The notes under the pieces are model-generated. The model was not told the DNA's origin, searched no databases, and saw nothing but the letters and a program-made list of their open reading frames with translations. The position numbers and the translations under genes are program-made. From Octopus sinensis (Eukaryota): a stretch of 64,000 nucleotides of DNA. Below are positions 1 to 64,000 of the stretch, piece by piece; position 1 is the stretch's first letter; each line of letters begins with the position of its first letter. The DNA lies in contig NC_043001.1 in NCBI RefSeq assembly GCF_006345805.1, positions 62,248,001 to 62,312,000 of the forward strand, in the 5' to 3' direction.

Positions 1-2688
1 GTTCGTCCAAGGAGACGAGCTGCGGGAAAGCGCGCCGCACAAAAGGCGACCACACCTGTTCACCGTTGTCTATGATGCGCCGGAGATGTCGCAGTCTCAG
101 CACATGTCTGCGCATCATCAACCACGGCATGCCCAGCCCTCCATTTAGCGGGTGTTGACAGCAAATGGATCGCCTAACCATCGGAACGTTTCCCTTCCAC
201 AAGAAGCGGAAGAGTATACGTTCCAGTTTGGTGATGGTAGGGTCGGGACAAGGCACGACGGTCAAACGATACTCGATGACGGATGCGATGTACGCGTTCG
301 CCACCTCCGCCCGACCTTTTAGGGATAGCTTTCTCTTAGCCCATTTCTGGGTGAGAGTAGCCACCCTAGTCGTTATCTCGCCCCAGTTCTTCTCCATTTG
401 GAGGTCCGGACCGAACCAGACCCCGAGCAATTTAACCGGTCCGTCCGTCCAGCGTCCCACGATGGAGACGCTGTTGGACGGCATGGGCCTGCTTCTCCAG
501 GTGCCGAGCCGCAAGCCCACTGACTTTTCCCGGTAAATTTTGTTCCCGTTACCGCTTCGTATTCTTTTAGTGTCTCGCCGACCAGCTCGATGTGCTCGTA
601 GCTCGACACTATGACGGTGACGTCATCCGCGTATGCAGACACGCTCCTCCCGCATCCCAGCTCTCGTGGGATGCCCCTCAGCGTCGCCAGTTTCCGCAGT
701 AGTGGCTCAAGAGTCAGTACATACAGCAGCGATGAGAGGGGGCATCCCTGACGAACCGAACGCATGATGTTAAAAGGTCTGGATAGATGACCATTTACGC
801 GAACTACTGAGCGGATGCCGCTGTATAAGGCAGCGATCCAACCGCGGAAAACTGGACCGAAACCAGCCGCTTTAAGGACAGCCTCCAAGTAGTGATGGTC
901 TACCCTATCGTAGGCTTTTGATTGATCCAAATTGATCAGCGCCCCACCCATGCCAGGATTCTTAACTACCCTGTCTATGATGTAGCGCATCAGATGGAGG
1001 TTGTCATGAATACTTCTACCCGGCACGGCGCATGTTTGCGCCTTGTGGATTAGTTTCTTGATGACAAGCGCCAACCTCTCGGCTAACACCTTGGCCAAAA
1101 TTTTCAAATCTGCGTTGAGCAGAGTGATGGGCCTGAAATTATCTATGACGTCCCCCTTGGTGGGTCTTTCTTAATCAGTGCCACTGCTCCTCGCTTTACA
1201 AAAGCAGGAATACTTCCGTTTTGCTGCCAGTTGCAGTAGACAGCTGCCAAGACGCCTCCAAACAAGTCTGGAATATGAAAATAAAGTTCGTAGGGCAGAC
1301 CATCATCCAAGCCTGGTGACTTGTCTCTCGCGCAGCCTACCATCGCATCCTGTACGTCCGCAGCTGTGATAGGTCTTTCACAAGACTCCACCTCTCTTGC
1401 TGAGAGTCGTGGCAAGGCATGCAGGTAGGCACTGAAGTCCACTCTGCGTTCTGACCCACCACTTGTCCCAAACAGTTGGGTGAAGTGTTGTTGAAAAGCC
1501 CCACACATCCTTTTAGGCTCGAGCAATTCGCGCCCCTGTTCATCTATAAGAGACTTGATGGTGGCTCTGTTGCCTCGTTGCGTCTCCACCACTCGGGCCT
1601 CATGGGCGGCTCCAACTCCTTCGTTCCTCAGAGCACGCATCCTAGCTCTGACAACGCATCCCTCGTGTTTGGCGTTGAGGTGTTGGTCGAGGGCCAATCT
1701 CGCCGCCAGCACGTTGGACGCGATGCCAGTTCTAAGTGCCTCTTCTAAAACCTTAACTAATTCTCCCTCTATTCTATTTCGGTCTAATGCTAGGGCTCTA
1801 CTGTATCTGACTGATTCTGCTTTAATTGCTTTTTTTTAGGGCATACCACCATCTGTTGTTGATGATGGTACCCGTCAAAGCTCTCTTAACTAATGTGCTG
1901 ATCCGGTCCCTGTAAACCTGTCGTGATTTAAAAGACGCGTTCAGTTTCCAGTAACCAGGACCCTGCCTATGTGTCTTATCTAAGTCAAGTGTACAAGTCA
2001 CAAACTTGTGATCTGTGTAACTGACTATATGAAATTGTGGACAACCTACACTATTTTTATCTATTGTCCTACAGAATACTCTATCTAAGTATGATCTGGA
2101 CGACCCGATGCGGTTACTCCATGTCCACATTGGCACATTCGGGTGGTCCAGTCGGTACCTGTCAGAAAGTTGGAAACGTCTGAGCAGGTCTTTGAGGCAT
2201 TTGCATCCCCTTCTATTGCTATCTCTGCCCACGTAGTCTAGATGCGGGTCCAGGGTGGCATTCCAATCCCCCACTAAAAGTAAAGGACGAGACGTTCCCA
2301 TGAAAGACTCTAGACGTCGAAAGAAATCTGGTCGGCCTGTTAAGGACGGAGCATAAACTGCTATCAGTCGAAAAGCACACTCATTGCTGCCATCGACATC
2401 CAAAACGACCAGCCTACCCTCCGGGTCTAGGAAAATTGCTCTTACTTTGAGATCCAGACTCTTCCGGACAAGCACCGCGGTAACACCTCCGCCCGTTCTC
2501 GGTAGACACGGAGAAAAGTAAATGTTGAAACGTGTACCGAAACTGTGCTGGAGTGCCCGCAAGCTGTGGAGTCTGGTCTCACTGATGGCTATGATATTCA
2601 GATTTAGTGACTTGATGTCATTTAACAGGTAGCTTTGTTTCCAAGGCGACCCCAAGCCACGTACATTTATACTGCCTATTCTGAGCAT
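1..2688 (-). pseudogene. ORF2 (APE + reverse transcriptase) of Tx1 copy A, frameshifted
   Basis: ORF-track fragments 1822-2730, 1143-1712 and 373-1107 are collinear with ORF2 of copy B. Likely start is the ATG at 2688 (MLRIGSINVRGL). Continues past position 1. Confidence 0.9.
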
Positions 2689-2752
2689 GTTCCGATAAAA
2701 TTGTGTTTTACACACGAAAAGAAAGTGCAAAAAAGGAAAGAAATAGAAATGG

Positions 2753-4950
2753 TTACTTGTTGTTCGAAAGTCCTTTGTTTTTCACCTCACGGTCTTCTTC
2801 TATGAGGCTTTTGTATAGTTCTTTTGATGAATACTTTTGAAATCTCCCTACTGCATCAGGGTAAAGAGATTTCAGGGTGCTGTATGTGTTCTGTGTTACG
2901 TGTATTATTTTAATGTGTTGTGGTGGTGTTGTGCGTGGGTGGTTATGTTGGTGTTTGACCTAATGTGTTCCATTAGGTCGTGGTTGTTTGTGTTTATGGC
3001 TGTCAACATTGTTGGGGGGTTTGATGATGGTGTGTTTGTGTTGATGTGTTTGTTTTCTGTGGATGTTTTTGTTTCGGGAGTGGTGTATCTTCCTGCTTTG
3101 TTTGTTATCTTTTCTTTTCTTTTTTTCCCCTTTTTCTTCTCCCCCCTGTGGCAATTTGCCAATCTTCTGTGTCTTCTTCGTCTAATGACAAATCAGAAGA
3201 ATCAGAGCTTGGAAGAGGGAAAATATTGGGGTCTATTGTAGACTGTGTTGATTTTGTTGTTGGTGTTGGTTGTTGAGCGTTTGGTTGTGGTGTATGCGGT
3301 TTTGGAGGTGGGGTGTGGGTATTTTGTGTTTGAGTGATTGTAGGTATTGTTGTGCTGTTTGGGGTCTCAATTTTGTGGGGATTTGGAGTAGTCATTGTTT
3401 CTTCATTTTCGCTGAGTGTCTTTTTGGCAGATGTCCTTGGTTTGGGAGTTGGTTTATTCTTGGTTGTTGTTGTTGTTGGTGATGTTGCTTCTGTTCCTGG
3501 TGCAGTTGGTGTGGTTGTTTGGTTGGTGAGGTTTGTTTTTTGTTGGTTTCTGTGATTAGTCCTGTTCGTGCAAAACGTGGTGTGGGTAGTAAACCTGGTT
3601 TATTTGTTTTTTCCGGCTGTTGTTGTTGTTGCTGTTGTTTTCTTGCGGCAGATTTGCAGTCTTTTTTTAGGTGTTGCTCACTACCGCATATGTAGCAACG
3701 TGGTCTTCTGCCATCGACGACCACATACAACTTGTGGTCTTCTGATACATATATCTGGGTGGGTATTTTTTTTATGTCTTCTTGATTTACGTGTAGTAGA
3801 AATTCTACTTTTTTTCCCCACCCAGTTTTTGTGTTCCGTGACCGTGGTTTCTAAAATATTGAAATTTTTCATTTTTACACATAAGGCCTTTACTAGCCAT
3901 AGATTATTAGCTATTTTTGGGACATTGTTTAAAGTGATCTTAGTCACTTTCTGTCCCCGATAGCTTGGTGTTAATGTAAGTTCATCTGAATGAAGAGTTA
4001 GCGTTGAGAAACGTCTTGCTAACTCTTTAGCGTGGAAAACCACTTGTATGTGTGCGAACTTGTTCCACCAGGTCACATAGTCTTTGTAGTTCCAGATGGG
4101 TTTCAAGCATTTTTCTATTTTGCTTGTGTTAGCCTTCTCTGGGCTTTTTGTTTTCTTATTAATTATTTTATAAATAATTGTTCTTTTTTTTCATCTTCTA
4201 ATATTTCTTCTGGTATGTTTATTTTTACTATACCATCTAATTCTGTTATTGTAATGTTCGTGTCTTGTATTTGTTGAGCAGTAAAATATACTGTTGTTTT
4301 TTTTCTTTAATCGCCTCAGCGAAATTTGTTGTTGTTTTGTTATTGTTGTTGCTGGTGGTGATGTTGTTGTTGGCTGCAGTTTGTAAAATTGGTGTGTTTG
4401 GTTCGATTGTGCAAGTAGGAAGGGGTGGAAAATTATTTTCATAATTTATCCGTGTATTCGAGCAGCTTTTGTCAATTTGTTTGGTGGTTACAGTCTTTTG
4501 TTTATTCACTTCAGTTCTTGTTGTTGGAGTAAAACAGGTCTGAACGGAATTGTTGTGGTTGTTATTGTTGTTTTTGTTGTTGGTGGTGGTGTCAGTGGAA
4601 GAAGAGACAGCCGAGGCAGCAGATGTCGAAATGGTGGCGCAAATTTTATTTTTGTTGTCATTGTTATTGTTGTTGTTGTTGGTAGTTGAGGTAGTGGATG
4701 AGGTGGCGGCGGTTGTGGTGGTGGTGGTGGTGGTGAAGGCGGTGGTGGTAACAGTAGTAGTCTCTATGTTGTTCTTGCTAGTGGCGGTGTTGGTGACAGG
4801 GCCACAAGTAGTTGTAGCGTTCATTGCAAAGTCATTGATGATTTTACTTTGCGCGCAAAAATTCTTTTTTTCTCCTAGCGTTTCCAGTCTAGGAGAAAGC
4901 TGGTCGATAAAGGAACGCGACCATCGTTCTACAATATAATTTCTTGACAT
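2753..4950 (-). pseudogene. ORF1 (Gag-like nucleic acid-binding protein) of Tx1 copy A, frameshifted
   Basis: Starts MSRNYIVERWSRSF like copy B. Fragments 4246-5034, 3681-4106, 3392-3730 and 2905-3395. The C-terminus read manually (IKIIHVTQNTYSTLKSLYPDAVGRFQKY...) matches the copy B C-terminus. Confidence 0.85.
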
Positions 4951-5147
4951 TTTGAAAATGTCGAGAAAGAAATTACAAAAATTAAATAGGGTTGAAACTG
5001 CCCCTAGGGGCGAATTCCTCCCTTGGAAAAGCACTCAAACGAAATTTGGGTGCCTTACACAACTTATTTACAAAAATGTACACAAAAATTGGGCTATAAG
5101 TAGTCAAAATAAACGATTACCTTCGGAGTCGAAGTGACAGCACGTCC

Positions 5148-5155
5148 ATAGACAG

Positions 5156-5244
<89 letters not shown>
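5148..5244. repeat. (GATA)n microsatellite separating Tx1 copies A and B
   Basis: Direct reading of about 22 perfect GATA units plus a degenerate left edge. Confidence 0.98.
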
Positions 5245-5245
<1 letters not shown>

Positions 5246-5541
5246 CTTTTTATTGTAGCCACACAGGGCTAAACACAGAATAAAATGGACGAAATACAAT
5301 GTAGAATTTTTTCTTTTCGAGGTGGGATGGGTGGGGCACAAAAAAAGAAAAAAAAACACGTTTGATCAATAGGGATCTGTGGTTGTGTGGTGTATAAAGA
5401 AGCAATATATATATATATATAAGGTTCACAGTTTAGGTGTAGCCTTGGAAAGAAAAACCTACAAAAAAGACCAAGGTCACCTCAGACAATTCGAAAAAGA
5501 ACACATGAGTAAGTCGCCTTACTTCTCGTTGTCTCTTTTGG

Positions 5542-8500
5542 TTACAGATTTATGCTTAAAATAGTGTCGTCTTTCATACTGACCATTTTTGCCACTTTTA
5601 CCCACTTTTTATTAAAACATTCGTTCGACAAAGCCTTCCTCTCTATTCTCATCCTCCTTTTCAAGTGGTACTTGAAAAAGTTGACGAGAGACTGACCAGA
5701 GAGGAAGGTGTTTGTTTGCAGTCCTTTCAAACGCGTCCACCACACACATTCTTTCGCCATAGCCATCAGCGTAACGAAAACCGTTTTCCCTTCCCGTTTA
5801 AAGGAAGGTGGTGGAACGATATCCACGATAGACTCGGCCGATAGGCGAGCCCGACCTACACGTGACAACAGCTGTTCGACGAAGGACCACAGCTCTGAAA
5901 TATCTGGACACTGCACGAGTGCGTGCAGAACGGTTTCGTCGCTCTGACTGCATCTCGGGCAGGTCGGTCCGGTGATGGTTTTCGAACCGTGTCTGTAGCT
6001 CTTCTCTCGAACAGGTAGTGCTTCTCGATAGCACTGCCAAGCCAGGGATTTCTGGAAGTTATCCATAGGCCCCGGCCCGAACGTCGTCCTGAACAGGCGG
6101 GTTAGGAATTATTCGTCGACGCCCAGGTTTGCCCCGAGTGTGTCGTCGGACCTCCCCTCCACTAGTCCTCTATAGAACGCTTTAGTCGTTTGTAAGTTGC
6201 ACAAGTTTGACACCGGTCGGCAGAGCTGCTGTAGAGCTTGGCGACACTCTCGGTGCCAATCGCCCAGTTTCGGTCTCTTTTTGATCCACGTTTGCAGTTC
6301 GGTCAGTGAGACGAGCTGCGTGAAGTCGCGCCTCACAAACGGCGCCCAAACCTGTTCACCGTCGTCGATGAATTTCCAGAGATGTCGCAGTCTCAGCGCA
6401 TGCCTGCGCATCATCAACCACGGCATGCCCAGTCCTCCATTCAACGGATGTTGACTGCAAATGGACTTCCTCACCATCGGAACGCCACCCTTCCACAAGA
6501 AGCGGAAGAGTATGCGTTCCAGTTTGGTGATGGTGGCGTCGGGACAAGGTACGACGATCAGGCGGTAATCGATGACGGATGCGATGTACGCGTTCGCCAC
6601 CTCCGCCCGGCCTTTTAGAGACAGCTTTCTCTCGGCCCATGTTTGGCTGAGAGCGACCACTCTACTCGTGATCTCGTCCCAGTTCTTATCCATTTGGAGG
6701 TCCGGACTGAACCAGACCCCGAGCAATTTAACCGGTCCGTCCGTCCAGCGTCCCACTACTGAGTCGCAGTCGGACGGCATGGGCTTGCTTCTCCAGGTGC
6801 CGAGTAGCAAACCCACTGACTTTTCCGGGTTAATCTTTGCTCCCGTCACCGTTTCGTATTTTCTTAGTGTCTCGCCTATCATCTTGATGTGTTTGTCGCT
6901 CGACACTATGACGGTGACATCGTCCGCATATGCCGACACGCTCGTCCCGCAACCCAGTTCCCGTGGGATGCCCCTCAGTGTCGCCAGGTTCCGCAGTAGC
7001 GGCTCGAGAGTCAATACATACAGAAGCGCCGACAGGGGACACCCCTGACGGACCGAACGCGTGATGTCAAACGGTTTCGACAGGTGACCGTTCACCCGAA
7101 TCACCGATCGGATGCCGCTATACAAGGCAGCGATCCAACCGCGGAAGACGGGACCGAAGCCAGCCGCCCTAAGGACGGCCGCCAAGTACCGATGGTCGAC
7201 CCTATCGAAGGCTTTAGACTGATCCAAATTGATCAGCGCCCCACCCATGCCAGGATCCTGAACTACCCTGTCCACAATATAGCGCATCAGATGGAGGTTG
7301 TCATGTATGGTTCTGCCCGGCACGGCGCACGTTTGCGCCCTGTCGACCAGTTTACCAATGACAGGCGCCAACCTCTCGGCTATTACTTTGGCCAAAATTT
7401 TCAAATCTGCGTTGAGCAGAGTGATGGGCCTGAAATTATCTATAAAATTCCCCTTGTTTGGGTATTTCTTCAGCAACGTCACTGCACCTCGGCTCACGAA
7501 ACCGGGGATTCTCCCGTTTTGTTGCCAGTTGCAGTAGACTGATGCCAAGAGGTCGCCAAACAAGTCTGGCATTCGACAATACAGCTCGTAGGGTAAACCA
7601 TCCAATCCAGGCGACTTATCCCTCGCGCAGCCCGCCATCGCATCCCACACGTCAGCGGCTGTGATGGGACTTTCACAACACTCCGCTTCTCTTGCCGAGA
7701 GCCGCGGCAGGTCGGTCAGGTAGGCACTGAAATCCATCCCGCCTTCCGACCCACCACTCGCACCAAACAGTCGAGCAAAGTGCTGTTGAAAGGCCTCACA
7801 CATCCTTTCGGGTTCGAGTAAACTGCATCCCTGTTGATCTATTAGAGACCGAATGGTGGCTCTGTTGCCACGCTGCGCCTCCGCTACCCGGGCCTCTCGC
7901 GCAGCTTCAATCCCTTCGTTCCTTAAGGCACGCATTTTAGCTCTGACGACGCAACCTTCGTGCTTGGCGTTGAGGTGTTGGTCGAGGGCCATCCTCGCAG
8001 CCAGCACCTTGGTTGCGCTGCCAGTGGTAAGTGCCTCTTCTAGTTTCTTAACTAAGTCTCCCTCTACTCTATTTCGTTCTATCGCTAATTCCTTGCTAAA
8101 CCTAATTGATTCCGATTTTATTGCCATTTTCAGGGCGTACCACCAGCGGTTGTTAACGACCGCTCCCGTCAGCGCCCTCTTAATTAACTCGCTAATCCAG
8201 TCCCTGTAAACCTGTCGCGCTAACAGCGACGTGTTCAGTTTCCAGTAACCGGGACCCTGCCTATGTGTTTTATCTAAGTCGAGCGTACACGTAACAAATT
8301 TGTGATCTGTGTAGCTGACTATTTTAAATTGTGGACATCCTACACTATCCCTATCCGCTGTCCTGCATAGAATTCTATCTAGATAAGATCTCGACGATCC
8401 GACGCGGTTTGTCCAAGTCCACGTTGGCACGTTCGGATGGTCGAGTCGGAACCTGTCAGACAAATGGAAACGTCTGAGCAGGTCTTTGAGGCTATTACAC

Positions 8501-8991
8501 CCCCTTCTATTCCTATCCCTTCCCACATAATCTAGATGCGTGTCCAAGGTAGCGTTCCAATCCCCTACTAACAGTAAAGGTCTAGACGTACCCAGGAAAA
8601 CCTCTAGACGTCTGAAGAAATCCGCCCGACCCGTTAAGGACGGTGCATAAACTGCCATCAGACGGAATGCACACCCATTTCTGCCATCCACGTCCAAGAC
8701 AACCCGCCTACTCTCCGGGTCTAGGAATATTGCTCTTACTTTTACCTTTAGACTCTTTCGAAAAAGCACCGCAGTACCTCCACCACCCATGTTAGGCAGA
8801 CAGGGAGAAAAATAAATGTCAAATTGCTTGCCAAACATGGACTCGAGGGCCCGCGGCTTACTGAGTCTGGTTTCACTGATAGCTACTATATCTACGTCCA
8901 GTGATTTGATGTCGTTTAGAAGGTAACCTTGCTTCCAAGCCGATGCCAAGCCACGCACATTCACACAACCTAATTTAAGCATACTTGACAT
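5542..8991 (-). CDS. ORF2 of Tx1 copy B: APE endonuclease, RT and C-terminal CCHC finger; one in-frame TAA at 6109-6111
   Basis: ORFs 6109-8991 and 5542-6066 are in the same frame, joined by 14 sense codons after a single stop. Motifs: YADD, QGCPLS, CPRCSQSDETVLHALVQC. Confidence 0.93.
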
Positions 8992-9048
8992 TTACGAAAA
9001 TTGTGTTTTACACACTACATTAGAAGAGACAAGAAGCAAGAAGGGAGG

Positions 9049-10941
9049 TCACTTACTCATTTTAAAAGTTTCATTTTTTTCCTCTTCTTTTGTATTGTTT
9101 TTGATGAGGTGTTTGTATAGTTTTTTCGACAGGTATCGTTGATACCCGCCTACCGCATTCGGAAATATTGTTTTCAGTATGTGGTGTTGTGCTTGTGTTA
9201 TGTGTAAAATTCTGATGTGTTTCGGTGGTGTGGTGTGCGGATAATTGTTTGTCTTAAAGTCATCTTCACAGATGACCATGTTGGATGTGATGTAGTCCAT
9301 TAATTCTTTATTGCCTGTGTCTATTGCAGTTAGTTGTGTGTGTGGTTTTACGGGTTCATTACTTTTTTGATTGTCTAGGGGGATGTTGTCCTGTGTTAGA
9401 TATCTCCCTGCTTTACTTCCTTGTTTGGTGGATTTTTTGGATCTTTTTCTTTTACCCCCTGTGGCTATTTGCCATTCCGTCGAACTTTCGTCGTCCGACG
9501 TATCAGTATGGGGTAGAGGCAAATCATTTGCATTACTATGTATGCTTGTATAGATTGTTGATGTTTTGTGCGGTGTTTGTGTTGTTGTGGTGTTAGGGGT
9601 AGCATTTGTCTTCTCGTCACTGTTTTCTGTCTTTTTAATTGTCATCCTAGGTGTGGGTGTTGGTCTATTTTTTGTTGATTCAACATGTTTAATTGGTTGT
9701 GAAGTCAACGGTGATTGTGTTGGTACTGTTTCTTTTCTTGGTGATGTTGTTGGGACTTGTTTGCTGGTTAGTTGTTTTTCTTGGCATTGTTCCATAATTG
9801 AGTGTGTTGGTGTTGGTGTTGGCAACAAAGGGATTTTATTTGTTTTCTGATTTGTTCTTTCTTGTTTTTCCTGTACCAGATCGCACTTGGCAATTAAATG
9901 TTCGGGGCTGCCACATTTGTAGCATCTAGGCTTTTTGCCTTCTGCCACAACATATAAGCATTGCCCATTTTCCAAGTGGATCTTATCCGGTAGGCTCTCG
10001 ATAGAGGCTCCCTCAATCTGTATGGTCACCACTATTGTCTTCCCACCCCAAATGTCGCCAGGGTACACGGCGGTTTCTAAAATATTGATATTTTTTAAAT
10101 GGTAACAGATTACCCCTGTTATCCATTTGTTAGGAAGCTCCGGAGGTACATTTTTAATAGTGATTCGACTCACTCTCTGGTTTTTATAGTATGGGACCAT
10201 GATGATTTCCTCATTTCCCAGAGACTCAGTAGAGTGAGCTTTTGCCACTTCCTGGTTAGGGAAGCGGACCACTACTGTGTTAAACTGGGGACTCCAGTTT
10301 ATATATTCTTTTTCTTTCATTATGTTTTTTAAGCATTTTTCCACATCAGTTTTTGTAATCTGTTCATTTAGTTTTTTGTTTTTTCTAATAATTTTATATA
10401 TAATTGTCTTATTTTTTATTTCTTGCTTTATGTGTTGAGGTGTATGCAGCACTAAATCTTGTCCACGTGTTGTAAAGAGAGCTCTTGTTTCTATGAGCTC
10501 TTCATTTGTAAATGTTACGATCTCCTTCTTCTGGCGAAGAGTGTCAGCGAAATTTACTGTTGTTGATTTTTTTGTATTAACATCTTCACTATTAGATAGT
10601 TCATTTTTATTGTTGTTCTTGTTGTTGCTGTTGTTTTTGTCAATAGTTTTCGTGTGAGTTTTATTTTTATCATTTATGTTGGTCGTGGTAGTGGTGGTGG
10701 TGGTGGTGGTGGTGGTGGTGGTAGCAGTATTAGTCTCGTTGTTGCTGTTGTTAGTGGTCGTGGTGGTGGTGGCGGTGGTGACAGGGCTGTTACCGCACGT
10801 GGTTGCAGCCTTCATTTCACCGATATTCATGTTTGCACTTGGCGTGCGTACGTTCTTTTTTTCTCCTAGTGCTTCCAAACTAGGAAAATGTTGGTCAATA
10901 AAAGAACGCGACCAGCGTTCTACAATAAAATTTCTCGACAT
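9049..10941 (-). CDS. ORF1 of Tx1 copy B, 630 aa, intact
   Basis: Thr/Asn low-complexity N-terminus, RRM-like middle region, knuckle CYKCGSPEHLIAKC. Lies directly upstream of ORF2. Confidence 0.9.
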   Translation of the reverse strand: MSRNFIVERWSRSFIDQHFPSLEALGEKKNVRTPSANMNIGEMKAATTCGNSPVTTATTTTTTNNSNNETNTATTTTTTTTTTTTTTNINDKNKTHTKTIDKNNSNNKNNNKNELSNSEDVNTKKSTTVNFADTLRQKKEIVTFTNEELIETRALFTTRGQDLVLHTPQHIKQEIKNKTIIYKIIRKNKKLNEQITKTDVEKCLKNIMKEKEYINWSPQFNTVVVRFPNQEVAKAHSTESLGNEEIIMVPYYKNQRVSRITIKNVPPELPNKWITGVICYHLKNINILETAVYPGDIWGGKTIVVTIQIEGASIESLPDKIHLENGQCLYVVAEGKKPRCYKCGSPEHLIAKCDLVQEKQERTNQKTNKIPLLPTPTPTHSIMEQCQEKQLTSKQVPTTSPRKETVPTQSPLTSQPIKHVESTKNRPTPTPRMTIKKTENSDEKTNATPNTTTTQTPHKTSTIYTSIHSNANDLPLPHTDTSDDESSTEWQIATGGKRKRSKKSTKQGSKAGRYLTQDNIPLDNQKSNEPVKPHTQLTAIDTGNKELMDYITSNMVICEDDFKTNNYPHTTPPKHIRILHITQAQHHILKTIFPNAVGGYQRYLSKKLYKHLIKNNTKEEEKNETFKMSK

Positions 10942-11140
10942 TTTCTAATGTCGAGAAGAAAATTACAGAAATGAAATGGGGTTGAAACTGCTCCTAGGGG
11001 CGAATTCCTCCCTTGGAAAAGCACTCAAACGAAGGTTGGGTACCTTACACACCTTATTTGCAAAAATGTACACAAAATATGGGCTATAAATAGTCAAAAT
11101 AAACGATTACCTTCGGAGCCGATGTGACAACACGTCTGTC

Positions 11141-11220
<80 letters not shown>

Positions 11221-11240
11221 TAGATGTAGATATAGATATA
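11141..11240. repeat. (GATA)n microsatellite flanking the 5' end of Tx1 copy B
   Basis: Direct reading. Confidence 0.97.
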
Positions 11241-12954
11241 TGGGGAAAATAAATTCAAAAGAGAACAGTTCAAACTTTTTGAGAGGTCTACAAAGAGAGA
11301 AAGAATGATTTCTAATAAAGATTCCTCATATTCATAAAAAACAGCCAACCAAGTAATAAGAATATGAAAATAGTAGTGGAAAAATATCGTTATAGATATA
11401 AAAATACCATAAAACAATTATAGAAAAATGGAGGAGAAAAAGATGTTGAATCAAAATTAGATTTTATACAAAATACATACGCACGTTTCAAAGGAATATA
11501 CAAATATATAAGAAAAATTTATAACCATAGTAATTATGATTAAATTTATGCATTGTCATTTTCATCAATGTGAAGAATTTTTGTAAGGACATCAAAAAAG
11601 GTTTAATAAAATAAAGTAAATTAAATAAGATACAAAAGGGAGAATACAAGTAGGGTAATAGGGAAAAAATAGGATTTTAGTAAGCAAGTTTTAAAAAGGG
11701 AAAAATAACAGTAATAATAATAGTAAGAGAGACGAAAGTGAATAAAAGACAGACATATCAATGTGTATGCACGTCTATATGTGCGGTAAACTATAACATA
11801 AAAATAAGGATGAAAAGCTAAAGGGTATGTTTTTAAAAGATGGTAACAGGTCGAGACAAAGTATAATAAACAGGGCCACGTTTGTATAGTAGAATATAAC
11901 GTAACAGGTGGACTAGTAGAAAAAACCAGAGTTATACATATACATATTAATATTAAAAAACGAAAAACTATATGTATATATATTTTACACGAGGTTAAAA
12001 AGTGATAAGCGAGAGTGTTTGAAAAAGTTACAATATTAAAGTAAAAATGTACATACGAACTTAAAGAAAAAACATCGATCAGACAAGACTGGCCGGTGTA
12101 AACAATGATTTTTCCAATCTGTTACAGCTGTTTGATGAATAGATGTGATTATAGTGCAATTCCCTGCAAACAAAAGCTACACCTTCACAACGCTTAACCA
12201 CGCACGTACATTAAGTATGTCATATTAATAATGTTTACATTATTTAAGCTGCTTCAAACACAAATTCTAATATTAATATATGTATATTTACTTATCCATA
12301 TATTTTGTTTTATTCTTTCTTTTTTGTACCCAGTTTTCTACTTCCTCTTCTTCTCGATGTTCATCTCTGTCTCAATGTATTTAAACTTGTAACAGCTTTC
12401 TGACTAACATAACGCAACATTCCTGATGATTTGGGTAAACATACCACTTAAATTTATCTAAATTAATTAAATTTAATTTAATTACGTATCACAGTTATGT
12501 AATTATACATTTCCCTGTGTTTATCTTGAAACAGCAATTGAGCACAATAATATTATGAACTCTATGTGCAATTTATGCTTTTCTGCTTCGAGATAGAGAG
12601 ACAGACAGACAGACAGATAGATAGCTACAAGCGTGCACATGGATGCACACATACACACACACATTCACACATACATATATATCCTTGTTTTGGGGGCCAA
12701 GATACGGGTCTCTTCACATGCCCAGTCTATGAATATAGCTGTAATTCGTGTTACTTAGCATAATTTTGTTGTTTCATTGCGATAAGGACTTGCACAAAAA
12801 TATTTCTTTGCATTTATCAATGTTTTTTACCAGGCTTGTATTCCTTATTTAGAATTCAACTTACCTACAGACAAGCGTGAATGTAGGTCAGTTGATAGGT
12901 ATTTGGATTGGTAAGAAGGTATATATATTTGGGAAAATTATTATAGTCTTCATT

Positions 12955-13165
12955 AAGGTGGCAAGTTGGCAGAATCGTTAGCACGCTGGACGAAATACTT
13001 AGCGGTATTTCGTCCGTCGCTACGTTCTGAGTTCAAATTTTGACGAGGTCGACTTTGCCTTTCATCTTTATGGTTCGATAAATTAAGTACCAGTTGAACA
13101 CTGGGGTCGATGTAATCGACTCATCCCCAAGCTGCCCCTGTGGCAAAAATTTGAAATAATTATTA
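12955..13165 (+). mobile_element. tRNA-type SINE (GGCAGAATCGTTAGC... family)
   Basis: The same roughly 200-bp sequence recurs at 15938, 16213, 16449, 23874, 25123, 29232 and inverted near 22000. B-box-like GAGTTCAAATT; (TAA)-rich tail. Confidence 0.85.
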
Positions 13166-13654
13166 CTCTCTTCGTTCATATGTATGTATGTGTTTGTGTA
13201 TGTATATATATACTACTAATATAGGATGAAGTTTTTTTCTCTACAGAAAAAAATTCCATCAAGTAATGTGGTAGCATATTAAAATACCTTTACGGTTAAA
13301 ATTATAAACAACTTATAAGTAAGGGCTAAAGAAAATTATTTCAAAGCCAATATACACTGATAATAGACTATTAAACCGTCAACTTCCACATATAATCTAC
13401 TCGCTACAGCAAAAAAAAATCGAAGTCGGGCAAACTGGCCGTTAGAATTTTAAAAATCCGTTATCTCTATATTGAATCAATTTATAAGTATATATATATA
13501 TATAATATATATATATATATTGCCCTCAAATGCTTTCAGTACTTTTTTTCATTTATTTGAATACAGCTCTATGTCATTCATCCACATATATGTCTACGCG
13601 ATACGCGCATATGTATTTGTGTACCGATACATATAAATTTCCTTTCAATTTCAG

Positions 13655-13819
13655 CACTGACAACTGATAATGTCCACAGCAAACCTGCACTTCCATGGAA
13701 AGACACGTGTCCGGAAACAATTGAGAAGAAAACAACTCAAATTCAGACAACTGATAAAATCAAAACAACATCAGAAATAAATAAAGACGATATTGCCAAA
13801 AGCGATGTTAGTAAGAAAG
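13655..13819 (+). CDS. Host gene exon (Thr/Lys-rich extracellular stalk), phase 1-1
   Basis: Acceptor ttcctttcaatttcag; 165 nt open (LTTDNVHSKPALPWKDTC...SDVSKK); donor AAG|gtgaga. Confidence 0.7.
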
Positions 13820-14286
13820 GTGAGATGATTCAACATGTATAATTAATACAGTATAACGATAACAGAATGTTAATGCGATTAATTTTTCAGATTATTGTCT
13901 CTAGTGATGGTAAATGGCTAAGCACATGCATGGTTGTGTGGTTAAGAAGCTCGCTTTGAAAATTTCATGCCTTGTGAATGAATTTTGTAGACGGAAACTG
14001 TGTGGAAATCCGTTTTTCACACACACAAACATACATCTGTGTGTATTTATGTATGTGTCTTTGTTCTTGAGTTTATGTTTGTACACCCCTCACTGTTTGG
14101 CAACCAGTGTTGGTTTCTTTACGTTCCTATAAGGTATTAGTTCAGCAAAAGAGACCAACAGAATAAGTAACAAACTTTAAAAATAAGTACTGGGGTCGAT
14201 TTGTTCTAAATCAGTGCCCCAGCATGCCGCATTTCAATGACTCAAGCAAGTAAAAGATAAACACACACACACGTATACATATACAG

Positions 14287-14426
<140 letters not shown>

Positions 14427-14479
14427 CATTATATTATATATGTATATATGTGTGTGTGTATATATGTGTGTGTGTATAT

Positions 14480-15030
14480 ATGTATATGGTGATTGTCTAC
14501 TCCTTATGCAGAGTTTGACCACCTCCTGTACCTACACCTTAGTACCATCATGGCATCTGATGTGGCTTTTTAAACCAGACAATGTTCTGAAAAGACACCC
14601 ACATAGATTGCACTTCCAATTAGGACCACCAAGAGCTGCAAATAAGTTCTGCTCTTTGTGGATCTTAAAATGTCTCTTGAGGCCTCCGTTGGATTTGCAA
14701 ACCTTCTGGCATACACGGCATTCAAAGGTGTGCACAGACATATATGCAGAATAGTTGGTGGAGGTTTGTTTTCCATGCGTTCACAGATGAGATTTGAGGC
14801 CAGCAAAAGACAGGTATGGTCTGTCACAGACCGTGCACACAAAAAGGTCATTGTCATTCACCTTCTTGATCGTTACATTCTTCTTTAGATCTCTTTTGGG
14901 TGTTACTTGTATCATGAGCATTGAGTACATGAGCATTGGAAGGAACTTAAAGAAGAGAAGAGCTCATCGGTTCTGTACCAGCACACCAAGCAGGAACACG
15001 GGAGCTCACTCAACAACATAGAAGTTAAAA
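14480..15030 (-). mobile_element. RTE-clade LINE 3' fragment with C2H2-like zinc fingers
   Basis: CRVCQKVCKSNGGLKRHFKIH and CNLCGCLFRTLSGLKSHIRCH; similar to the C-terminal part at 54595-54960. Confidence 0.65.
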
Positions 15031-15851
15031 TCTTGTCCACACATAGAACAGACGCAACGCTTAGACAAAATGCAGAATCTACACACATAATAGAAGATAA
15101 ACCTAGCCTCAATAGGAAACTAGAATGGAACACTAGCACACACACACCCCACACACCTCACACACCACAACCTATGACAGACTAAGATCCCCATAAACTG
15201 ATAATAATATGAATATAATACAATGCACAGATAAATAAATGGAATTAAATAAATATATATATTAACAAATTAAATTAAATTACATTTAATTAATACAAAA
15301 AAATAGAAAGAAAAGAAAAAGTAAGTAGATATAAACAAATGAATAAAATAAATATAAGTAAATTAAACGAACGTGTATAAACAGGGGATACTGATAATGC
15401 AGGCACATTCTCACATACACACACACTAAACATAGACACATACAGGGATATACGCATGCGCAAATAAAGACACATACAATAGGAATACAAAATGGCAGGT
15501 CATCAGTAAGGAGAGACACACAAAAAAGAAACAAGAAAGCAAAATATCACTAATGACGTCACAGAAGTGTAACAAAAGAACTCTGTCCGAAATATAATTA
15601 ATATAAAAGCAAGTGAACACCAAATATATAGTGTGTGTGTTTTTATTGGATAAAGTAGCAACATGACCATCCCCAAATACAACAATATATATATGGTTAG
15701 TGGAAACTCTATATGGAACAAACAGGAGGAATCTTCAGAACTTCTGTCAAGCAAACGTTTCGGCTTACCAGTTCTTGAGTTCTTGACACTTATAGTGTGA
15801 ACAATACGTGACAGTAGAAAGAAAATTAAAGTTACTCTCTTGAATGTTCAA

Positions 15852-15895
<44 letters not shown>

Positions 15896-15896
15896 A

Positions 15897-15929
<33 letters not shown>

Positions 15930-15937
15930 GTCATTAT

Positions 15938-16154
15938 TAACGAGCTAGCAGAATCGTTAGCACTCTGGGCGAAATGCTTAGTAGTATTTCGTCTGTCGCT
16001 ACGTTCCGAGTTCAAATTCCGCCGAGATCGACTTTGCCTTTCAGCTTATCGCGGTCAATAAAATAAGTATCAGTTGTGCACTGGGGTCGACGTAATCGAT
16101 TTAACCCCTTCCCCACAATTGCTGCAAAATTTGGAACCATTACTACTACTGGTG

Positions 16155-16202
<48 letters not shown>

Positions 16203-16675
16203 TGACTACCATGGTGGTGAGCTGGCAGAATTGTTAGTATGCCGGGCGAAATGCTTAGCGGTATTTCGTTTCCCGCTACCTTCTGAGTTCAAATTCCGCG
16301 GAGGTCGACTTTGCATTTCATCCTTTCGGGATCGAGGAAATAAGTACCAGTTAAGTGCTGGGGTCGATGTAATTGACTAGCCCCTTCCCCCAAAATTTTC
16401 AAGACCTTGTGCCTCGAGTAGAAATAATTATTACTATAACTATTACATAAGGCAGTGAGCTGGCAGAATCGGTTGCATGTTGGACGAAATGCTTAGCGGT
16501 ACGTTGCCCGTCGCTGCGTTCTGAATTAAAATTCCGTCGAGGTTGACTTTGCCTTTCATTGTTTCGGGATCGATAAATTAGGTACCAGTTGCATAGTGGA
16601 ATCGATCTAATTGACTGGATCCCACCTCCCAAAATTTCAGGCCTTGTGCCTATAGTAGAAAGGATTATTATTATG
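15938..16675 (+). mobile_element. Three head-to-tail copies of the tRNA-type SINE separated by (TAA)/(CTA) tails
   Basis: Repeat units start near 15938, 16213 and 16449. Confidence 0.85.
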
Positions 16676-16679
16676 TCAC

Positions 16680-16870
16680 TTTCCTCTATCCTCCCCTACC
16701 TCATTCCCCCTACACATCTGAGCAATGATTTTTCCTACTACGGTTTTTCCAAATGTCCTGAAGAAGGAGTCTTCACCCCGAAATATAGAAATACAAGGTA
16801 AATCTGAAACATCGTTTTGTTTTCTTTTCCTTTTGTAGTATAATTTGCACCTTCTCGCATTGTTCCGGCC
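16680..16870 (+). mobile_element. Probable Penelope-like terminal remnant with degenerate hammerhead core
   Basis: CTGAAGA (16758) - AGGAG...CCCC - GAAATATA arrangement. Confidence 0.4.
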
Positions 16871-16910
16871 TTACACAACAGCTTTATATATATATATATA
16901 TATATAATAT

Positions 16911-16954
<44 letters not shown>

Positions 16955-17629
16955 ATATATACGTATGTATATATATAATCAAAATAAGCAACAAGTATAT
17001 CCGAGGTAGAGTAGTACAGTTGTTTCATGCTACTTCATTTTATTAAACACTGTAAGTATTACGTCAGTTTTAAAATGTCGAGCAATCTTCAGCCACTTAT
17101 AGAATTTTCCAATCAAACGGACAATGCACATTCTTATCTCTGTTTGATTTGCCAACATTATAAAGAGGGTAAATATACAGACAGAGAGGTTGATTTCATT
17201 CTTAAGAACATGATAGCAGTATATTCACTCTCTGACTGTAGATTTTAACTTTGAGTTCACTTTGTTATTTAGATCTGTCAGTGGGGATGGGGGATTTTAT
17301 TTTTGGTTGGATGGAGACAAAGCATTTTTTCTATTTATAGATATAGGAAGGGGAAGTACAAATGTCAAAACCATAAACCTATTCCCATTTTGAGGAATTC
17401 AGTTTAGATGCATTTAATGTATTATAGCAAAAAGCTAGTAAGTTGAAGTTAGAGGGGTAGTGGAACATAGACTACTAGTGCTCTAGAGGTTTTAATGTGT
17501 CTTACCATTTAACATCCAGATTCTATATTAAGAAATTTAAGTAAATATTCTTTAGATAATTTTCTAAAGGATTTCAATAAATATTAGTATCTTATATATG
17601 GATAGAAAATATAGAAATCATTTCATATT

Positions 17630-17688
<59 letters not shown>

Positions 17689-18699
17689 ATTTCTATTAAT
17701 ATATAATCATAATTAACTAGTAAATGGTGATTTTTTAATGAATTGAATTAAAAGAAAATGTTATACATAATATTTACTAACTGTGGAAAAAAAACTTTAT
17801 TAATTTAGCACATATATCAGGAGTCAATAAGATATATTAAAATATATTAAAAAGTAATGGAAGGGAGGTAATCAAGACGAACCAAGTAATTTCTCTAGAT
17901 ATATAGAATTTTTTGCAATTATTTCATATTTATATATCTCCATTTCTATTAATATAGAATCATAATTAGCTAGTAAATGGGGATTTGTTTTATTAATGAG
18001 TCATTTGATTTATATGGATAATACCATACAAAATTCTGGTGCCTTTGACTTAAGTACCATATTCATCTGAATCTAAATTTTGCTGAACTTATATATATAT
18101 ACCAAATTCAGGGAATGGAACAAGTAAAATGTAAGCTGCACATGTTTCTTAACTAGCTGTCATCCATTTACGTGAGTTGGACTCACTGTTGCGTCGTAGC
18201 TGACATTCTGTGTGACATGTAAACTTCATTAAGGTATTTGTAGGCTGATGATTAGCTAAGCTGAGAAGAGTTCATTGTGTAACAATTGCAGAATAAGCAA
18301 CAGCTGGTTAAGAAACATATATAGCTTACATTTTTACCTGTTCCACTCCCTAAATTATAAATTTTATTCGCATTTTTAGCAGCTAACAGTCAGCTGTATA
18401 GAAAGTATCAGCTTATCGAATTTCTTTGCAACTTCGATATGGGAAAAAGTAGTATAACACTGGATGCCAATAAATTATCACCACTAATCCCATCTAGGAG
18501 TGATGGACATCGATGTTTCGCCATTTTTGTGGCATATCGACGTCACGTACCAGAACAGTATCAAAGATAACTCATATCGTCAGCCTACAACTTATATGCA
18601 TATAGCATGCAAACTATGTGTGGGTATGCCCGTACAATGCATATGTTAAGATACTTACACATACTTCCACGCTATATGCATTTATCATGTTCATTAAGT

Positions 18700-19200
18700 A
18701 CATGTGGTTGATAATGTTCGTTATACCAGCGCTGCTTCTATTTCATATTTGAATTTATTCTTACGTATGCACACACAGCATCTCCCACCTCACGCATCAT
18801 ACACACTTTTCCTCGCCTTTCGATCACACCTCCGTACACCCCTAAATCTTACTACTGCTACTAACCTGGTCTCTTCACTCCCTCACGTCATCACTCACAC
18901 AAACACACAGACACTCACACTGACCATTTTTATTGTCCTCTCTTGCCTTCAAAAACCACTTTCTCCATCTCTCTCCACTTCCGGTCAGTTATTTTTAAGC
19001 TATATAACGACACACGTGCTTTTCTCGGACTATGCTTTCCTTCTCACTGGACTGTTTCCTCTTTCCTCTTTCTGACGAAAAGCCATGCTCGAAATGTCAA
19101 ACACCTCTTTTTCCATCGTAAACTTTCTCTGAGCGCCAACCTGATACATTCACTGTGTACGTCCTTTGATTTTTGTTGCTTTTCCTGCTTTTTTCTTTGT
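18700..19200 (+). mobile_element. Probable Penelope-like 3' remnant with degenerate hammerhead core
   Basis: C/A-rich tract followed by CTGACGA (19072) - AAAGC cat GCTC - GAAATGTC. Confidence 0.4.
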
Positions 19201-19220
19201 ATTTTTGATTTGTCTCTTCC

Positions 19221-19221
<1 letters not shown>

Positions 19222-19257
<36 letters not shown>

Positions 19258-20677
19258 TTAGCGTCCATTTTCCATGCTAGCAGAGGTTAGACAGTTTGGC
19301 TGGAACTGGTAAACTGGAGAGCTGCACCAGGCTCCAGTCTATTTTGGCTTGATTTCTAACGCCAATCAATTCGGTGAATGTAAGCCTTTAGTGTGTCACT
19401 GGACGGGTGCCTTTAACATATCACCGGCACGGGTGCCTTTAACGCGTTACTAGCACTGGCCACAACTACAATTCCAGTCATTTGTCATCGCTTCCATGAG
19501 ATTCAACATCTAAAGATCATATTTCGTCACCTCATCCCACGTCTTCCTGCGACTACCTCTTCCACGGATAGAGATCGACACTTCTTTGCGCAACTGTTCT
19601 CATCTATACGCATCACATGCCCATACCAGCGCAGTCTTCTCTTTTGCACACTACAGCTGATGCTTCTTATACCCAATTTTTCTCTTAAGGTACTCATACT
19701 CTGTCGCACGTGTACACTTACATTGCACATCTAGTGGAACATACTAGCTTCACTTCTTTCAAGCTTTGCACATTCTCTGTCGTCATAGTCCATGTTTCAC
19801 TTCCATGTAGCATGGCCCTTCGCACAAAGATATGAAATCTGCCATTCACTCTGCGAGAGAGGCCCTTTGTTACCACCAAAGTTAGAAGCACTCTGAACTT
19901 CGCCCAACCAGTTCATATTCTAGCAGCTACACTCTCAGAGTATTCTTCCCGTTGCTGATTTGGTCACCTAGATAAAGAAAGTTATCAACTACTTCTAGGC
20001 ATCCTCCTGGCATTTGATGGAGACTCATTTTTGTATATTTCTAGCGCTTACTACATCTGTGACAACACACAAAGGTTATTTTTCCTGTTAACCTTCCTCT
20101 GATATTGCTGCACCTTTTATGTATCCTTAGCTTGAACCAGGTACATCTTAAAGAGTTTCTACCTGCACCTTTTCTACATATCGAGCAGGGCCATCTACCT
20201 GAAGGGATTTGTGATATGTCCGCTTTCCTATTAACACTTTGGTTTTTTTCTCAATTAACCCTGAAGCCCTTTGATTCCAGACCTTGCTTCCACTACTGAA
20301 ATTTGTTCTCCATTTCTGGTAGTGATTCAGCTATATGAAGGCCATCAACATGAAAGAACTCCCAAGAGCAGCTCTTTTTAAATTCCTCTGCTTTTGCCAG
20401 GAGGACTATGATGAACAAGTGGGGGCTGAGAACTGATCTCTGGTGAACTCCTACCTGTACACTGAATTCATTGCTATACTCGTTGCCAACTTTCACTTTA
20501 CTGACAGCTCCCTTGTACGGCTTGTACGGCTCTCATCAGCCACTCACCTATTTCTAGCTTCTGCATTGACCACCAGATAACGGAGTGGGGAACCCTGTCA
20601 AAGGCTTTCTCTATGTCAACAAAAGCCAGGTGCAGAGGTTTATTTTTGGATAAGTATTTCTGCAGCTGCTTTGTGCA

Positions 20678-20690
<13 letters not shown>
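19222..20690 (-). mobile_element. Degenerate RTE-clade LINE, same family as 57860-59696
   Basis: DIEKAFDRVP, VGVHQRSVLSP and RRLRWYGHVMR; shared 3'UTR with (ATG)n tail. Confidence 0.85.
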
Positions 20691-20708
<18 letters not shown>

Positions 20709-20789
20709 AACTAGGAGCTACTATTCATATTATTTATCTTGTATATTACTTCTGAATTTGTAGTTTTTACATTTCTGATATGATTCTAG

Positions 20790-21029
20790 ATTTACCACCA
20801 ACACGTAGGTCTGAAATATTTTCTAAAAGTACTGAAGTGATCGATTCTACTGTAAGAATGGTACCTGCTCTGACCCCAGTCCATAGAGAGGTGAAGACCC
20901 ATAAAACAGCCGCTGACGGGAAGATGGAAGTAAAATTTAGCACCACTGAAACTAGTCATGTTGCAGTTATAACCAATAAACATCATGAAACTGGGGTTAT
21001 GGATGGCACTGAGGAAAATAGCGTAAGAC
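20790..21029 (+). CDS. Host gene exon (Ser/Thr/Glu-rich stalk), phase 1-1
   Basis: Acceptor ...gattctag; 240 nt open (DLPPTRRSEIFSKSTEV...EENSVR); donor C|gtgagt. Confidence 0.75.
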
Positions 21030-21550
21030 GTGAGTATATGCATAAAAGTTGGTAATATCGGTCTATGCATCCACAATACTGAAATTGACACGATGTCTGG
21101 TGATAAGCAGAATGTTTAGTTCAATTCCTATCATTGTGTGAGGCTAACTGGTACTTTGATTTAGTAGTCAATAATGTGATGGATCATGTAACCAACAACT
21201 CATTCAACATATAATTTTCCTTGCACGGGTTTTCACTAGAAAACGGACAGTTAATTTGGCCACAAATATCCACTGTTTGTCAAGGAGTTATAAGAGTCAG
21301 AAGTAGGTGAAAGTAAATTTGTGTTTGTACGTTCTCCACTGTATATTCTTCAAGAAAGAACAAGAGTTAAATTCGTTAGAATGGGATTTGATAGAATTTG
21401 TTTTTCGGAAAAGAGAGGAACATATGGGATATTAATAAAATTTCATACATCGTTACAAGATCGCATATATAAGGAGGTAGTTTAAAAGTAAGTTGAAAAG
21501 TCCATTCAAATGCAAATATAACAAAATGAATTTATAGTAACAGAATGAGT

Positions 21551-21900
21551 ATTAATATCAAAAAGTAATCTTGGTCTCAAACTGAACATGGAGGTTGTGT
21601 TAGAACACAGAATTCTACATTATTTACCTTGAGAGAATCTCTCATAAGGACTTATGGTGCACAAAAGTACACGAAATTATGCAGTTGACATATGAGAATC
21701 GTCTGCTACGGCCGCCGGAACTACCAGGTCATGTGATTTCAACCTGTCATGGGTCCCAACAGCTGTTATCGCACTACTGAACATATTTTGGTTTACGAGT
21801 CCTTATGAGAGATTCTCTCAAGGTAAATAACGCAGTATTCTGTGTTCTAACACAACTTTCACATTGAGTTGGAAATCAAGATTACCTTTTTATAATAAAA
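21551..21900. repeat. Imperfect inverted repeat, about 100-bp arms (MITE-like)
   Basis: TTATTTACCTTGAGAGAATCTCTCATAAGGAC in the left arm is mirrored at about 21799-21830; the outer arm is imperfect. Confidence 0.65.
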
Positions 21901-21911
21901 TTAATAGTAAT

Positions 21912-22110
21912 GTTTCAAATTTTGGCACAATGCCAACAATTTTAAGGGAAGAGAGTTGGTCGATTACATCAACTCCAGTACTTCACTGATATTTATTTTA
22001 GAGACCCAGAAAGGATGAAAAGCAAAGTTGACCTCATCGGAATTTAAATTCAAAACGTAAAGCCGGAATAAATGCCGTTAAACATTTTATCCGGCATGCT
22101 ATCAATTCTG
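21912..22110 (-). mobile_element. tRNA-type SINE, reverse orientation
   Basis: Reverse complement of the 12955 family. Confidence 0.75.
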
Positions 22111-22831
22111 CTAGCTGACGGCCCTGATAATAATATTCCCTTCTTCGAAGTCTGCATTAATTGTAAACACAATCTATTGTTTCAGATGAATCCCAATGGC
22201 TCATTTTATCCTTTTCTTGTTTCTGTCATTCATTCATTGCTGCTATTTTGGGAGACCACCTTGAAGAATTTTAGTCGAATGACTCAACCCCAGTACTTAT
22301 TTTTAGGTCTGGTACTTATTCTATCGGTACCTTTTACTGAGCTGCTGAGTTATGAAGACGTAAAGAAACCAATATTTTTAATTTTAATTATAACACTAAT
22401 AATGTTTAGAAAGGAATAAATATCAAAATATTCAATTTACCATCAAGTATAATGTAGTCAAAAGAACTGATTATTATTTAGTTTCGTTCAAAATTCAACT
22501 TCCCCTCTAAGAAAGAGAATGGTTTGTTTGATTGAAGCAACTCTCTTGATTTATAGAACAGTGGCATCGGAAAAGGATAGAAATACTGAGATTGCCGAAT
22601 AGGTAGTTGCATAGAAAATATTAATACGAAAATAGGTTGAGAGAAAGAGAATGAGAATTTGTGAAGCAGAGAGAGATAATGAGGAACAGTGGGAATCTAC
22701 AGAGCTCTTGCATACAAACCATAGATTTTACATCATATATATACTCCATATTTCAATCTGCCCTGAAACAATTTTGCGCATTTTTTTTCAGTATGACAAT
22801 AGAGCATTTAAAAAAATATTACATCTATCTT

Positions 22832-22905
22832 CAGTGGACTCAAGTAAATTCTAAAGCTGAATTTATATTCAGCTTTGAATTTTTAGAATTTACTTGAGTC
22901 CACTG
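22832..22905. repeat. 74-bp hairpin (tiny MITE-like)
   Basis: CAGTGGACTCAAGTAAATTCTAAA ... TTTAGAATTTACTTGAGTCCACTG, with inner GCTGAAT/ATTCAGC. Confidence 0.7.
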
Positions 22906-23462
22906 TATTTTGGATTATTTGTGACAATCTGTGCTGTTTCTATGTGGACATAATTATGAGTTTCACATTAGTTGCTTTGATCTGGTAGGTGAATTAATAT
23001 TTTAAAATGATTTTTTAGTTTCGTCCTACTGTGCTGTTGATGCGTGCAAAGTTATTGTTATCATTTAGGCACAGGTCAGCCTTGATTGAACAGACCTATA
23101 ATTAAGGTGTTCAAGTCACGCTTATCTTGTTTTTGGCAAGGTATAATTCAAGACAGTATTATTGGATTTGAGGGAGATTTGTCTAATACTTCTAGCAAAC
23201 TGATGTCTATACCCTTACTCGAATTATCTGAGGTTGGTTGGGCATGTTATGTCCTAGACTATTCGGATTGGAATGGAAAATAGTCAAATTTTGGTTCTCA
23301 AAATGTATATGTACGAAGGGAAATTATTGTAACTAGCTACTCTTTGTAGTTCATGAGATTGAGAAAGTAACCGTTTTTCTTCCAAACAAATTATCTCCTC
23401 TGTATCGATCTAACTTATGACATTGTTTCGTAATGTCGATTTTTTCCCCCACTTTTTTTCAG

Positions 23463-23513
23463 ACACAAGTGTATCTTCGCAGCCTGGAATGTTTGGCAAA
23501 GAAATTATCACAG
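23463..23513 (+). CDS. Host gene juxtamembrane exon, phase 1-1
   Basis: Acceptor cccccactttttttcag; 51 nt (TSVSSQPGMFGKEIIT); donor AG|gtaaag. Confidence 0.7.
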
Positions 23514-23873
23514 GTAAAGTGGAAACTTACTATTTCGGTTTACCTTCTATTTTTATCACTCGCTGTATTTGTCATCAAATTGCAATTACGAGTATTCTGG
23601 AAGGTTGCTAAACTAGAAATGACGGCATCCAGCCGATCCCTCTCTTACTGACCACGATGAGGTAAAATAAATGTGAAAGACCTTTAAAACTGTTCCGTGT
23701 ATCTAGTTAATCTATTTAATGTATTTGATAAATTTACCAATACAATGACGGTCAAAATCTTTGAGTATACTTCAAAGTAATCTCTAGTATGACAAAAAGC
23801 ACTGCTGGTGCATCGGTAATTTGAGTAACAGAACGTCAGTAATCATGTATAGTTAATATTATTACTGTTTATA

Positions 23874-24465
23874 AGGCGGCAAGCGGACAGAATTGCAAGC
23901 ATTCTGCATGAAATGCTTAGTTGTATTTCGTCTGCCGTTACGTTCTGAGTTCAAATTCCGCCGGGTCGACTTTACCTTTCATCCTTTCGGGGTCGATAAA
24001 CTAAGTACCAGTTACGCACTGGGGGTCGATGTAATCGACTTAATCTGTTTGTCTGTCCTTGTTTGTCCCCTCTGTGTTTAGCCCCTTATGGGTAGTAAAG
24101 AAATAGGTATTTTGTCTGTTTCCACGTTCTGGGTTAAAATTCCGCCGAAGTCGATTTTGCCTTTCATCTTTTCGGGGTCGATAAATTAAGTACCGGTAGA
24201 CACTGAGGCTGATGTAATCGACTAGACCCCTCCCTCCAAAATTTCGGGCTTTGTGTTTTCAGTAGAAAGGAATATTATTACTGTTTATATCGAGATAATA
24301 GAATTGTTATCTACCCACACCGGACAAAAATCTTAGTGGCATTTCTTTTGGCTATACGTTTTAAGTTCAAATTTCGCCGATTGACTTTGCCTTTCATCTT
24401 TTCGGGTCGATAAAATTAAGTACCAGTTGTAATCGCTAACCTTTTGCTGAAATTAGAAAGAATAA
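23874..24465 (+). mobile_element. Composite SINE cluster; the first copy carries a Tx1-type 3' tail at 24064-24105
   Basis: SINE body, then TGTCCCCTCTGTGTTTAGCCCCTTATGGGTAGTAAAGAAATA, then two further partial copies. Confidence 0.8.
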
Positions 24466-24534
24466 TTACTGTGTATGTTAGCTGTCTAGTATATATTTTT
24501 GTTGTCATTTCTATAGTTTTGGCTTATGTAAGTT

Positions 24535-24800
24535 TTTAGTTTTTACTTTCGCCTTAGCGAAGGCAGATGTATTGTATTCAGTCACGTTTGCTTGTTTGAT
24601 TGCTTGTTTGTCCGTGGACAAGATATCTCAAGAACCGCTGGAAGGATTCGGATGAAACTTTCAGAGATGTTTGGCCTCATTACTGGTACGAACTGATTAG
24701 ATTTGAGGATCGATCCGGTACCGGGCAAGGATTCTGGATAATTATCCCCCTTTTTTACTGAATTTTTGAGAGTGGTCGTGTTCATTTTTAGTATTTTCGT
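24535..24800 (+). mobile_element. Possible Helentron-associated (HINE/DINE-like) non-autonomous element
   Basis: TTTTACTTTCGCCTTAGCGAAGGC start, (TTGT/TTGC) microsatellite and GGATTCGGATGAAACTT core, resembling my recollection of that family. Confidence 0.4.
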
Positions 24801-25331
24801 TTGGGAGAGTCGTCGAGTTTATTTCAGATATTCTCATTTTAAAAATCCTCCCCGGCTAATCGTTGAGAGGACGTTGGTGTTGCCTTGTTTTAATTATTTT
24901 AATGGTAAACGGAGAACTCAATTAATGGAATCATTAAAGCATTGGACAGAAATTACTTGCGGGTTTTATGATTGTTTACGTTCGAAGATCAAATACTACC
25001 GAGGCCAAACATTTGCCTTTCATCCCTTTAAGATCGATAAAATAAAGTACCAGTCAAGTACTGAAGTCAACGGTGTCGATTAATTAACCCAGGCATTCTG
25101 ATAAAAAAATTATTATCATTATTCAAGCTGACGGAATTGTTAACACAGCAGTCAAAATTCTTAGCAGCATTTCATCCGAGTTCAAATGCTGTCGAGGTCA
25201 ACTTTGCTTTCATCCTTTTGGGATTGATAAAATAAATACCAATCAAACACTGGGCTCCGTGTAATCAACAAGCTTCCTCCCCAAAATTTTCAGGTCTTGT
25301 ACCTATAGCAGAAAGGATTATTATTATTATT

Positions 25332-26540
25332 TCTTTCTGTCATATTTTGTTGGAACTGCTGTGTAGCGGGCTTGCTGCCTGAAGCCTACGGTACTATGTT
25401 ATCTGTTCTTTTCAGCTATATAATACTTTTCTGGTTATTCTAGCCATGCCAAGGAGGCAAACCTTTTGTAAAAGTTCTACTAGACACTCTATTCCAATTT
25501 TCTTTATATTCCTCTTGATACCTTCAGATACTGCTCCTAAGGACCCAACAATAATAAACACTACCTTCACCTTCTTCATTTTCCATATCCGGGCTATTTC
25601 ATACTTAATAGAGTTGTAATTGTCTATTTTTTCGCCTTTCTTCTTGACTATTCATAGGTCGTAGGGGCATGTAATATCAACTATATTGTACATGTGCTGC
25701 ATCTTGTCGACCACCAGTAGGTCCAGTCTGTTATGCTCTAGCCCCTGATCTATTTGGATTGGGAAATCCCAGAGGATTTTGCAAGTCTCCGACTCCACCA
25801 CTCCCAGCAGTTTGTGCACATATCACGTCTTGCCTCTCTCTAGCCTCCATTTTTCACACAGTTTCCAATGTAGTACTTTAGCTACTTTATTGTATTGCCA
25901 CAACTTATAGTGATTTGGGTCAAGTTTAGGGTATTCGTTCGTGATATGGGCAATTGTTTCGCACACTCTATTACAGATACGGCACATCTGAGACACTTGC
26001 TCATTCTGAAGGTTGACCCTCCAATTCGTGGCCAAAGCTTGGTCTTGCGCTGCCAGTATAGTACTCTGAGTCTCTCTTTTCAATGTTCCTTTCTTCAGCC
26101 AATCCTACCTATGTTTTCTAGCAATTTCTGTTGTGGCTACATGGAATTGTTGCGTAATGCTCCATGTCCTTTTTGTATTTCTTCCTTTGATTTTCCATTT
26201 TTCTCTGCTTTCAATGCGCCCTCATTCCTGACACTAGCAAGGTTTCCTTACTTTGGAATAGGTGTCTCATTAATCACTCGAGATTGATGCGTACGCAGTC
26301 CCTTTCCTCCATTTGCTCTCTTCATGTATAGGCGATTAATGTCTGCATGATGAGTTCCATGCATCGTTAGGAACTTTATTGTATTCCTGCCCATCTCCTT
26401 TAGCTCCTCCTCTGTCCACTTCAGGATTCCAGCGCCATACCGAACTACTGCACCTGCGTGCGAGTTTATTGCCGAAATGATGTTTCTGGCACTCAGCTTT
26501 GAAGTCAATATTTTTCTCACTCGCCGCAGGTACTCTTTTT
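25332..26540 (-). mobile_element. R4/Dong-like (restriction-like endonuclease) non-LTR retrotransposon, 5'-truncated
   Basis: VRYGAGILKWT, LAAQDQALATN, CRICNRVCETIAHI, LHWKLC, and C-terminal LLGMARITRKVL. Ends in (TAA)n. Confidence 0.75.
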
Positions 26541-26584
26541 TTGTCTTTTATTTCATATCGTTATTATCATCATCATCATCATTT

Positions 26585-27680
26585 CATATACGCTCAACAG
26601 ATTAGACTGTTGGAAAAGAAAAATTCCTAGCATCAGGCTACAAGTGACCTTAGATGCCAAGAACCCTCCTAGGTATCCTGGCTGTCCCTAACAACACTGT
26701 TTTCTGGAGCTTTACTAAACTGGGTTTTATGACTATTTCCTCTATCCATCTGTTCAAATCTTTAGGAATAGTTCCCAGTGCACCTATAGCTGCAGGGATT
26801 CATTTTACCCGCACTTTCCTTAGTCTCTGTAACTCAATGGCCAGGCCCTGGTACTTTAAACTTCTCATATTGACTTTCTGGTACTTTCTATTTTTTTAAT
26901 CTACTACTACTAAATGAGGCCTTCTAGTTTCAATTATTCTGTCTGAAGGTCAAAAGTCCCACAATATCTTATATTTCTTACTTTCTATTATTACTATTTA
27001 TCAATATGATCAAATCCTAGCTTTCTACATAACTTCTAGTGGATTACTTTCCCAAGGTTGTCATGTCTTTTCTTGTATTCTTTCTGTGCCAGCATGTTAC
27101 ATTCACTTACTATATGAGCAACACTATCCTCTTTTGATTTGCATAACCTACATTGGGAATCTACTTGGTTTTTTGTCTATCTTGGCTTGTATTCAATTAG
27201 TCCTTAAAGGAGGCTGTATCTATTCTAGCTAACTCTGCTGATATTAACCCTCTTCCACCTTCCATTCTAGGTAAGTATAATCTTGCTACTCCTGCTCTTG
27301 GATGGAGTCCTCCATTCATACTGAATTCCTTCCTAGTTCTTTTGTCTAGTTTTGCTAATTCATATTTGGTCCAATCTACAAAAGCTGCTGAATATCTAAG
27401 TAACGATACTGCGCAAGTATTTACAGCCTTCACTAGATCTGGATCATTTAGTTTTGACTTCATTAGCTTCCTCACCTTCTAATGTATTCCTCAATCTTTG
27501 TTTTCATTTCCATAGTTAGTACTCTGTCAGATTCTAATACTCCTTGATACTTATAACTCCCTCCTTCTTTCAGTGATTTTAATGTCTGTTCATCTTGTAA
27601 TTGCATGCCTTCACTGGCGACTACCTGCTCCTTTTTTATGACTAATGCTGAACATTTATCTATGCCAAATTCCATGCCTT
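26585..27680 (-). mobile_element. Second R4/Dong-like fragment, internally deleted
   Basis: MEFGIDKC, YKYQGVLE, LYLPRMEGGRGL and C-terminal TARIPRRVLGI. Confidence 0.7.
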
Positions 27681-27830
27681 ATATTTTTATTGAAATGAAG
27701 GTTTGCAATGGATATCATTTCTATAGATTTCTTAAAAGTAATAGTTTGGAGTAAAATTACCACATCCATTTATTTTTTTTTTAATGCTCTGAAAATTTTT
27801 AAACTCATATATTTTTATTTCATTTTTCAG

Positions 27831-27906
27831 GACTGATAGCTGGAATTGTAATTCTCGCATGTCTCGTGATAATTTTGTTGACAGCACTGATTGCCAGCAT
27901 GAAGCG
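27831..27906 (+). CDS. Host gene transmembrane exon, phase 1-2
   Basis: Acceptor atttttatttcatttttcag; GLIAGIVILACLVIILLTALIASMKR; donor CG|gtaagt. Confidence 0.85.
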
Positions 27907-29429
27907 GTAAGTGTCAACGGAGTGCTGTTCTAGTGATGCAGCCCTGATAATCAGTATTTCGGAAGTAAAGTTGTAATATTGCATGTTATTGTCATCGTTA
28001 TTGTTTGATCGCAGGAAGACCTTCAATGAACAGACCTCAACGGTGTTCAAGTTCTGATCATCTCAACCACTTTCAAGTGTAGGCTATATTAGCCAATATG
28101 TGTTTCCTTTTTTAAGATGTAAAGGCTTGAGCAAAAGAGATATGTTTGCTATTTCTGGCAGATCATGCACCTACGTCAAAGAAACTCCATTGCTTACAGT
28201 AATTATATATAGCAATGCAGCAACAGTGTAACAAATATGCAATTAGTTATATAGATAAGTTCTATAATATAATTTTTTTTCTTATAAATAGAAATAGTAT
28301 AAAAAGAAAAAACTCTAAAAATAACCATTATTAAATTGTTGCAGTTAAATTTCTTTATCATAACAGCATAGTGATGATAGGTTTCCAAAAGTTCATTCAC
28401 TAGTCCATCAAATTTACATGGCAAAAATGGAAAGCAGGCATCTGTGCAACTCCGTCAGAATCCATAGCACAAAATGCCTTTGCTCAAAAGCACCAATTTA
28501 TCGCTTTCTCTTGCTGATGCTTAAAGATGGTATGCGTTGGTGAATAAATTCTCTATCTGCTAAATTATATTTACAACCAATGGCGGAAGATACTTGCCCG
28601 AAGTACTGCTCAAGTGGTCTGGACATCTTAAAACTAAGCAACCATTCTTGTTGCTTGCTATTTTAACACTTATTTCTGGTTATTCCTTAATTTTTAACAC
28701 AGCTATCCTTACGTTGTTTTTTTTTCTTTTCTTTTCAAAGTCTGGCAATATTAAGTATACTATTTATTTTATTTTACATTATTTTCATATAGATAATATA
28801 GTATCCATAATATTGAATATCAGTGTTAGAATTTAAGATATAACACCAGTACTACTTCCTATTAAAACTACAACTACTCTTAGTACTACTGTTGTGTCAT
28901 GTTTTTTTAATAGCAGTTAGCGAAATAAAAAGCATATTACAATAAATTATTTTTAAAATAGTATTCAAAAATGTAAACTGAAATATCATCATATAAAAAT
29001 ACATACGCTGATATAAAATGTGAGTGTGCAGCCGACAGATATCGTTGAAGCGTCAGAAATTTACCTTATGATATTTAGTTACAACATTTTATCTTCTGAG
29101 TTTTCATCTTTCCAATGTTGATAAACAAAGTACCAATTAAGTACAGACATCAATATAACCAACGGGCCCCATCCTCTAAATTTCTGGTCCTGTAACTACA
29201 GAATTATTATTATTATTATTAGATGATATATTATCAGAGACGTTATAGCATTTAACACTATGATATGCGGTATTTCTTCCGGTTCAAACACTGATGAATT
29301 CAGTTTTGCCTTTCATCCTTTCAGGATCGATCAAAAAGTACCTGTCAAGTACTGGGTCGATATAATTAACTTATCCCCCGAAATCGCTGGCTTTGAGTCA
29401 AAATTTGAAACTATTATTAATTTAAAATA

Positions 29430-29810
29430 GCATGATTGGCTTTTTTTTACCCACCTCTCCTTTTTTGAGGATTTAGATCAACAGGGCATTTTCTCCAACT
29501 CCCAAAGATGCTCTTCACTGTAGACAGAATAGCCCCAGCCGAGTTCTTAATGGCAGGTGTGGAAGGCTTCTTGTTACGAAGAATACTTTTTGGCCAATCT
29601 AAAGTCAGAGCTGAGGTTACCCCCAAAGTCCTTCCATGACTTAGCCTTGGACGTTTTTGCTGTCTTTGTTGTGTGCAAAAGACAGACTTGTTTCCAAGTC
29701 AAGCTTCGTAAGTATTCTTTCCTCGGGTAACATTTTAAACTTTCTTGTTAAACCAGAGAGTTCTTTTGCCACCTGCTTTCGTTTGCAGCATTGTACAGCC
29801 AAAAAAGAAA
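29430..29810 (-). mobile_element. RTE-clade LINE internal fragment (endonuclease-RT linker)
   Basis: Reads ...AKTSKAKSWKDFG.NLSSDFRLAKK..., resembling the RTE linker AKxxAWEEFGxxMExDFR. Confidence 0.5.
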
Positions 29811-30743
29811 CTGCAGAATAAAACAGTTCTTATTCATTCTTTCAATATTATCAATTCTTACATATCAATTACTATTTCTTTTTTACTAAAATATAAGTTC
29901 TGCTTATCAATCATATTTGCTATACAATTCTTCATTACACATACATGTAAATTCAGTTGTAACTGTCAGCCCCTGTAAGAGTGACATGCCCAAACCCCTC
30001 CCACTTAACATACTCTCGCCTTTTTTCTTTGTATACTTATTTCTTTTCTTTTACATGTTCTTTTATTTTCTTTAAATTCCTTTACTTGATCCATCATTAT
30101 CATTGTTCTTTGAAGATTTATCCATCTTAGCACATTTATGGCTCCTTTTATGCTGATACTCAAGTTCTATTATTGCACTTTTCTTTTCCAACAGACAACA
30201 TCTGGTACTATAAAATAAATAGTCAAGATTTGCTACTAACCTAATTTACTGCTATTAAATTAATTTCTATTCTCAATAGCGTTCTAGCCTATTTCTCATT
30301 TGCATATCAGAAGATTCACTTCCTCTGTGGTCCTAGCAACTATGCATCATAAATTTCTGGGTGTCATTTGTCTAACGAGATGACCATTGATCACATGAAA
30401 TATATTGTAATATTACACAATCATTGATATTCATGTGCCTGAAATATGTATTATTAAAACAAACGTAAAGGAGTAAATTTAATCCCATCACCTCCATTCT
30501 AGAACTCACAACATATGTCCATGTTTTTGTGGGTGTGTATTTAAGTGCATGTGTCAATGTGTGTGTGCAGGTGTGTTTGTGTGTCTGTGTCTATGTGCGT
30601 GTGTGTGTTGTGAAAACCGAAATAGTACGTGGGAATGGTTACTGGAATGGAACATCTTTCAGTAGCCATAGGGACAAACGTAGTTTTAGGTGGTCAAAGT
30701 TTGAAACCAGGGGAGATAGCCCGTCCTCAATAACTTTTTTCTT

Positions 30744-31435
30744 GTACATTATTTACATTTGATGGATATTTGTCCTCACCTTGTTTGTTCTTAACACGTT
30801 TCGGCTGATATACCATCCAGCCTTCATCGGGTGTCCTGGGGAAATTTCAAACCTGGGTTCTCATTCCTAAGGTATTTTTCGAATTTATTATTATTATTAT
30901 TATCATTAAGTGACACTGGGGAAAAATATACGAAGCCCAGTATACCCATCATGACTACCCGTCTGATAAGGGTACACCAGGCACATGCATCACAACCATA
31001 TGTGCGCAACATGGTGATCTCATATCAAGATAAACAGCGCATGACCTTACAGGTGGGGCCCAGTTAGAATTTTCTTCTGGTCGAGTAGCCCATCCCGCTC
31101 AAAAGGTCCCTGAATAAGGATTGTTTAAGGATGTTGAACGAATCACCCATGTTTCCAAAGGTGAACTATCCAAGCCTCCAAGAATTCCTCTCAACACACG
31201 GCTATGATGCTCCCCCACTACTTCTGCTCGTGATCAGAGATGCACATATCGTCAGCCACTAAGGGACATGCTCAACTGGTTAAGGTCAAACAACTGACAA
31301 GCAAATCTGTGGTATTAAGCAGAATATTTGCTGTAGCCCATCTTTTATACCAAGACAAAATAATGTACATGATAACACTTCCAATCAGTTAAGATCAGAA
31401 GCCATGAGAGCCACTGCCTGGTACTGCATCAAGGC

Positions 31436-31470
<35 letters not shown>

Positions 31471-31626
31471 TATATTATTCAGGTCACTGCCTCGAATCAA
31501 ACTCGGAATCTTGGGGTTAGTAGCCTGTGTTCTTAATGACTACGACCATGGGCATATGGCGTAGTGGTTAAGAGCGCAGGCTACTATCCCCAAGATTCCT
31601 AGTTTGATCCCAGGCAGTGACCTGAA

Positions 31627-31691
<65 letters not shown>

Positions 31692-31862
31692 TCAAAAATA
31701 CCTTAGGAATGAGAACCCAAGTTCGAAATTTCCCCAAGACACCTGATGAAAGATGGAGGGTATATAAGCCGAAACGTTGTGTTAACAACAAACAAGATGA
31801 GGACAAATATCCATCAAATGTAAATAATGTACATAATTCCTCATCTCTTAAGTATAGAACTG
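30744..31862. mobile_element. Head-to-head dimer of a tRNA-headed element carrying a minimal hammerhead motif; left arm interrupted by an insertion at about 30906-31435
   Basis: A-box TGGCGTAGTGG at 31557, (TAA)n, GACAC-CTGATGA...GAAAC-GTT-GTGTT at 31738-31783; the mirror arm lies at 30744-30905 plus 31440-31549. Confidence 0.75.
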
Positions 31863-32507
31863 AACTTTTTTCTTTGTTAGCAGTTTGACCATTTTGTCCT
31901 ACTGTTTCTCCATCTCCGCAAGGTAAAAAGTTAAAATTGTCTTTGTATAGAGTGTGATGAGCTGTCCAGAAGGTTATAACTTTCATGGATACGAAACCGT
32001 TGGTCACTCTATGACCAGACTTTAACTTTCTCTTTTGATGCATACTCTATTCTTTAGAGTGTGCTTCTTATTCTGATATATGTTATATTGACAATATATA
32101 TATATATATTTTCTTTTATTTGCTTCAATCATTTGACTGCGGCCATTCTGGAGCACCACCTTTAGTCGAACAAATCGACCCCAGAACTTATTCTTTGTAA
32201 GCCTAGTACTCAATCTATTGGTTCCTTTTGACAAACTGCTAAGTTACGGAGACGTAAACACACCAACATCAGTTGTCAAGCAATGGTAGGGGGACAAACT
32301 CAGACACACAAACATATATATACCATGGGCTTCTTTTAGTTTCCGTCTACTTACCACTACTGCACATAGAGCTACTCCTGCTATATATAATATATATATA
32401 TATATATAGATATATATATATATATATATATATATGAATAAATAAATAAATGGAGTTGAACGAAGATGTTAATAAATAGGATAATTCATGCACCCATCGA
32501 AATATAT

Positions 32508-32607
32508 NNNNNNNNNNNNNNNNNNNNNNNNNNNNNNNNNNNNNNNNNNNNNNNNNNNNNNNNNNNNNNNNNNNNNNNNNNNNNNNNNNNNNNNNNNNNN
32601 NNNNNNN
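32508..32607. other. Assembly gap (100 N)
   Basis: Direct reading. Confidence 1.
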
Positions 32608-33086
32608 CCAATATTTATGAAAAGTAAAAACGTTATTTATCTTATTAATGTCAGTTAAATGGAATTTTTGACGTTAAACTAAAAATTAAACTTATACTTT
32701 AAAAATTTCGAATTAAAATTAAACTAAACTAAAATTAGACAAAAGAAACAAGTTAAATATTAACTAAAATTTTAGTGTTACAAGAATTCTATCACTTTAA
32801 AACAATGCGTAAATAATAATTTTAAGACAAATAAGTAGAAATATGTATAATAATGTTGCAAATTCAAATTTTAACCGTTAAACTAAAAATTTGGCGTTGC
32901 AAAGAAATTCTATTGATTAAAATTATGATGTAAATTATTAATAGAGGGAAAATAAACAGAAATATGTATTTTAATGATAAAAGTAACAGATAATTGTGAT
33001 GTAATATAGCATTTACTGGGGAGTATTTCTAAACTCACATTTATGTAAAACTAAAAAGTTATGCAAAATCCATAGCATAAGCTTAT

Positions 33087-33164
<78 letters not shown>

Positions 33165-33232
33165 GGATGGATGGATGGATGGATGATGGATGGATGGATG
33201 GATGGATGGATGGATGGATGGATGGCCGGCCG

Positions 33233-33263
<31 letters not shown>

Positions 33264-33364
33264 AGATAGATAGATATAGATATTATATAGATATTATATA
33301 GATAGATATATATACATATATATACATATATATATATACATATATATAATATATATAATATATT

Positions 33365-33995
33365 CCTGCCGGGTGTATGTTGTCCAGCGAGAGCTGGACA
33401 ACAACACCCGGCAGGAATGCCGCCTCAGCGGCTTCCACATGCGGTGTCTTCGACGGATCCTTGGCATCTCCTGGAAGGACCGAGTACCAAACGGAGTCAT
33501 CCTGGAACAGACTAATATGCCAAGCATGTATTGCCCTCCTCGTGCAGAGACGACTGCGCTGGCTCGGACACGTCTGCCGCATGCAGGACGGTCGCTGCTA
33601 AAGACATCCTGTACAGCGAACTCACCACGGGATCCCGACCCAAGGGACGTCCACAGCTACGATACAGGGACGTGTGTAAGCGCGACCTGAGGACTGCCAA
33701 CATCTGTGTGAACACGTGGGAGGAACAGCTGCTGACCGCTCTGCCTGGCGTCGGACGGTGAGGAAAGGCTTTCCATGGCTGAGGAGAGGAGAGCAGCACA
33801 GCTGTGGTTGGACAGGCGGGACAGGAGGAGGACAACTGCAGCAACACCCCACACGTACCCATCGATGTTCGTGTGCAGCAAATGTACCAAGGACTGCCAC
33901 TCTAGAATTGGACTGTTCAGTCACAGCAGACGCTGGACATCATCAAAGTAGGCCACCCTTGGCGCAACCCATTGTCTATCAAGACAGACGGGGAA
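33365..33995 (+). mobile_element. RTE-clade LINE 3' fragment
   Basis: LRRILGISWKDRVPN, LRWLGHVCRM, GRPQLRYRDVCKRDL. Preceded by a compound (GATA/GATG/GACA)n tract at 33087-33290. Confidence 0.85.
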
Positions 33996-34926
33996 AGAGA
34001 GATATAAAAATATATATACATATTTATAATATATATATATATATATTATATATATAATATATATATTAGGAGTGGCTGTGTGGTAAGTAGCTTGCCTACC
34101 AGCCACATGGCACCTTGGGCAAGTGTCTTCTACTATAACCTCGCGCCGACCAAAGCCTTGTGGGTGGATTTGGTAGACGGAAACTGAAAGAAGCCCGTTC
34201 TATATATGTATGTGTGTGTGTATGTGTGTGTGTGTATAGTCAATTAAGAATCCATAAAACTGAAAAATATGCACTCATATATTTAACAATAGGGTGGGTA
34301 TACTAATCAAAGTATAGAAACTTATAGATCTATTTCAACCGATTTTACCAATTGATTAGACACTGGGTATAAGACAACAAGATATTAAATAACAGAGATG
34401 GCAGATATGTAAAAATATGGTTATTCTTCCCTGTTATTGGGGGTGAAAAATGTCACGTCTTGTTGTCACGAAATGGGCAAGTGATTTATCATGAATTGTC
34501 TCTTGCCCTCCAAATTATTTAAGATGTTGTAAGGCAGAACGAGTCTGGTAAAAATATATGCTGCAGGAGATAGAGATTTGTATTTGTGTAAGACCGGTGT
34601 ATGTGTAAGGGTTTTCGAGAAGACGGAGATATTGTCGGGTACCCAAACCATTAAGCCCATATTTGAACTTAAAGTTACATATGTGTGTTCATTTGTGCAT
34701 GTTTTGGTTAAACTCTTTCCTGGATTCTCAGGATGTGAGAGTGGGAGGGCCGGAGGTGGAGAATTTAGTGATTATAGTTGTGGTGACATCCGTAGATAAG
34801 ATAATTTATCCTTTCTCTCATGTAGGCAAAGGATAAAATCTCATTCCTCCAGTTTAGATAGATTTTCAGGCACCGAGAATTTTATGATTCTTTTCTCGGC
34901 TAAACATAACCTGCGTTTGCATATGC

Positions 34927-34984
<58 letters not shown>

Positions 34985-35129
34985 TGTAAGTGCGTGTGCA
35001 TGTGTGTGTAGATAGATGGATGGATGGATGGATGGATAGATAGATAGATAGATCTGAGGGATATATTTAAATTACTTTTTCCTTTATATTGCTTATGGAG
35101 AGTCTTCTTTTAATTTCTTCCATTACAAA

Positions 35130-35574
35130 ACCTAAAATGGTTCCCACGGGTTAACTGATATTCTCGTTTTTTCACTTTCTTGCACTTCCATCATTCTTTA
35201 ACGAGCTCTAGTAGTATTTTTATTCTCTAATTCTTTCTTATCTAATTCTTGCGACCCATTGTGTAAAAAGAATGTAAACAAATGGAGATAACCTAGAGCA
35301 GGCTAGTTTTTAGTGAATACTGGAAGAGGTTTGGACTTAGGTACAGTAAAATTGCATTGATTACAATCGAAATCAAACAGTTGAAGTTCGTATGAATAAC
35401 AAACTCATGACAGGTTATAAGAAATAAACAAATAGAAAAAACTCATGTAAGAAAATACAGAGATAAGAAAGAATTAGAGAATAAAAATACTACTAGAGCT
35501 CGTTAAAGAATGATGGAAGTGCAAGAAAGTGAAAAAACGAGAATATCAGTTAACCCGTGGGAACCATTTTAGGT
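35130..35574. repeat. Perfect 114-bp inverted repeat (35130-35243 / 35461-35574), 217-bp spacer
   Basis: Base-by-base comparison showed no mismatch; no TSD evident. Confidence 0.92.
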
Positions 35575-38554
35575 CTTTGCTACAACTGCTGTTTTCAGAA
35601 TAAGGTTCCAAAATTGAAAGAATTAATGAATTATATGATAGAACTTTGAAAGAGTAAATGCATTCAAGATTAGCTAAGGAGACTATTAGCATACACCCTT
35701 ATTTACACTCTATACACCATTATTTGTAAATATGTGGACAATCTAAGAGGTTCCAAGTGAGCAGCCCAGTTTCTAATCCTTTCCTACACTGTTCTTTAGA
35801 AGACATAAACATAATAGAAACGAATTTCACGTCCATGTGGTATTTTAAAATTATTTTATTTCCAATAGAGGCACGAGGTTACACATTTGGTGAGGGAGAG
35901 ATCAGTCAATTATATCGACTTCAGTATTAGGTTGGTACAATTACTATTAAGACTCTAGCTCGATTTCAAATCGAAACATTGCTAAATACCACAAGGCATT
36001 TAAAACTGCTCTGCTAATTTACTTTATTTATTTCACAACTTACCTTTGAAAAGACATAAACGTTATCATTCTCTATTCTCTCTCTGAACTCGAGTCTTTC
36101 AGCTTATATAAAGAATCCACAGAAAAAGCCTCAATGCCTTTGAACAAAAATTAAAGTAAATTTTCCCTAGATAGGAAACTGGTCTACGCTATTAGTTTAT
36201 GCACGGAAAAACTTTTTAAACTGTTCCTTACCGTCAGTAGATTCATAATTAATGACTCGGCAGTTGAGGTATGTATTTTGGCCATCGTCAGAACGCCACT
36301 GGTCGTTCACTACCCTCTATTCTGTCATCCTTACTGATAGGCTTGCCAACATAAAATATATTTGAAGGTCATCTGATTTAAAAGTTTTAAAATTATAAAA
36401 TACATTAAAGTTATTCACAATTGTCAAATTTTATTGGAAGCTGTTAAAATCATGTATTCATATTATTACATGACATTTGGGCTAAAGCAGGACTATCTTT
36501 GTGGTTACTTGATTTTTCAAGAAATATATGTCATACATGTAAAAAGAAAAAGGACGTTTTAGCCAGGATTCTCCTGGTTGAAGCGTCTTTGATCATAGTT
36601 ATTCTTTCAGGGCCTCGGACTAAACAACAATAATCTTCGTTTTATCGATGTGAAAAGGATGAAAAGTATATCACTTTCCCTCAACCTCTGTCAATTTGGA
36701 TTTAATCTAAAAACTGGATACCAGAATCATATTTTTAGATAGTCACTTTAGTATTGTTAAAATTCATAAACATTAGAACGTTTCAAATGAGTCGTATAAT
36801 TTTTTATGACCATAACATACTAATGAATATTATTTTTTAACAGAAAAAAGTAAGTTGAAAATTCACAGAAGATATATTGCCTACCAAATCAAATTATTGG
36901 ACTACACATCACATCGTCATGAACTCCAGTAAAAGCAAGGTAGCATATAACCGATTACCTTAACTAGTAATAGCTTTTACTTCAGTATCACTTTCGAGTA
37001 AGAAAGGATCCAATTTCGACTGTAGCAACAAAATTAACTTCTGGTCACTTATTGAATGGCAACTTAATCCAACTCCAAAGACCCCGTTACCTTTCAGAAT
37101 TTTTTGCTTTGTTTACCTTAAAAACATCACTACATGCATATCCAATCAAAGGTACAAACTAATTGGCAAAAATGCTTTTAATTTTAATTTTCCATATATG
37201 CATCCTGTTCTGCAAGATCAGGATGAACATTGTGGCGTATCCTTTAGTTTAGACATAGTTATTGACATGATTTCCATTTCTATTAGTGTTATACACTCAA
37301 CACTAACTAATCCGCCTTTGCTGTTGGTCCCTTTCGATGGTAACAGATTCACTAAATTTAATATTGCATCTGGTTAGATCCTCATTATAGCTTTCATAAA
37401 AGTTCGTAGAAAAATATTTCAGTGAGTTAACTTCCTGCCAGGCGTTTCAGACACTTGTACTATTCTTCTAAGAGAAAGAGTACAGATTTCATACCATGGT
37501 TGCAAAATTACAGATGAATTATGGAACACTTCAAGTAGTAATGCTGGCAGATAGAGGTGGGATGGAGGGGAAATCGTCTGCAAGTGAGTTGTCCAGTTTG
37601 AACGATGCTGATTGAAATCCTTGAAACAGTAAAAATTCTGGGAACCGCGTTGCATGTTGCAAGAGGAAGTGTTGAACTTGCACTCGGTTTCGGCACGTCT
37701 ACAGTGTATGTAAATGAAACAAGAGGAAACCCCTGCAAAGTTTCGAGCCAGAGATGTATAAGTTGCTAAGTAAAGGGATTACAGCATAAAGCGGTGTGGA
37801 GTGATCGGCAAATTCTTGGAGTTTGTGCGTTTTGAAGTTATTAAAGAAATCGAAATCTTCTTGGTTAAGCTTATTAAAGTGGGTAACTTTGGGTTTGCAA
37901 ACTGAGTCATTTGAAATACATGGAACGCATACAGTCGTGTATAAAAAGTGAGTTGCATACACTGGTGAGAAGACTAAAAACATGTCCAATGACGTGGCAA
38001 GAGAATCACAGGCTGAAGAAGTGTATATAATGGTAGGTTAGAAAAGGTAAAGTGATTGTGGTGTAAATCCTAAGTAAATAGGTCAATAGCTTTAAGTTAG
38101 ACATATAGTGAGATGGAGAGACTACAATATATGGTGCAGTAAAGTAAATTTGGCATCCAAGGAAAAAGGTGGTCTACTACGGCAAAAGTTAATCCATAAA
38201 AGTTTGTAGATAAAAATATATTATTGGGAGTTGATTTGCAGTTAGGAATGTGAGTGGAAGGAAATTAGCAACCATACGGAACTACAGAAATAGTAGGACG
38301 TGTACAAAACGTACACTCCTACAAAAATTGCACATAAGCCACATATAGCATGCACTCTCAGTGTATTGTGTGATACACAATACGACCAACCATTATATAT
38401 AATTATAAAACACATAGACGTGCAGTCAATTATAATTTAGCTTGAGAATATATATTTCTTTTGCAAAGCAACCTCCAACAAACTTGATCAAAACTGTTAA
38501 GAGTAAGATAAATGGGTTCCTGTGGCATTTATGCTTTTCTCAATAATATTAGAA

Positions 38555-39058
38555 TACATTATTTACATTTGACGGATATTTGTACTCAACGTTTTGGCTA
38601 ATATACCTTCCAGCCTTCATCGGGTGACTTGGGGAAATTTCGAACCTGGGTTCTCATTCCTAAGGTATTTTTCAATCTCATTATTATTATTATTATTATT
38701 ATTATCATTATTATTATTATTATTCAGACCACTGCCTGGAATCGAACTCGGAATCTTGGGGTTAGTATCCCGCGCTCTTAACCACTACACCATATGCCCA
38801 TGGCCGTAGTGGTTAAGAACACGGGCTACTGACCCCAAGATTCCGAGTTCGATTCCAGGCAGTGATCTGAATAATAATAACAACAACAACAACAACAACA
38901 TCGAAAAATACCTTAGGAATGAGAACCCAAGTTCGAAATTTCCCCAAGACACCTGATGAAGGCTGGAGAGTATAACAGCCAAAACGTGTTAACAACAAAC
39001 AAGATGAGGATAAATGTAAATAATGTACATAATTCCTCATCTCTTAAATATAGAACTG
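38555..39058. mobile_element. Second head-to-head dimer of the tRNA-headed hammerhead element
   Basis: Centre near 38800; B-box GTTCGATTC near 38847; CTGATGA-A-GGCTG...CAGCC-AAAAC at 38953-38985 (G12 mutated). Confidence 0.78.
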
Positions 39059-39451
39059 GATATTAGAATACTACTAGTAAACTGTGAAACATAATCACCT
39101 TGCAATTGATGCATATTCTCAACTTAATCATAAGCTTACCTTTTGTTTCCAGTGCCACTAAAATGAATACTTTTTGGTAAAGTAAAAAAAAAAAGAAGAA
39201 AAGAAAAAGGGATTTAGTCAAAAAGTACTGTAGTGTTTATACAGTTCTGATCTTTCAAAGTATCATGAACAATTGCAATGGTGCAGAGCAATGATTTACT
39301 GCAAATAAAATTTCCTTCCTTGAATCTTAGAAAGTCCTCTATCTTTGCAGAAATACTTCCAATGCGATTGTATGTGGAACTTCAAAACCGCCTCCTAGCA
39401 ACAACTGAAAATTTCTGATCCTGTCTTATGCCTAAACTTCACCTTTTGTAG

Positions 39452-40097
39452 ACGTCGACGATGCCTGGCTGCGAATACAGAGAGAGAAGAACGCTCTAGC
39501 AGTGAAGCCATAAACGAACCCTTAGCATCATTCCAGTACCTGAAAGAAAATTTTGGTGAAGGAGACAATGAAACACTGAATGGTCGGTCAAAGAACAGTG
39601 AAAATAATCTTCTTGACGATTCAAAGACTGGTTCCAATTCAAAGCACATAAAAAAGAAAAGTTCTTTAATTTCATCAGGAAATGAGTCTGGTAAGACAAT
39701 GGACTCTGCAACTAGCAAGGACAATGTTTTTCAGTTTTCTAAAACTGGTGACGAATTTCCAGAAAGTGACTATTCAACTCAGGAAAAGAATAAATATCCT
39801 GACATGGGCACCATGAAAATTGGTGATAATACTTTCACTGGCCGGAAGAATTCTGATGCCGACATTTTAACAAGAAAGGACAGCCAGGAAAGCAAAGGTG
39901 ACGATGACGTATTTCGTGACCTTCAGCATTTTTATGTCAATGGAGATGACTACGCTCTTGTAAAAAAGGATACCCGCACATCTAAGAGTGGTTTTCTAAG
40001 TGACAATACTACTTTGGTTCCAAAAAGTAATAGTAGTGGCAGCATGCATGACTCAGATGTTTTAGAATGGACGAAAGGATTCAATTTGGCCGTGTAA
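39452..40097 (+). CDS. Host gene terminal exon, about 215-aa cytoplasmic tail (phase-2 start)
   Basis: Acceptor ttcaccttttgtag. The frame continues from the TM exon (R-RRRCLAANTERE...) into ORF 39699-40097, ending GFNLAV*. AATAAA at 40241. Confidence 0.82.
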
Positions 40098-40894
40098 CAG
40101 GATTTAAAAAATATGTTTAATTGAAACCAGTTTAGGCCTAAGGAATTGATCCATATAATTGACTTTAGATTATCTGTTATCTCAGTCTCGTTCAAGTAGC
40201 AGATATATCTAAACTGTAGATTTTAAGATAACATATATATAATAAATCAAACATTCATGCTATAATTCTTAGTGTAATAAAAACACCTGATTTCTTCAAA
40301 TTAACTCCAATTATTAAAATCATTAACCTGAAAATTTATATTAATCAACTTTTTATTCGTTTTTTAAAGAATTGTTTCATTTCAAAACTACTGCTCTCTT
40401 CAAATATATATATGCCAACTAGAACCTTTTGAACATTCTCTAAAACTATTTGATGCAATGTCTGTCCTGGTACTGATTTACTCCACATACAAATTTTTTA
40501 CTTCTAATTATTGATTGTTGTCTCTGCAAAATGCTCATCGTCTGATATTTATCAAATCTGAATTAATTAGGCATTCACAGTATTAGCTATTTATTCTTCA
40601 ACAATTAAACATTTTTCTAGAGAGGTTAAGCGTTAATGCTCTTTATATTTCATTCCTTTTTTACTAAAAACACCATTACGATTTGCTTAGTAAGTTTCTT
40701 TACAAACAACGTAAAATATTTCAATCTGTTTACAACCAACACAGAAAACTTAATAAAATTTATCTTAACAAATACCGTTGGTTATTCTTCTATATGTTTA
40801 TTTCTTTTGTTTTGTTTTGATACATTTTCTTATTTAAAGAAGAGAGAAGAAACGCTGTTACATTTGTATCTTTTTCAAAGGAATTATGAGTTAC

Positions 40895-41196
40895 AGTAAA
40901 AAAAAAAGAAAAGAAAAAGGGATTTAGTCAAACGTTACTGAAGGGTTTATACAGTTCCGATCTTTCAAAGTATCATGAACTTATTGCAATGGTGCAGAGC
41001 AATGATTTACTGCAAATAAAATTTCCTTCTTTGAATCTTAGAAAGTCTTCTATCTTTGCAGAAACACTTCCAATGCGATTGTGTGTGGAACTTCAAAATC
41101 GCCGCCTAGCAACAACTGAAAATTTCTGATCCTGTCTTATACCTAAACTTCACCTTTTGTAGACGTCGACGATGCCTGGCTGCGAATACAGAGAGA
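40895..41196 (+). repeat. Direct duplication of 39181-39485 (intron end, acceptor and first 34 nt of the terminal exon)
   Basis: Near-identical 300-bp sequence. Confidence 0.92.
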
Positions 41197-41340
41197 TCAT
41201 AGTATCTAAACACATTGAGAATTTGGGGGGAGTTATAGAACTTGTTGCACAATTGGATCTATTTCTAGTGGGTCACTTGAAAACATTTAGCAATCACAGA
41301 AGTGGTAAACATTGTCAGTTTCTCTATCAGCAACCTGAAT
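41197..41340 (+). mobile_element. hAT transposase fragment, similar to 51684-51790
   Basis: NLGGVIELVAQLDLFLVGHL resembles the hAT/DUF4371 motif GNFLGLIELLAxxDxxLxxHL; nucleotide match to about 51690. Confidence 0.7.
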
Positions 41341-41416
41341 CAAAGTTGTTACCTTACGTTTAGGAATTATTTTTTCACTTAGTAATGACAGAAATTTCAG
41401 AAAAAAAGTATGAAGT

Positions 41417-41800
41417 TACAAGGTGTGTTCAAAAAGTATCGTAAATTTTCTATGAAACTCCACTTAACTGAATGCAGTGCGCAGTTGGGCTTCGGATCCC
41501 ATACATGGCTGGCCAACTTAGAGGCTTTATTTTCGTCGATATGCAGAGAAGACTGATGGTTCGCATATCATCTTTTGAAATTGCTTTAGTATAAACGGAC
41601 GTGAATTTTCTTTTCGGTTACCTTATTTTGGAGCACCGCTTCAGCTTTACAAACGACTGAGTTTATCAAACAGTCCTGATCAAGTGGGTAAACTTCATAC
41701 AGCTGCTTCCCCAATATGAAGGACATTTTCACTCGTAAGCCACTCAAAGTCGCCACTCCTAGATGTAACTGACGAGACCATGAAGCGGAGGAGTGAATAT
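41417..41800. mobile_element. Possible mariner-type element remnant
   Basis: TACAAGGTGTGTTCAAAAAGTATCG resembles mariner TIRs; the other end was not found. Confidence 0.4.
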
Positions 41801-42015
41801 GAGGTGAATTGTTGGTGTAACAATGATGTTTTGGTGATCTAATGAAATAGCTTTCTTTATTTGCATTAATTTATATATTAATGCAGATGTTTGCATAATT
41901 TCTTCCATACTTAAATTCATACTGCAAGAAAATGGTTGCGAAGCAGCCGTAAACCTAAAGAAGTCATGAGGTTAAATAAATATTTATTCACCAATCACCT
42001 CTCATATCTCATCCT

Positions 42016-42095
<80 letters not shown>

Positions 42096-42669
42096 GGACG
42101 CACACACACATTCGTACACATATACACAAACGTACTCATCCTGTATAAATCTATATAAACCAATAGTTTTATAAATATACACAGTAAGACCTCATAAACA
42201 TATTAAAGTGAGTCAGAAAGTAATGTAATTTCCTACAAATATATGTACGTGAAAAATAAGGCAATGGAATTAATGCAAGAAAGAGAGAAAAATAGAAAAA
42301 GTAACTCATAAATAAATATTTTCACCTATAAAAATAGGATCACGCTTGGTCGTACCGTATAAGACACAGTCGCACGCGATCCCATCATTAATAATTTATT
42401 TACTGACTACATAATACATGCAGCGGCAATACACATAAGTTTGGAATGACAACAAGATTTCTTTTTAAGATATATACATTATTTATTTTGGATCTTTTCA
42501 ATTCTGAAGCCAGGACCACAGATCTTTCTACTTAACTAAATATTCTGAAACTTCGTATGCTGATAGAGTCTAGCAAAACAAGACACAGGTTGGAACTAGT
42601 TTATTTGAGAAAAATCTATTTTATGACTTTAATCGTAGATTAAAACTGCGAATTTTAACCAATCAGATT

Positions 42670-43111
42670 GGTGAAGGTGAACCCAAAGCTGTATGGTGAC
42701 GACGTGAAAGGCGTCATTATAGACAAAGAGACATATATAAAACTAAAAAAGATGTTTAATGCCATACACATAACGCATTATGTGCGGTATGATAAATTGC
42801 CAGATGTTATAGAGCAAACGGAGCTGTTGGATTATATGACGGACGAGCGTCTAATGTAAAAGAATTGTAAAATTTAAAGTTGTATTTTGATTATACGTAA
42901 TGTTGACATGTAGAATTGTAAAATTATTGTAACTGCAAAATTGTATGTATAATTGTATTTTAAACGGAACTGCGAGTTGGGGGTTCGTAAGCCGTTCCAT
43001 CTCATTACATCTAATTCATTTTTTACTTCATACTTTATTTTTATTTTATGTTCCCCATGTCCCGTCTTGTAATGTCCCCCTCTTCGTAGCCCCTTGTGGG
43101 TAATAAAGAAA
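42670..43111 (+). mobile_element. 5'-truncated, slightly diverged copy of the ORF1-only element (last about 62 codons plus complete 3'UTR)
   Basis: Matches the array unit 3' end; amino-acid differences NAIH/NAMH and EQTEL/EHTDL; ends TAGCCCCTTGTGGGTAATAAAGAAA. Confidence 0.93.
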
Positions 43112-43703
43112 TACGTCTTAGGCTTTTAGTTCTTTTAAGAGCTAAGTCTCTGAACACACAGAGCATACTCGACCAAGTTCCAGTTCGAAAGGCAGGCGAC
43201 CACCATTAATACAAGATGTTACAGATACCTCTTATACTGTTAGTGTGAATTATCACCATGAAGAACGGTTACAGGATATCTATAACTAGAGAAAAATAAC
43301 CAAGCAGAACATATGATGAAGACGCAGCGAAAACCAAGCGCCAAACATCGAAGATTGATTTGTACACAGACGACTACAGATTCAGCTATAGCGGTTAGGT
43401 GAAATTCTCGCCACGGAAAAAACGGCTACAGTAACATATCTGGAAGTATGTTCATATCAAGAGAAAGATAAACACAACGAGTGATTCAACGAGTGATTCC
43501 TGCGATACGCAATATCTTGATATGGAACTCTTACGCTGTACCTCATAAACGGTAAATCAATTATCTGTTCTTGGGTTCTAGTTTCTTCTAAGAACTACCT
43601 TAAGCCATCTGTTATTACCTGTTGCTAGGCCGATACCAACAACATGAACTGTGAATCAAATTCCATCGTCATTTCACTGGTCAGTACCTTTTTACGCCTA
43701 ACG

Positions 43704-44971
43704 AACATCTGGTAATTTATCATACCGCACATAATGCGTTATGTGCATGGCATTAAACATCTTTTTCAATTTTATATATGTCTCTTTGTCTATAATGACG
43801 CCTTTCACGTCGTCACCATACAGCTTTGGGTTCACCTTCACCCTGACCAACCCTTTCTTACCTACTAGTCTCTTCTCCACTTCTGTATTCTTGATATACA
43901 TTACAACTGCCTTCAAGTTTTTTCCTGTCGGCCTTCTTCCATATCTGCACGATTCCAATTGCTCGTTCACTCTTTTCTCCCATTCTTTTTCAAACTCTGT
44001 CCTTGGCCGCTCTCTCACTTCTCTTTTACTTCCTGTTCTTTGTCTTCTCTCTCTTCTGCTATCTTGCTTTTAATTTTCTTCTTTTTTTGATCTTTCGGTG
44101 GTGATTCCACCCTTGATCTTTTCCTGTCTTCCGTCTTTTCCTCTTCTGCACTCTCTCGTTCTTCCTCACTTAACCGCTCCTCCATTCGTACTTCCTCCGC
44201 TTTCGCCTCCTCCACACACGCGTCCTCCATCACAACCTCCGGTGCTTTAGTTTTTTCTCGCGGGCACACATCCTTCATGTGGCCCCTTGATTTACAATTG
44301 TAGCAAATTGGGGGTCTTCCCTCTACCACAACTCGGAGCCGCGTCTCGTCAGGGTAGACCAGCTCCTCTGGGATGTTGTACAGGTCTCGCACGGTAATGT
44401 GTGCGAGAACCTGCACCGTATATCCCCACCATTTCACCTCCGCTGACTTCTCCACCTTCAGTACTTCCACATCATCCTTGCAGTTAAACAGCACTGCTGC
44501 CAGCAACCTTTCCATATTAAATTCGGGTGAGATTCTATTGATTCTCATCCTCACTGCTCTCCTTCCGCAGTAACTTGGTAGCAAAGTCCACTTATCCGAT
44601 TTCAAAAGTCTTGTTGCGTTCTTTTTTGCCTCATTTTCTGTTTCAAAATATACCACTACCGTGGCATACTTCCTTCCTCTTTTGAAAAATGTGGGTTCAC
44701 CCTCAATTTCCTTCAGACATTCTTCTACTTCTTTCATTTCCGCTACTTCAATTTTTTTCGACTCCACACACCACGTCCTGTACGTTATAGTACGCTTCTC
44801 TGCACTGCTTTCCTCCTCCTCGGACGGTGTGACTCTTACGCAGTCACCCTCCCTCTTTAAACTGTCGAAATACTTCTGTAGGGTCTTCTGTTCGACCACC
44901 ACCTCCTCCATTTCCAGCTCGCCGGCAACCAGGCCTTTGCCTGCCGCTCGCGCGTAAGTCTGTTCTTGCAT
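43704..44971 (-). pseudogene. ORF1-like gene of unit 1 (1-bp deletion near 44018; 3' end lost)
   Basis: Split into ORFs 44015-44971 and 43698-44018; homology stops at 43704. Confidence 0.88.
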
Positions 44972-45356
44972 TTTCAGGAAAAAAATTATTCCACGTCCTC
45001 CAACGAATTCGAACTCACCACCTCTTCACTTGAAAAAACACACCAGAATAATCACACCTGAATAACTCCAAATAACTCACTCAAAGACTAAAAGCCTGAG
45101 ACGGTTTCTTTATTACCCACTAAGGGGCACGAAGAGGGGGACATTACAAGACGGGACATGGGGAACATAAAATAAAAATAAAGTATGAAGTAAAAAATGA
45201 ATTAGATGTAATGAGATGGAACGGCTTACGAACCCCCAACTCGCAGTTCCGTTTAAAATACAATTATACATACAATTTTACAGTTACAATAATTTTACAA
45301 TTCTACATGTCAACATTACATATATTCAAAATACAACTTTAAATTTTACAATTCTT

Positions 45357-46676
45357 TTACATTAGACGCTCGTCCGTCATATAATCCAACAGGTCTGTAT
45401 GCTCTATAACATCTGGTAATTTATCATACCGCACATAATGCGTTATGTGCATGGCATTAAACATCTTTTTCAATTTTATATATGTCTCTTTGTCTATAAT
45501 GACGCCTTTCACGTCGTCACCATACAGCTTTGGGTTCACCTTCACCCTGACCAACCCTTTCTTACCTACTAGTCTCTTCTCCACTTCTGTATTCTTGATA
45601 TACATTACAACTGCCTTCAAGTTTTTTCCTGTCGGCCTTCTTCCATATCTGCACGATTCCAATTGCTCGTTCACTCTTTTCTCCCATTCTTTTTCAAACT
45701 CTGTCCTTGGCCGCTCTCTCACCTTCTCTTTTACTTCCTGTTCTTTGTCTTCTCTCTCTTCTGCTATCTTGCTTTTAATTTTCTTCTTTTTTTGATCTTT
45801 CGGTGGTGATTCCACCCTTGATCTTTTCCTGTCTTCCGTCTTTTCCTCTTCTGCACTCTCTCGTTCTTCCTCACTTAACCGCTCCTCCATTCGTACTTCC
45901 TCCGCTTTCGCCTCCTCCACACACGCGTCCTCCATCACAACCTCCGGTGCTTTAGTTTTTTCTCGCGGGCACACATCCTTCATGTGGCCCCTTGATTTAC
46001 AATTGTAGCAAATTGGGGGTCTTCCCTCTACCACAACTCGGAGCCGCGTCTCGTCAGGGTAGACCAGCTCCTCTGGGATGTTGTACAGGTCTCGCACGGT
46101 AATGTGTGCGAGAACCTGCACCGTATATCCCCACCATTTCACCTCCGCTGACTTCTCCACCTTCAGTACTTCCACATCATCCTTGCAGTTAAACAGCACT
46201 GCTGCCAGCAACCTTTCCATATTAAATTCGGGTGAGATTCTATTGATTCTCATCCTCACTGCTCTCCTTCCGCAGTAACTTGGTAGCAAAGTCCACTTAT
46301 CCGATTTCAAAAGTCTTGTTGCGTTCTTTTTTGCCTCATTTTCTGTTTCAAAATATACCACTACCGTGGCATACTTCCTTCCTCTTTTGAAAAATGTGGG
46401 TTCACCCTCAATTTCCTTCAGACATTCTTCTACTTCTTTCATTTCCGCTACTTCAATTTTTTTCGACTCCACACACCACGTCCTGTACGTTATAGTACGC
46501 TTCTCTGCACTGCTTTCCTCCTCCTCGGACGGTGTGACTCTTACGCAGTCACCCTCCCTCTTTAAACTGTCGAAATACTTCTGTAGGGTCTTCTGTTCGA
46601 CCACCACCTCCTCCATTTCCAGCTCGCCGGCAACCAGGCCTTTGCCTGCCGCTCGCGCGTAAGTCTGTTCTTGCAT
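45357..46676 (-). CDS. ORF1/Gag-like protein, 439 aa (unit 2)
   Basis: Knuckle CYNCKSRGHMKDVC. Aligns by eye with Tx1-B ORF1: TITY/TIIY, VEECLKEI/VEKCLKNI, TVVVYF/TVVVRF, LRVVVEGRPPICY/LYVVAEGKKPRCY. Confidence 0.9.
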   Translation of the reverse strand: MQEQTYARAAGKGLVAGELEMEEVVVEQKTLQKYFDSLKREGDCVRVTPSEEEESSAEKRTITYRTWCVESKKIEVAEMKEVEECLKEIEGEPTFFKRGRKYATVVVYFETENEAKKNATRLLKSDKWTLLPSYCGRRAVRMRINRISPEFNMERLLAAVLFNCKDDVEVLKVEKSAEVKWWGYTVQVLAHITVRDLYNIPEELVYPDETRLRVVVEGRPPICYNCKSRGHMKDVCPREKTKAPEVVMEDACVEEAKAEEVRMEERLSEEERESAEEEKTEDRKRSRVESPPKDQKKKKIKSKIAEEREDKEQEVKEKVRERPRTEFEKEWEKRVNEQLESCRYGRRPTGKNLKAVVMYIKNTEVEKRLVGKKGLVRVKVNPKLYGDDVKGVIIDKETYIKLKKMFNAMHITHYVRYDKLPDVIEHTDLLDYMTDERLM

Positions 46677-47063
46677 TTTCAGGAAAAAAATTATTCCACG
46701 TCCTCCAACGAATTCGAACTCACCACCTCTTCACTTGAAATAAACACACCAGAATAATCACACCTGAATAACTCCAAATAACTCACTCAAAGACTAAAAG
46801 CCTGAGACGGTTTCTTTATTACCCACTAAGGGGCCACGAAGAGGGGGACATTACAAGACGGGACATGGGGAACATAAAATAAAAATAAAGTATGAAGTAA
46901 AAAATGAATTAGATGTAATGAGATGGAACGGCTTACGAACCCCCAACTCGCAGTTCCGTTTAAAATACAATTATACATACAATTTTACAGTTACAATAAT
47001 TTTACAATTCTACATGTCAACATTACATATATTCAAAATACAACTTTAAATTTTACAATTCTT

Positions 47064-48386
47064 TTACATTAGACGCTCGTCCGTCATATAATCCAACAGG
47101 TCTGTATGCTCTATAACATCTGGTAATTTATCATACCGCACATAATGCGTTATGTGCATGGCATTAAACATCTTTTTCAATTTTATATATGTCTCTTTGT
47201 CTATAATGACGCCTTTCACGTCGTCACCATACAGCTTTGGGTTCACCTTCACCCTGACCAACCCTTTCTTACCTACTAGTCTCTTCTCCACTTCTGTATT
47301 CTTGATATACATTACAACTGCCTTCAAGTTTTTTCCTGTCGGCCTTCTTCCATATCTGCACGATTCCAATTGCTCGTTCACTCTTTTCTCCCATTCTTTT
47401 TCAAACTCTGTCCTTGGCCGCTCTCTCACCTTCTCTTTTACTTCCTGTTCTTTGTCTTCTCTCTCTTCTGCTATCTTGCTTTTAATTTTCTTCTTTTTTT
47501 GATCTTTCGGTGGTGATTCCACCCTTGATCTTTTCCTGTCTTCCGTCTTTTCCTCTTCTGCACTCTCTCGTTCTTCCTCACTTAACCGCTCCTCCATTCG
47601 TACTTCCTCCGCTTTCGCCTCCTCCTCCACACACGCGTCCTCCATCACAACCTCCGGTGCTTTAGTTTTTTCTCGCGGGCACACATCCTTCATGTGGCCC
47701 CTTGATTTACAATTGTAGCAAATTGGGGGTCTTCCCTCTACCACAACTCGGAGCCGCGTCTCGTCAGGGTAGACCAGCTCCTCTGGGATGTTGTACAGGT
47801 CTCGCACGGTAATGTGTGCGAGAACCTGCACCGTATATCCCCACCATTTCACCTCCGCTGACTTCTCCACCTTCAGTACTTCCACATCATCCTTGCAGTT
47901 AAACAGCACTGCTGCCAGCAACCTTTCCATATTAAATTCGGGTGAGATTCTATTGATTCTCATCCTCACTGCTCTCCTTCCGCAGTAACTTGGTAGCAAA
48001 GTCCACTTATCCGATTTCAAAAGTCTTGTTGCGTTCTTTTTTGCCTCATTTTCTGTTTCAAAATATACCACTACCGTGGCATACTTCCTTCCTCTTTTGA
48101 AAAATGTGGGTTCACCCTCAATTTCCTTCAGACATTCTTCTACTTCTTTCATTTCCGCTACTTCAATTTTTTTCGACTCCACACACCACGTCCTGTACGT
48201 TATAGTACGCTTCTCTGCACTGCTTTCCTCCTCCTCGGACGGTGTGACTCTTACGCAGTCACCCTCCCTCTTTAAACTGTCGAAATACTTCTGTAGGGTC
48301 TTCTGTTCGACCACCACCTCCTCCATTTCCAGCTCGCCGGCAACCAGGCCTTTGCCTGCCGCTCGCGCGTAAGTCTGTTCTTGCAT
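47064..48386 (-). CDS. ORF1/Gag-like protein, 440 aa (unit 3; one extra Glu)
   Basis: Same as unit 2, with CVEEEAK. Confidence 0.9.
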   Translation of the reverse strand: MQEQTYARAAGKGLVAGELEMEEVVVEQKTLQKYFDSLKREGDCVRVTPSEEEESSAEKRTITYRTWCVESKKIEVAEMKEVEECLKEIEGEPTFFKRGRKYATVVVYFETENEAKKNATRLLKSDKWTLLPSYCGRRAVRMRINRISPEFNMERLLAAVLFNCKDDVEVLKVEKSAEVKWWGYTVQVLAHITVRDLYNIPEELVYPDETRLRVVVEGRPPICYNCKSRGHMKDVCPREKTKAPEVVMEDACVEEEAKAEEVRMEERLSEEERESAEEEKTEDRKRSRVESPPKDQKKKKIKSKIAEEREDKEQEVKEKVRERPRTEFEKEWEKRVNEQLESCRYGRRPTGKNLKAVVMYIKNTEVEKRLVGKKGLVRVKVNPKLYGDDVKGVIIDKETYIKLKKMFNAMHITHYVRYDKLPDVIEHTDLLDYMTDERLM

Positions 48387-48774
48387 TTTCAGGAAAAAAA
48401 TTATTCCACGTCCTCCAACGAATTCGAACTCACCACCTCTTCACTTGAAATAAACACACCAGAATAATCACACCTGAATAACTCCAAATAACTCACTCAA
48501 AGACTGGAAGCCTGAGACGGTTTCTTTATTACCCACTAAGGGGCCACGAAGAGGGGGACATTACAAGACGGGACATGGGGAACATAAAATAAAAAATAAA
48601 GTATGAAGTAAAAAATGAATTAGATGTAATGAGATGGAACGGCTTACGAACCCCCAACTCGCAGTTCCGTTTAAAATACAATTATACATACAATTTTACA
48701 GTTACAATAATTTTACAATTCTACATGTCAACATTACATATATTCAAAATACAACTTTAAATTTTACAATTCTT

Positions 48775-50094
48775 TTACATTAGACGCTCGTCCGTCATAT
48801 AATCCAACAGGTCTGTATGCTCTATAACATCTGGTAATTTATCATACCGCACATAATGCGTTATGTGCATGGCATTAAACATCTTTTTCAATTTTATATA
48901 TGTCTCTTTGTCTATAATGACGCCTTTCACGTCGTCACCATACAGCTTTGGGTTCACCTTCACCCTGACCAACCCTTTCTTACCTACTAGTCTCTTCTCC
49001 ACTTCTGTATTCTTGATATACATTACAACTGCCTTCAAGTTTTTTCCTGTCGGCCTTCTTCCATATCTGCACGATTCCAATTGCTCGTTCACTCTTTTCT
49101 CCCATTCTTTTTCAAACTCTGTCCTTGGCCGCTCTCTCACCTTCTCTTTTACTTCCTGTTCTTTGTCTTCTCTCTCTTCTGCTATCTTGCTTTTAATTTT
49201 CTTCTTTTTTTGATCTTTCGGTGGTGATTCCACCCTTGATCTTTTCCTGTCTTCCGTCTTTTCCTCTTCTGCACTCTCTCGTTCTTCCTCACTTAACCGC
49301 TCCTCCATTCGTACTTCCTCCGCTTTCGCCTCCTCCACACACGCGTCCTCCATCACAACCTCCGGTGCTTTAGTTTTTTCTCGCGGGCACACATCCTTCA
49401 TGTGGCCCCTTGATTTACAATTGTAGCAAATTGGGGGTCTTCCCTCTACCACAACTCGGAGCCGCGTCTCGTCAGGGTAGACCAGCTCCTCTGGGATGTT
49501 GTACAGGTCTCGCACGGTAATGTGTGCGAGAACCTGCACCGTATATCCCCACCATTTCACCTCCGCTGACTTCTCCACCTTCAGTACTTCCACATCATCC
49601 TTGCAGTTAAACAGCACTGCTGCCAGCAACCTTTCCATATTAAATTCGGGTGAGATTCTATTGATTCTCATCCTCACTGCTCTCCTTCCGCAGTAACTTG
49701 GTAGCAAAGTCCACTTATCCGATTTCAAAAGTCTTGTTGCGTTCTTTTTTGCCTCATTTTCTGTTTCAAAATATACCACTACCGTGGCATATTTCTTTCC
49801 TCTTTTGAAAAATGTGGGTTCACCCTCAATTTCCTTCAGACATTCTTCTACTTCTTTCATTTCCGCTACTTCAATTTTTTTCGACTCCACACACCACGTC
49901 CTGTACGTTATAGTACGCTTCTCTGCACTGCTTTCCTCCTCCTCGGACGGTGTGACTCTTACGCAGTCACCCTCCCTCTTTAAACTGTCGAAATACTTCT
50001 GTAGGGTCTTCTGTTCGACCACCACCTCCTCCATTTCCAGCTCACCGGCAACCAGGCCTCTGCCTGCCGCTCGCGCGTAAGTCTGTTCTTGCAT
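48775..50094 (-). CDS. ORF1/Gag-like protein, 439 aa (unit 4)
   Basis: Same as unit 2, with two conservative K/R changes and two synonymous changes seen. Confidence 0.9.
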   Translation of the reverse strand: MQEQTYARAAGRGLVAGELEMEEVVVEQKTLQKYFDSLKREGDCVRVTPSEEEESSAEKRTITYRTWCVESKKIEVAEMKEVEECLKEIEGEPTFFKRGKKYATVVVYFETENEAKKNATRLLKSDKWTLLPSYCGRRAVRMRINRISPEFNMERLLAAVLFNCKDDVEVLKVEKSAEVKWWGYTVQVLAHITVRDLYNIPEELVYPDETRLRVVVEGRPPICYNCKSRGHMKDVCPREKTKAPEVVMEDACVEEAKAEEVRMEERLSEEERESAEEEKTEDRKRSRVESPPKDQKKKKIKSKIAEEREDKEQEVKEKVRERPRTEFEKEWEKRVNEQLESCRYGRRPTGKNLKAVVMYIKNTEVEKRLVGKKGLVRVKVNPKLYGDDVKGVIIDKETYIKLKKMFNAMHITHYVRYDKLPDVIEHTDLLDYMTDERLM

Positions 50095-50619
50095 TTTCAG
50101 GAAAAAAATTATTCCACGTCCTCCAACGAATTCGAACTCACCACCTCTTCACTTGAAATAAACACACCAGAATAATCACACCTGAATAACTCCAAATAAC
50201 TCACTCAAAGACTGGAAGCCTGAGACGGATATTTGTCTGAGAACCCTTGTTTTATAAGGTTTATGTGGCTCCCAATGAACTTCAGAAATGGAAAGCTGTG
50301 ATTGGCTGCTTGGAACTATGGCGCGAAAATAAACGGAGGCAAATCGCCCCAAGTGATAACCAGCGGTGCGAACGTAGTAGAGACCAACGTGTCAGCCAAT
50401 CGAATTAGTGTTTACAACAATGTTGAACTAGCCGAAGATGTTTGTAATCTCGACCGAGGTTATTCCTAATACTCATCTCAAACAGTGAAGATAGCAATGA
50501 GAGACGATATTGCTACACACCCATGTTTGCATATCCCGAATCTTCGGTCACATGGTCCAATTACATTACACCAGAATTTCATTAATTTGTCACCTGATAG
50601 CCGGGTCATCATCAAGAGA

Positions 50620-52700
50620 TTCCAGAGGATTTTATGGGGCAAAAGAGGCAATTGCCCTGGACCCCCTACCATGAGCAGCAAGCTTGCATGAAGAGGGCCA
50701 CCCCTCTCTACTTCTTAAAAAAAGTCTGCGTAAAGAAATCTTTAAAAAATACCACATTTTCTCCACTTTAGCGCAATAAAGTTGTCCGAAAAGGAGATTT
50801 AAATCCTGAGAATAAAACAAGGAGATAGATGAACAAAAAATAACAACGAGAAACAAAGTAACGAAAATGAAAGCATTCTGAAAAATATTCAGTATTTCTA
50901 TTAAAGTAGGTAGATAGAAACGGTTTGAACCTGCAATGACCCATCAATTATTCTATTTGACATTGAAGTCTTTTGGTATGCTGGTCATATTTATGAGAAA
51001 AAGGTAAGGGTGATTGGCTTCCAAAATGGTAATTTTTAATTTACCGTTTTAATTATAATAGTATCTCTTTTGCGTAACAGCACCCTACATGTAAAAGCAG
51101 TTTTTAAAAAATATTTTCTTGCATTTTTTGTTTTTCTTTATATGACTTTTGAAATTTTTGTATTCCATTAAACCTATTCTTTTTCTTTATTTATTTTTCT
51201 ATATTTTTCATCATTACCACCTTATCAGTTTGTTGTTATTGTTATTTTCGTGTTTCGTTCGCAAAAAATTTTTACTGGTGCTAGTACTAATCTTCAACTT
51301 TATTTTTCGATTTGTTTCTGGGCGCCAGCTTTCAACTATCTCTGTTGAACATTAGTTCTTATTTCAGCGGATATCCACAACTATAGGTTCCTAGTCGTAA
51401 ATAAGTGAATTTTTAAAAAGTCAGAAAAACATGTCAAAATATAAAAATAGATTCAATGACGTCACTTGCAATCTATTAAATGCAATCCGAAATACCCTCA
51501 CAAAATGATTTGAACCGTTACATCTGCAGACGCTATTTTTTAGCAAAAGTAAAAATTTGGCTATGAGCTCAAATACCGTTACATGGTTGTTTGAAATCAA
51601 GAGTGACCCACGAAATATACAATTCCTTTTCTAGCTGTGGCCGTGATATTTCTAGCCTTACATTTAGAGGCAGTGAACAGATCATAATATCTAAACACAT
51701 TGAGAATTTGGGGGGAGTTATAGAACTTGTTGCATAATTGGATCACTTGAAAACATTTAGCAATCACGGAACTGGTAAGCATTGTCTGTTTCTCTAGACA
51801 TAACGCCAGACCATGCTCATGTTGATCAGCTAACAGTTATTGTGCGTTATGCTGTTTCTGGGAAGCCAATAGAAAGGACTTTAACTTTCCTGCAAACTGA
51901 TTCCTACAAAGCTGAAGTACTGGTTACATCTGGGTTACAATTTCTTTAAAAATATATATATATATATATTGAAGACTGGAGAGACAGTCCTATGATTGCG
52001 CCAATAATATATCCTATCACGGCACAGGAATGCAAGCCAGATTTTTTAAAAAAAGGAACTTGACTACAATTTTCATTCCCTGTGCTGCTCATTCGACTAA
52101 TCTTGTTGAACATGCCACTGCTTTTTGCTGTGTGTAAGCTGGTAGCTACTTTGGTTTCATACAAAATTTATACACGTTTTTCTACGTTGACACACAGGTC
52201 GGCAAATTTAATGAAATCTTTGGAAGTTAGTCGGCATTGAAAATACACTCAATAATGTTGAAGAAGATTTAGAACACAAAACTGAAGGAAAATATGAAAC
52301 TCAGACAACTGGCAGCAAGATGGCTGTCTTGAAACTTCTCTAATAGCTAAGATCTGGAATTTAATTTTAATTTTAACAATAAAAGCTTTTCAGGGAGTTG
52401 AAGTTGATCTGAGCGATCTAATTGATTCCTTGAAATATTTTCTGAAATCACATCAGGAAGAGTTGTAATTGGATGCCAGAAACACAGAAACAAATAGACC
52501 AAGGAAGAGAATCAAATATAATGTAAATCTGGCATCAACCTCGGAGGAAGTTGTCATTTATGCATGAGAAAATTTCAGATGCATAACATTCAATATCATT
52601 TCAGATTAGTTGTTTGTCACTTTACAAAAATATAGGATAACCTAGCAATCAGGCGATATAGCATTAATGTTATTTAATGCTATTTCACCTGATGAAATGA
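50620..52700 (+). pseudogene. Fossil hAT (DUF4371/ZMYM-like) transposase and element
   Basis: Remnant motifs AVIFLA..FRG, GVIELVA, HVDQLTVIVRY, PIER, QSYD, FIPCAAHS.NL; GC-rich subterminal-like sequence near 50635. Confidence 0.75.
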
Positions 52701-53829
52701 ATGCATGAACATGATCTACCCAATGTCCATGGATACTATAGGTTGTACTGTAATCATTCTAGGAATATGAACTATGATCTTGTAACGGTAGAAATTTATT
52801 AGTTAACAATGTTATTAAATGTCGTGTCGGAGTCAATCGTAGCGATAAAAATTTTGTTGTTATAATTGCATACTGTAAGATGTGTAAGATGAGCAATGCA
52901 TGAAATTTAAGGAAATGTTTATTTACCGTTACGTTACAATACCTTGCCTCGACGGGCAGGTTTTGATACATCTAAAAGCATGTGAAGTAACGTTTGTGCA
53001 TGTGTCCTCTTCATTGTTTAGTAGTAGTAATTACCGAGAGAGATAGAATGATGTTGTAAGGGACAGAATTAGAGCTAGAGGCAATTGTAGGGTGTTGTCT
53101 GACAGTTGCTGGTAGGAATTTTCATTTCTCTCGCTGGCCAATATATTCTAGCAGTCCTTTCCTTAACTGATTGAGTCGTCACGAACTGCCTCGTTCAGTT
53201 GTCGACAAGTGACTAACTGATTTTTGCTTGGGGTGTGCTTGCTTATATAAAGATCTAGAAGGATAGGTATATCATTGAGAACAATAGATTTAGTTGGTGG
53301 TCTTGTTATCTCTATGCTAGCTTTTGGTGAAATAGAAGCGGTTAGAAAGGGTCAAGTAGAAAAAAACATTATTTCGGCCTAGCTAAAGGCATCTGGAAAA
53401 TGTAAAACTGTTGTCAGAGAAAAACCATTGTTCCACCATGGGAACAGTTCTGTTGCAGCGTTAATTTAAATTTGGCTATGGTGGATCGAATCCATTTCAT
53501 GCATGCAAGATTCACTACATTTTTAAGAAACATGTGATTTGTGGCAACGTGCGTAGTGATGCACTGAAGTATTTATAAATTCCATCCAAGGATTATTATT
53601 GTTATTACTATATTTATCCTACATTGTATCGACACAACTCGGTATGAATCTTAACTGGCTGGTATCGCCAGTTAGCATCATAAGGCTGTAGCCGGTATAA
53701 TAGAATAGGAGCTTTTATATGCATATTCAAAACGTTTTCCGCAGACAAACTAAAATGATGTATGTATGTATGTATAAGATATAGGACAGCGCAAAAACCT
53801 TTCAACCTCAAAAGACTTTGTACCAAAAC

Positions 53830-54990
53830 GGAAGTTTTTCCTTCTCACATCATTCTTGCATGCAGATGATCGTGACTTGTTAGCACATTCCAAGAAAGAT
53901 ATGCAACACATGATGAATGCAGTGTTGGGCCTTACAATTAACTTGAAGAAAACTGTTCTGATATATCAACCTGCCCCCTCTAAGCTGTATATGGAACTTT
54001 CTGTAACTGTATATGGACAAAGGTTAGAAGTTGTAACCAAACTTATCTATTTAGGAAGTACTCTGAGTACTGCTGGTCTTGATAATGAAATTTCGTATAG
54101 AATCAGCAAAGCTAATGGTGCCTTTGGTAGGCTTGGCAAGCGTCTCTGGTCACGCCGTAGTATATCTATCCAAATTAAAGTTAGGGTTTATAGCACGTGT
54201 TCTGCCATCATTGCTCTATGGAAGTGAGACATGGGTTATTTATCATAAGCATTTGAAGTATTTGAAACGAATTCATCAACATTGTCTTCAGATAATTTTG
54301 GGGATAAACTGGAGAATGACGATCAGTAATGTAGAGGCACTTGAGAGAAGTCGTAGAAGTGTCGAATCGACCATTCTGCAAAATCGTTTGAAGTGGGATG
54401 GACATCTGGTGAGAACAAATGATAAAAGACTTCCTAAGCAAATTTTGTATGGTGAGTTGGAAGATCATAAAAGGCCAGCACATAAACTCAAAATGAGGTT
54501 CAAAGACTACCTTAAAACTTCTTTGACACAAACAGGAATTGCAGAATTTAATTGGGAGAAAAAAGCATAAGACTGAAATGGATGGAAGAAAAGAGTGCCC
54601 AGTGGTTGCTCAAAATTTGAAAGAGAGAGAATAAAGCACGAGAAGATCAGAAAAAAGCTTACAAAGAATGAACCAGTAGAAATTGAAGGCGTGTTGATTT
54701 TTACGTGTGTGGTTTGCAGGAGGAAATGCTTAAGTTGTACAAGTCTGGTCAGCCATCAAAGAAGCCACAGGAATCAACCCCTTATAAATTGTGATACAGT
54801 TATTGTTCACAACAGAACATATACAACCTGTGGAAAGGTGTGCCGTTCAGTTGGAGGAGTAAAATGACATGTCAAAAAAACTTTGTACTGTGGAACCGGT
54901 TCCTTCTACCAGCCAGCACAACCGTGCATTTTGCAGTAAAATGTGCAAATCTTTGTCAGAGCTCACGAGTCATATAAGGACCTCACATTG
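53830..54990 (+). mobile_element. RTE-clade LINE 3' part (RT C-terminus plus zinc fingers), frameshifted
   Basis: HADD, YLGSTLS, LLYGSETW, RLKWDGHL, CVVCRRKC...HQRSH. Confidence 0.85.
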
Positions 54991-55747
54991 CATTATCAAT
55001 GACTCATTTCAATGATTCTTTCTAGCAATGACTTTATATCCGAGAAACCAGCCACTATGTATGTGTGTATTACGCATGCATGCATGCATTCATACATACA
55101 TATATACATACGTATGTACATACGTCCGGCTACTTATCCCAACAGTATTTACAGCTGACGTCACAAAAATGAACAATCTTGTTAATGGCACAAAATTGTG
55201 ATAATTTGAGACCGATAACTGATGAAGGATGAGCATGTTTACAGTGATCTGTGCCGAGTGAATGCTTCTAAGAGTTACCTGACAAAATTGAATTTTTCAG
55301 CTAAAAATGCAATTTGAGAAGCGTATTAATTATGAGTGGCTTAAAAATATTTTGAAACCGGATTATTGAATCTTAACCAAATACAATGCAGTAGTAAAGA
55401 CAACTGTTTATGGAAGATATATAGCATCACAAGACACAACAAAAGTGTTATCAATATAATTTCTCCTGATGATGCAAGAAATCAATTTTTTTTTGCTGCT
55501 ACCACAACTGTAGCTATCATTCAAGATTTTGCAAAAGATTTTATGCTATTTTATGCTATCTATGACCAAGTGGAAAATAATTGTGCACTGGGATTAAACT
55601 TTTTTTTCTGATATTGACTGCAAGGAGAATTAAACCGTTACTTTAATTTACGTTACTTTAATTTTTGCTGTATGTTACGAGAAGGTATGTATTCTATTTC
55701 CTCATGGAAACTACTGTCTTTCCTAGTATTGTTGTCACCTTTGTGAA

Positions 55748-56010
55748 GGAGCGTGGCCTAGTGATTAGGGCATTCGGCTCACAATCGTAAGGTCATGAGT
55801 TCAATTCCCGGCGAGCTGGCAAGAATGAGTAGTACCTGTATTTCAAAAGGGCCGGCCTTGTCACATTCTGTGTCACGCTGAATCTCCCTGAGAACTACGT
55901 TAAAGGTACATATGTTTGTGGAATGCTCAGCCACTTGCACGTTAATTTCACGAGTAGGCTGTTCCGTTGATCGTATCAGCTGGGAACCTCGTCGTCGTAA
56001 CCGACGGAGT
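55748..56010 (+). mobile_element. tRNA-headed SINE (different family)
   Basis: A-box TGGCCTAGTGA, B-box GAGTTCAATTCC, T/A-rich end. Confidence 0.65.
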
Positions 56011-56639
56011 GCTCCTTTTTTTTTTTTTTAAGTAGTGTTGATGCACTTCTAAGAAAATGTTAGAAATACACCAAGAAGTGTTATTCACTGAATCTTTCAA
56101 TACTAGAGGTAGGTTGACTGTAATTTAACGCCTGGCTTTCTTATAAAGGCAATGTTTACCCTTTGAATCTATTCAAATCTAAAATGTTGTCTTTTTAGCT
56201 GTGTTATGTCTAACATAATATTTCAAAAACTAACTACATTGATGTTGGTTTTGTTATTCTTTAGATACATTCACAAGATCTTTCCTAAATGTCACGATGA
56301 CACTCCACAATTTCTGTTTCCACTGAATGCACTTTTTGTTCACCTTTTCCAGGAAGGAAAGAATTCCTTCGGTTCAACAGGGCAATTTCATTCAGAAAAT
56401 TCCCACGGAGATAATATATTGGCAAAAAATTGTCTTTAGCAGAGTAGCATGCGAGGCACTTTTTACACTCAAGTATCACTGACATTCCTACCACCATGCT
56501 TGACATACGACTTCCCGTTATGTGCTATATTTCCAGTTTGCCTGAAATGACTGTTAAATTAGCTCAATAACATAGAAAAACATTTTTCATTCATGTTTAA
56601 ATATCTTTATCTTACCGTTGATTTCAGGGCATCTTCTCT

Positions 56640-57470
56640 GGTTCCTTCAGTGATTCTGAAACCATGCAAACAGCATTGTTGTTTGCATCCCCTCCCTGTA
56701 CAGGACATCCAGCAATTTGGTTATCCCAGTTTGAAGCGAATTTTTGCTGCTTATAAAATTTCATCAGACACAAGTCAATTTCATTTGCTAGACAATGTTT
56801 TGCCATCTGCCTTGAGTGGGGAAGTGAAAGATTCAATCACTAGTAATTTGGAACAACCATCATTATTAAACTATGAAATTAGAGATCCTTAGACGTATTT
56901 CTAAGTCCTAACAAAAAAAGGCTTCATCAGCTATTACATACAGTGACACCCAAGGTGATCAATGACTTTCATAATTGCTACAACGCATACAAGGTTCAGT
57001 TGGAGATAATCTGCTAGATGATATGTTATAACAACTTTTCTTGCCTTCTAACTAATGTACCAGCAATTTTAACTACTATAAGGAAACAAAGTTCCATACA
57101 GAAACTTAGAGAACTAGCTGATGGTATCATGGACATTTCAAGTGCCAACAATCCTGAAACTTATTTGTTTATATCTTTGATATCTTCAGATATAACCTTA
57201 TTTCATAAGTCAACAGACAAACTCTGACATTAGGAGCTCCCAAGATATCGTCCGCACGTGAAGTCTGGTAGCCATAGAAATAAAAGAAGGCAATCTTCCA
57301 GTCCCCGGAGAGGTTATTTTTCTTTCTGCTGGTACCACAGTCATTTTGGTATAAATGCACATGCATGTATTTCTCCTCACGAGATTCTTCAGCAGCTTCC
57401 AAGCATTACTTGTACAATATTCCATAAGATTCCTAACCAGCATGTAATCACTGCCCACCACAATCTCTGT
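56640..57470 (+). pseudogene. Gypsy/Ty3 gag remnant
   Basis: PAIWLSQFEANF, KISSDTSQF..., LADGIMDI and RQSSSPRR...CWYHSHFGINAHAC. Confidence 0.7.
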
Positions 57471-58017
57471 GAAATGTATGACTGAGTGGAAAGAATAAGT
57501 TAATTTTTTGTAGACTAATTAACCCTTTCGATAGTAACCCGCCGTAGCCAGCCGAAAAATTTTTTGGTTCATAAGTCCAACCCAGCTGAGAGTACCCATT
57601 AAATGTGAATTTAAGCACAAATCTCATTAGTACATTCGTGAAAATACATGATTTCACTTTGTAAATAGTTGAGTTGGTGAATTTTGGGAGATTTTTTTCC
57701 ACATTTTTTTTGGCGTCATTTATATTTTCGACTTTGAAAATGGACAGGAGTTTCATGCTATCAAGTAGTGATTCCAAATTTAAAGGTTTTTCAACAGAAA
57801 ATATGGAGATATTGAAAAAAAGAATGAATGAGGTACAAAAGCATGTGGTGTACGAGAATCATCATCATCGTTTAGCGTCCGCTTTCCATGCTGGCATGGG
57901 TTGGACGGTTCAACTGGGGTCTGAGAAGCCAGAAGGCTACACCAGGCCCAGTCTGATCTGGCAATGTTTCTACGGCTGGATGCCCTTCCTAACGCCAACC
58001 ACTCCGTGAGTGTAGTG

Positions 58018-58290
58018 GGTGCTTTTTACGTGCCACCGGCACAGGTGCCAGACGAGGCTGGCAAACGGCCACGATCGGATGGTGCTTTTTATGTGCCACC
58101 GGCACAGGGGCCAGGCCAGGCTGGCAAACGGCCACGATCGGATGGTGCTTTTTACATGCCACCAGCACAGGGGCCAGGCGAGGCTGGCAACGGCCACGAT
58201 CGGATGGTGCTTTTTACGTGCCACCAGCACGGAGGGTAGTCGGGGCGGCACTGGCAACGGCCACGTTCGGATGGTTCTCTTATATGCTAC
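58018..58290. repeat. 62-63-bp minisatellite, about 4.3 units, inside the RTE 3'UTR
   Basis: Units start at 58018, 58081, 58144 and 58206. Confidence 0.9.
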
Positions 58291-58438
58291 TGGCACTGGT
58301 ATCACAGCTACAATTTCCATTGATGTTAATCAATTTTGATTTTGATTTTCGCTTGCCTCAACAGGTCTTCACAAGTAGAGTTTTGTGTCCCAAGAAGGAA
58401 AGGTATGCATAAGTGGACTGAGGTCACGGGTTATGGTC

Positions 58439-59659
58439 TCACTTGTCCTGCCAGGTCTTCTCATGCACAGCATACTTCCAAAGGTCTCGGTCTCTAGCCA
58501 TTTCCTCGGTGAGACCTAAAGTTCGAAGGTCGTGTTTCACCACTTCATTCCAGGTTTTCCTGGGTCTACCTCTTCCACAGCTTTCCTCAACCGCTAGGGT
58601 GTGGCACTTTTTCACACAACTATCTTCATCCATTCTCGCCACATGACCATACCAGCGCAAACATCTCTCTTGCACACCACAACTGATGCTTCTTAGGTCC
58701 AACTTTTCTTTCAAGGTACTTACACTCTGTCGAGTATGAACACTGACATCACACATCCATCGGAGCATACTGGCTTCATTTCTTGCGAGCTTACGCATAT
58801 CCTCAGCAGTCACGGCCCATATTTCACTGCCATGTAGCATGGCTGTTCGTACACATGCGTCATACAGTCTGCCTTTTACTCTGAGCGAGAGGCCTTTTGT
58901 CCCTAGCAGAGGTAAGAGCTCTCTGAACTTTGCCCAGGCTATTCTTACTCTAGCAGTTACACTTTCAACACACCCGCCCCCACTACTGACTTGGTCACCT
59001 AGGCAACGGAAGCTATCAACTATTTCTAGATTTTCTCCCTGTAATGTGGCAGAAGTTGGTCTCTGCACATTTCCAGTGTTTATTGCTCCTGAGCATCTGC
59101 CACAGACAAAAACTATTTTCCTAGTTAGCCTTCCCTTGATGTTGCTGCACCTCTTATGTGTCCATAGCTTACACTTGGTGCATCTTATAGAGTTTCTACC
59201 TACACCTTTTCTACAGATCGAGCAGGGCCATCTACCTGAAGGCGTTTGTGATTTGTCTACCTTCCTACTTATTAGGACTTTGGTTTTAGCTAGGTTGACT
59301 CTAAGGCCCTTCGATTCTAATCCTTGCTTCCACACCTGAAACTTCTCCTCCAGTTCTAATAGTGACTCAGCAATTAGACCAAGGTCATCAGCGTAGAGGA
59401 GCTCCCAGGGGCATCCTGTCTTGAATTCCTCCGTTATTGCCTGAAGGACTATGATAAATAGGAGGAGGCTGAGGACTGAGCCTTGGTGGACCCCTACCTC
59501 TACCCGGAATTCTTCAATGTACTCGTTGCCAACCCTCACCTTACTAGCAGCGTCCCTGTACATGGCTTGCACAGCTCTCACTAACCATTCATCTATCCCT
59601 AGTTTCCTCATTGACCACCAGATAAGGGATCGGGGGACCCTGTCGAAAGCTTTCTCCAT
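58439..59659 (-). CDS. Partial RT ORF with an embedded C4HC3 (PHD-like) finger
   Basis: EKAFDRVP, GVHQGSVLS, LYADDL; CSICRKGVGRNSIRCTKCKLWTHKRC...VCGRC. Confidence 0.85.
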   Translation of the reverse strand: MEKAFDRVPRSLIWWSMRKLGIDEWLVRAVQAMYRDAASKVRVGNEYIEEFRVEVGVHQGSVLSLLLFIIVLQAITEEFKTGCPWELLYADDLGLIAESLLELEEKFQVWKQGLESKGLRVNLAKTKVLISRKVDKSQTPSGRWPCSICRKGVGRNSIRCTKCKLWTHKRCSNIKGRLTRKIVFVCGRCSGAINTGNVQRPTSATLQGENLEIVDSFRCLGDQVSSGGGCVESVTARVRIAWAKFRELLPLLGTKGLSLRVKGRLYDACVRTAMLHGSEIWAVTAEDMRKLARNEASMLRWMCDVSVHTRQSVSTLKEKLDLRSISCGVQERCLRWYGHVARMDEDSCVKKCHTLAVEESCGRGRPRKTWNEVVKHDLRTLGLTEEMARDRDLWKYAVHEKTWQDK

Positions 59660-62169
59660 GTCAACGAAAGCCAGGTACAGGGGCTTATCTTTGGCTGGGA
59701 TATTTCTGTATCCGAAACCAAAAGCAGTGACTCTGAAGAAACTGAAATAGCGATAGTGACAGCAAAGACAATTTTACATCGGAATGAAGTAAAAACTTTA
59801 AAAATGTTTTTATTAGCAATTTTTCTATCCATAGTCTTTCTTAGGAAGCGAAACTGTTAGACTTTTATTTTTTTCAGTATGGTTGTTTGAAGTGATCACT
59901 GCAGAAACAAACTGTTACACAGAATGCAAACAAACAGTATATGCCAGGAAAGCCCACGAAATGAGGGATCAAAGTTTGGAAAATTTGTGAAGCAAATACT
60001 GGGTACTGCTGTGGATTTAGTTTTTAGTCAGCATGACCTAGGGTACGATGTGGTCTGGAATTTATCACTTCCATACCATAACCAGGGCTGTATGTTTTTT
60101 GACCGATTTTTTTTAGTTCAGTCAAACTTGCAGTGGATTTAGGGGGATTCCAGTATTTCTGTTTATTTCACCTTTATGGTACACCTGTTCTTTTGTGCAT
60201 TAAATTCAACTGATGATCTAGTGATGTGCACAATTCTTCTTTATCAAAATTTTGTTGCATACCCAATTGAATATTAGCTGATGATCCATTTTCTATGGTG
60301 ATGTTTAAACAAAACTTTAATATTTTTATCTTTTGCTCAGTTTACCTGGATTTACCTGTAATTAGAGTCACTTTGAGACAAAAGTTATGCAATAGAATTA
60401 ATTAAGAGCCCCTTCTTTAATTATGTTCCAAATATCACAATATGTTGATAAGTAAAAAAGTTATAGTTGTTTAATGAAACTAGTCTGAATTCATGATTAT
60501 TTTAGAATTTAATTGAAACTCATGAGGGGTATATTTTGGTCACAAATATAGTAATGAAAGGGTTAAAGAAATCAACAAGGAAGAGGTGCTAATTTCTCAC
60601 TCAATCAATCATACCTATGTCTTTTTTAGAATAACAATGTAGAAAAAGATTACACAGATTGAATTGAAATTTCATTTTATTTACTTAAAATTGTTTGAAT
60701 GATTGAAGATAGAATAGTTCTTAATGGTACTAAATAAAGCTTCACACCAAGTTGGCAATGCATTCAGGTGTTGATACAAGGTGTTCCGTTATCTTCTTCC
60801 TCACACCTAATTAGTGTCCATGTTTTCTGCTGGAAGTAATAAAAAAGATTACATAAGGAAAATTAATGTTAAAATAAAACACATTCAAGCACAGTTCTAA
60901 ATAATATAATGTTGATATTATTTTATTGGCATCAATGTGAAATAGTCATTACTTCATTTATATAGAATCATTATAAATTGCACATATGTAGGTATTTGAG
61001 CAGACTATAAATTAACCATGAAGGCAAGTAATATTTACATCAAGAGTTCTTAATCTATTTGTCATCACTGTCCACTTGTACACTGAGGAAATTAGCAGTT
61101 CAGCCCTCAATTACAGCAGCAGAAATACTGCAATTCAGGTGATAGAGGGATGAGTGCTAGAGAAATGATGGGTGGTAGGGAAAGCTTGAGAAGGAAACTA
61201 GGTAACAAACCCAGTTGTGTGTGTGTGTGTGCGCGCGTGCATGTAATAAGATGCTCAGGTAGCTCCACAAGGCTCGAGCTAAGTAGAAGTGGGTAGGTAA
61301 GTGGATTGTAAGTCTATGGGAAAATGAATGAGGAGTGGGGTTGCCAAAATGATTAAGTTTGAAGGGAGGGTGAGTCAAGAGCCATGAGCTGGGGATGATA
61401 GGGAGCGGCAGGAGAGTGAGGGACAGTAAGCAGCAGGGGTAAGAGGTAGACATAATGCATGAGGGGAGGGAGTCACTGTAACAGGTGGAGAACCCAAAAT
61501 ATAGTGCTCCCCAAACTTAGTTTTGCTGAGGAGGGCAAGTCTTTTGGAGAACCTCATATTGCCAGAAATCCCAGTCTTGTGCCATTTCATCCATCAGGCT
61601 TGGGCTCATAAAGGCAACTTTCACCACTGTAGGTTCTAGCCACATCATTTAATATCCATTTTTCCATGCATTCATGGGTCAGATGGAATTTCTATAAGCA
61701 TATTATCTACTGCCAGATGCCTTTCCTGTCACCAATGATAAGAGTATAAGTATTGCAGCGTTTCATTTTTTGAGAAAGGGTAATTTTCATTTCATTTTAT
61801 TTTATTTTATTTTATTAATGATAAAAATGATTTTAAAATGCACAAAGAGGACTTCAGTTATAAGTCAAATTCAATCTTACTCTCTGATCTAAAAAGTAAA
61901 AGAAAAGTTTTTAGAACTTTTGTTTGGACATTGTGCAACTGTCCAAACAAAAATCCAGGCCCTTTGTTTCCAGATCTCTATCAAACTGAATATGAAACTA
62001 CAAAAATCCCCTACCTTATGGGAATAATACATCTTGAAGTTAGCTTTTACACCTTGATCCACTGGCTAGAACAAACAAGTTGTATTCTAAGGGATATCTT
62101 CTACTCTCAAATTAGGAGAAAGCTCATTTAAGTTCACTAGGTAGTTTGATGTCTTGTCTAAAATGAGCA

Positions 62170-62940
62170 ATATTTTATTGGCACTGTATCTTTCTACAGT
62201 AGACAAAAATGTTTGCAAATCATTCTTAGTCATCTATGCTTTCTTATTTGAATGCCAAATCAGAAGCAAATTCAAGTTTTGCACTTCAATTTTTGGAGTG
62301 ATACACGAGTCGGGGACTTGAATTTTATATCACCAGAGACATTTTCTCTTAGAAACTTGATGATTCTTGGAAACTTTACACCTTGATGTTGACTTTTCTT
62401 CTTGAGAAATAAAAGTTCTAGCAGGTAAGCACTTCCAGAAAAGTGCAGTTTCATCAGTATTGTAAACTTCTGGTATGTAGCCCTCTCCAGTAACCATTTT
62501 TTTTTCAGCAGCTTGGAATAATTAGCAGCAGCTTCAGTCTCAGCACTGGCAGCTTCTCCAGTTAATTTTAGGTAGTGTAAATTCAAGCACTTCTTCAACC
62601 TTTCAAATCAGTCTTTACTAGTCAGAAAAGGTTTTTATTAGAAGTTACCCCTTACTTTCTCTGAAAATACTCATACAAACTTCTTGCATTTTTTAAAATT
62701 ACTATGTGTTTATTGACACCATGTGTTGAGCCTTACCATCTACCCAAACAAAAAATAAGATCTGAACAGTTAACAGAGTATTGTTTTTGAACACTTGACT
62801 TAATTTTCTCCCTATTGTCACATATTATTCCAGGTGTTGATGTTACAAACTTTTGTTTTGGAAATGTGGCTGGCTTTTTCACCTGTATGAAGACTTTTTC
62901 AAACATCAAGTTTAGTATCCAGTACAATTTTTTCATGGTT
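62170..62940 (-). pseudogene. Fossil Tigger/pogo transposase
   Basis: LHYLKLTGEAASAETEAAANY matches the Tigger GEAASAD.EAA motif; downstream DDE-region remnants. Confidence 0.75.
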
Positions 62941-63049
62941 CATTTTTAAACTACTTTCATTCTATTTTATGGTTTCTTTCTAGACATCCTGAATTGTAGG
63001 TATTTACTTACAATGGAACTGTAAGTAAATCCAACGGTCATAGCAAGTT

Positions 63050-63345
63050 ACTTAGTGATCCTGTCAGTGCTGGTGCCACATAAAAAGTATCCTGGTGGTT
63101 GGTGTTTGGAAGGGCATCCAGTTGTAGAAACCATGCCAAAACAGACTTTGCTGGTGTTGGTGCCACATAAAAAGCTCTCAGTCCACTCTGTAAGGTGGTT
63201 GGTGTCAGGAAGGGCATCCAACCATAAAAACCAAGTCAAAACAGACAGTGAAACTTGGTGCAGTCTTCTGCCTATCCAGCTCCTGTCAAACCGTCCAACC
63301 CATGCCAGCATGGAAAACGAATGTTAAATGATGATGATGATGACA
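63050..63345 (+). mobile_element. Isolated RTE 3'UTR-type repeat with (ATG)n tail
   Basis: Reverse complement of the 57860-58020 and 19222-19300 tail (AAACCGTCCAACCCATGCCAGCATGGAAA). Confidence 0.7.
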
Positions 63346-64000
63346 CACATACACACACACTGACAAACACATACACACTGAACATGGGCGATATACTTTT
63401 ATGGAAAGTAAGAAAGTTTACCATGAGAAAATGAAAGCGATAGACAAATAGAGAGAGGGAGGAAAGAGGGAGATCTTTTCTGTTGCTGTCATAGATTTTG
63501 AAATTTTAAAATTAAGTGAAAATTTGATATATTGATGTACTTTTTCACAATGAATCTGAGTTTGTGATTCATTCATTTCTAAAAAGAAATTAAGGAAAAG
63601 TTAGAGAGGTTTGAAGTTTGATTATTTTTACCCAATCAGAAAACAGGATTTGTACATAACAGCTATGATAAAAGACTAGGTTTTAAACAAAACAAAAATA
63701 ATGTGTGAGCATTAATACATACACAGTGTCAAAGGGTAAATATATATATCTCTATATATATTTTATATAAATTGGTGAAAGGTAGTGAGAGATTTGTCCC
63801 CCACTTCCTCTTATATACTCAGGTTTCACCAATCAATGCATTCCCCACCCACACATTCTTTGCATTCATGTGAAGTCCATACTTCCTTACTCATGCACCA
63901 TTGTTGGATTTATCTACAATTCCATGATCACTGATTTCCCCAATTTCTTTTTTAAAACCTTCAAGGCTTTTCCTATCATTCTAAGTGCATAGTGCAAATA

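What the first reader, a model, noticed from the sequence alone, without database searches (positions are those of the whole stretch)
43704..50228. Tandem array of a 1.7-kb ORF1-only (Gag-only) Tx1-derived retroelement, HAL1/HeT-A-like
Seen: four head-to-tail near-identical units, each with a short 5'UTR, one 439-440-aa ORF, and a 3'UTR with AATAAA. No RT or endonuclease is present. The protein aligns with the ORF1s of the Tx1 LINEs in this window across the RRM-like region and the CCHC knuckle. Three ORFs are intact, and the substitutions I saw in unit 4 are synonymous or K/R. Known: ORF1-only non-autonomous LINE derivatives exist (mammalian HAL1 from L1; Drosophila telomeric HeT-A, which forms head-to-tail arrays). 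Inference: this is an independent Tx1-derived equivalent that supplies its own RNP chaperone and borrows ORF2 in trans. I do not know of one described in molluscs. The alternative is a domesticated ORF1 gene (L1TD1-like) amplified in tandem.
Basis: partly seen in the sequence, partly recalled or inferred. Interest (0 to 1): 0.9.

Follow-up and report, generated by a model that had tools for sequence, protein, structure and literature searches.

The report
Octopus ORF1-only LINE-derived retroelement, tandem array
This is a recent head-to-tail array of a 1.7-kb octopus mobile element that keeps only a LINE's RNA-binding ORF1 protein and carries the 3' tail shared by local LINEs and SINEs, so it most likely spreads by borrowing their reverse transcriptase; this kind is known from mammals (HAL1) and flies (HeT-A) but I found no cephalopod report.

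Summary
On the minus strand at 43704-50228 lie three complete 1706-1710-nt units, 99.5-99.6% identical, plus a fourth that is 3'-truncated and frameshifted. An inverted partial copy at 42670-43135 was not reported.

Each unit has one 439-440-aa ORF with no RT or endonuclease. The protein has two RRM-like domains, a CCHC knuckle and a conserved C-terminal domain. It is homologous to the ORF1 of the L1/Tx1-like LINEs in the window.

Three new lines of evidence favour a non-autonomous retroelement over a domesticated gene:
- **Shared tail.** The last 60 nt match the 3' tail of an autonomous LINE in Octopus sinensis (49/57) and of the tRNA-like SINE (44/55).
- **Dispersed relatives.** ORF1-only relatives occur in O. 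bimaculoides, O. sinensis and O. vulgaris, solitary or in arrays. None has an ORF2, several are bracketed by 16-22-nt direct repeats, and many are decayed.
- **Old lineage.** These proteins form one clade, so the ORF1-only state is old.

The likely partner is not the (GATA)n-specific LINE of this window. How arrays form is unresolved. Tx1 membership is plausible but was not tested by phylogeny. This is a new member of a known kind, of moderate interest.

The parts
48521..50228 (-). Unit U1 (1708 nt), first in transcription order; intact ORF 48775-50094 (439 aa; K12R and R100K relative to U3)
46811..48520 (-). Unit U2 (1710 nt); intact ORF 47064-48386 (440 aa; +GGA gives one extra Glu)
45105..46810 (-). 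Unit U3 (1706 nt); intact ORF 45357-46676 (439 aa): two RRM-like domains, CCHC knuckle (residues 223-236), acidic/basic linker, conserved C-terminal domain
43704..45104 (-). Unit U4 (1401 nt), 3'-truncated at unit position 1406; two 1-nt deletions, one of which shifts the frame (remaining ORF 44015-44971, 318 aa); no 3'UTR
46811..46870 (-). 3' tail of a unit (the same sequence ends U1 at 48521-48580 and U3 at 45105-45164): ...GTCCCGTCTTGTAATGTCCCCCTCTTCGTGGCCCCTTAGTGGGTAATAAAGAAA. It is shared with octopus LINEs and SINEs and includes a 4-bp hairpin (GCCC/GGGT) just 5' of AATAAA.
50207..50228 (-). 22-nt sequence CCGTCTCAGGCTTCCAGTCTTT that starts every unit and recurs after the tail of the inverted copy. 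It is either a target-site duplication repeated between units or the element's own 5' end (terminal redundancy).
42670..43135 (+). Inverted partial copy, 96-97% identical by BLAST: last 62 codons, 3'UTR, tail (...AATAAAGAAATA), then ~22 nt of a unit start (CGTCTTAGGCTTTTAGTTCTTT). It is either the array's original 3' end turned by an inversion or a separate 5'-truncated insertion.
50229..50400 (-). Unique upstream flank that looks like a pol II promoter: TATAAAA at -28, CCAAT at -77, ATTGG at -48 and -172 relative to the start of U1. It is not repeated before the other units.
23877..24112 (+). tRNA-like SINE copy whose 3' tail (...TGTCCCCTCTGTGTTTAGCCCCTTATGGGTAGTAAAGAAATA) is homologous to the unit's tail (44/55)
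5245..11140 (-). L1/Tx1-like LINE-B: ORF1 9049-10941 (630 aa) and ORF2 6109-8991 (960 aa; endonuclease plus RT, with a premature stop before the C-terminal Cys-His region). It sits between (GATA)n tracts at 11141-11220 and 5157-5244.
1..5156 (-). LINE-A, a degenerate relative of LINE-B (about 80% nt identity). Its 5' end abuts the (GATA)n tract at 5157-5244 and its 3' end runs off the window.

Best explanation
**What it is.** The array is made of copies of a non-autonomous, ORF1-only derivative of an L1/Tx1-like LINE lineage of octopods.

**Shown.**
- Each 1.7-kb unit encodes only an ORF1-type RNA-binding protein: tandem RRM-like domains, a CCHC knuckle and a C-terminal domain.
- Each unit ends in the ~55-60-nt 3' tail that autonomous LINEs and tRNA-like SINEs of octopus genomes also carry.

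**Inferred mechanism.**
- The unit's mRNA is translated into ORF1 protein, which coats it in cis.
- The ORF2 protein (endonuclease plus RT) of a LINE with the same tail recognises that tail. The best candidate is the lineage seen in O. sinensis locus L005.
[quoted passage not shown] **The array.** At this locus one insertion became four or more units very recently (units differ by 0.5% or less). Its downstream end was then damaged by truncation of U4 and by an inverted partial copy. Candidate routes, which I could not separate:
- unequal exchange between the flanking 22-nt repeats;
- repeated insertion into the regenerated site;
- reverse transcription of multi-unit or template-switched RNAs.

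Head-to-tail joining recurs in this family and in its parent LINEs, so a family-specific route is plausible.
For: **Coding content.**
- ORF1-only: the sole Pfam hit is a CCHC knuckle (E 0.0019, below Pfam's cut-off) and no RT or EN appears in any frame.
- ORF1 homology: E 1e-18 to the window's LINE ORF1.
- 382 relatives at E<=1e-3. The 21 looked up carry either octopus names or, for two Logan-only clusters, no name.
- AF2 model: pLDDT 76-91 over residues 21-240. The best Foldseek hits are tandem-RRM proteins (SFPQ/NONO, hnRNP A1 UP1, U2AF65), probability ~1.

**Shared 3' tail (last 60 nt of the unit).**
- O. sinensis ORF1-only unit G0: 51/53.
- O. sinensis autonomous LINE LN1: 49/57.
- LN2 and LN3: about 45/55.
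- SINEs: 44/55.
- All of these give z 10-23 and 0/200 shuffles.
- SINE tail against the inverted copy: 26/27, E 2e-7.
- The tail is far better conserved than the protein (37% aa identity to G0).

**Relatives elsewhere, none with an ORF2.**
- L005 G0: 1.70 kb with a perfect 16-nt flanking repeat.
- L004: 17/19 repeat.
- L003: 19/22 repeat.
- L006: lies in an intron of a WTAP-like gene.
- L002: 5'-truncated and interrupted by SINEs.
- A SINE with the same tail has a clean 14-bp target-site duplication.

**Decay, as expected of a mobile element.**
- O. bimaculoides copies A and B share an in-frame TAA, and copy C is frameshifted.
- In the window, U4 is frameshifted.

**Phylogeny.** ORF1-only proteins with a short N-terminus form one clade (72% bootstrap). 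The window unit sits in a 91% subclade with copies from O. sinensis and O. bimaculoides.

**Recurrent head-to-tail joining.**
- O. bimaculoides L001 has three units, with the same join right after AATAAAGA.
- L003 is a partial tandem.
- L005 has four autonomous LINEs in tandem.
Against: - No copy of this exact family outside the 64-kb window could be examined in the source genome. Mobility of this subfamily is therefore inferred from relatives at 27-52% aa identity.
- No RNA, piRNA or insertion-polymorphism data were available.
- The array itself shows no unambiguous target-site duplication. Its downstream end is rearranged, and the 22-nt repeat has two possible readings.
- The flank upstream of U1 looks like a real pol II promoter: TATA at -28 and three CCAAT boxes within 172 nt. 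That would suit a host gene.
- Three intact ORFs are compatible with selection. At 0.5% divergence or less they are also expected by chance.
- The LINEs present in the window have a poorly matching tail (36/49, z 1.8). No partner was seen in this genome.
- Five same-orientation matches lie upstream of both the window array and the O. bimaculoides array. They could mean a conserved locus rather than independent insertions. That region also contains LINE fragments.
Confidence: 0.75

Rival explanations
1. A domesticated ORF1-derived host gene (L1TD1-like), amplified in tandem at this locus. It would be transcribed from the promoter-like flank upstream of U1 and kept for a cellular or defence function.
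For: - TATAAAA at -28 and CCAAT boxes at -77, -48 and -172 upstream of U1. By my own estimate from the counts, about 0.002 would be expected by chance for each feature.
- Three intact ORFs.
- RefSeq models relatives as genes in O. bimaculoides and O. sinensis.
- Possible shared upstream sequence with the O. bimaculoides array.
Against: - Only U1 has the promoter-like flank.
- The units keep a LINE/SINE 3' tail that a host gene has no reason to conserve: 51/53 to a copy in another species whose protein is only 37% identical.
- Relatives are dispersed, bracketed by direct repeats, truncated, interrupted by SINEs, and carry stops or frameshifts, including a stop shared by both young O. bimaculoides units.
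- Intactness at 0.5% divergence or less says nothing about selection.
- The junction sequences of the two arrays are unrelated.
Confidence: 0.1
2. A purely local tandem duplication (a satellite-like expansion) of a dead LINE fragment that happens to contain ORF1. On this view the 1.7-kb unit never moves as such.
For: - Units are nearly identical, and the same 22-nt sequence separates them, as unequal exchange would leave.
- The O. bimaculoides units were amplified after acquiring a stop codon.
Against: - The unit boundaries are not arbitrary. They coincide with the LINE/SINE tail end and with a 5' end in the same register as in other family members.
- Discrete 1.7-kb ORF1-only copies with flanking repeats exist at unrelated loci in other species.
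- The ORF1-only proteins form an old clade distinct from the sampled LINE ORF1s.
Confidence: 0.08
3. An assembly artefact: one unit, or fewer than four, mis-assembled into an array.
For: Near-identical 1.7-kb repeats are hard to assemble, and no reads were available to check.
Against: - Each unit has private differences: the GGA insertion, 1-nt indels, and four substitutions in U1. A CC/TT variant is shared by neighbouring units.
- An independent assembly of another species shows the same arrangement.
Confidence: 0.03

Closest known systems
HAL1 (half-L1) of mammals
   Same: A non-autonomous LINE derivative that encodes only ORF1p, arose from an autonomous LINE lineage, and persisted as its own family (PMC5753468, citing Smit 1999 and Bao & Jurka 2010). 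Here too the ORF1-only state is old and has diversified. It also arose at least twice: G0 groups with the LINE ORF1s.
   Different: - The parent is not mammalian L1. ORF1 is of the RRM-CCHC type, not the coiled-coil/RRM/CTD type: no Pfam ORF1 family hit and a tandem-RRM fold.
- The 3' end is a specific conserved tail shared with SINEs, not a poly(A) tail.
- Copies tend to sit head-to-tail.
HeT-A of Drosophila telomeres
   Same: A Gag-only non-LTR element that depends on another element's RT and occurs in head-to-tail arrays, so that one element's 3' end abuts the next one's 5'UTR (PMC5537684).
   Different: - This locus is not telomeric: no telomere repeats, and ordinary repeats on both sides.
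- The junctions carry no oligo(A).
- The element comes from a different clade.
- A promoter in the 3' end is untested here.
- Solitary interstitial copies exist.
SINE-LINE pairs with a shared 3' tail (stringent-type LINEs such as zebrafish ZfL2 and eel UnaL2)
   Same: The non-autonomous element carries the partner LINE's 3' tail, which in those systems the LINE's ORF2 protein recognises (PMC4176376). Here the same tail sits on a LINE, a tRNA-like SINE and the ORF1-only unit. Every tail can form a small hairpin next to the AATAAA.
   Different: This passenger is 1.7 kb and protein-coding, so it is presumably a pol II transcript rather than a pol III tRNA-derived one.
Sequence-specific Tx1-clade LINEs (targets in multicopy genes and microsatellites)
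   Same: The window's two LINEs each sit in a (GATA)n tract and follow one another head-to-tail. Their ORF2 is collinear with L1 ORF2p. Named relatives are labelled 'Transposon TX1' by their source.
   Different: The ORF1-only units and the SINEs are not in microsatellites. Their tail matches a different, related LINE lineage better. Clade membership was not tested by RT phylogeny.

Membership tests
ORF1-only non-autonomous LINE derivative (HAL1-type, in the broad sense) | A single ORF homologous to a LINE ORF1, with no ORF2 (RT/EN) | tested here: met
   Pfam gives only CCHC. tblastn with the window's ORF2 finds nothing in the array. BLASTP to the LINE ORF1 gives E 1e-18.
ORF1-only non-autonomous LINE derivative (HAL1-type, in the broad sense) | A 3' end shared with an autonomous LINE that could mobilise it | tested here: met
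   49/57 identity of the last 60 nt to O. sinensis LINE LN1, which has ORF1 and ORF2 (z 22); 44/55 to SINEs. The partner was not seen in the source genome itself.
ORF1-only non-autonomous LINE derivative (HAL1-type, in the broad sense) | Dispersed copies with insertion hallmarks (flanking duplications, 5' truncation) | tested here: inconclusive
   Met for relatives in three other octopus genomes: 16/16, 17/19 and 19/22 flanking repeats, a 5'-truncated copy and an intronic copy. For this exact subfamily only the 64-kb window was available.
HAL1 proper (mammalian L1-derived) | Derived from L1 with an L1-type ORF1p (coiled coil, RRM, CTD) | tested here: not met
   The protein is tandem RRM plus a CCHC knuckle, and the host is an octopod.
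HeT-A-like telomeric Gag-only element | Arrays confined to chromosome ends | tested here: not met
   No (TTAGGG)n in the window. Interspersed repeats and other elements lie on both sides.
HeT-A-like telomeric Gag-only element | A promoter in the 3' end of one unit drives the next unit | not testable with these tools
   No transcript data. Only U1 has a recognisable TATA/CCAAT flank.
HeT-A-like telomeric Gag-only element | Oligo(A) at each junction | tested here: not met
   The junction reads ...AATAAAGAAA|CCGTCTCAGG with no A-run.
Tx1 clade of non-LTR retrotransposons (parent lineage) | RT phylogeny places ORF2 within Tx1 | not tested
   No reference set was available. Indirect evidence: ORF2 is collinear with human L1 ORF2p (E 4.5e-56). 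The only named homologues are 'Transposon TX1 uncharacterized 149 kDa protein', a name given by the source (E 2e-93).
Tx1 clade of non-LTR retrotransposons (parent lineage) | Sequence-specific insertion | tested here: inconclusive
   Both window LINEs lie in (GATA)n. The ORF1-only units and the SINEs do not.
Domesticated ORF1 gene (L1TD1-like) | A conserved orthologous locus under purifying selection that has lost the hallmarks of a mobile element | tested here: not met
   The LINE/SINE tail is retained. The relatives examined carry stops or frameshifts. Synteny with the O. bimaculoides array is unproven. dN/dS is uninformative at 0.5% divergence or less.

The most novel reading that the evidence does not exclude
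The family may propagate as arrays. In this reading, transcripts start at a unit's 5' end and are cleaved about 20-25 nt past the AATAAA, that is, inside the next unit. The RNA would then carry the same ~20-nt sequence at both ends, a retrovirus-like terminal redundancy. This would explain three things:
- why every complete copy examined (window, L003, L004, L006, G0) has its tail followed by 16-22 nt resembling its own start;
- why first units of arrays are 5'-truncated (L001, L003);
- why both the ORF1-only elements and their parent LINEs sit head-to-tail at interstitial sites.

Arrays would arise from multi-unit read-through RNAs or from RT template switching between redundant ends. Each unit would depend on its upstream neighbour for expression, as HeT-A does ('promoting in tandem'), but away from telomeres.
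Probability: 0.25. Interest if true: 0.7.

Novelty: new member of a known kind. Interest (0 to 1): 0.5.

Why it matters
ORF1-only LINE derivatives are well documented in only a few lineages, such as mammalian HAL1 and Drosophila HeT-A. This family is a third, independent case, in a mollusc with a very repeat-rich genome. Here one 3' tail sits on an autonomous LINE, a SINE and a protein-coding passenger.

- **A testable system.** That trio would allow tests of what the tail does and what a LINE's ORF1 protein contributes in cis, with SINE and passenger sharing one tail.
- **Annotation.** Several octopus 'uncharacterized protein' and 'CCHC-type domain-containing protein' gene models appear to belong to this family and should probably be treated as repeats.
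- **Arrays.** The recurring head-to-tail arrangement may show how retroelements seed tandem repeats.

Tried and rejected
- **Word-indexed protein search** with the 439-aa protein found nothing. The exhaustive representative search was needed.
- **Exact-sequence look-ups** failed for the window's ORF1-only protein, its LINE ORF2, and the UniRef-only proteins P0002 and P0003. The source species therefore stays unidentified beyond 'octopod'.
- **Rfam and tRNA scans** of the window were empty. No RNA-gene target is nearby.
- **PDB sequence search** with the family profile gave only CCHC-knuckle matches.
- **Synteny with O. bimaculoides L001.** Five same-orientation matches lie upstream of both arrays, but they are not fully collinear and the region contains LINE fragments. 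I left this unresolved.
- **Homology of 5' ends.** The test on the window unit, L004 and the O. sinensis LINEs was not significant by score (best z 2.1, 18/300 shuffles). Only the shared register is suggestive.
- **TSD versus element-encoded 5' end.** The 22-nt repeat can be read either way, and I could not decide.
- **The window's LINE-B as partner.** Rejected as the best candidate, because the tail match is weak.
- **dN/dS within the array.** Rejected as uninformative, because there are only four coding differences.
- **The tail hairpin.** Pairing is kept through five different stems, but my flexible search would find a 4-bp stem by chance in about a third of random sequences (my own estimate; no shuffle control was run). 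I treat it as suggestive only.
- **Catalogues and literature.** Repbase and Dfam could not be queried. Literature searches found no description of such an element in cephalopods. Bao & Jurka 2010 was not held.

Full report
**1. The observation**

The interval 43704-50228 holds a head-to-tail array on the minus strand. Direct-repeat analysis gives four copies spaced 1704-1711 nt apart. The motif CCGTCTCAGGCTT marks unit starts at 50228, 48520, 46810 and 45104.
- Three units are complete (1708, 1710 and 1706 nt) and 99.5-99.6% identical.
- Each complete unit has about 134 nt of 5'UTR, an ORF of 439 or 440 aa, and about 250 nt of 3'UTR ending ...GGGTAATAAAGAAA. The next unit follows directly, with no A-run.
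- The fourth unit (45104-43704) stops at unit position 1406, inside the C-terminal coding region. It has two single-base deletions, one of which shifts the frame and leaves a 318-aa ORF.
It differs from the others by two synonymous changes plus K12R and R100K.
- An inverted partial copy lies at 42670-43135 and was not reported. It is 96-97% identical. It covers the last 62 codons, the 3'UTR, the tail and about 22 nt of a following unit's start.

**2. The protein**

Pfam finds only a weak CCHC knuckle, and no RT or endonuclease appears in any frame of the array.
- The protein aligns with the 630-aa ORF1 of the LINE at 9049-10941: 27% identity over 197 aa, E 1e-18. It also aligns with the degenerate ORF1 of the neighbouring LINE.
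- An AlphaFold2 model built on 18 relatives is confident over residues 21-240 and 350-430. Its best PDB matches are tandem-RRM proteins (SFPQ/NONO, hnRNP A1 UP1, U2AF65) at probability ~1.
- The architecture is therefore two RRM-like domains, a CCHC knuckle, a charged linker and a small C-terminal domain.
- The alignment shows that the C-terminal domain is also present in the long LINE ORF1s. The array's protein and its closest relatives simply lack the 100-300-aa N-terminal extension and begin at a conserved (T/S)YA motif.

**3. The genome and the family**

An exhaustive HMMER search found 382 relatives at E<=1e-3. I looked up 21 of them. All named ones come from Octopus bimaculoides, O. sinensis or O. 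vulgaris; two Logan-only clusters carry no name. The window shares SINE-like repeats at 77-89% identity with loci from those genomes. The window is therefore from an octopod, and the best protein match is only 48-52% identical.

I fetched six loci around annotated relatives. Neither the array in L001 nor the ORF1-only copy in any of L002-L006 continues into an ORF2.

| Locus | Species | What is there |
|---|---|---|
| L001 | O. bimaculoides | Three ORF1-only units head-to-tail. The first is 5'-truncated. The first two are ~97% identical and share an in-frame TAA. The third belongs to a diverged subfamily and is frameshifted. The A/B junction again falls right after TAATAAAGA. |
| L002 | O. sinensis | A 5'-truncated copy interrupted by SINEs. 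|
| L003 | O. vulgaris | A full unit preceded by the last ~50 nt of another unit; a 22-nt repeat (19/22) follows both tails. |
| L004 | O. vulgaris | A solitary 1.7-kb copy bracketed by a 17/19 repeat. |
| L005 | O. sinensis | An ORF1-only unit (G0, 1.70 kb) with a perfect 16-nt flanking repeat, followed by four autonomous LINEs head-to-tail. |
| L006 | O. sinensis | A solitary copy in an intron of a WTAP-like gene. |

**4. The key new evidence: a shared 3' tail**

A SINE inserted in L002 has a clean 14-bp target-site duplication. It ends ...GTCCCCTCTATGTTTAGCCCCTTGTGGGTAGTAAAGAAATA, which is visibly the end of the array's unit.

Identity to the unit's last 60 nt:

| Compared with | Identity | Note |
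|---|---|---|
| O. sinensis ORF1-only unit G0 | 51/53 | protein only 37% identical |
| O. sinensis autonomous LINE LN1 | 49/57 | |
| LN2 and LN3 | about 45/55 | |
| SINEs (window and O. sinensis) | 44/55 | |
| Window's (GATA)n-specific LINE-B | 36/49 | z 1.8, 13/200 shuffles |

The first four rows give z 10-23 and 0/200 shuffles.

Every tail can form a 4-bp hairpin immediately 5' of the A(A/G)TAAA. Five different stem sequences keep the pairing. This is suggestive only, because the search was flexible.

A tail shared by a LINE, a SINE and this element, and conserved far better than the coding sequence, is the signature of recognition by the LINE's RT. That mechanism is established for stringent-type LINEs (PMC4176376). 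It is inferred here, not shown.

**5. Lineage**

I built a neighbour-joining tree of the RRM-CCHC region (201 columns, 100 bootstraps).
- The short ORF1-only proteins form one clade (72%). It has two strong subclades (99% and 91%).
- The window unit groups with copies from O. sinensis and O. bimaculoides.
- G0 groups instead with the ORF1s of the adjacent autonomous LINEs (90%). ORF2 loss therefore happened at least twice.
- The ORF1-only state is old and has diversified.

**6. The parent LINEs**

The window's two LINEs each abut a (GATA)n tract and follow one another head-to-tail. Other (GATA)n tracts in the window are empty.

Their ORF2 is collinear with human L1 ORF2p (E 4.5e-56). The only named homologues are coral proteins that their source calls 'Transposon TX1 uncharacterized 149 kDa protein'. 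Together with the RRM-CCHC ORF1, this fits the Tx1 clade. No RT phylogeny was done, so I call the lineage L1/Tx1-like.

**7. How the array arose**

This is unresolved. The sequence CCGTCTCAGGCTTYYAGTCTTT (~22 nt) starts every unit and recurs after the tail of the inverted copy. The structure is therefore R-[body-tail-R]n. There are two readings.
- **(a) R is a target-site duplication.** Its length fits the 14-22-nt repeats seen elsewhere. The array would come from unequal exchange between the two copies of R, or from repeated insertion into the regenerated site.
- **(b) R is the element's own 5' end.** It lies in the same register as the 5' ends of L004 and of the O. sinensis LINE LN4, although the similarity is not significant by score. 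The RNA would then be terminally redundant, because cleavage about 20-25 nt after AATAAA falls in the next unit. Arrays would come from read-through or template-switched RNAs.

Several observations make a family-specific route plausible: the 5'-truncated first units in L001 and L003, and head-to-tail arrays of diverged autonomous LINEs in L005 (75-89% identity between units). Simple unequal crossing-over after one insertion nevertheless explains this window well enough. The units differ by 0.5% or less, so the amplification or homogenisation is very recent.

**8. Rivals**

*A domesticated gene.*
- For: the flank upstream of U1 looks like a real promoter, with TATAAAA at -28 and CCAAT boxes at -77, -48 and -172. 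Each feature is improbable by chance on the window's own frequencies. Three ORFs are intact.
- Against:
  - only U1 has that flank;
  - the units keep the LINE/SINE tail;
  - the relatives examined are dispersed and decayed;
  - the O. bimaculoides units were amplified after acquiring a stop;
  - intactness at this divergence carries no information about selection.
- The promoter-like flank remains unexplained. The array may have landed behind a host promoter, which could make this locus a transcribed source copy.

*Other rivals.* A purely local satellite-like duplication is contradicted by discrete 1.7-kb copies at unrelated loci. An assembly artefact is unlikely given the unit-specific differences, but it needs long reads to exclude.

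**9. Comparison with known systems, and novelty**
- **HAL1.** Functionally this is the closest analogue: an L1 derivative encoding only ORF1p that arose repeatedly (PMC5753468). This element is not HAL1 itself. It has a different parent, a different ORF1 type and a specific tail instead of poly(A).
- **HeT-A.** It shares Gag-only coding and head-to-tail arrays (PMC5537684). It is not telomeric and has no oligo(A) at the junctions. A 3'-end promoter is untested.
- **SINE-LINE tail sharing.** The tail sharing puts it alongside these partnerships, with a protein-coding passenger.
- **Literature.** I found no description of such an element in cephalopods in the searchable literature. Repbase and Dfam could not be checked.
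- **Verdict.** I rate it a new member of a known kind, of moderate interest. The possible array-based propagation is the part that could raise its interest.

Noticed in passing
window 1-5156 and 5245-11140 (minus), (GATA)n at 5157-5244 and 11141-11220: Two related L1/Tx1-like LINEs (about 80% nt identity) each begin right next to a (GATA)n microsatellite and follow one another head-to-tail. This looks like a microsatellite-specific LINE. LINE-B's ORF2 has a premature stop before its C-terminal Cys-His region. (GATA)n tracts at 14352-14426 and 33090-33161 are unoccupied.
   Followed up: partly
window 50229-50400 (minus strand): The flank upstream of the first unit is promoter-like: TATAAAA at -28, CCAAT at -77, and inverted CCAAT at -48 and -172. 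It is not part of the repeat unit, and its origin (a host promoter or chance) is unexplained.
   Followed up: partly
window 23877-24112 (+); further partial copies near 12960-13121, 15941-16104, 16216-16378 and 24124-24194: A tRNA-like SINE (B-box-like GGTTCAAATTCC) is abundant in the window and in O. sinensis and O. bimaculoides loci. Its 3' tail is the one carried by the ORF1-only element and by O. sinensis LINEs.
   Followed up: partly
L005 (O. sinensis CM016867.1) 2487-20850: An ORF1-only unit is followed by four autonomous LINEs (ORF1 and ORF2), all head-to-tail. The LINE units are only 75-89% identical to each other. Tails join directly (0-35 nt) to CTGAATACTCGTCAT. The parent LINEs therefore also form interstitial arrays.
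   Followed up: partly
L001 (O. bimaculoides CM046605.1) 10795-10800 and 12303-12308: Both young units of the O. bimaculoides array share an in-frame TAA (GKVDF*NIRTILFY). After it, the C-terminal domain stays open for 87 codons. The RefSeq model XP_052823997.1 ends at this stop.
   Followed up: partly
window 58439-59659 (minus) and 19477-20614 (minus): A different retroelement family: an ORF with an RT fragment followed by a PHD-type finger, plus a degenerate relative (about 60% aa identity). An RT C-terminal fragment also lies at 53856-54570 (+).
   Followed up: no
window 52234-56012 versus L001 2146-6621: Five same-orientation matches (65-84% identity) lie upstream of both the window array and the O. 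bimaculoides array. They could reflect shared ancestry of the two loci or a shared mobile element. The order is not fully collinear.
   Followed up: partly
tails of 14 of the 15 elements compared (for example window 46811-46835 minus, 5245-5275 minus; L004 11620-11650); the Obim_GO_A slice stopped short of its hexamer and was not scored: A 4-bp hairpin lies immediately 5' of the A(A/G)TAAA hexamer, with different but still pairing stems: GCCC/GGGT, AGCC/GGCT, AGGC/GCCT, AGGC/GTCT and GGGC/GCTC. It may be an RT-recognition hairpin.
   Followed up: partly
window 41194-41326 and 51679-51796 (+): A ~130-nt repeat (84% identical) in direct orientation flanks the array region on both sides, about 10 kb apart. 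It is probably an interspersed repeat.
   Followed up: no
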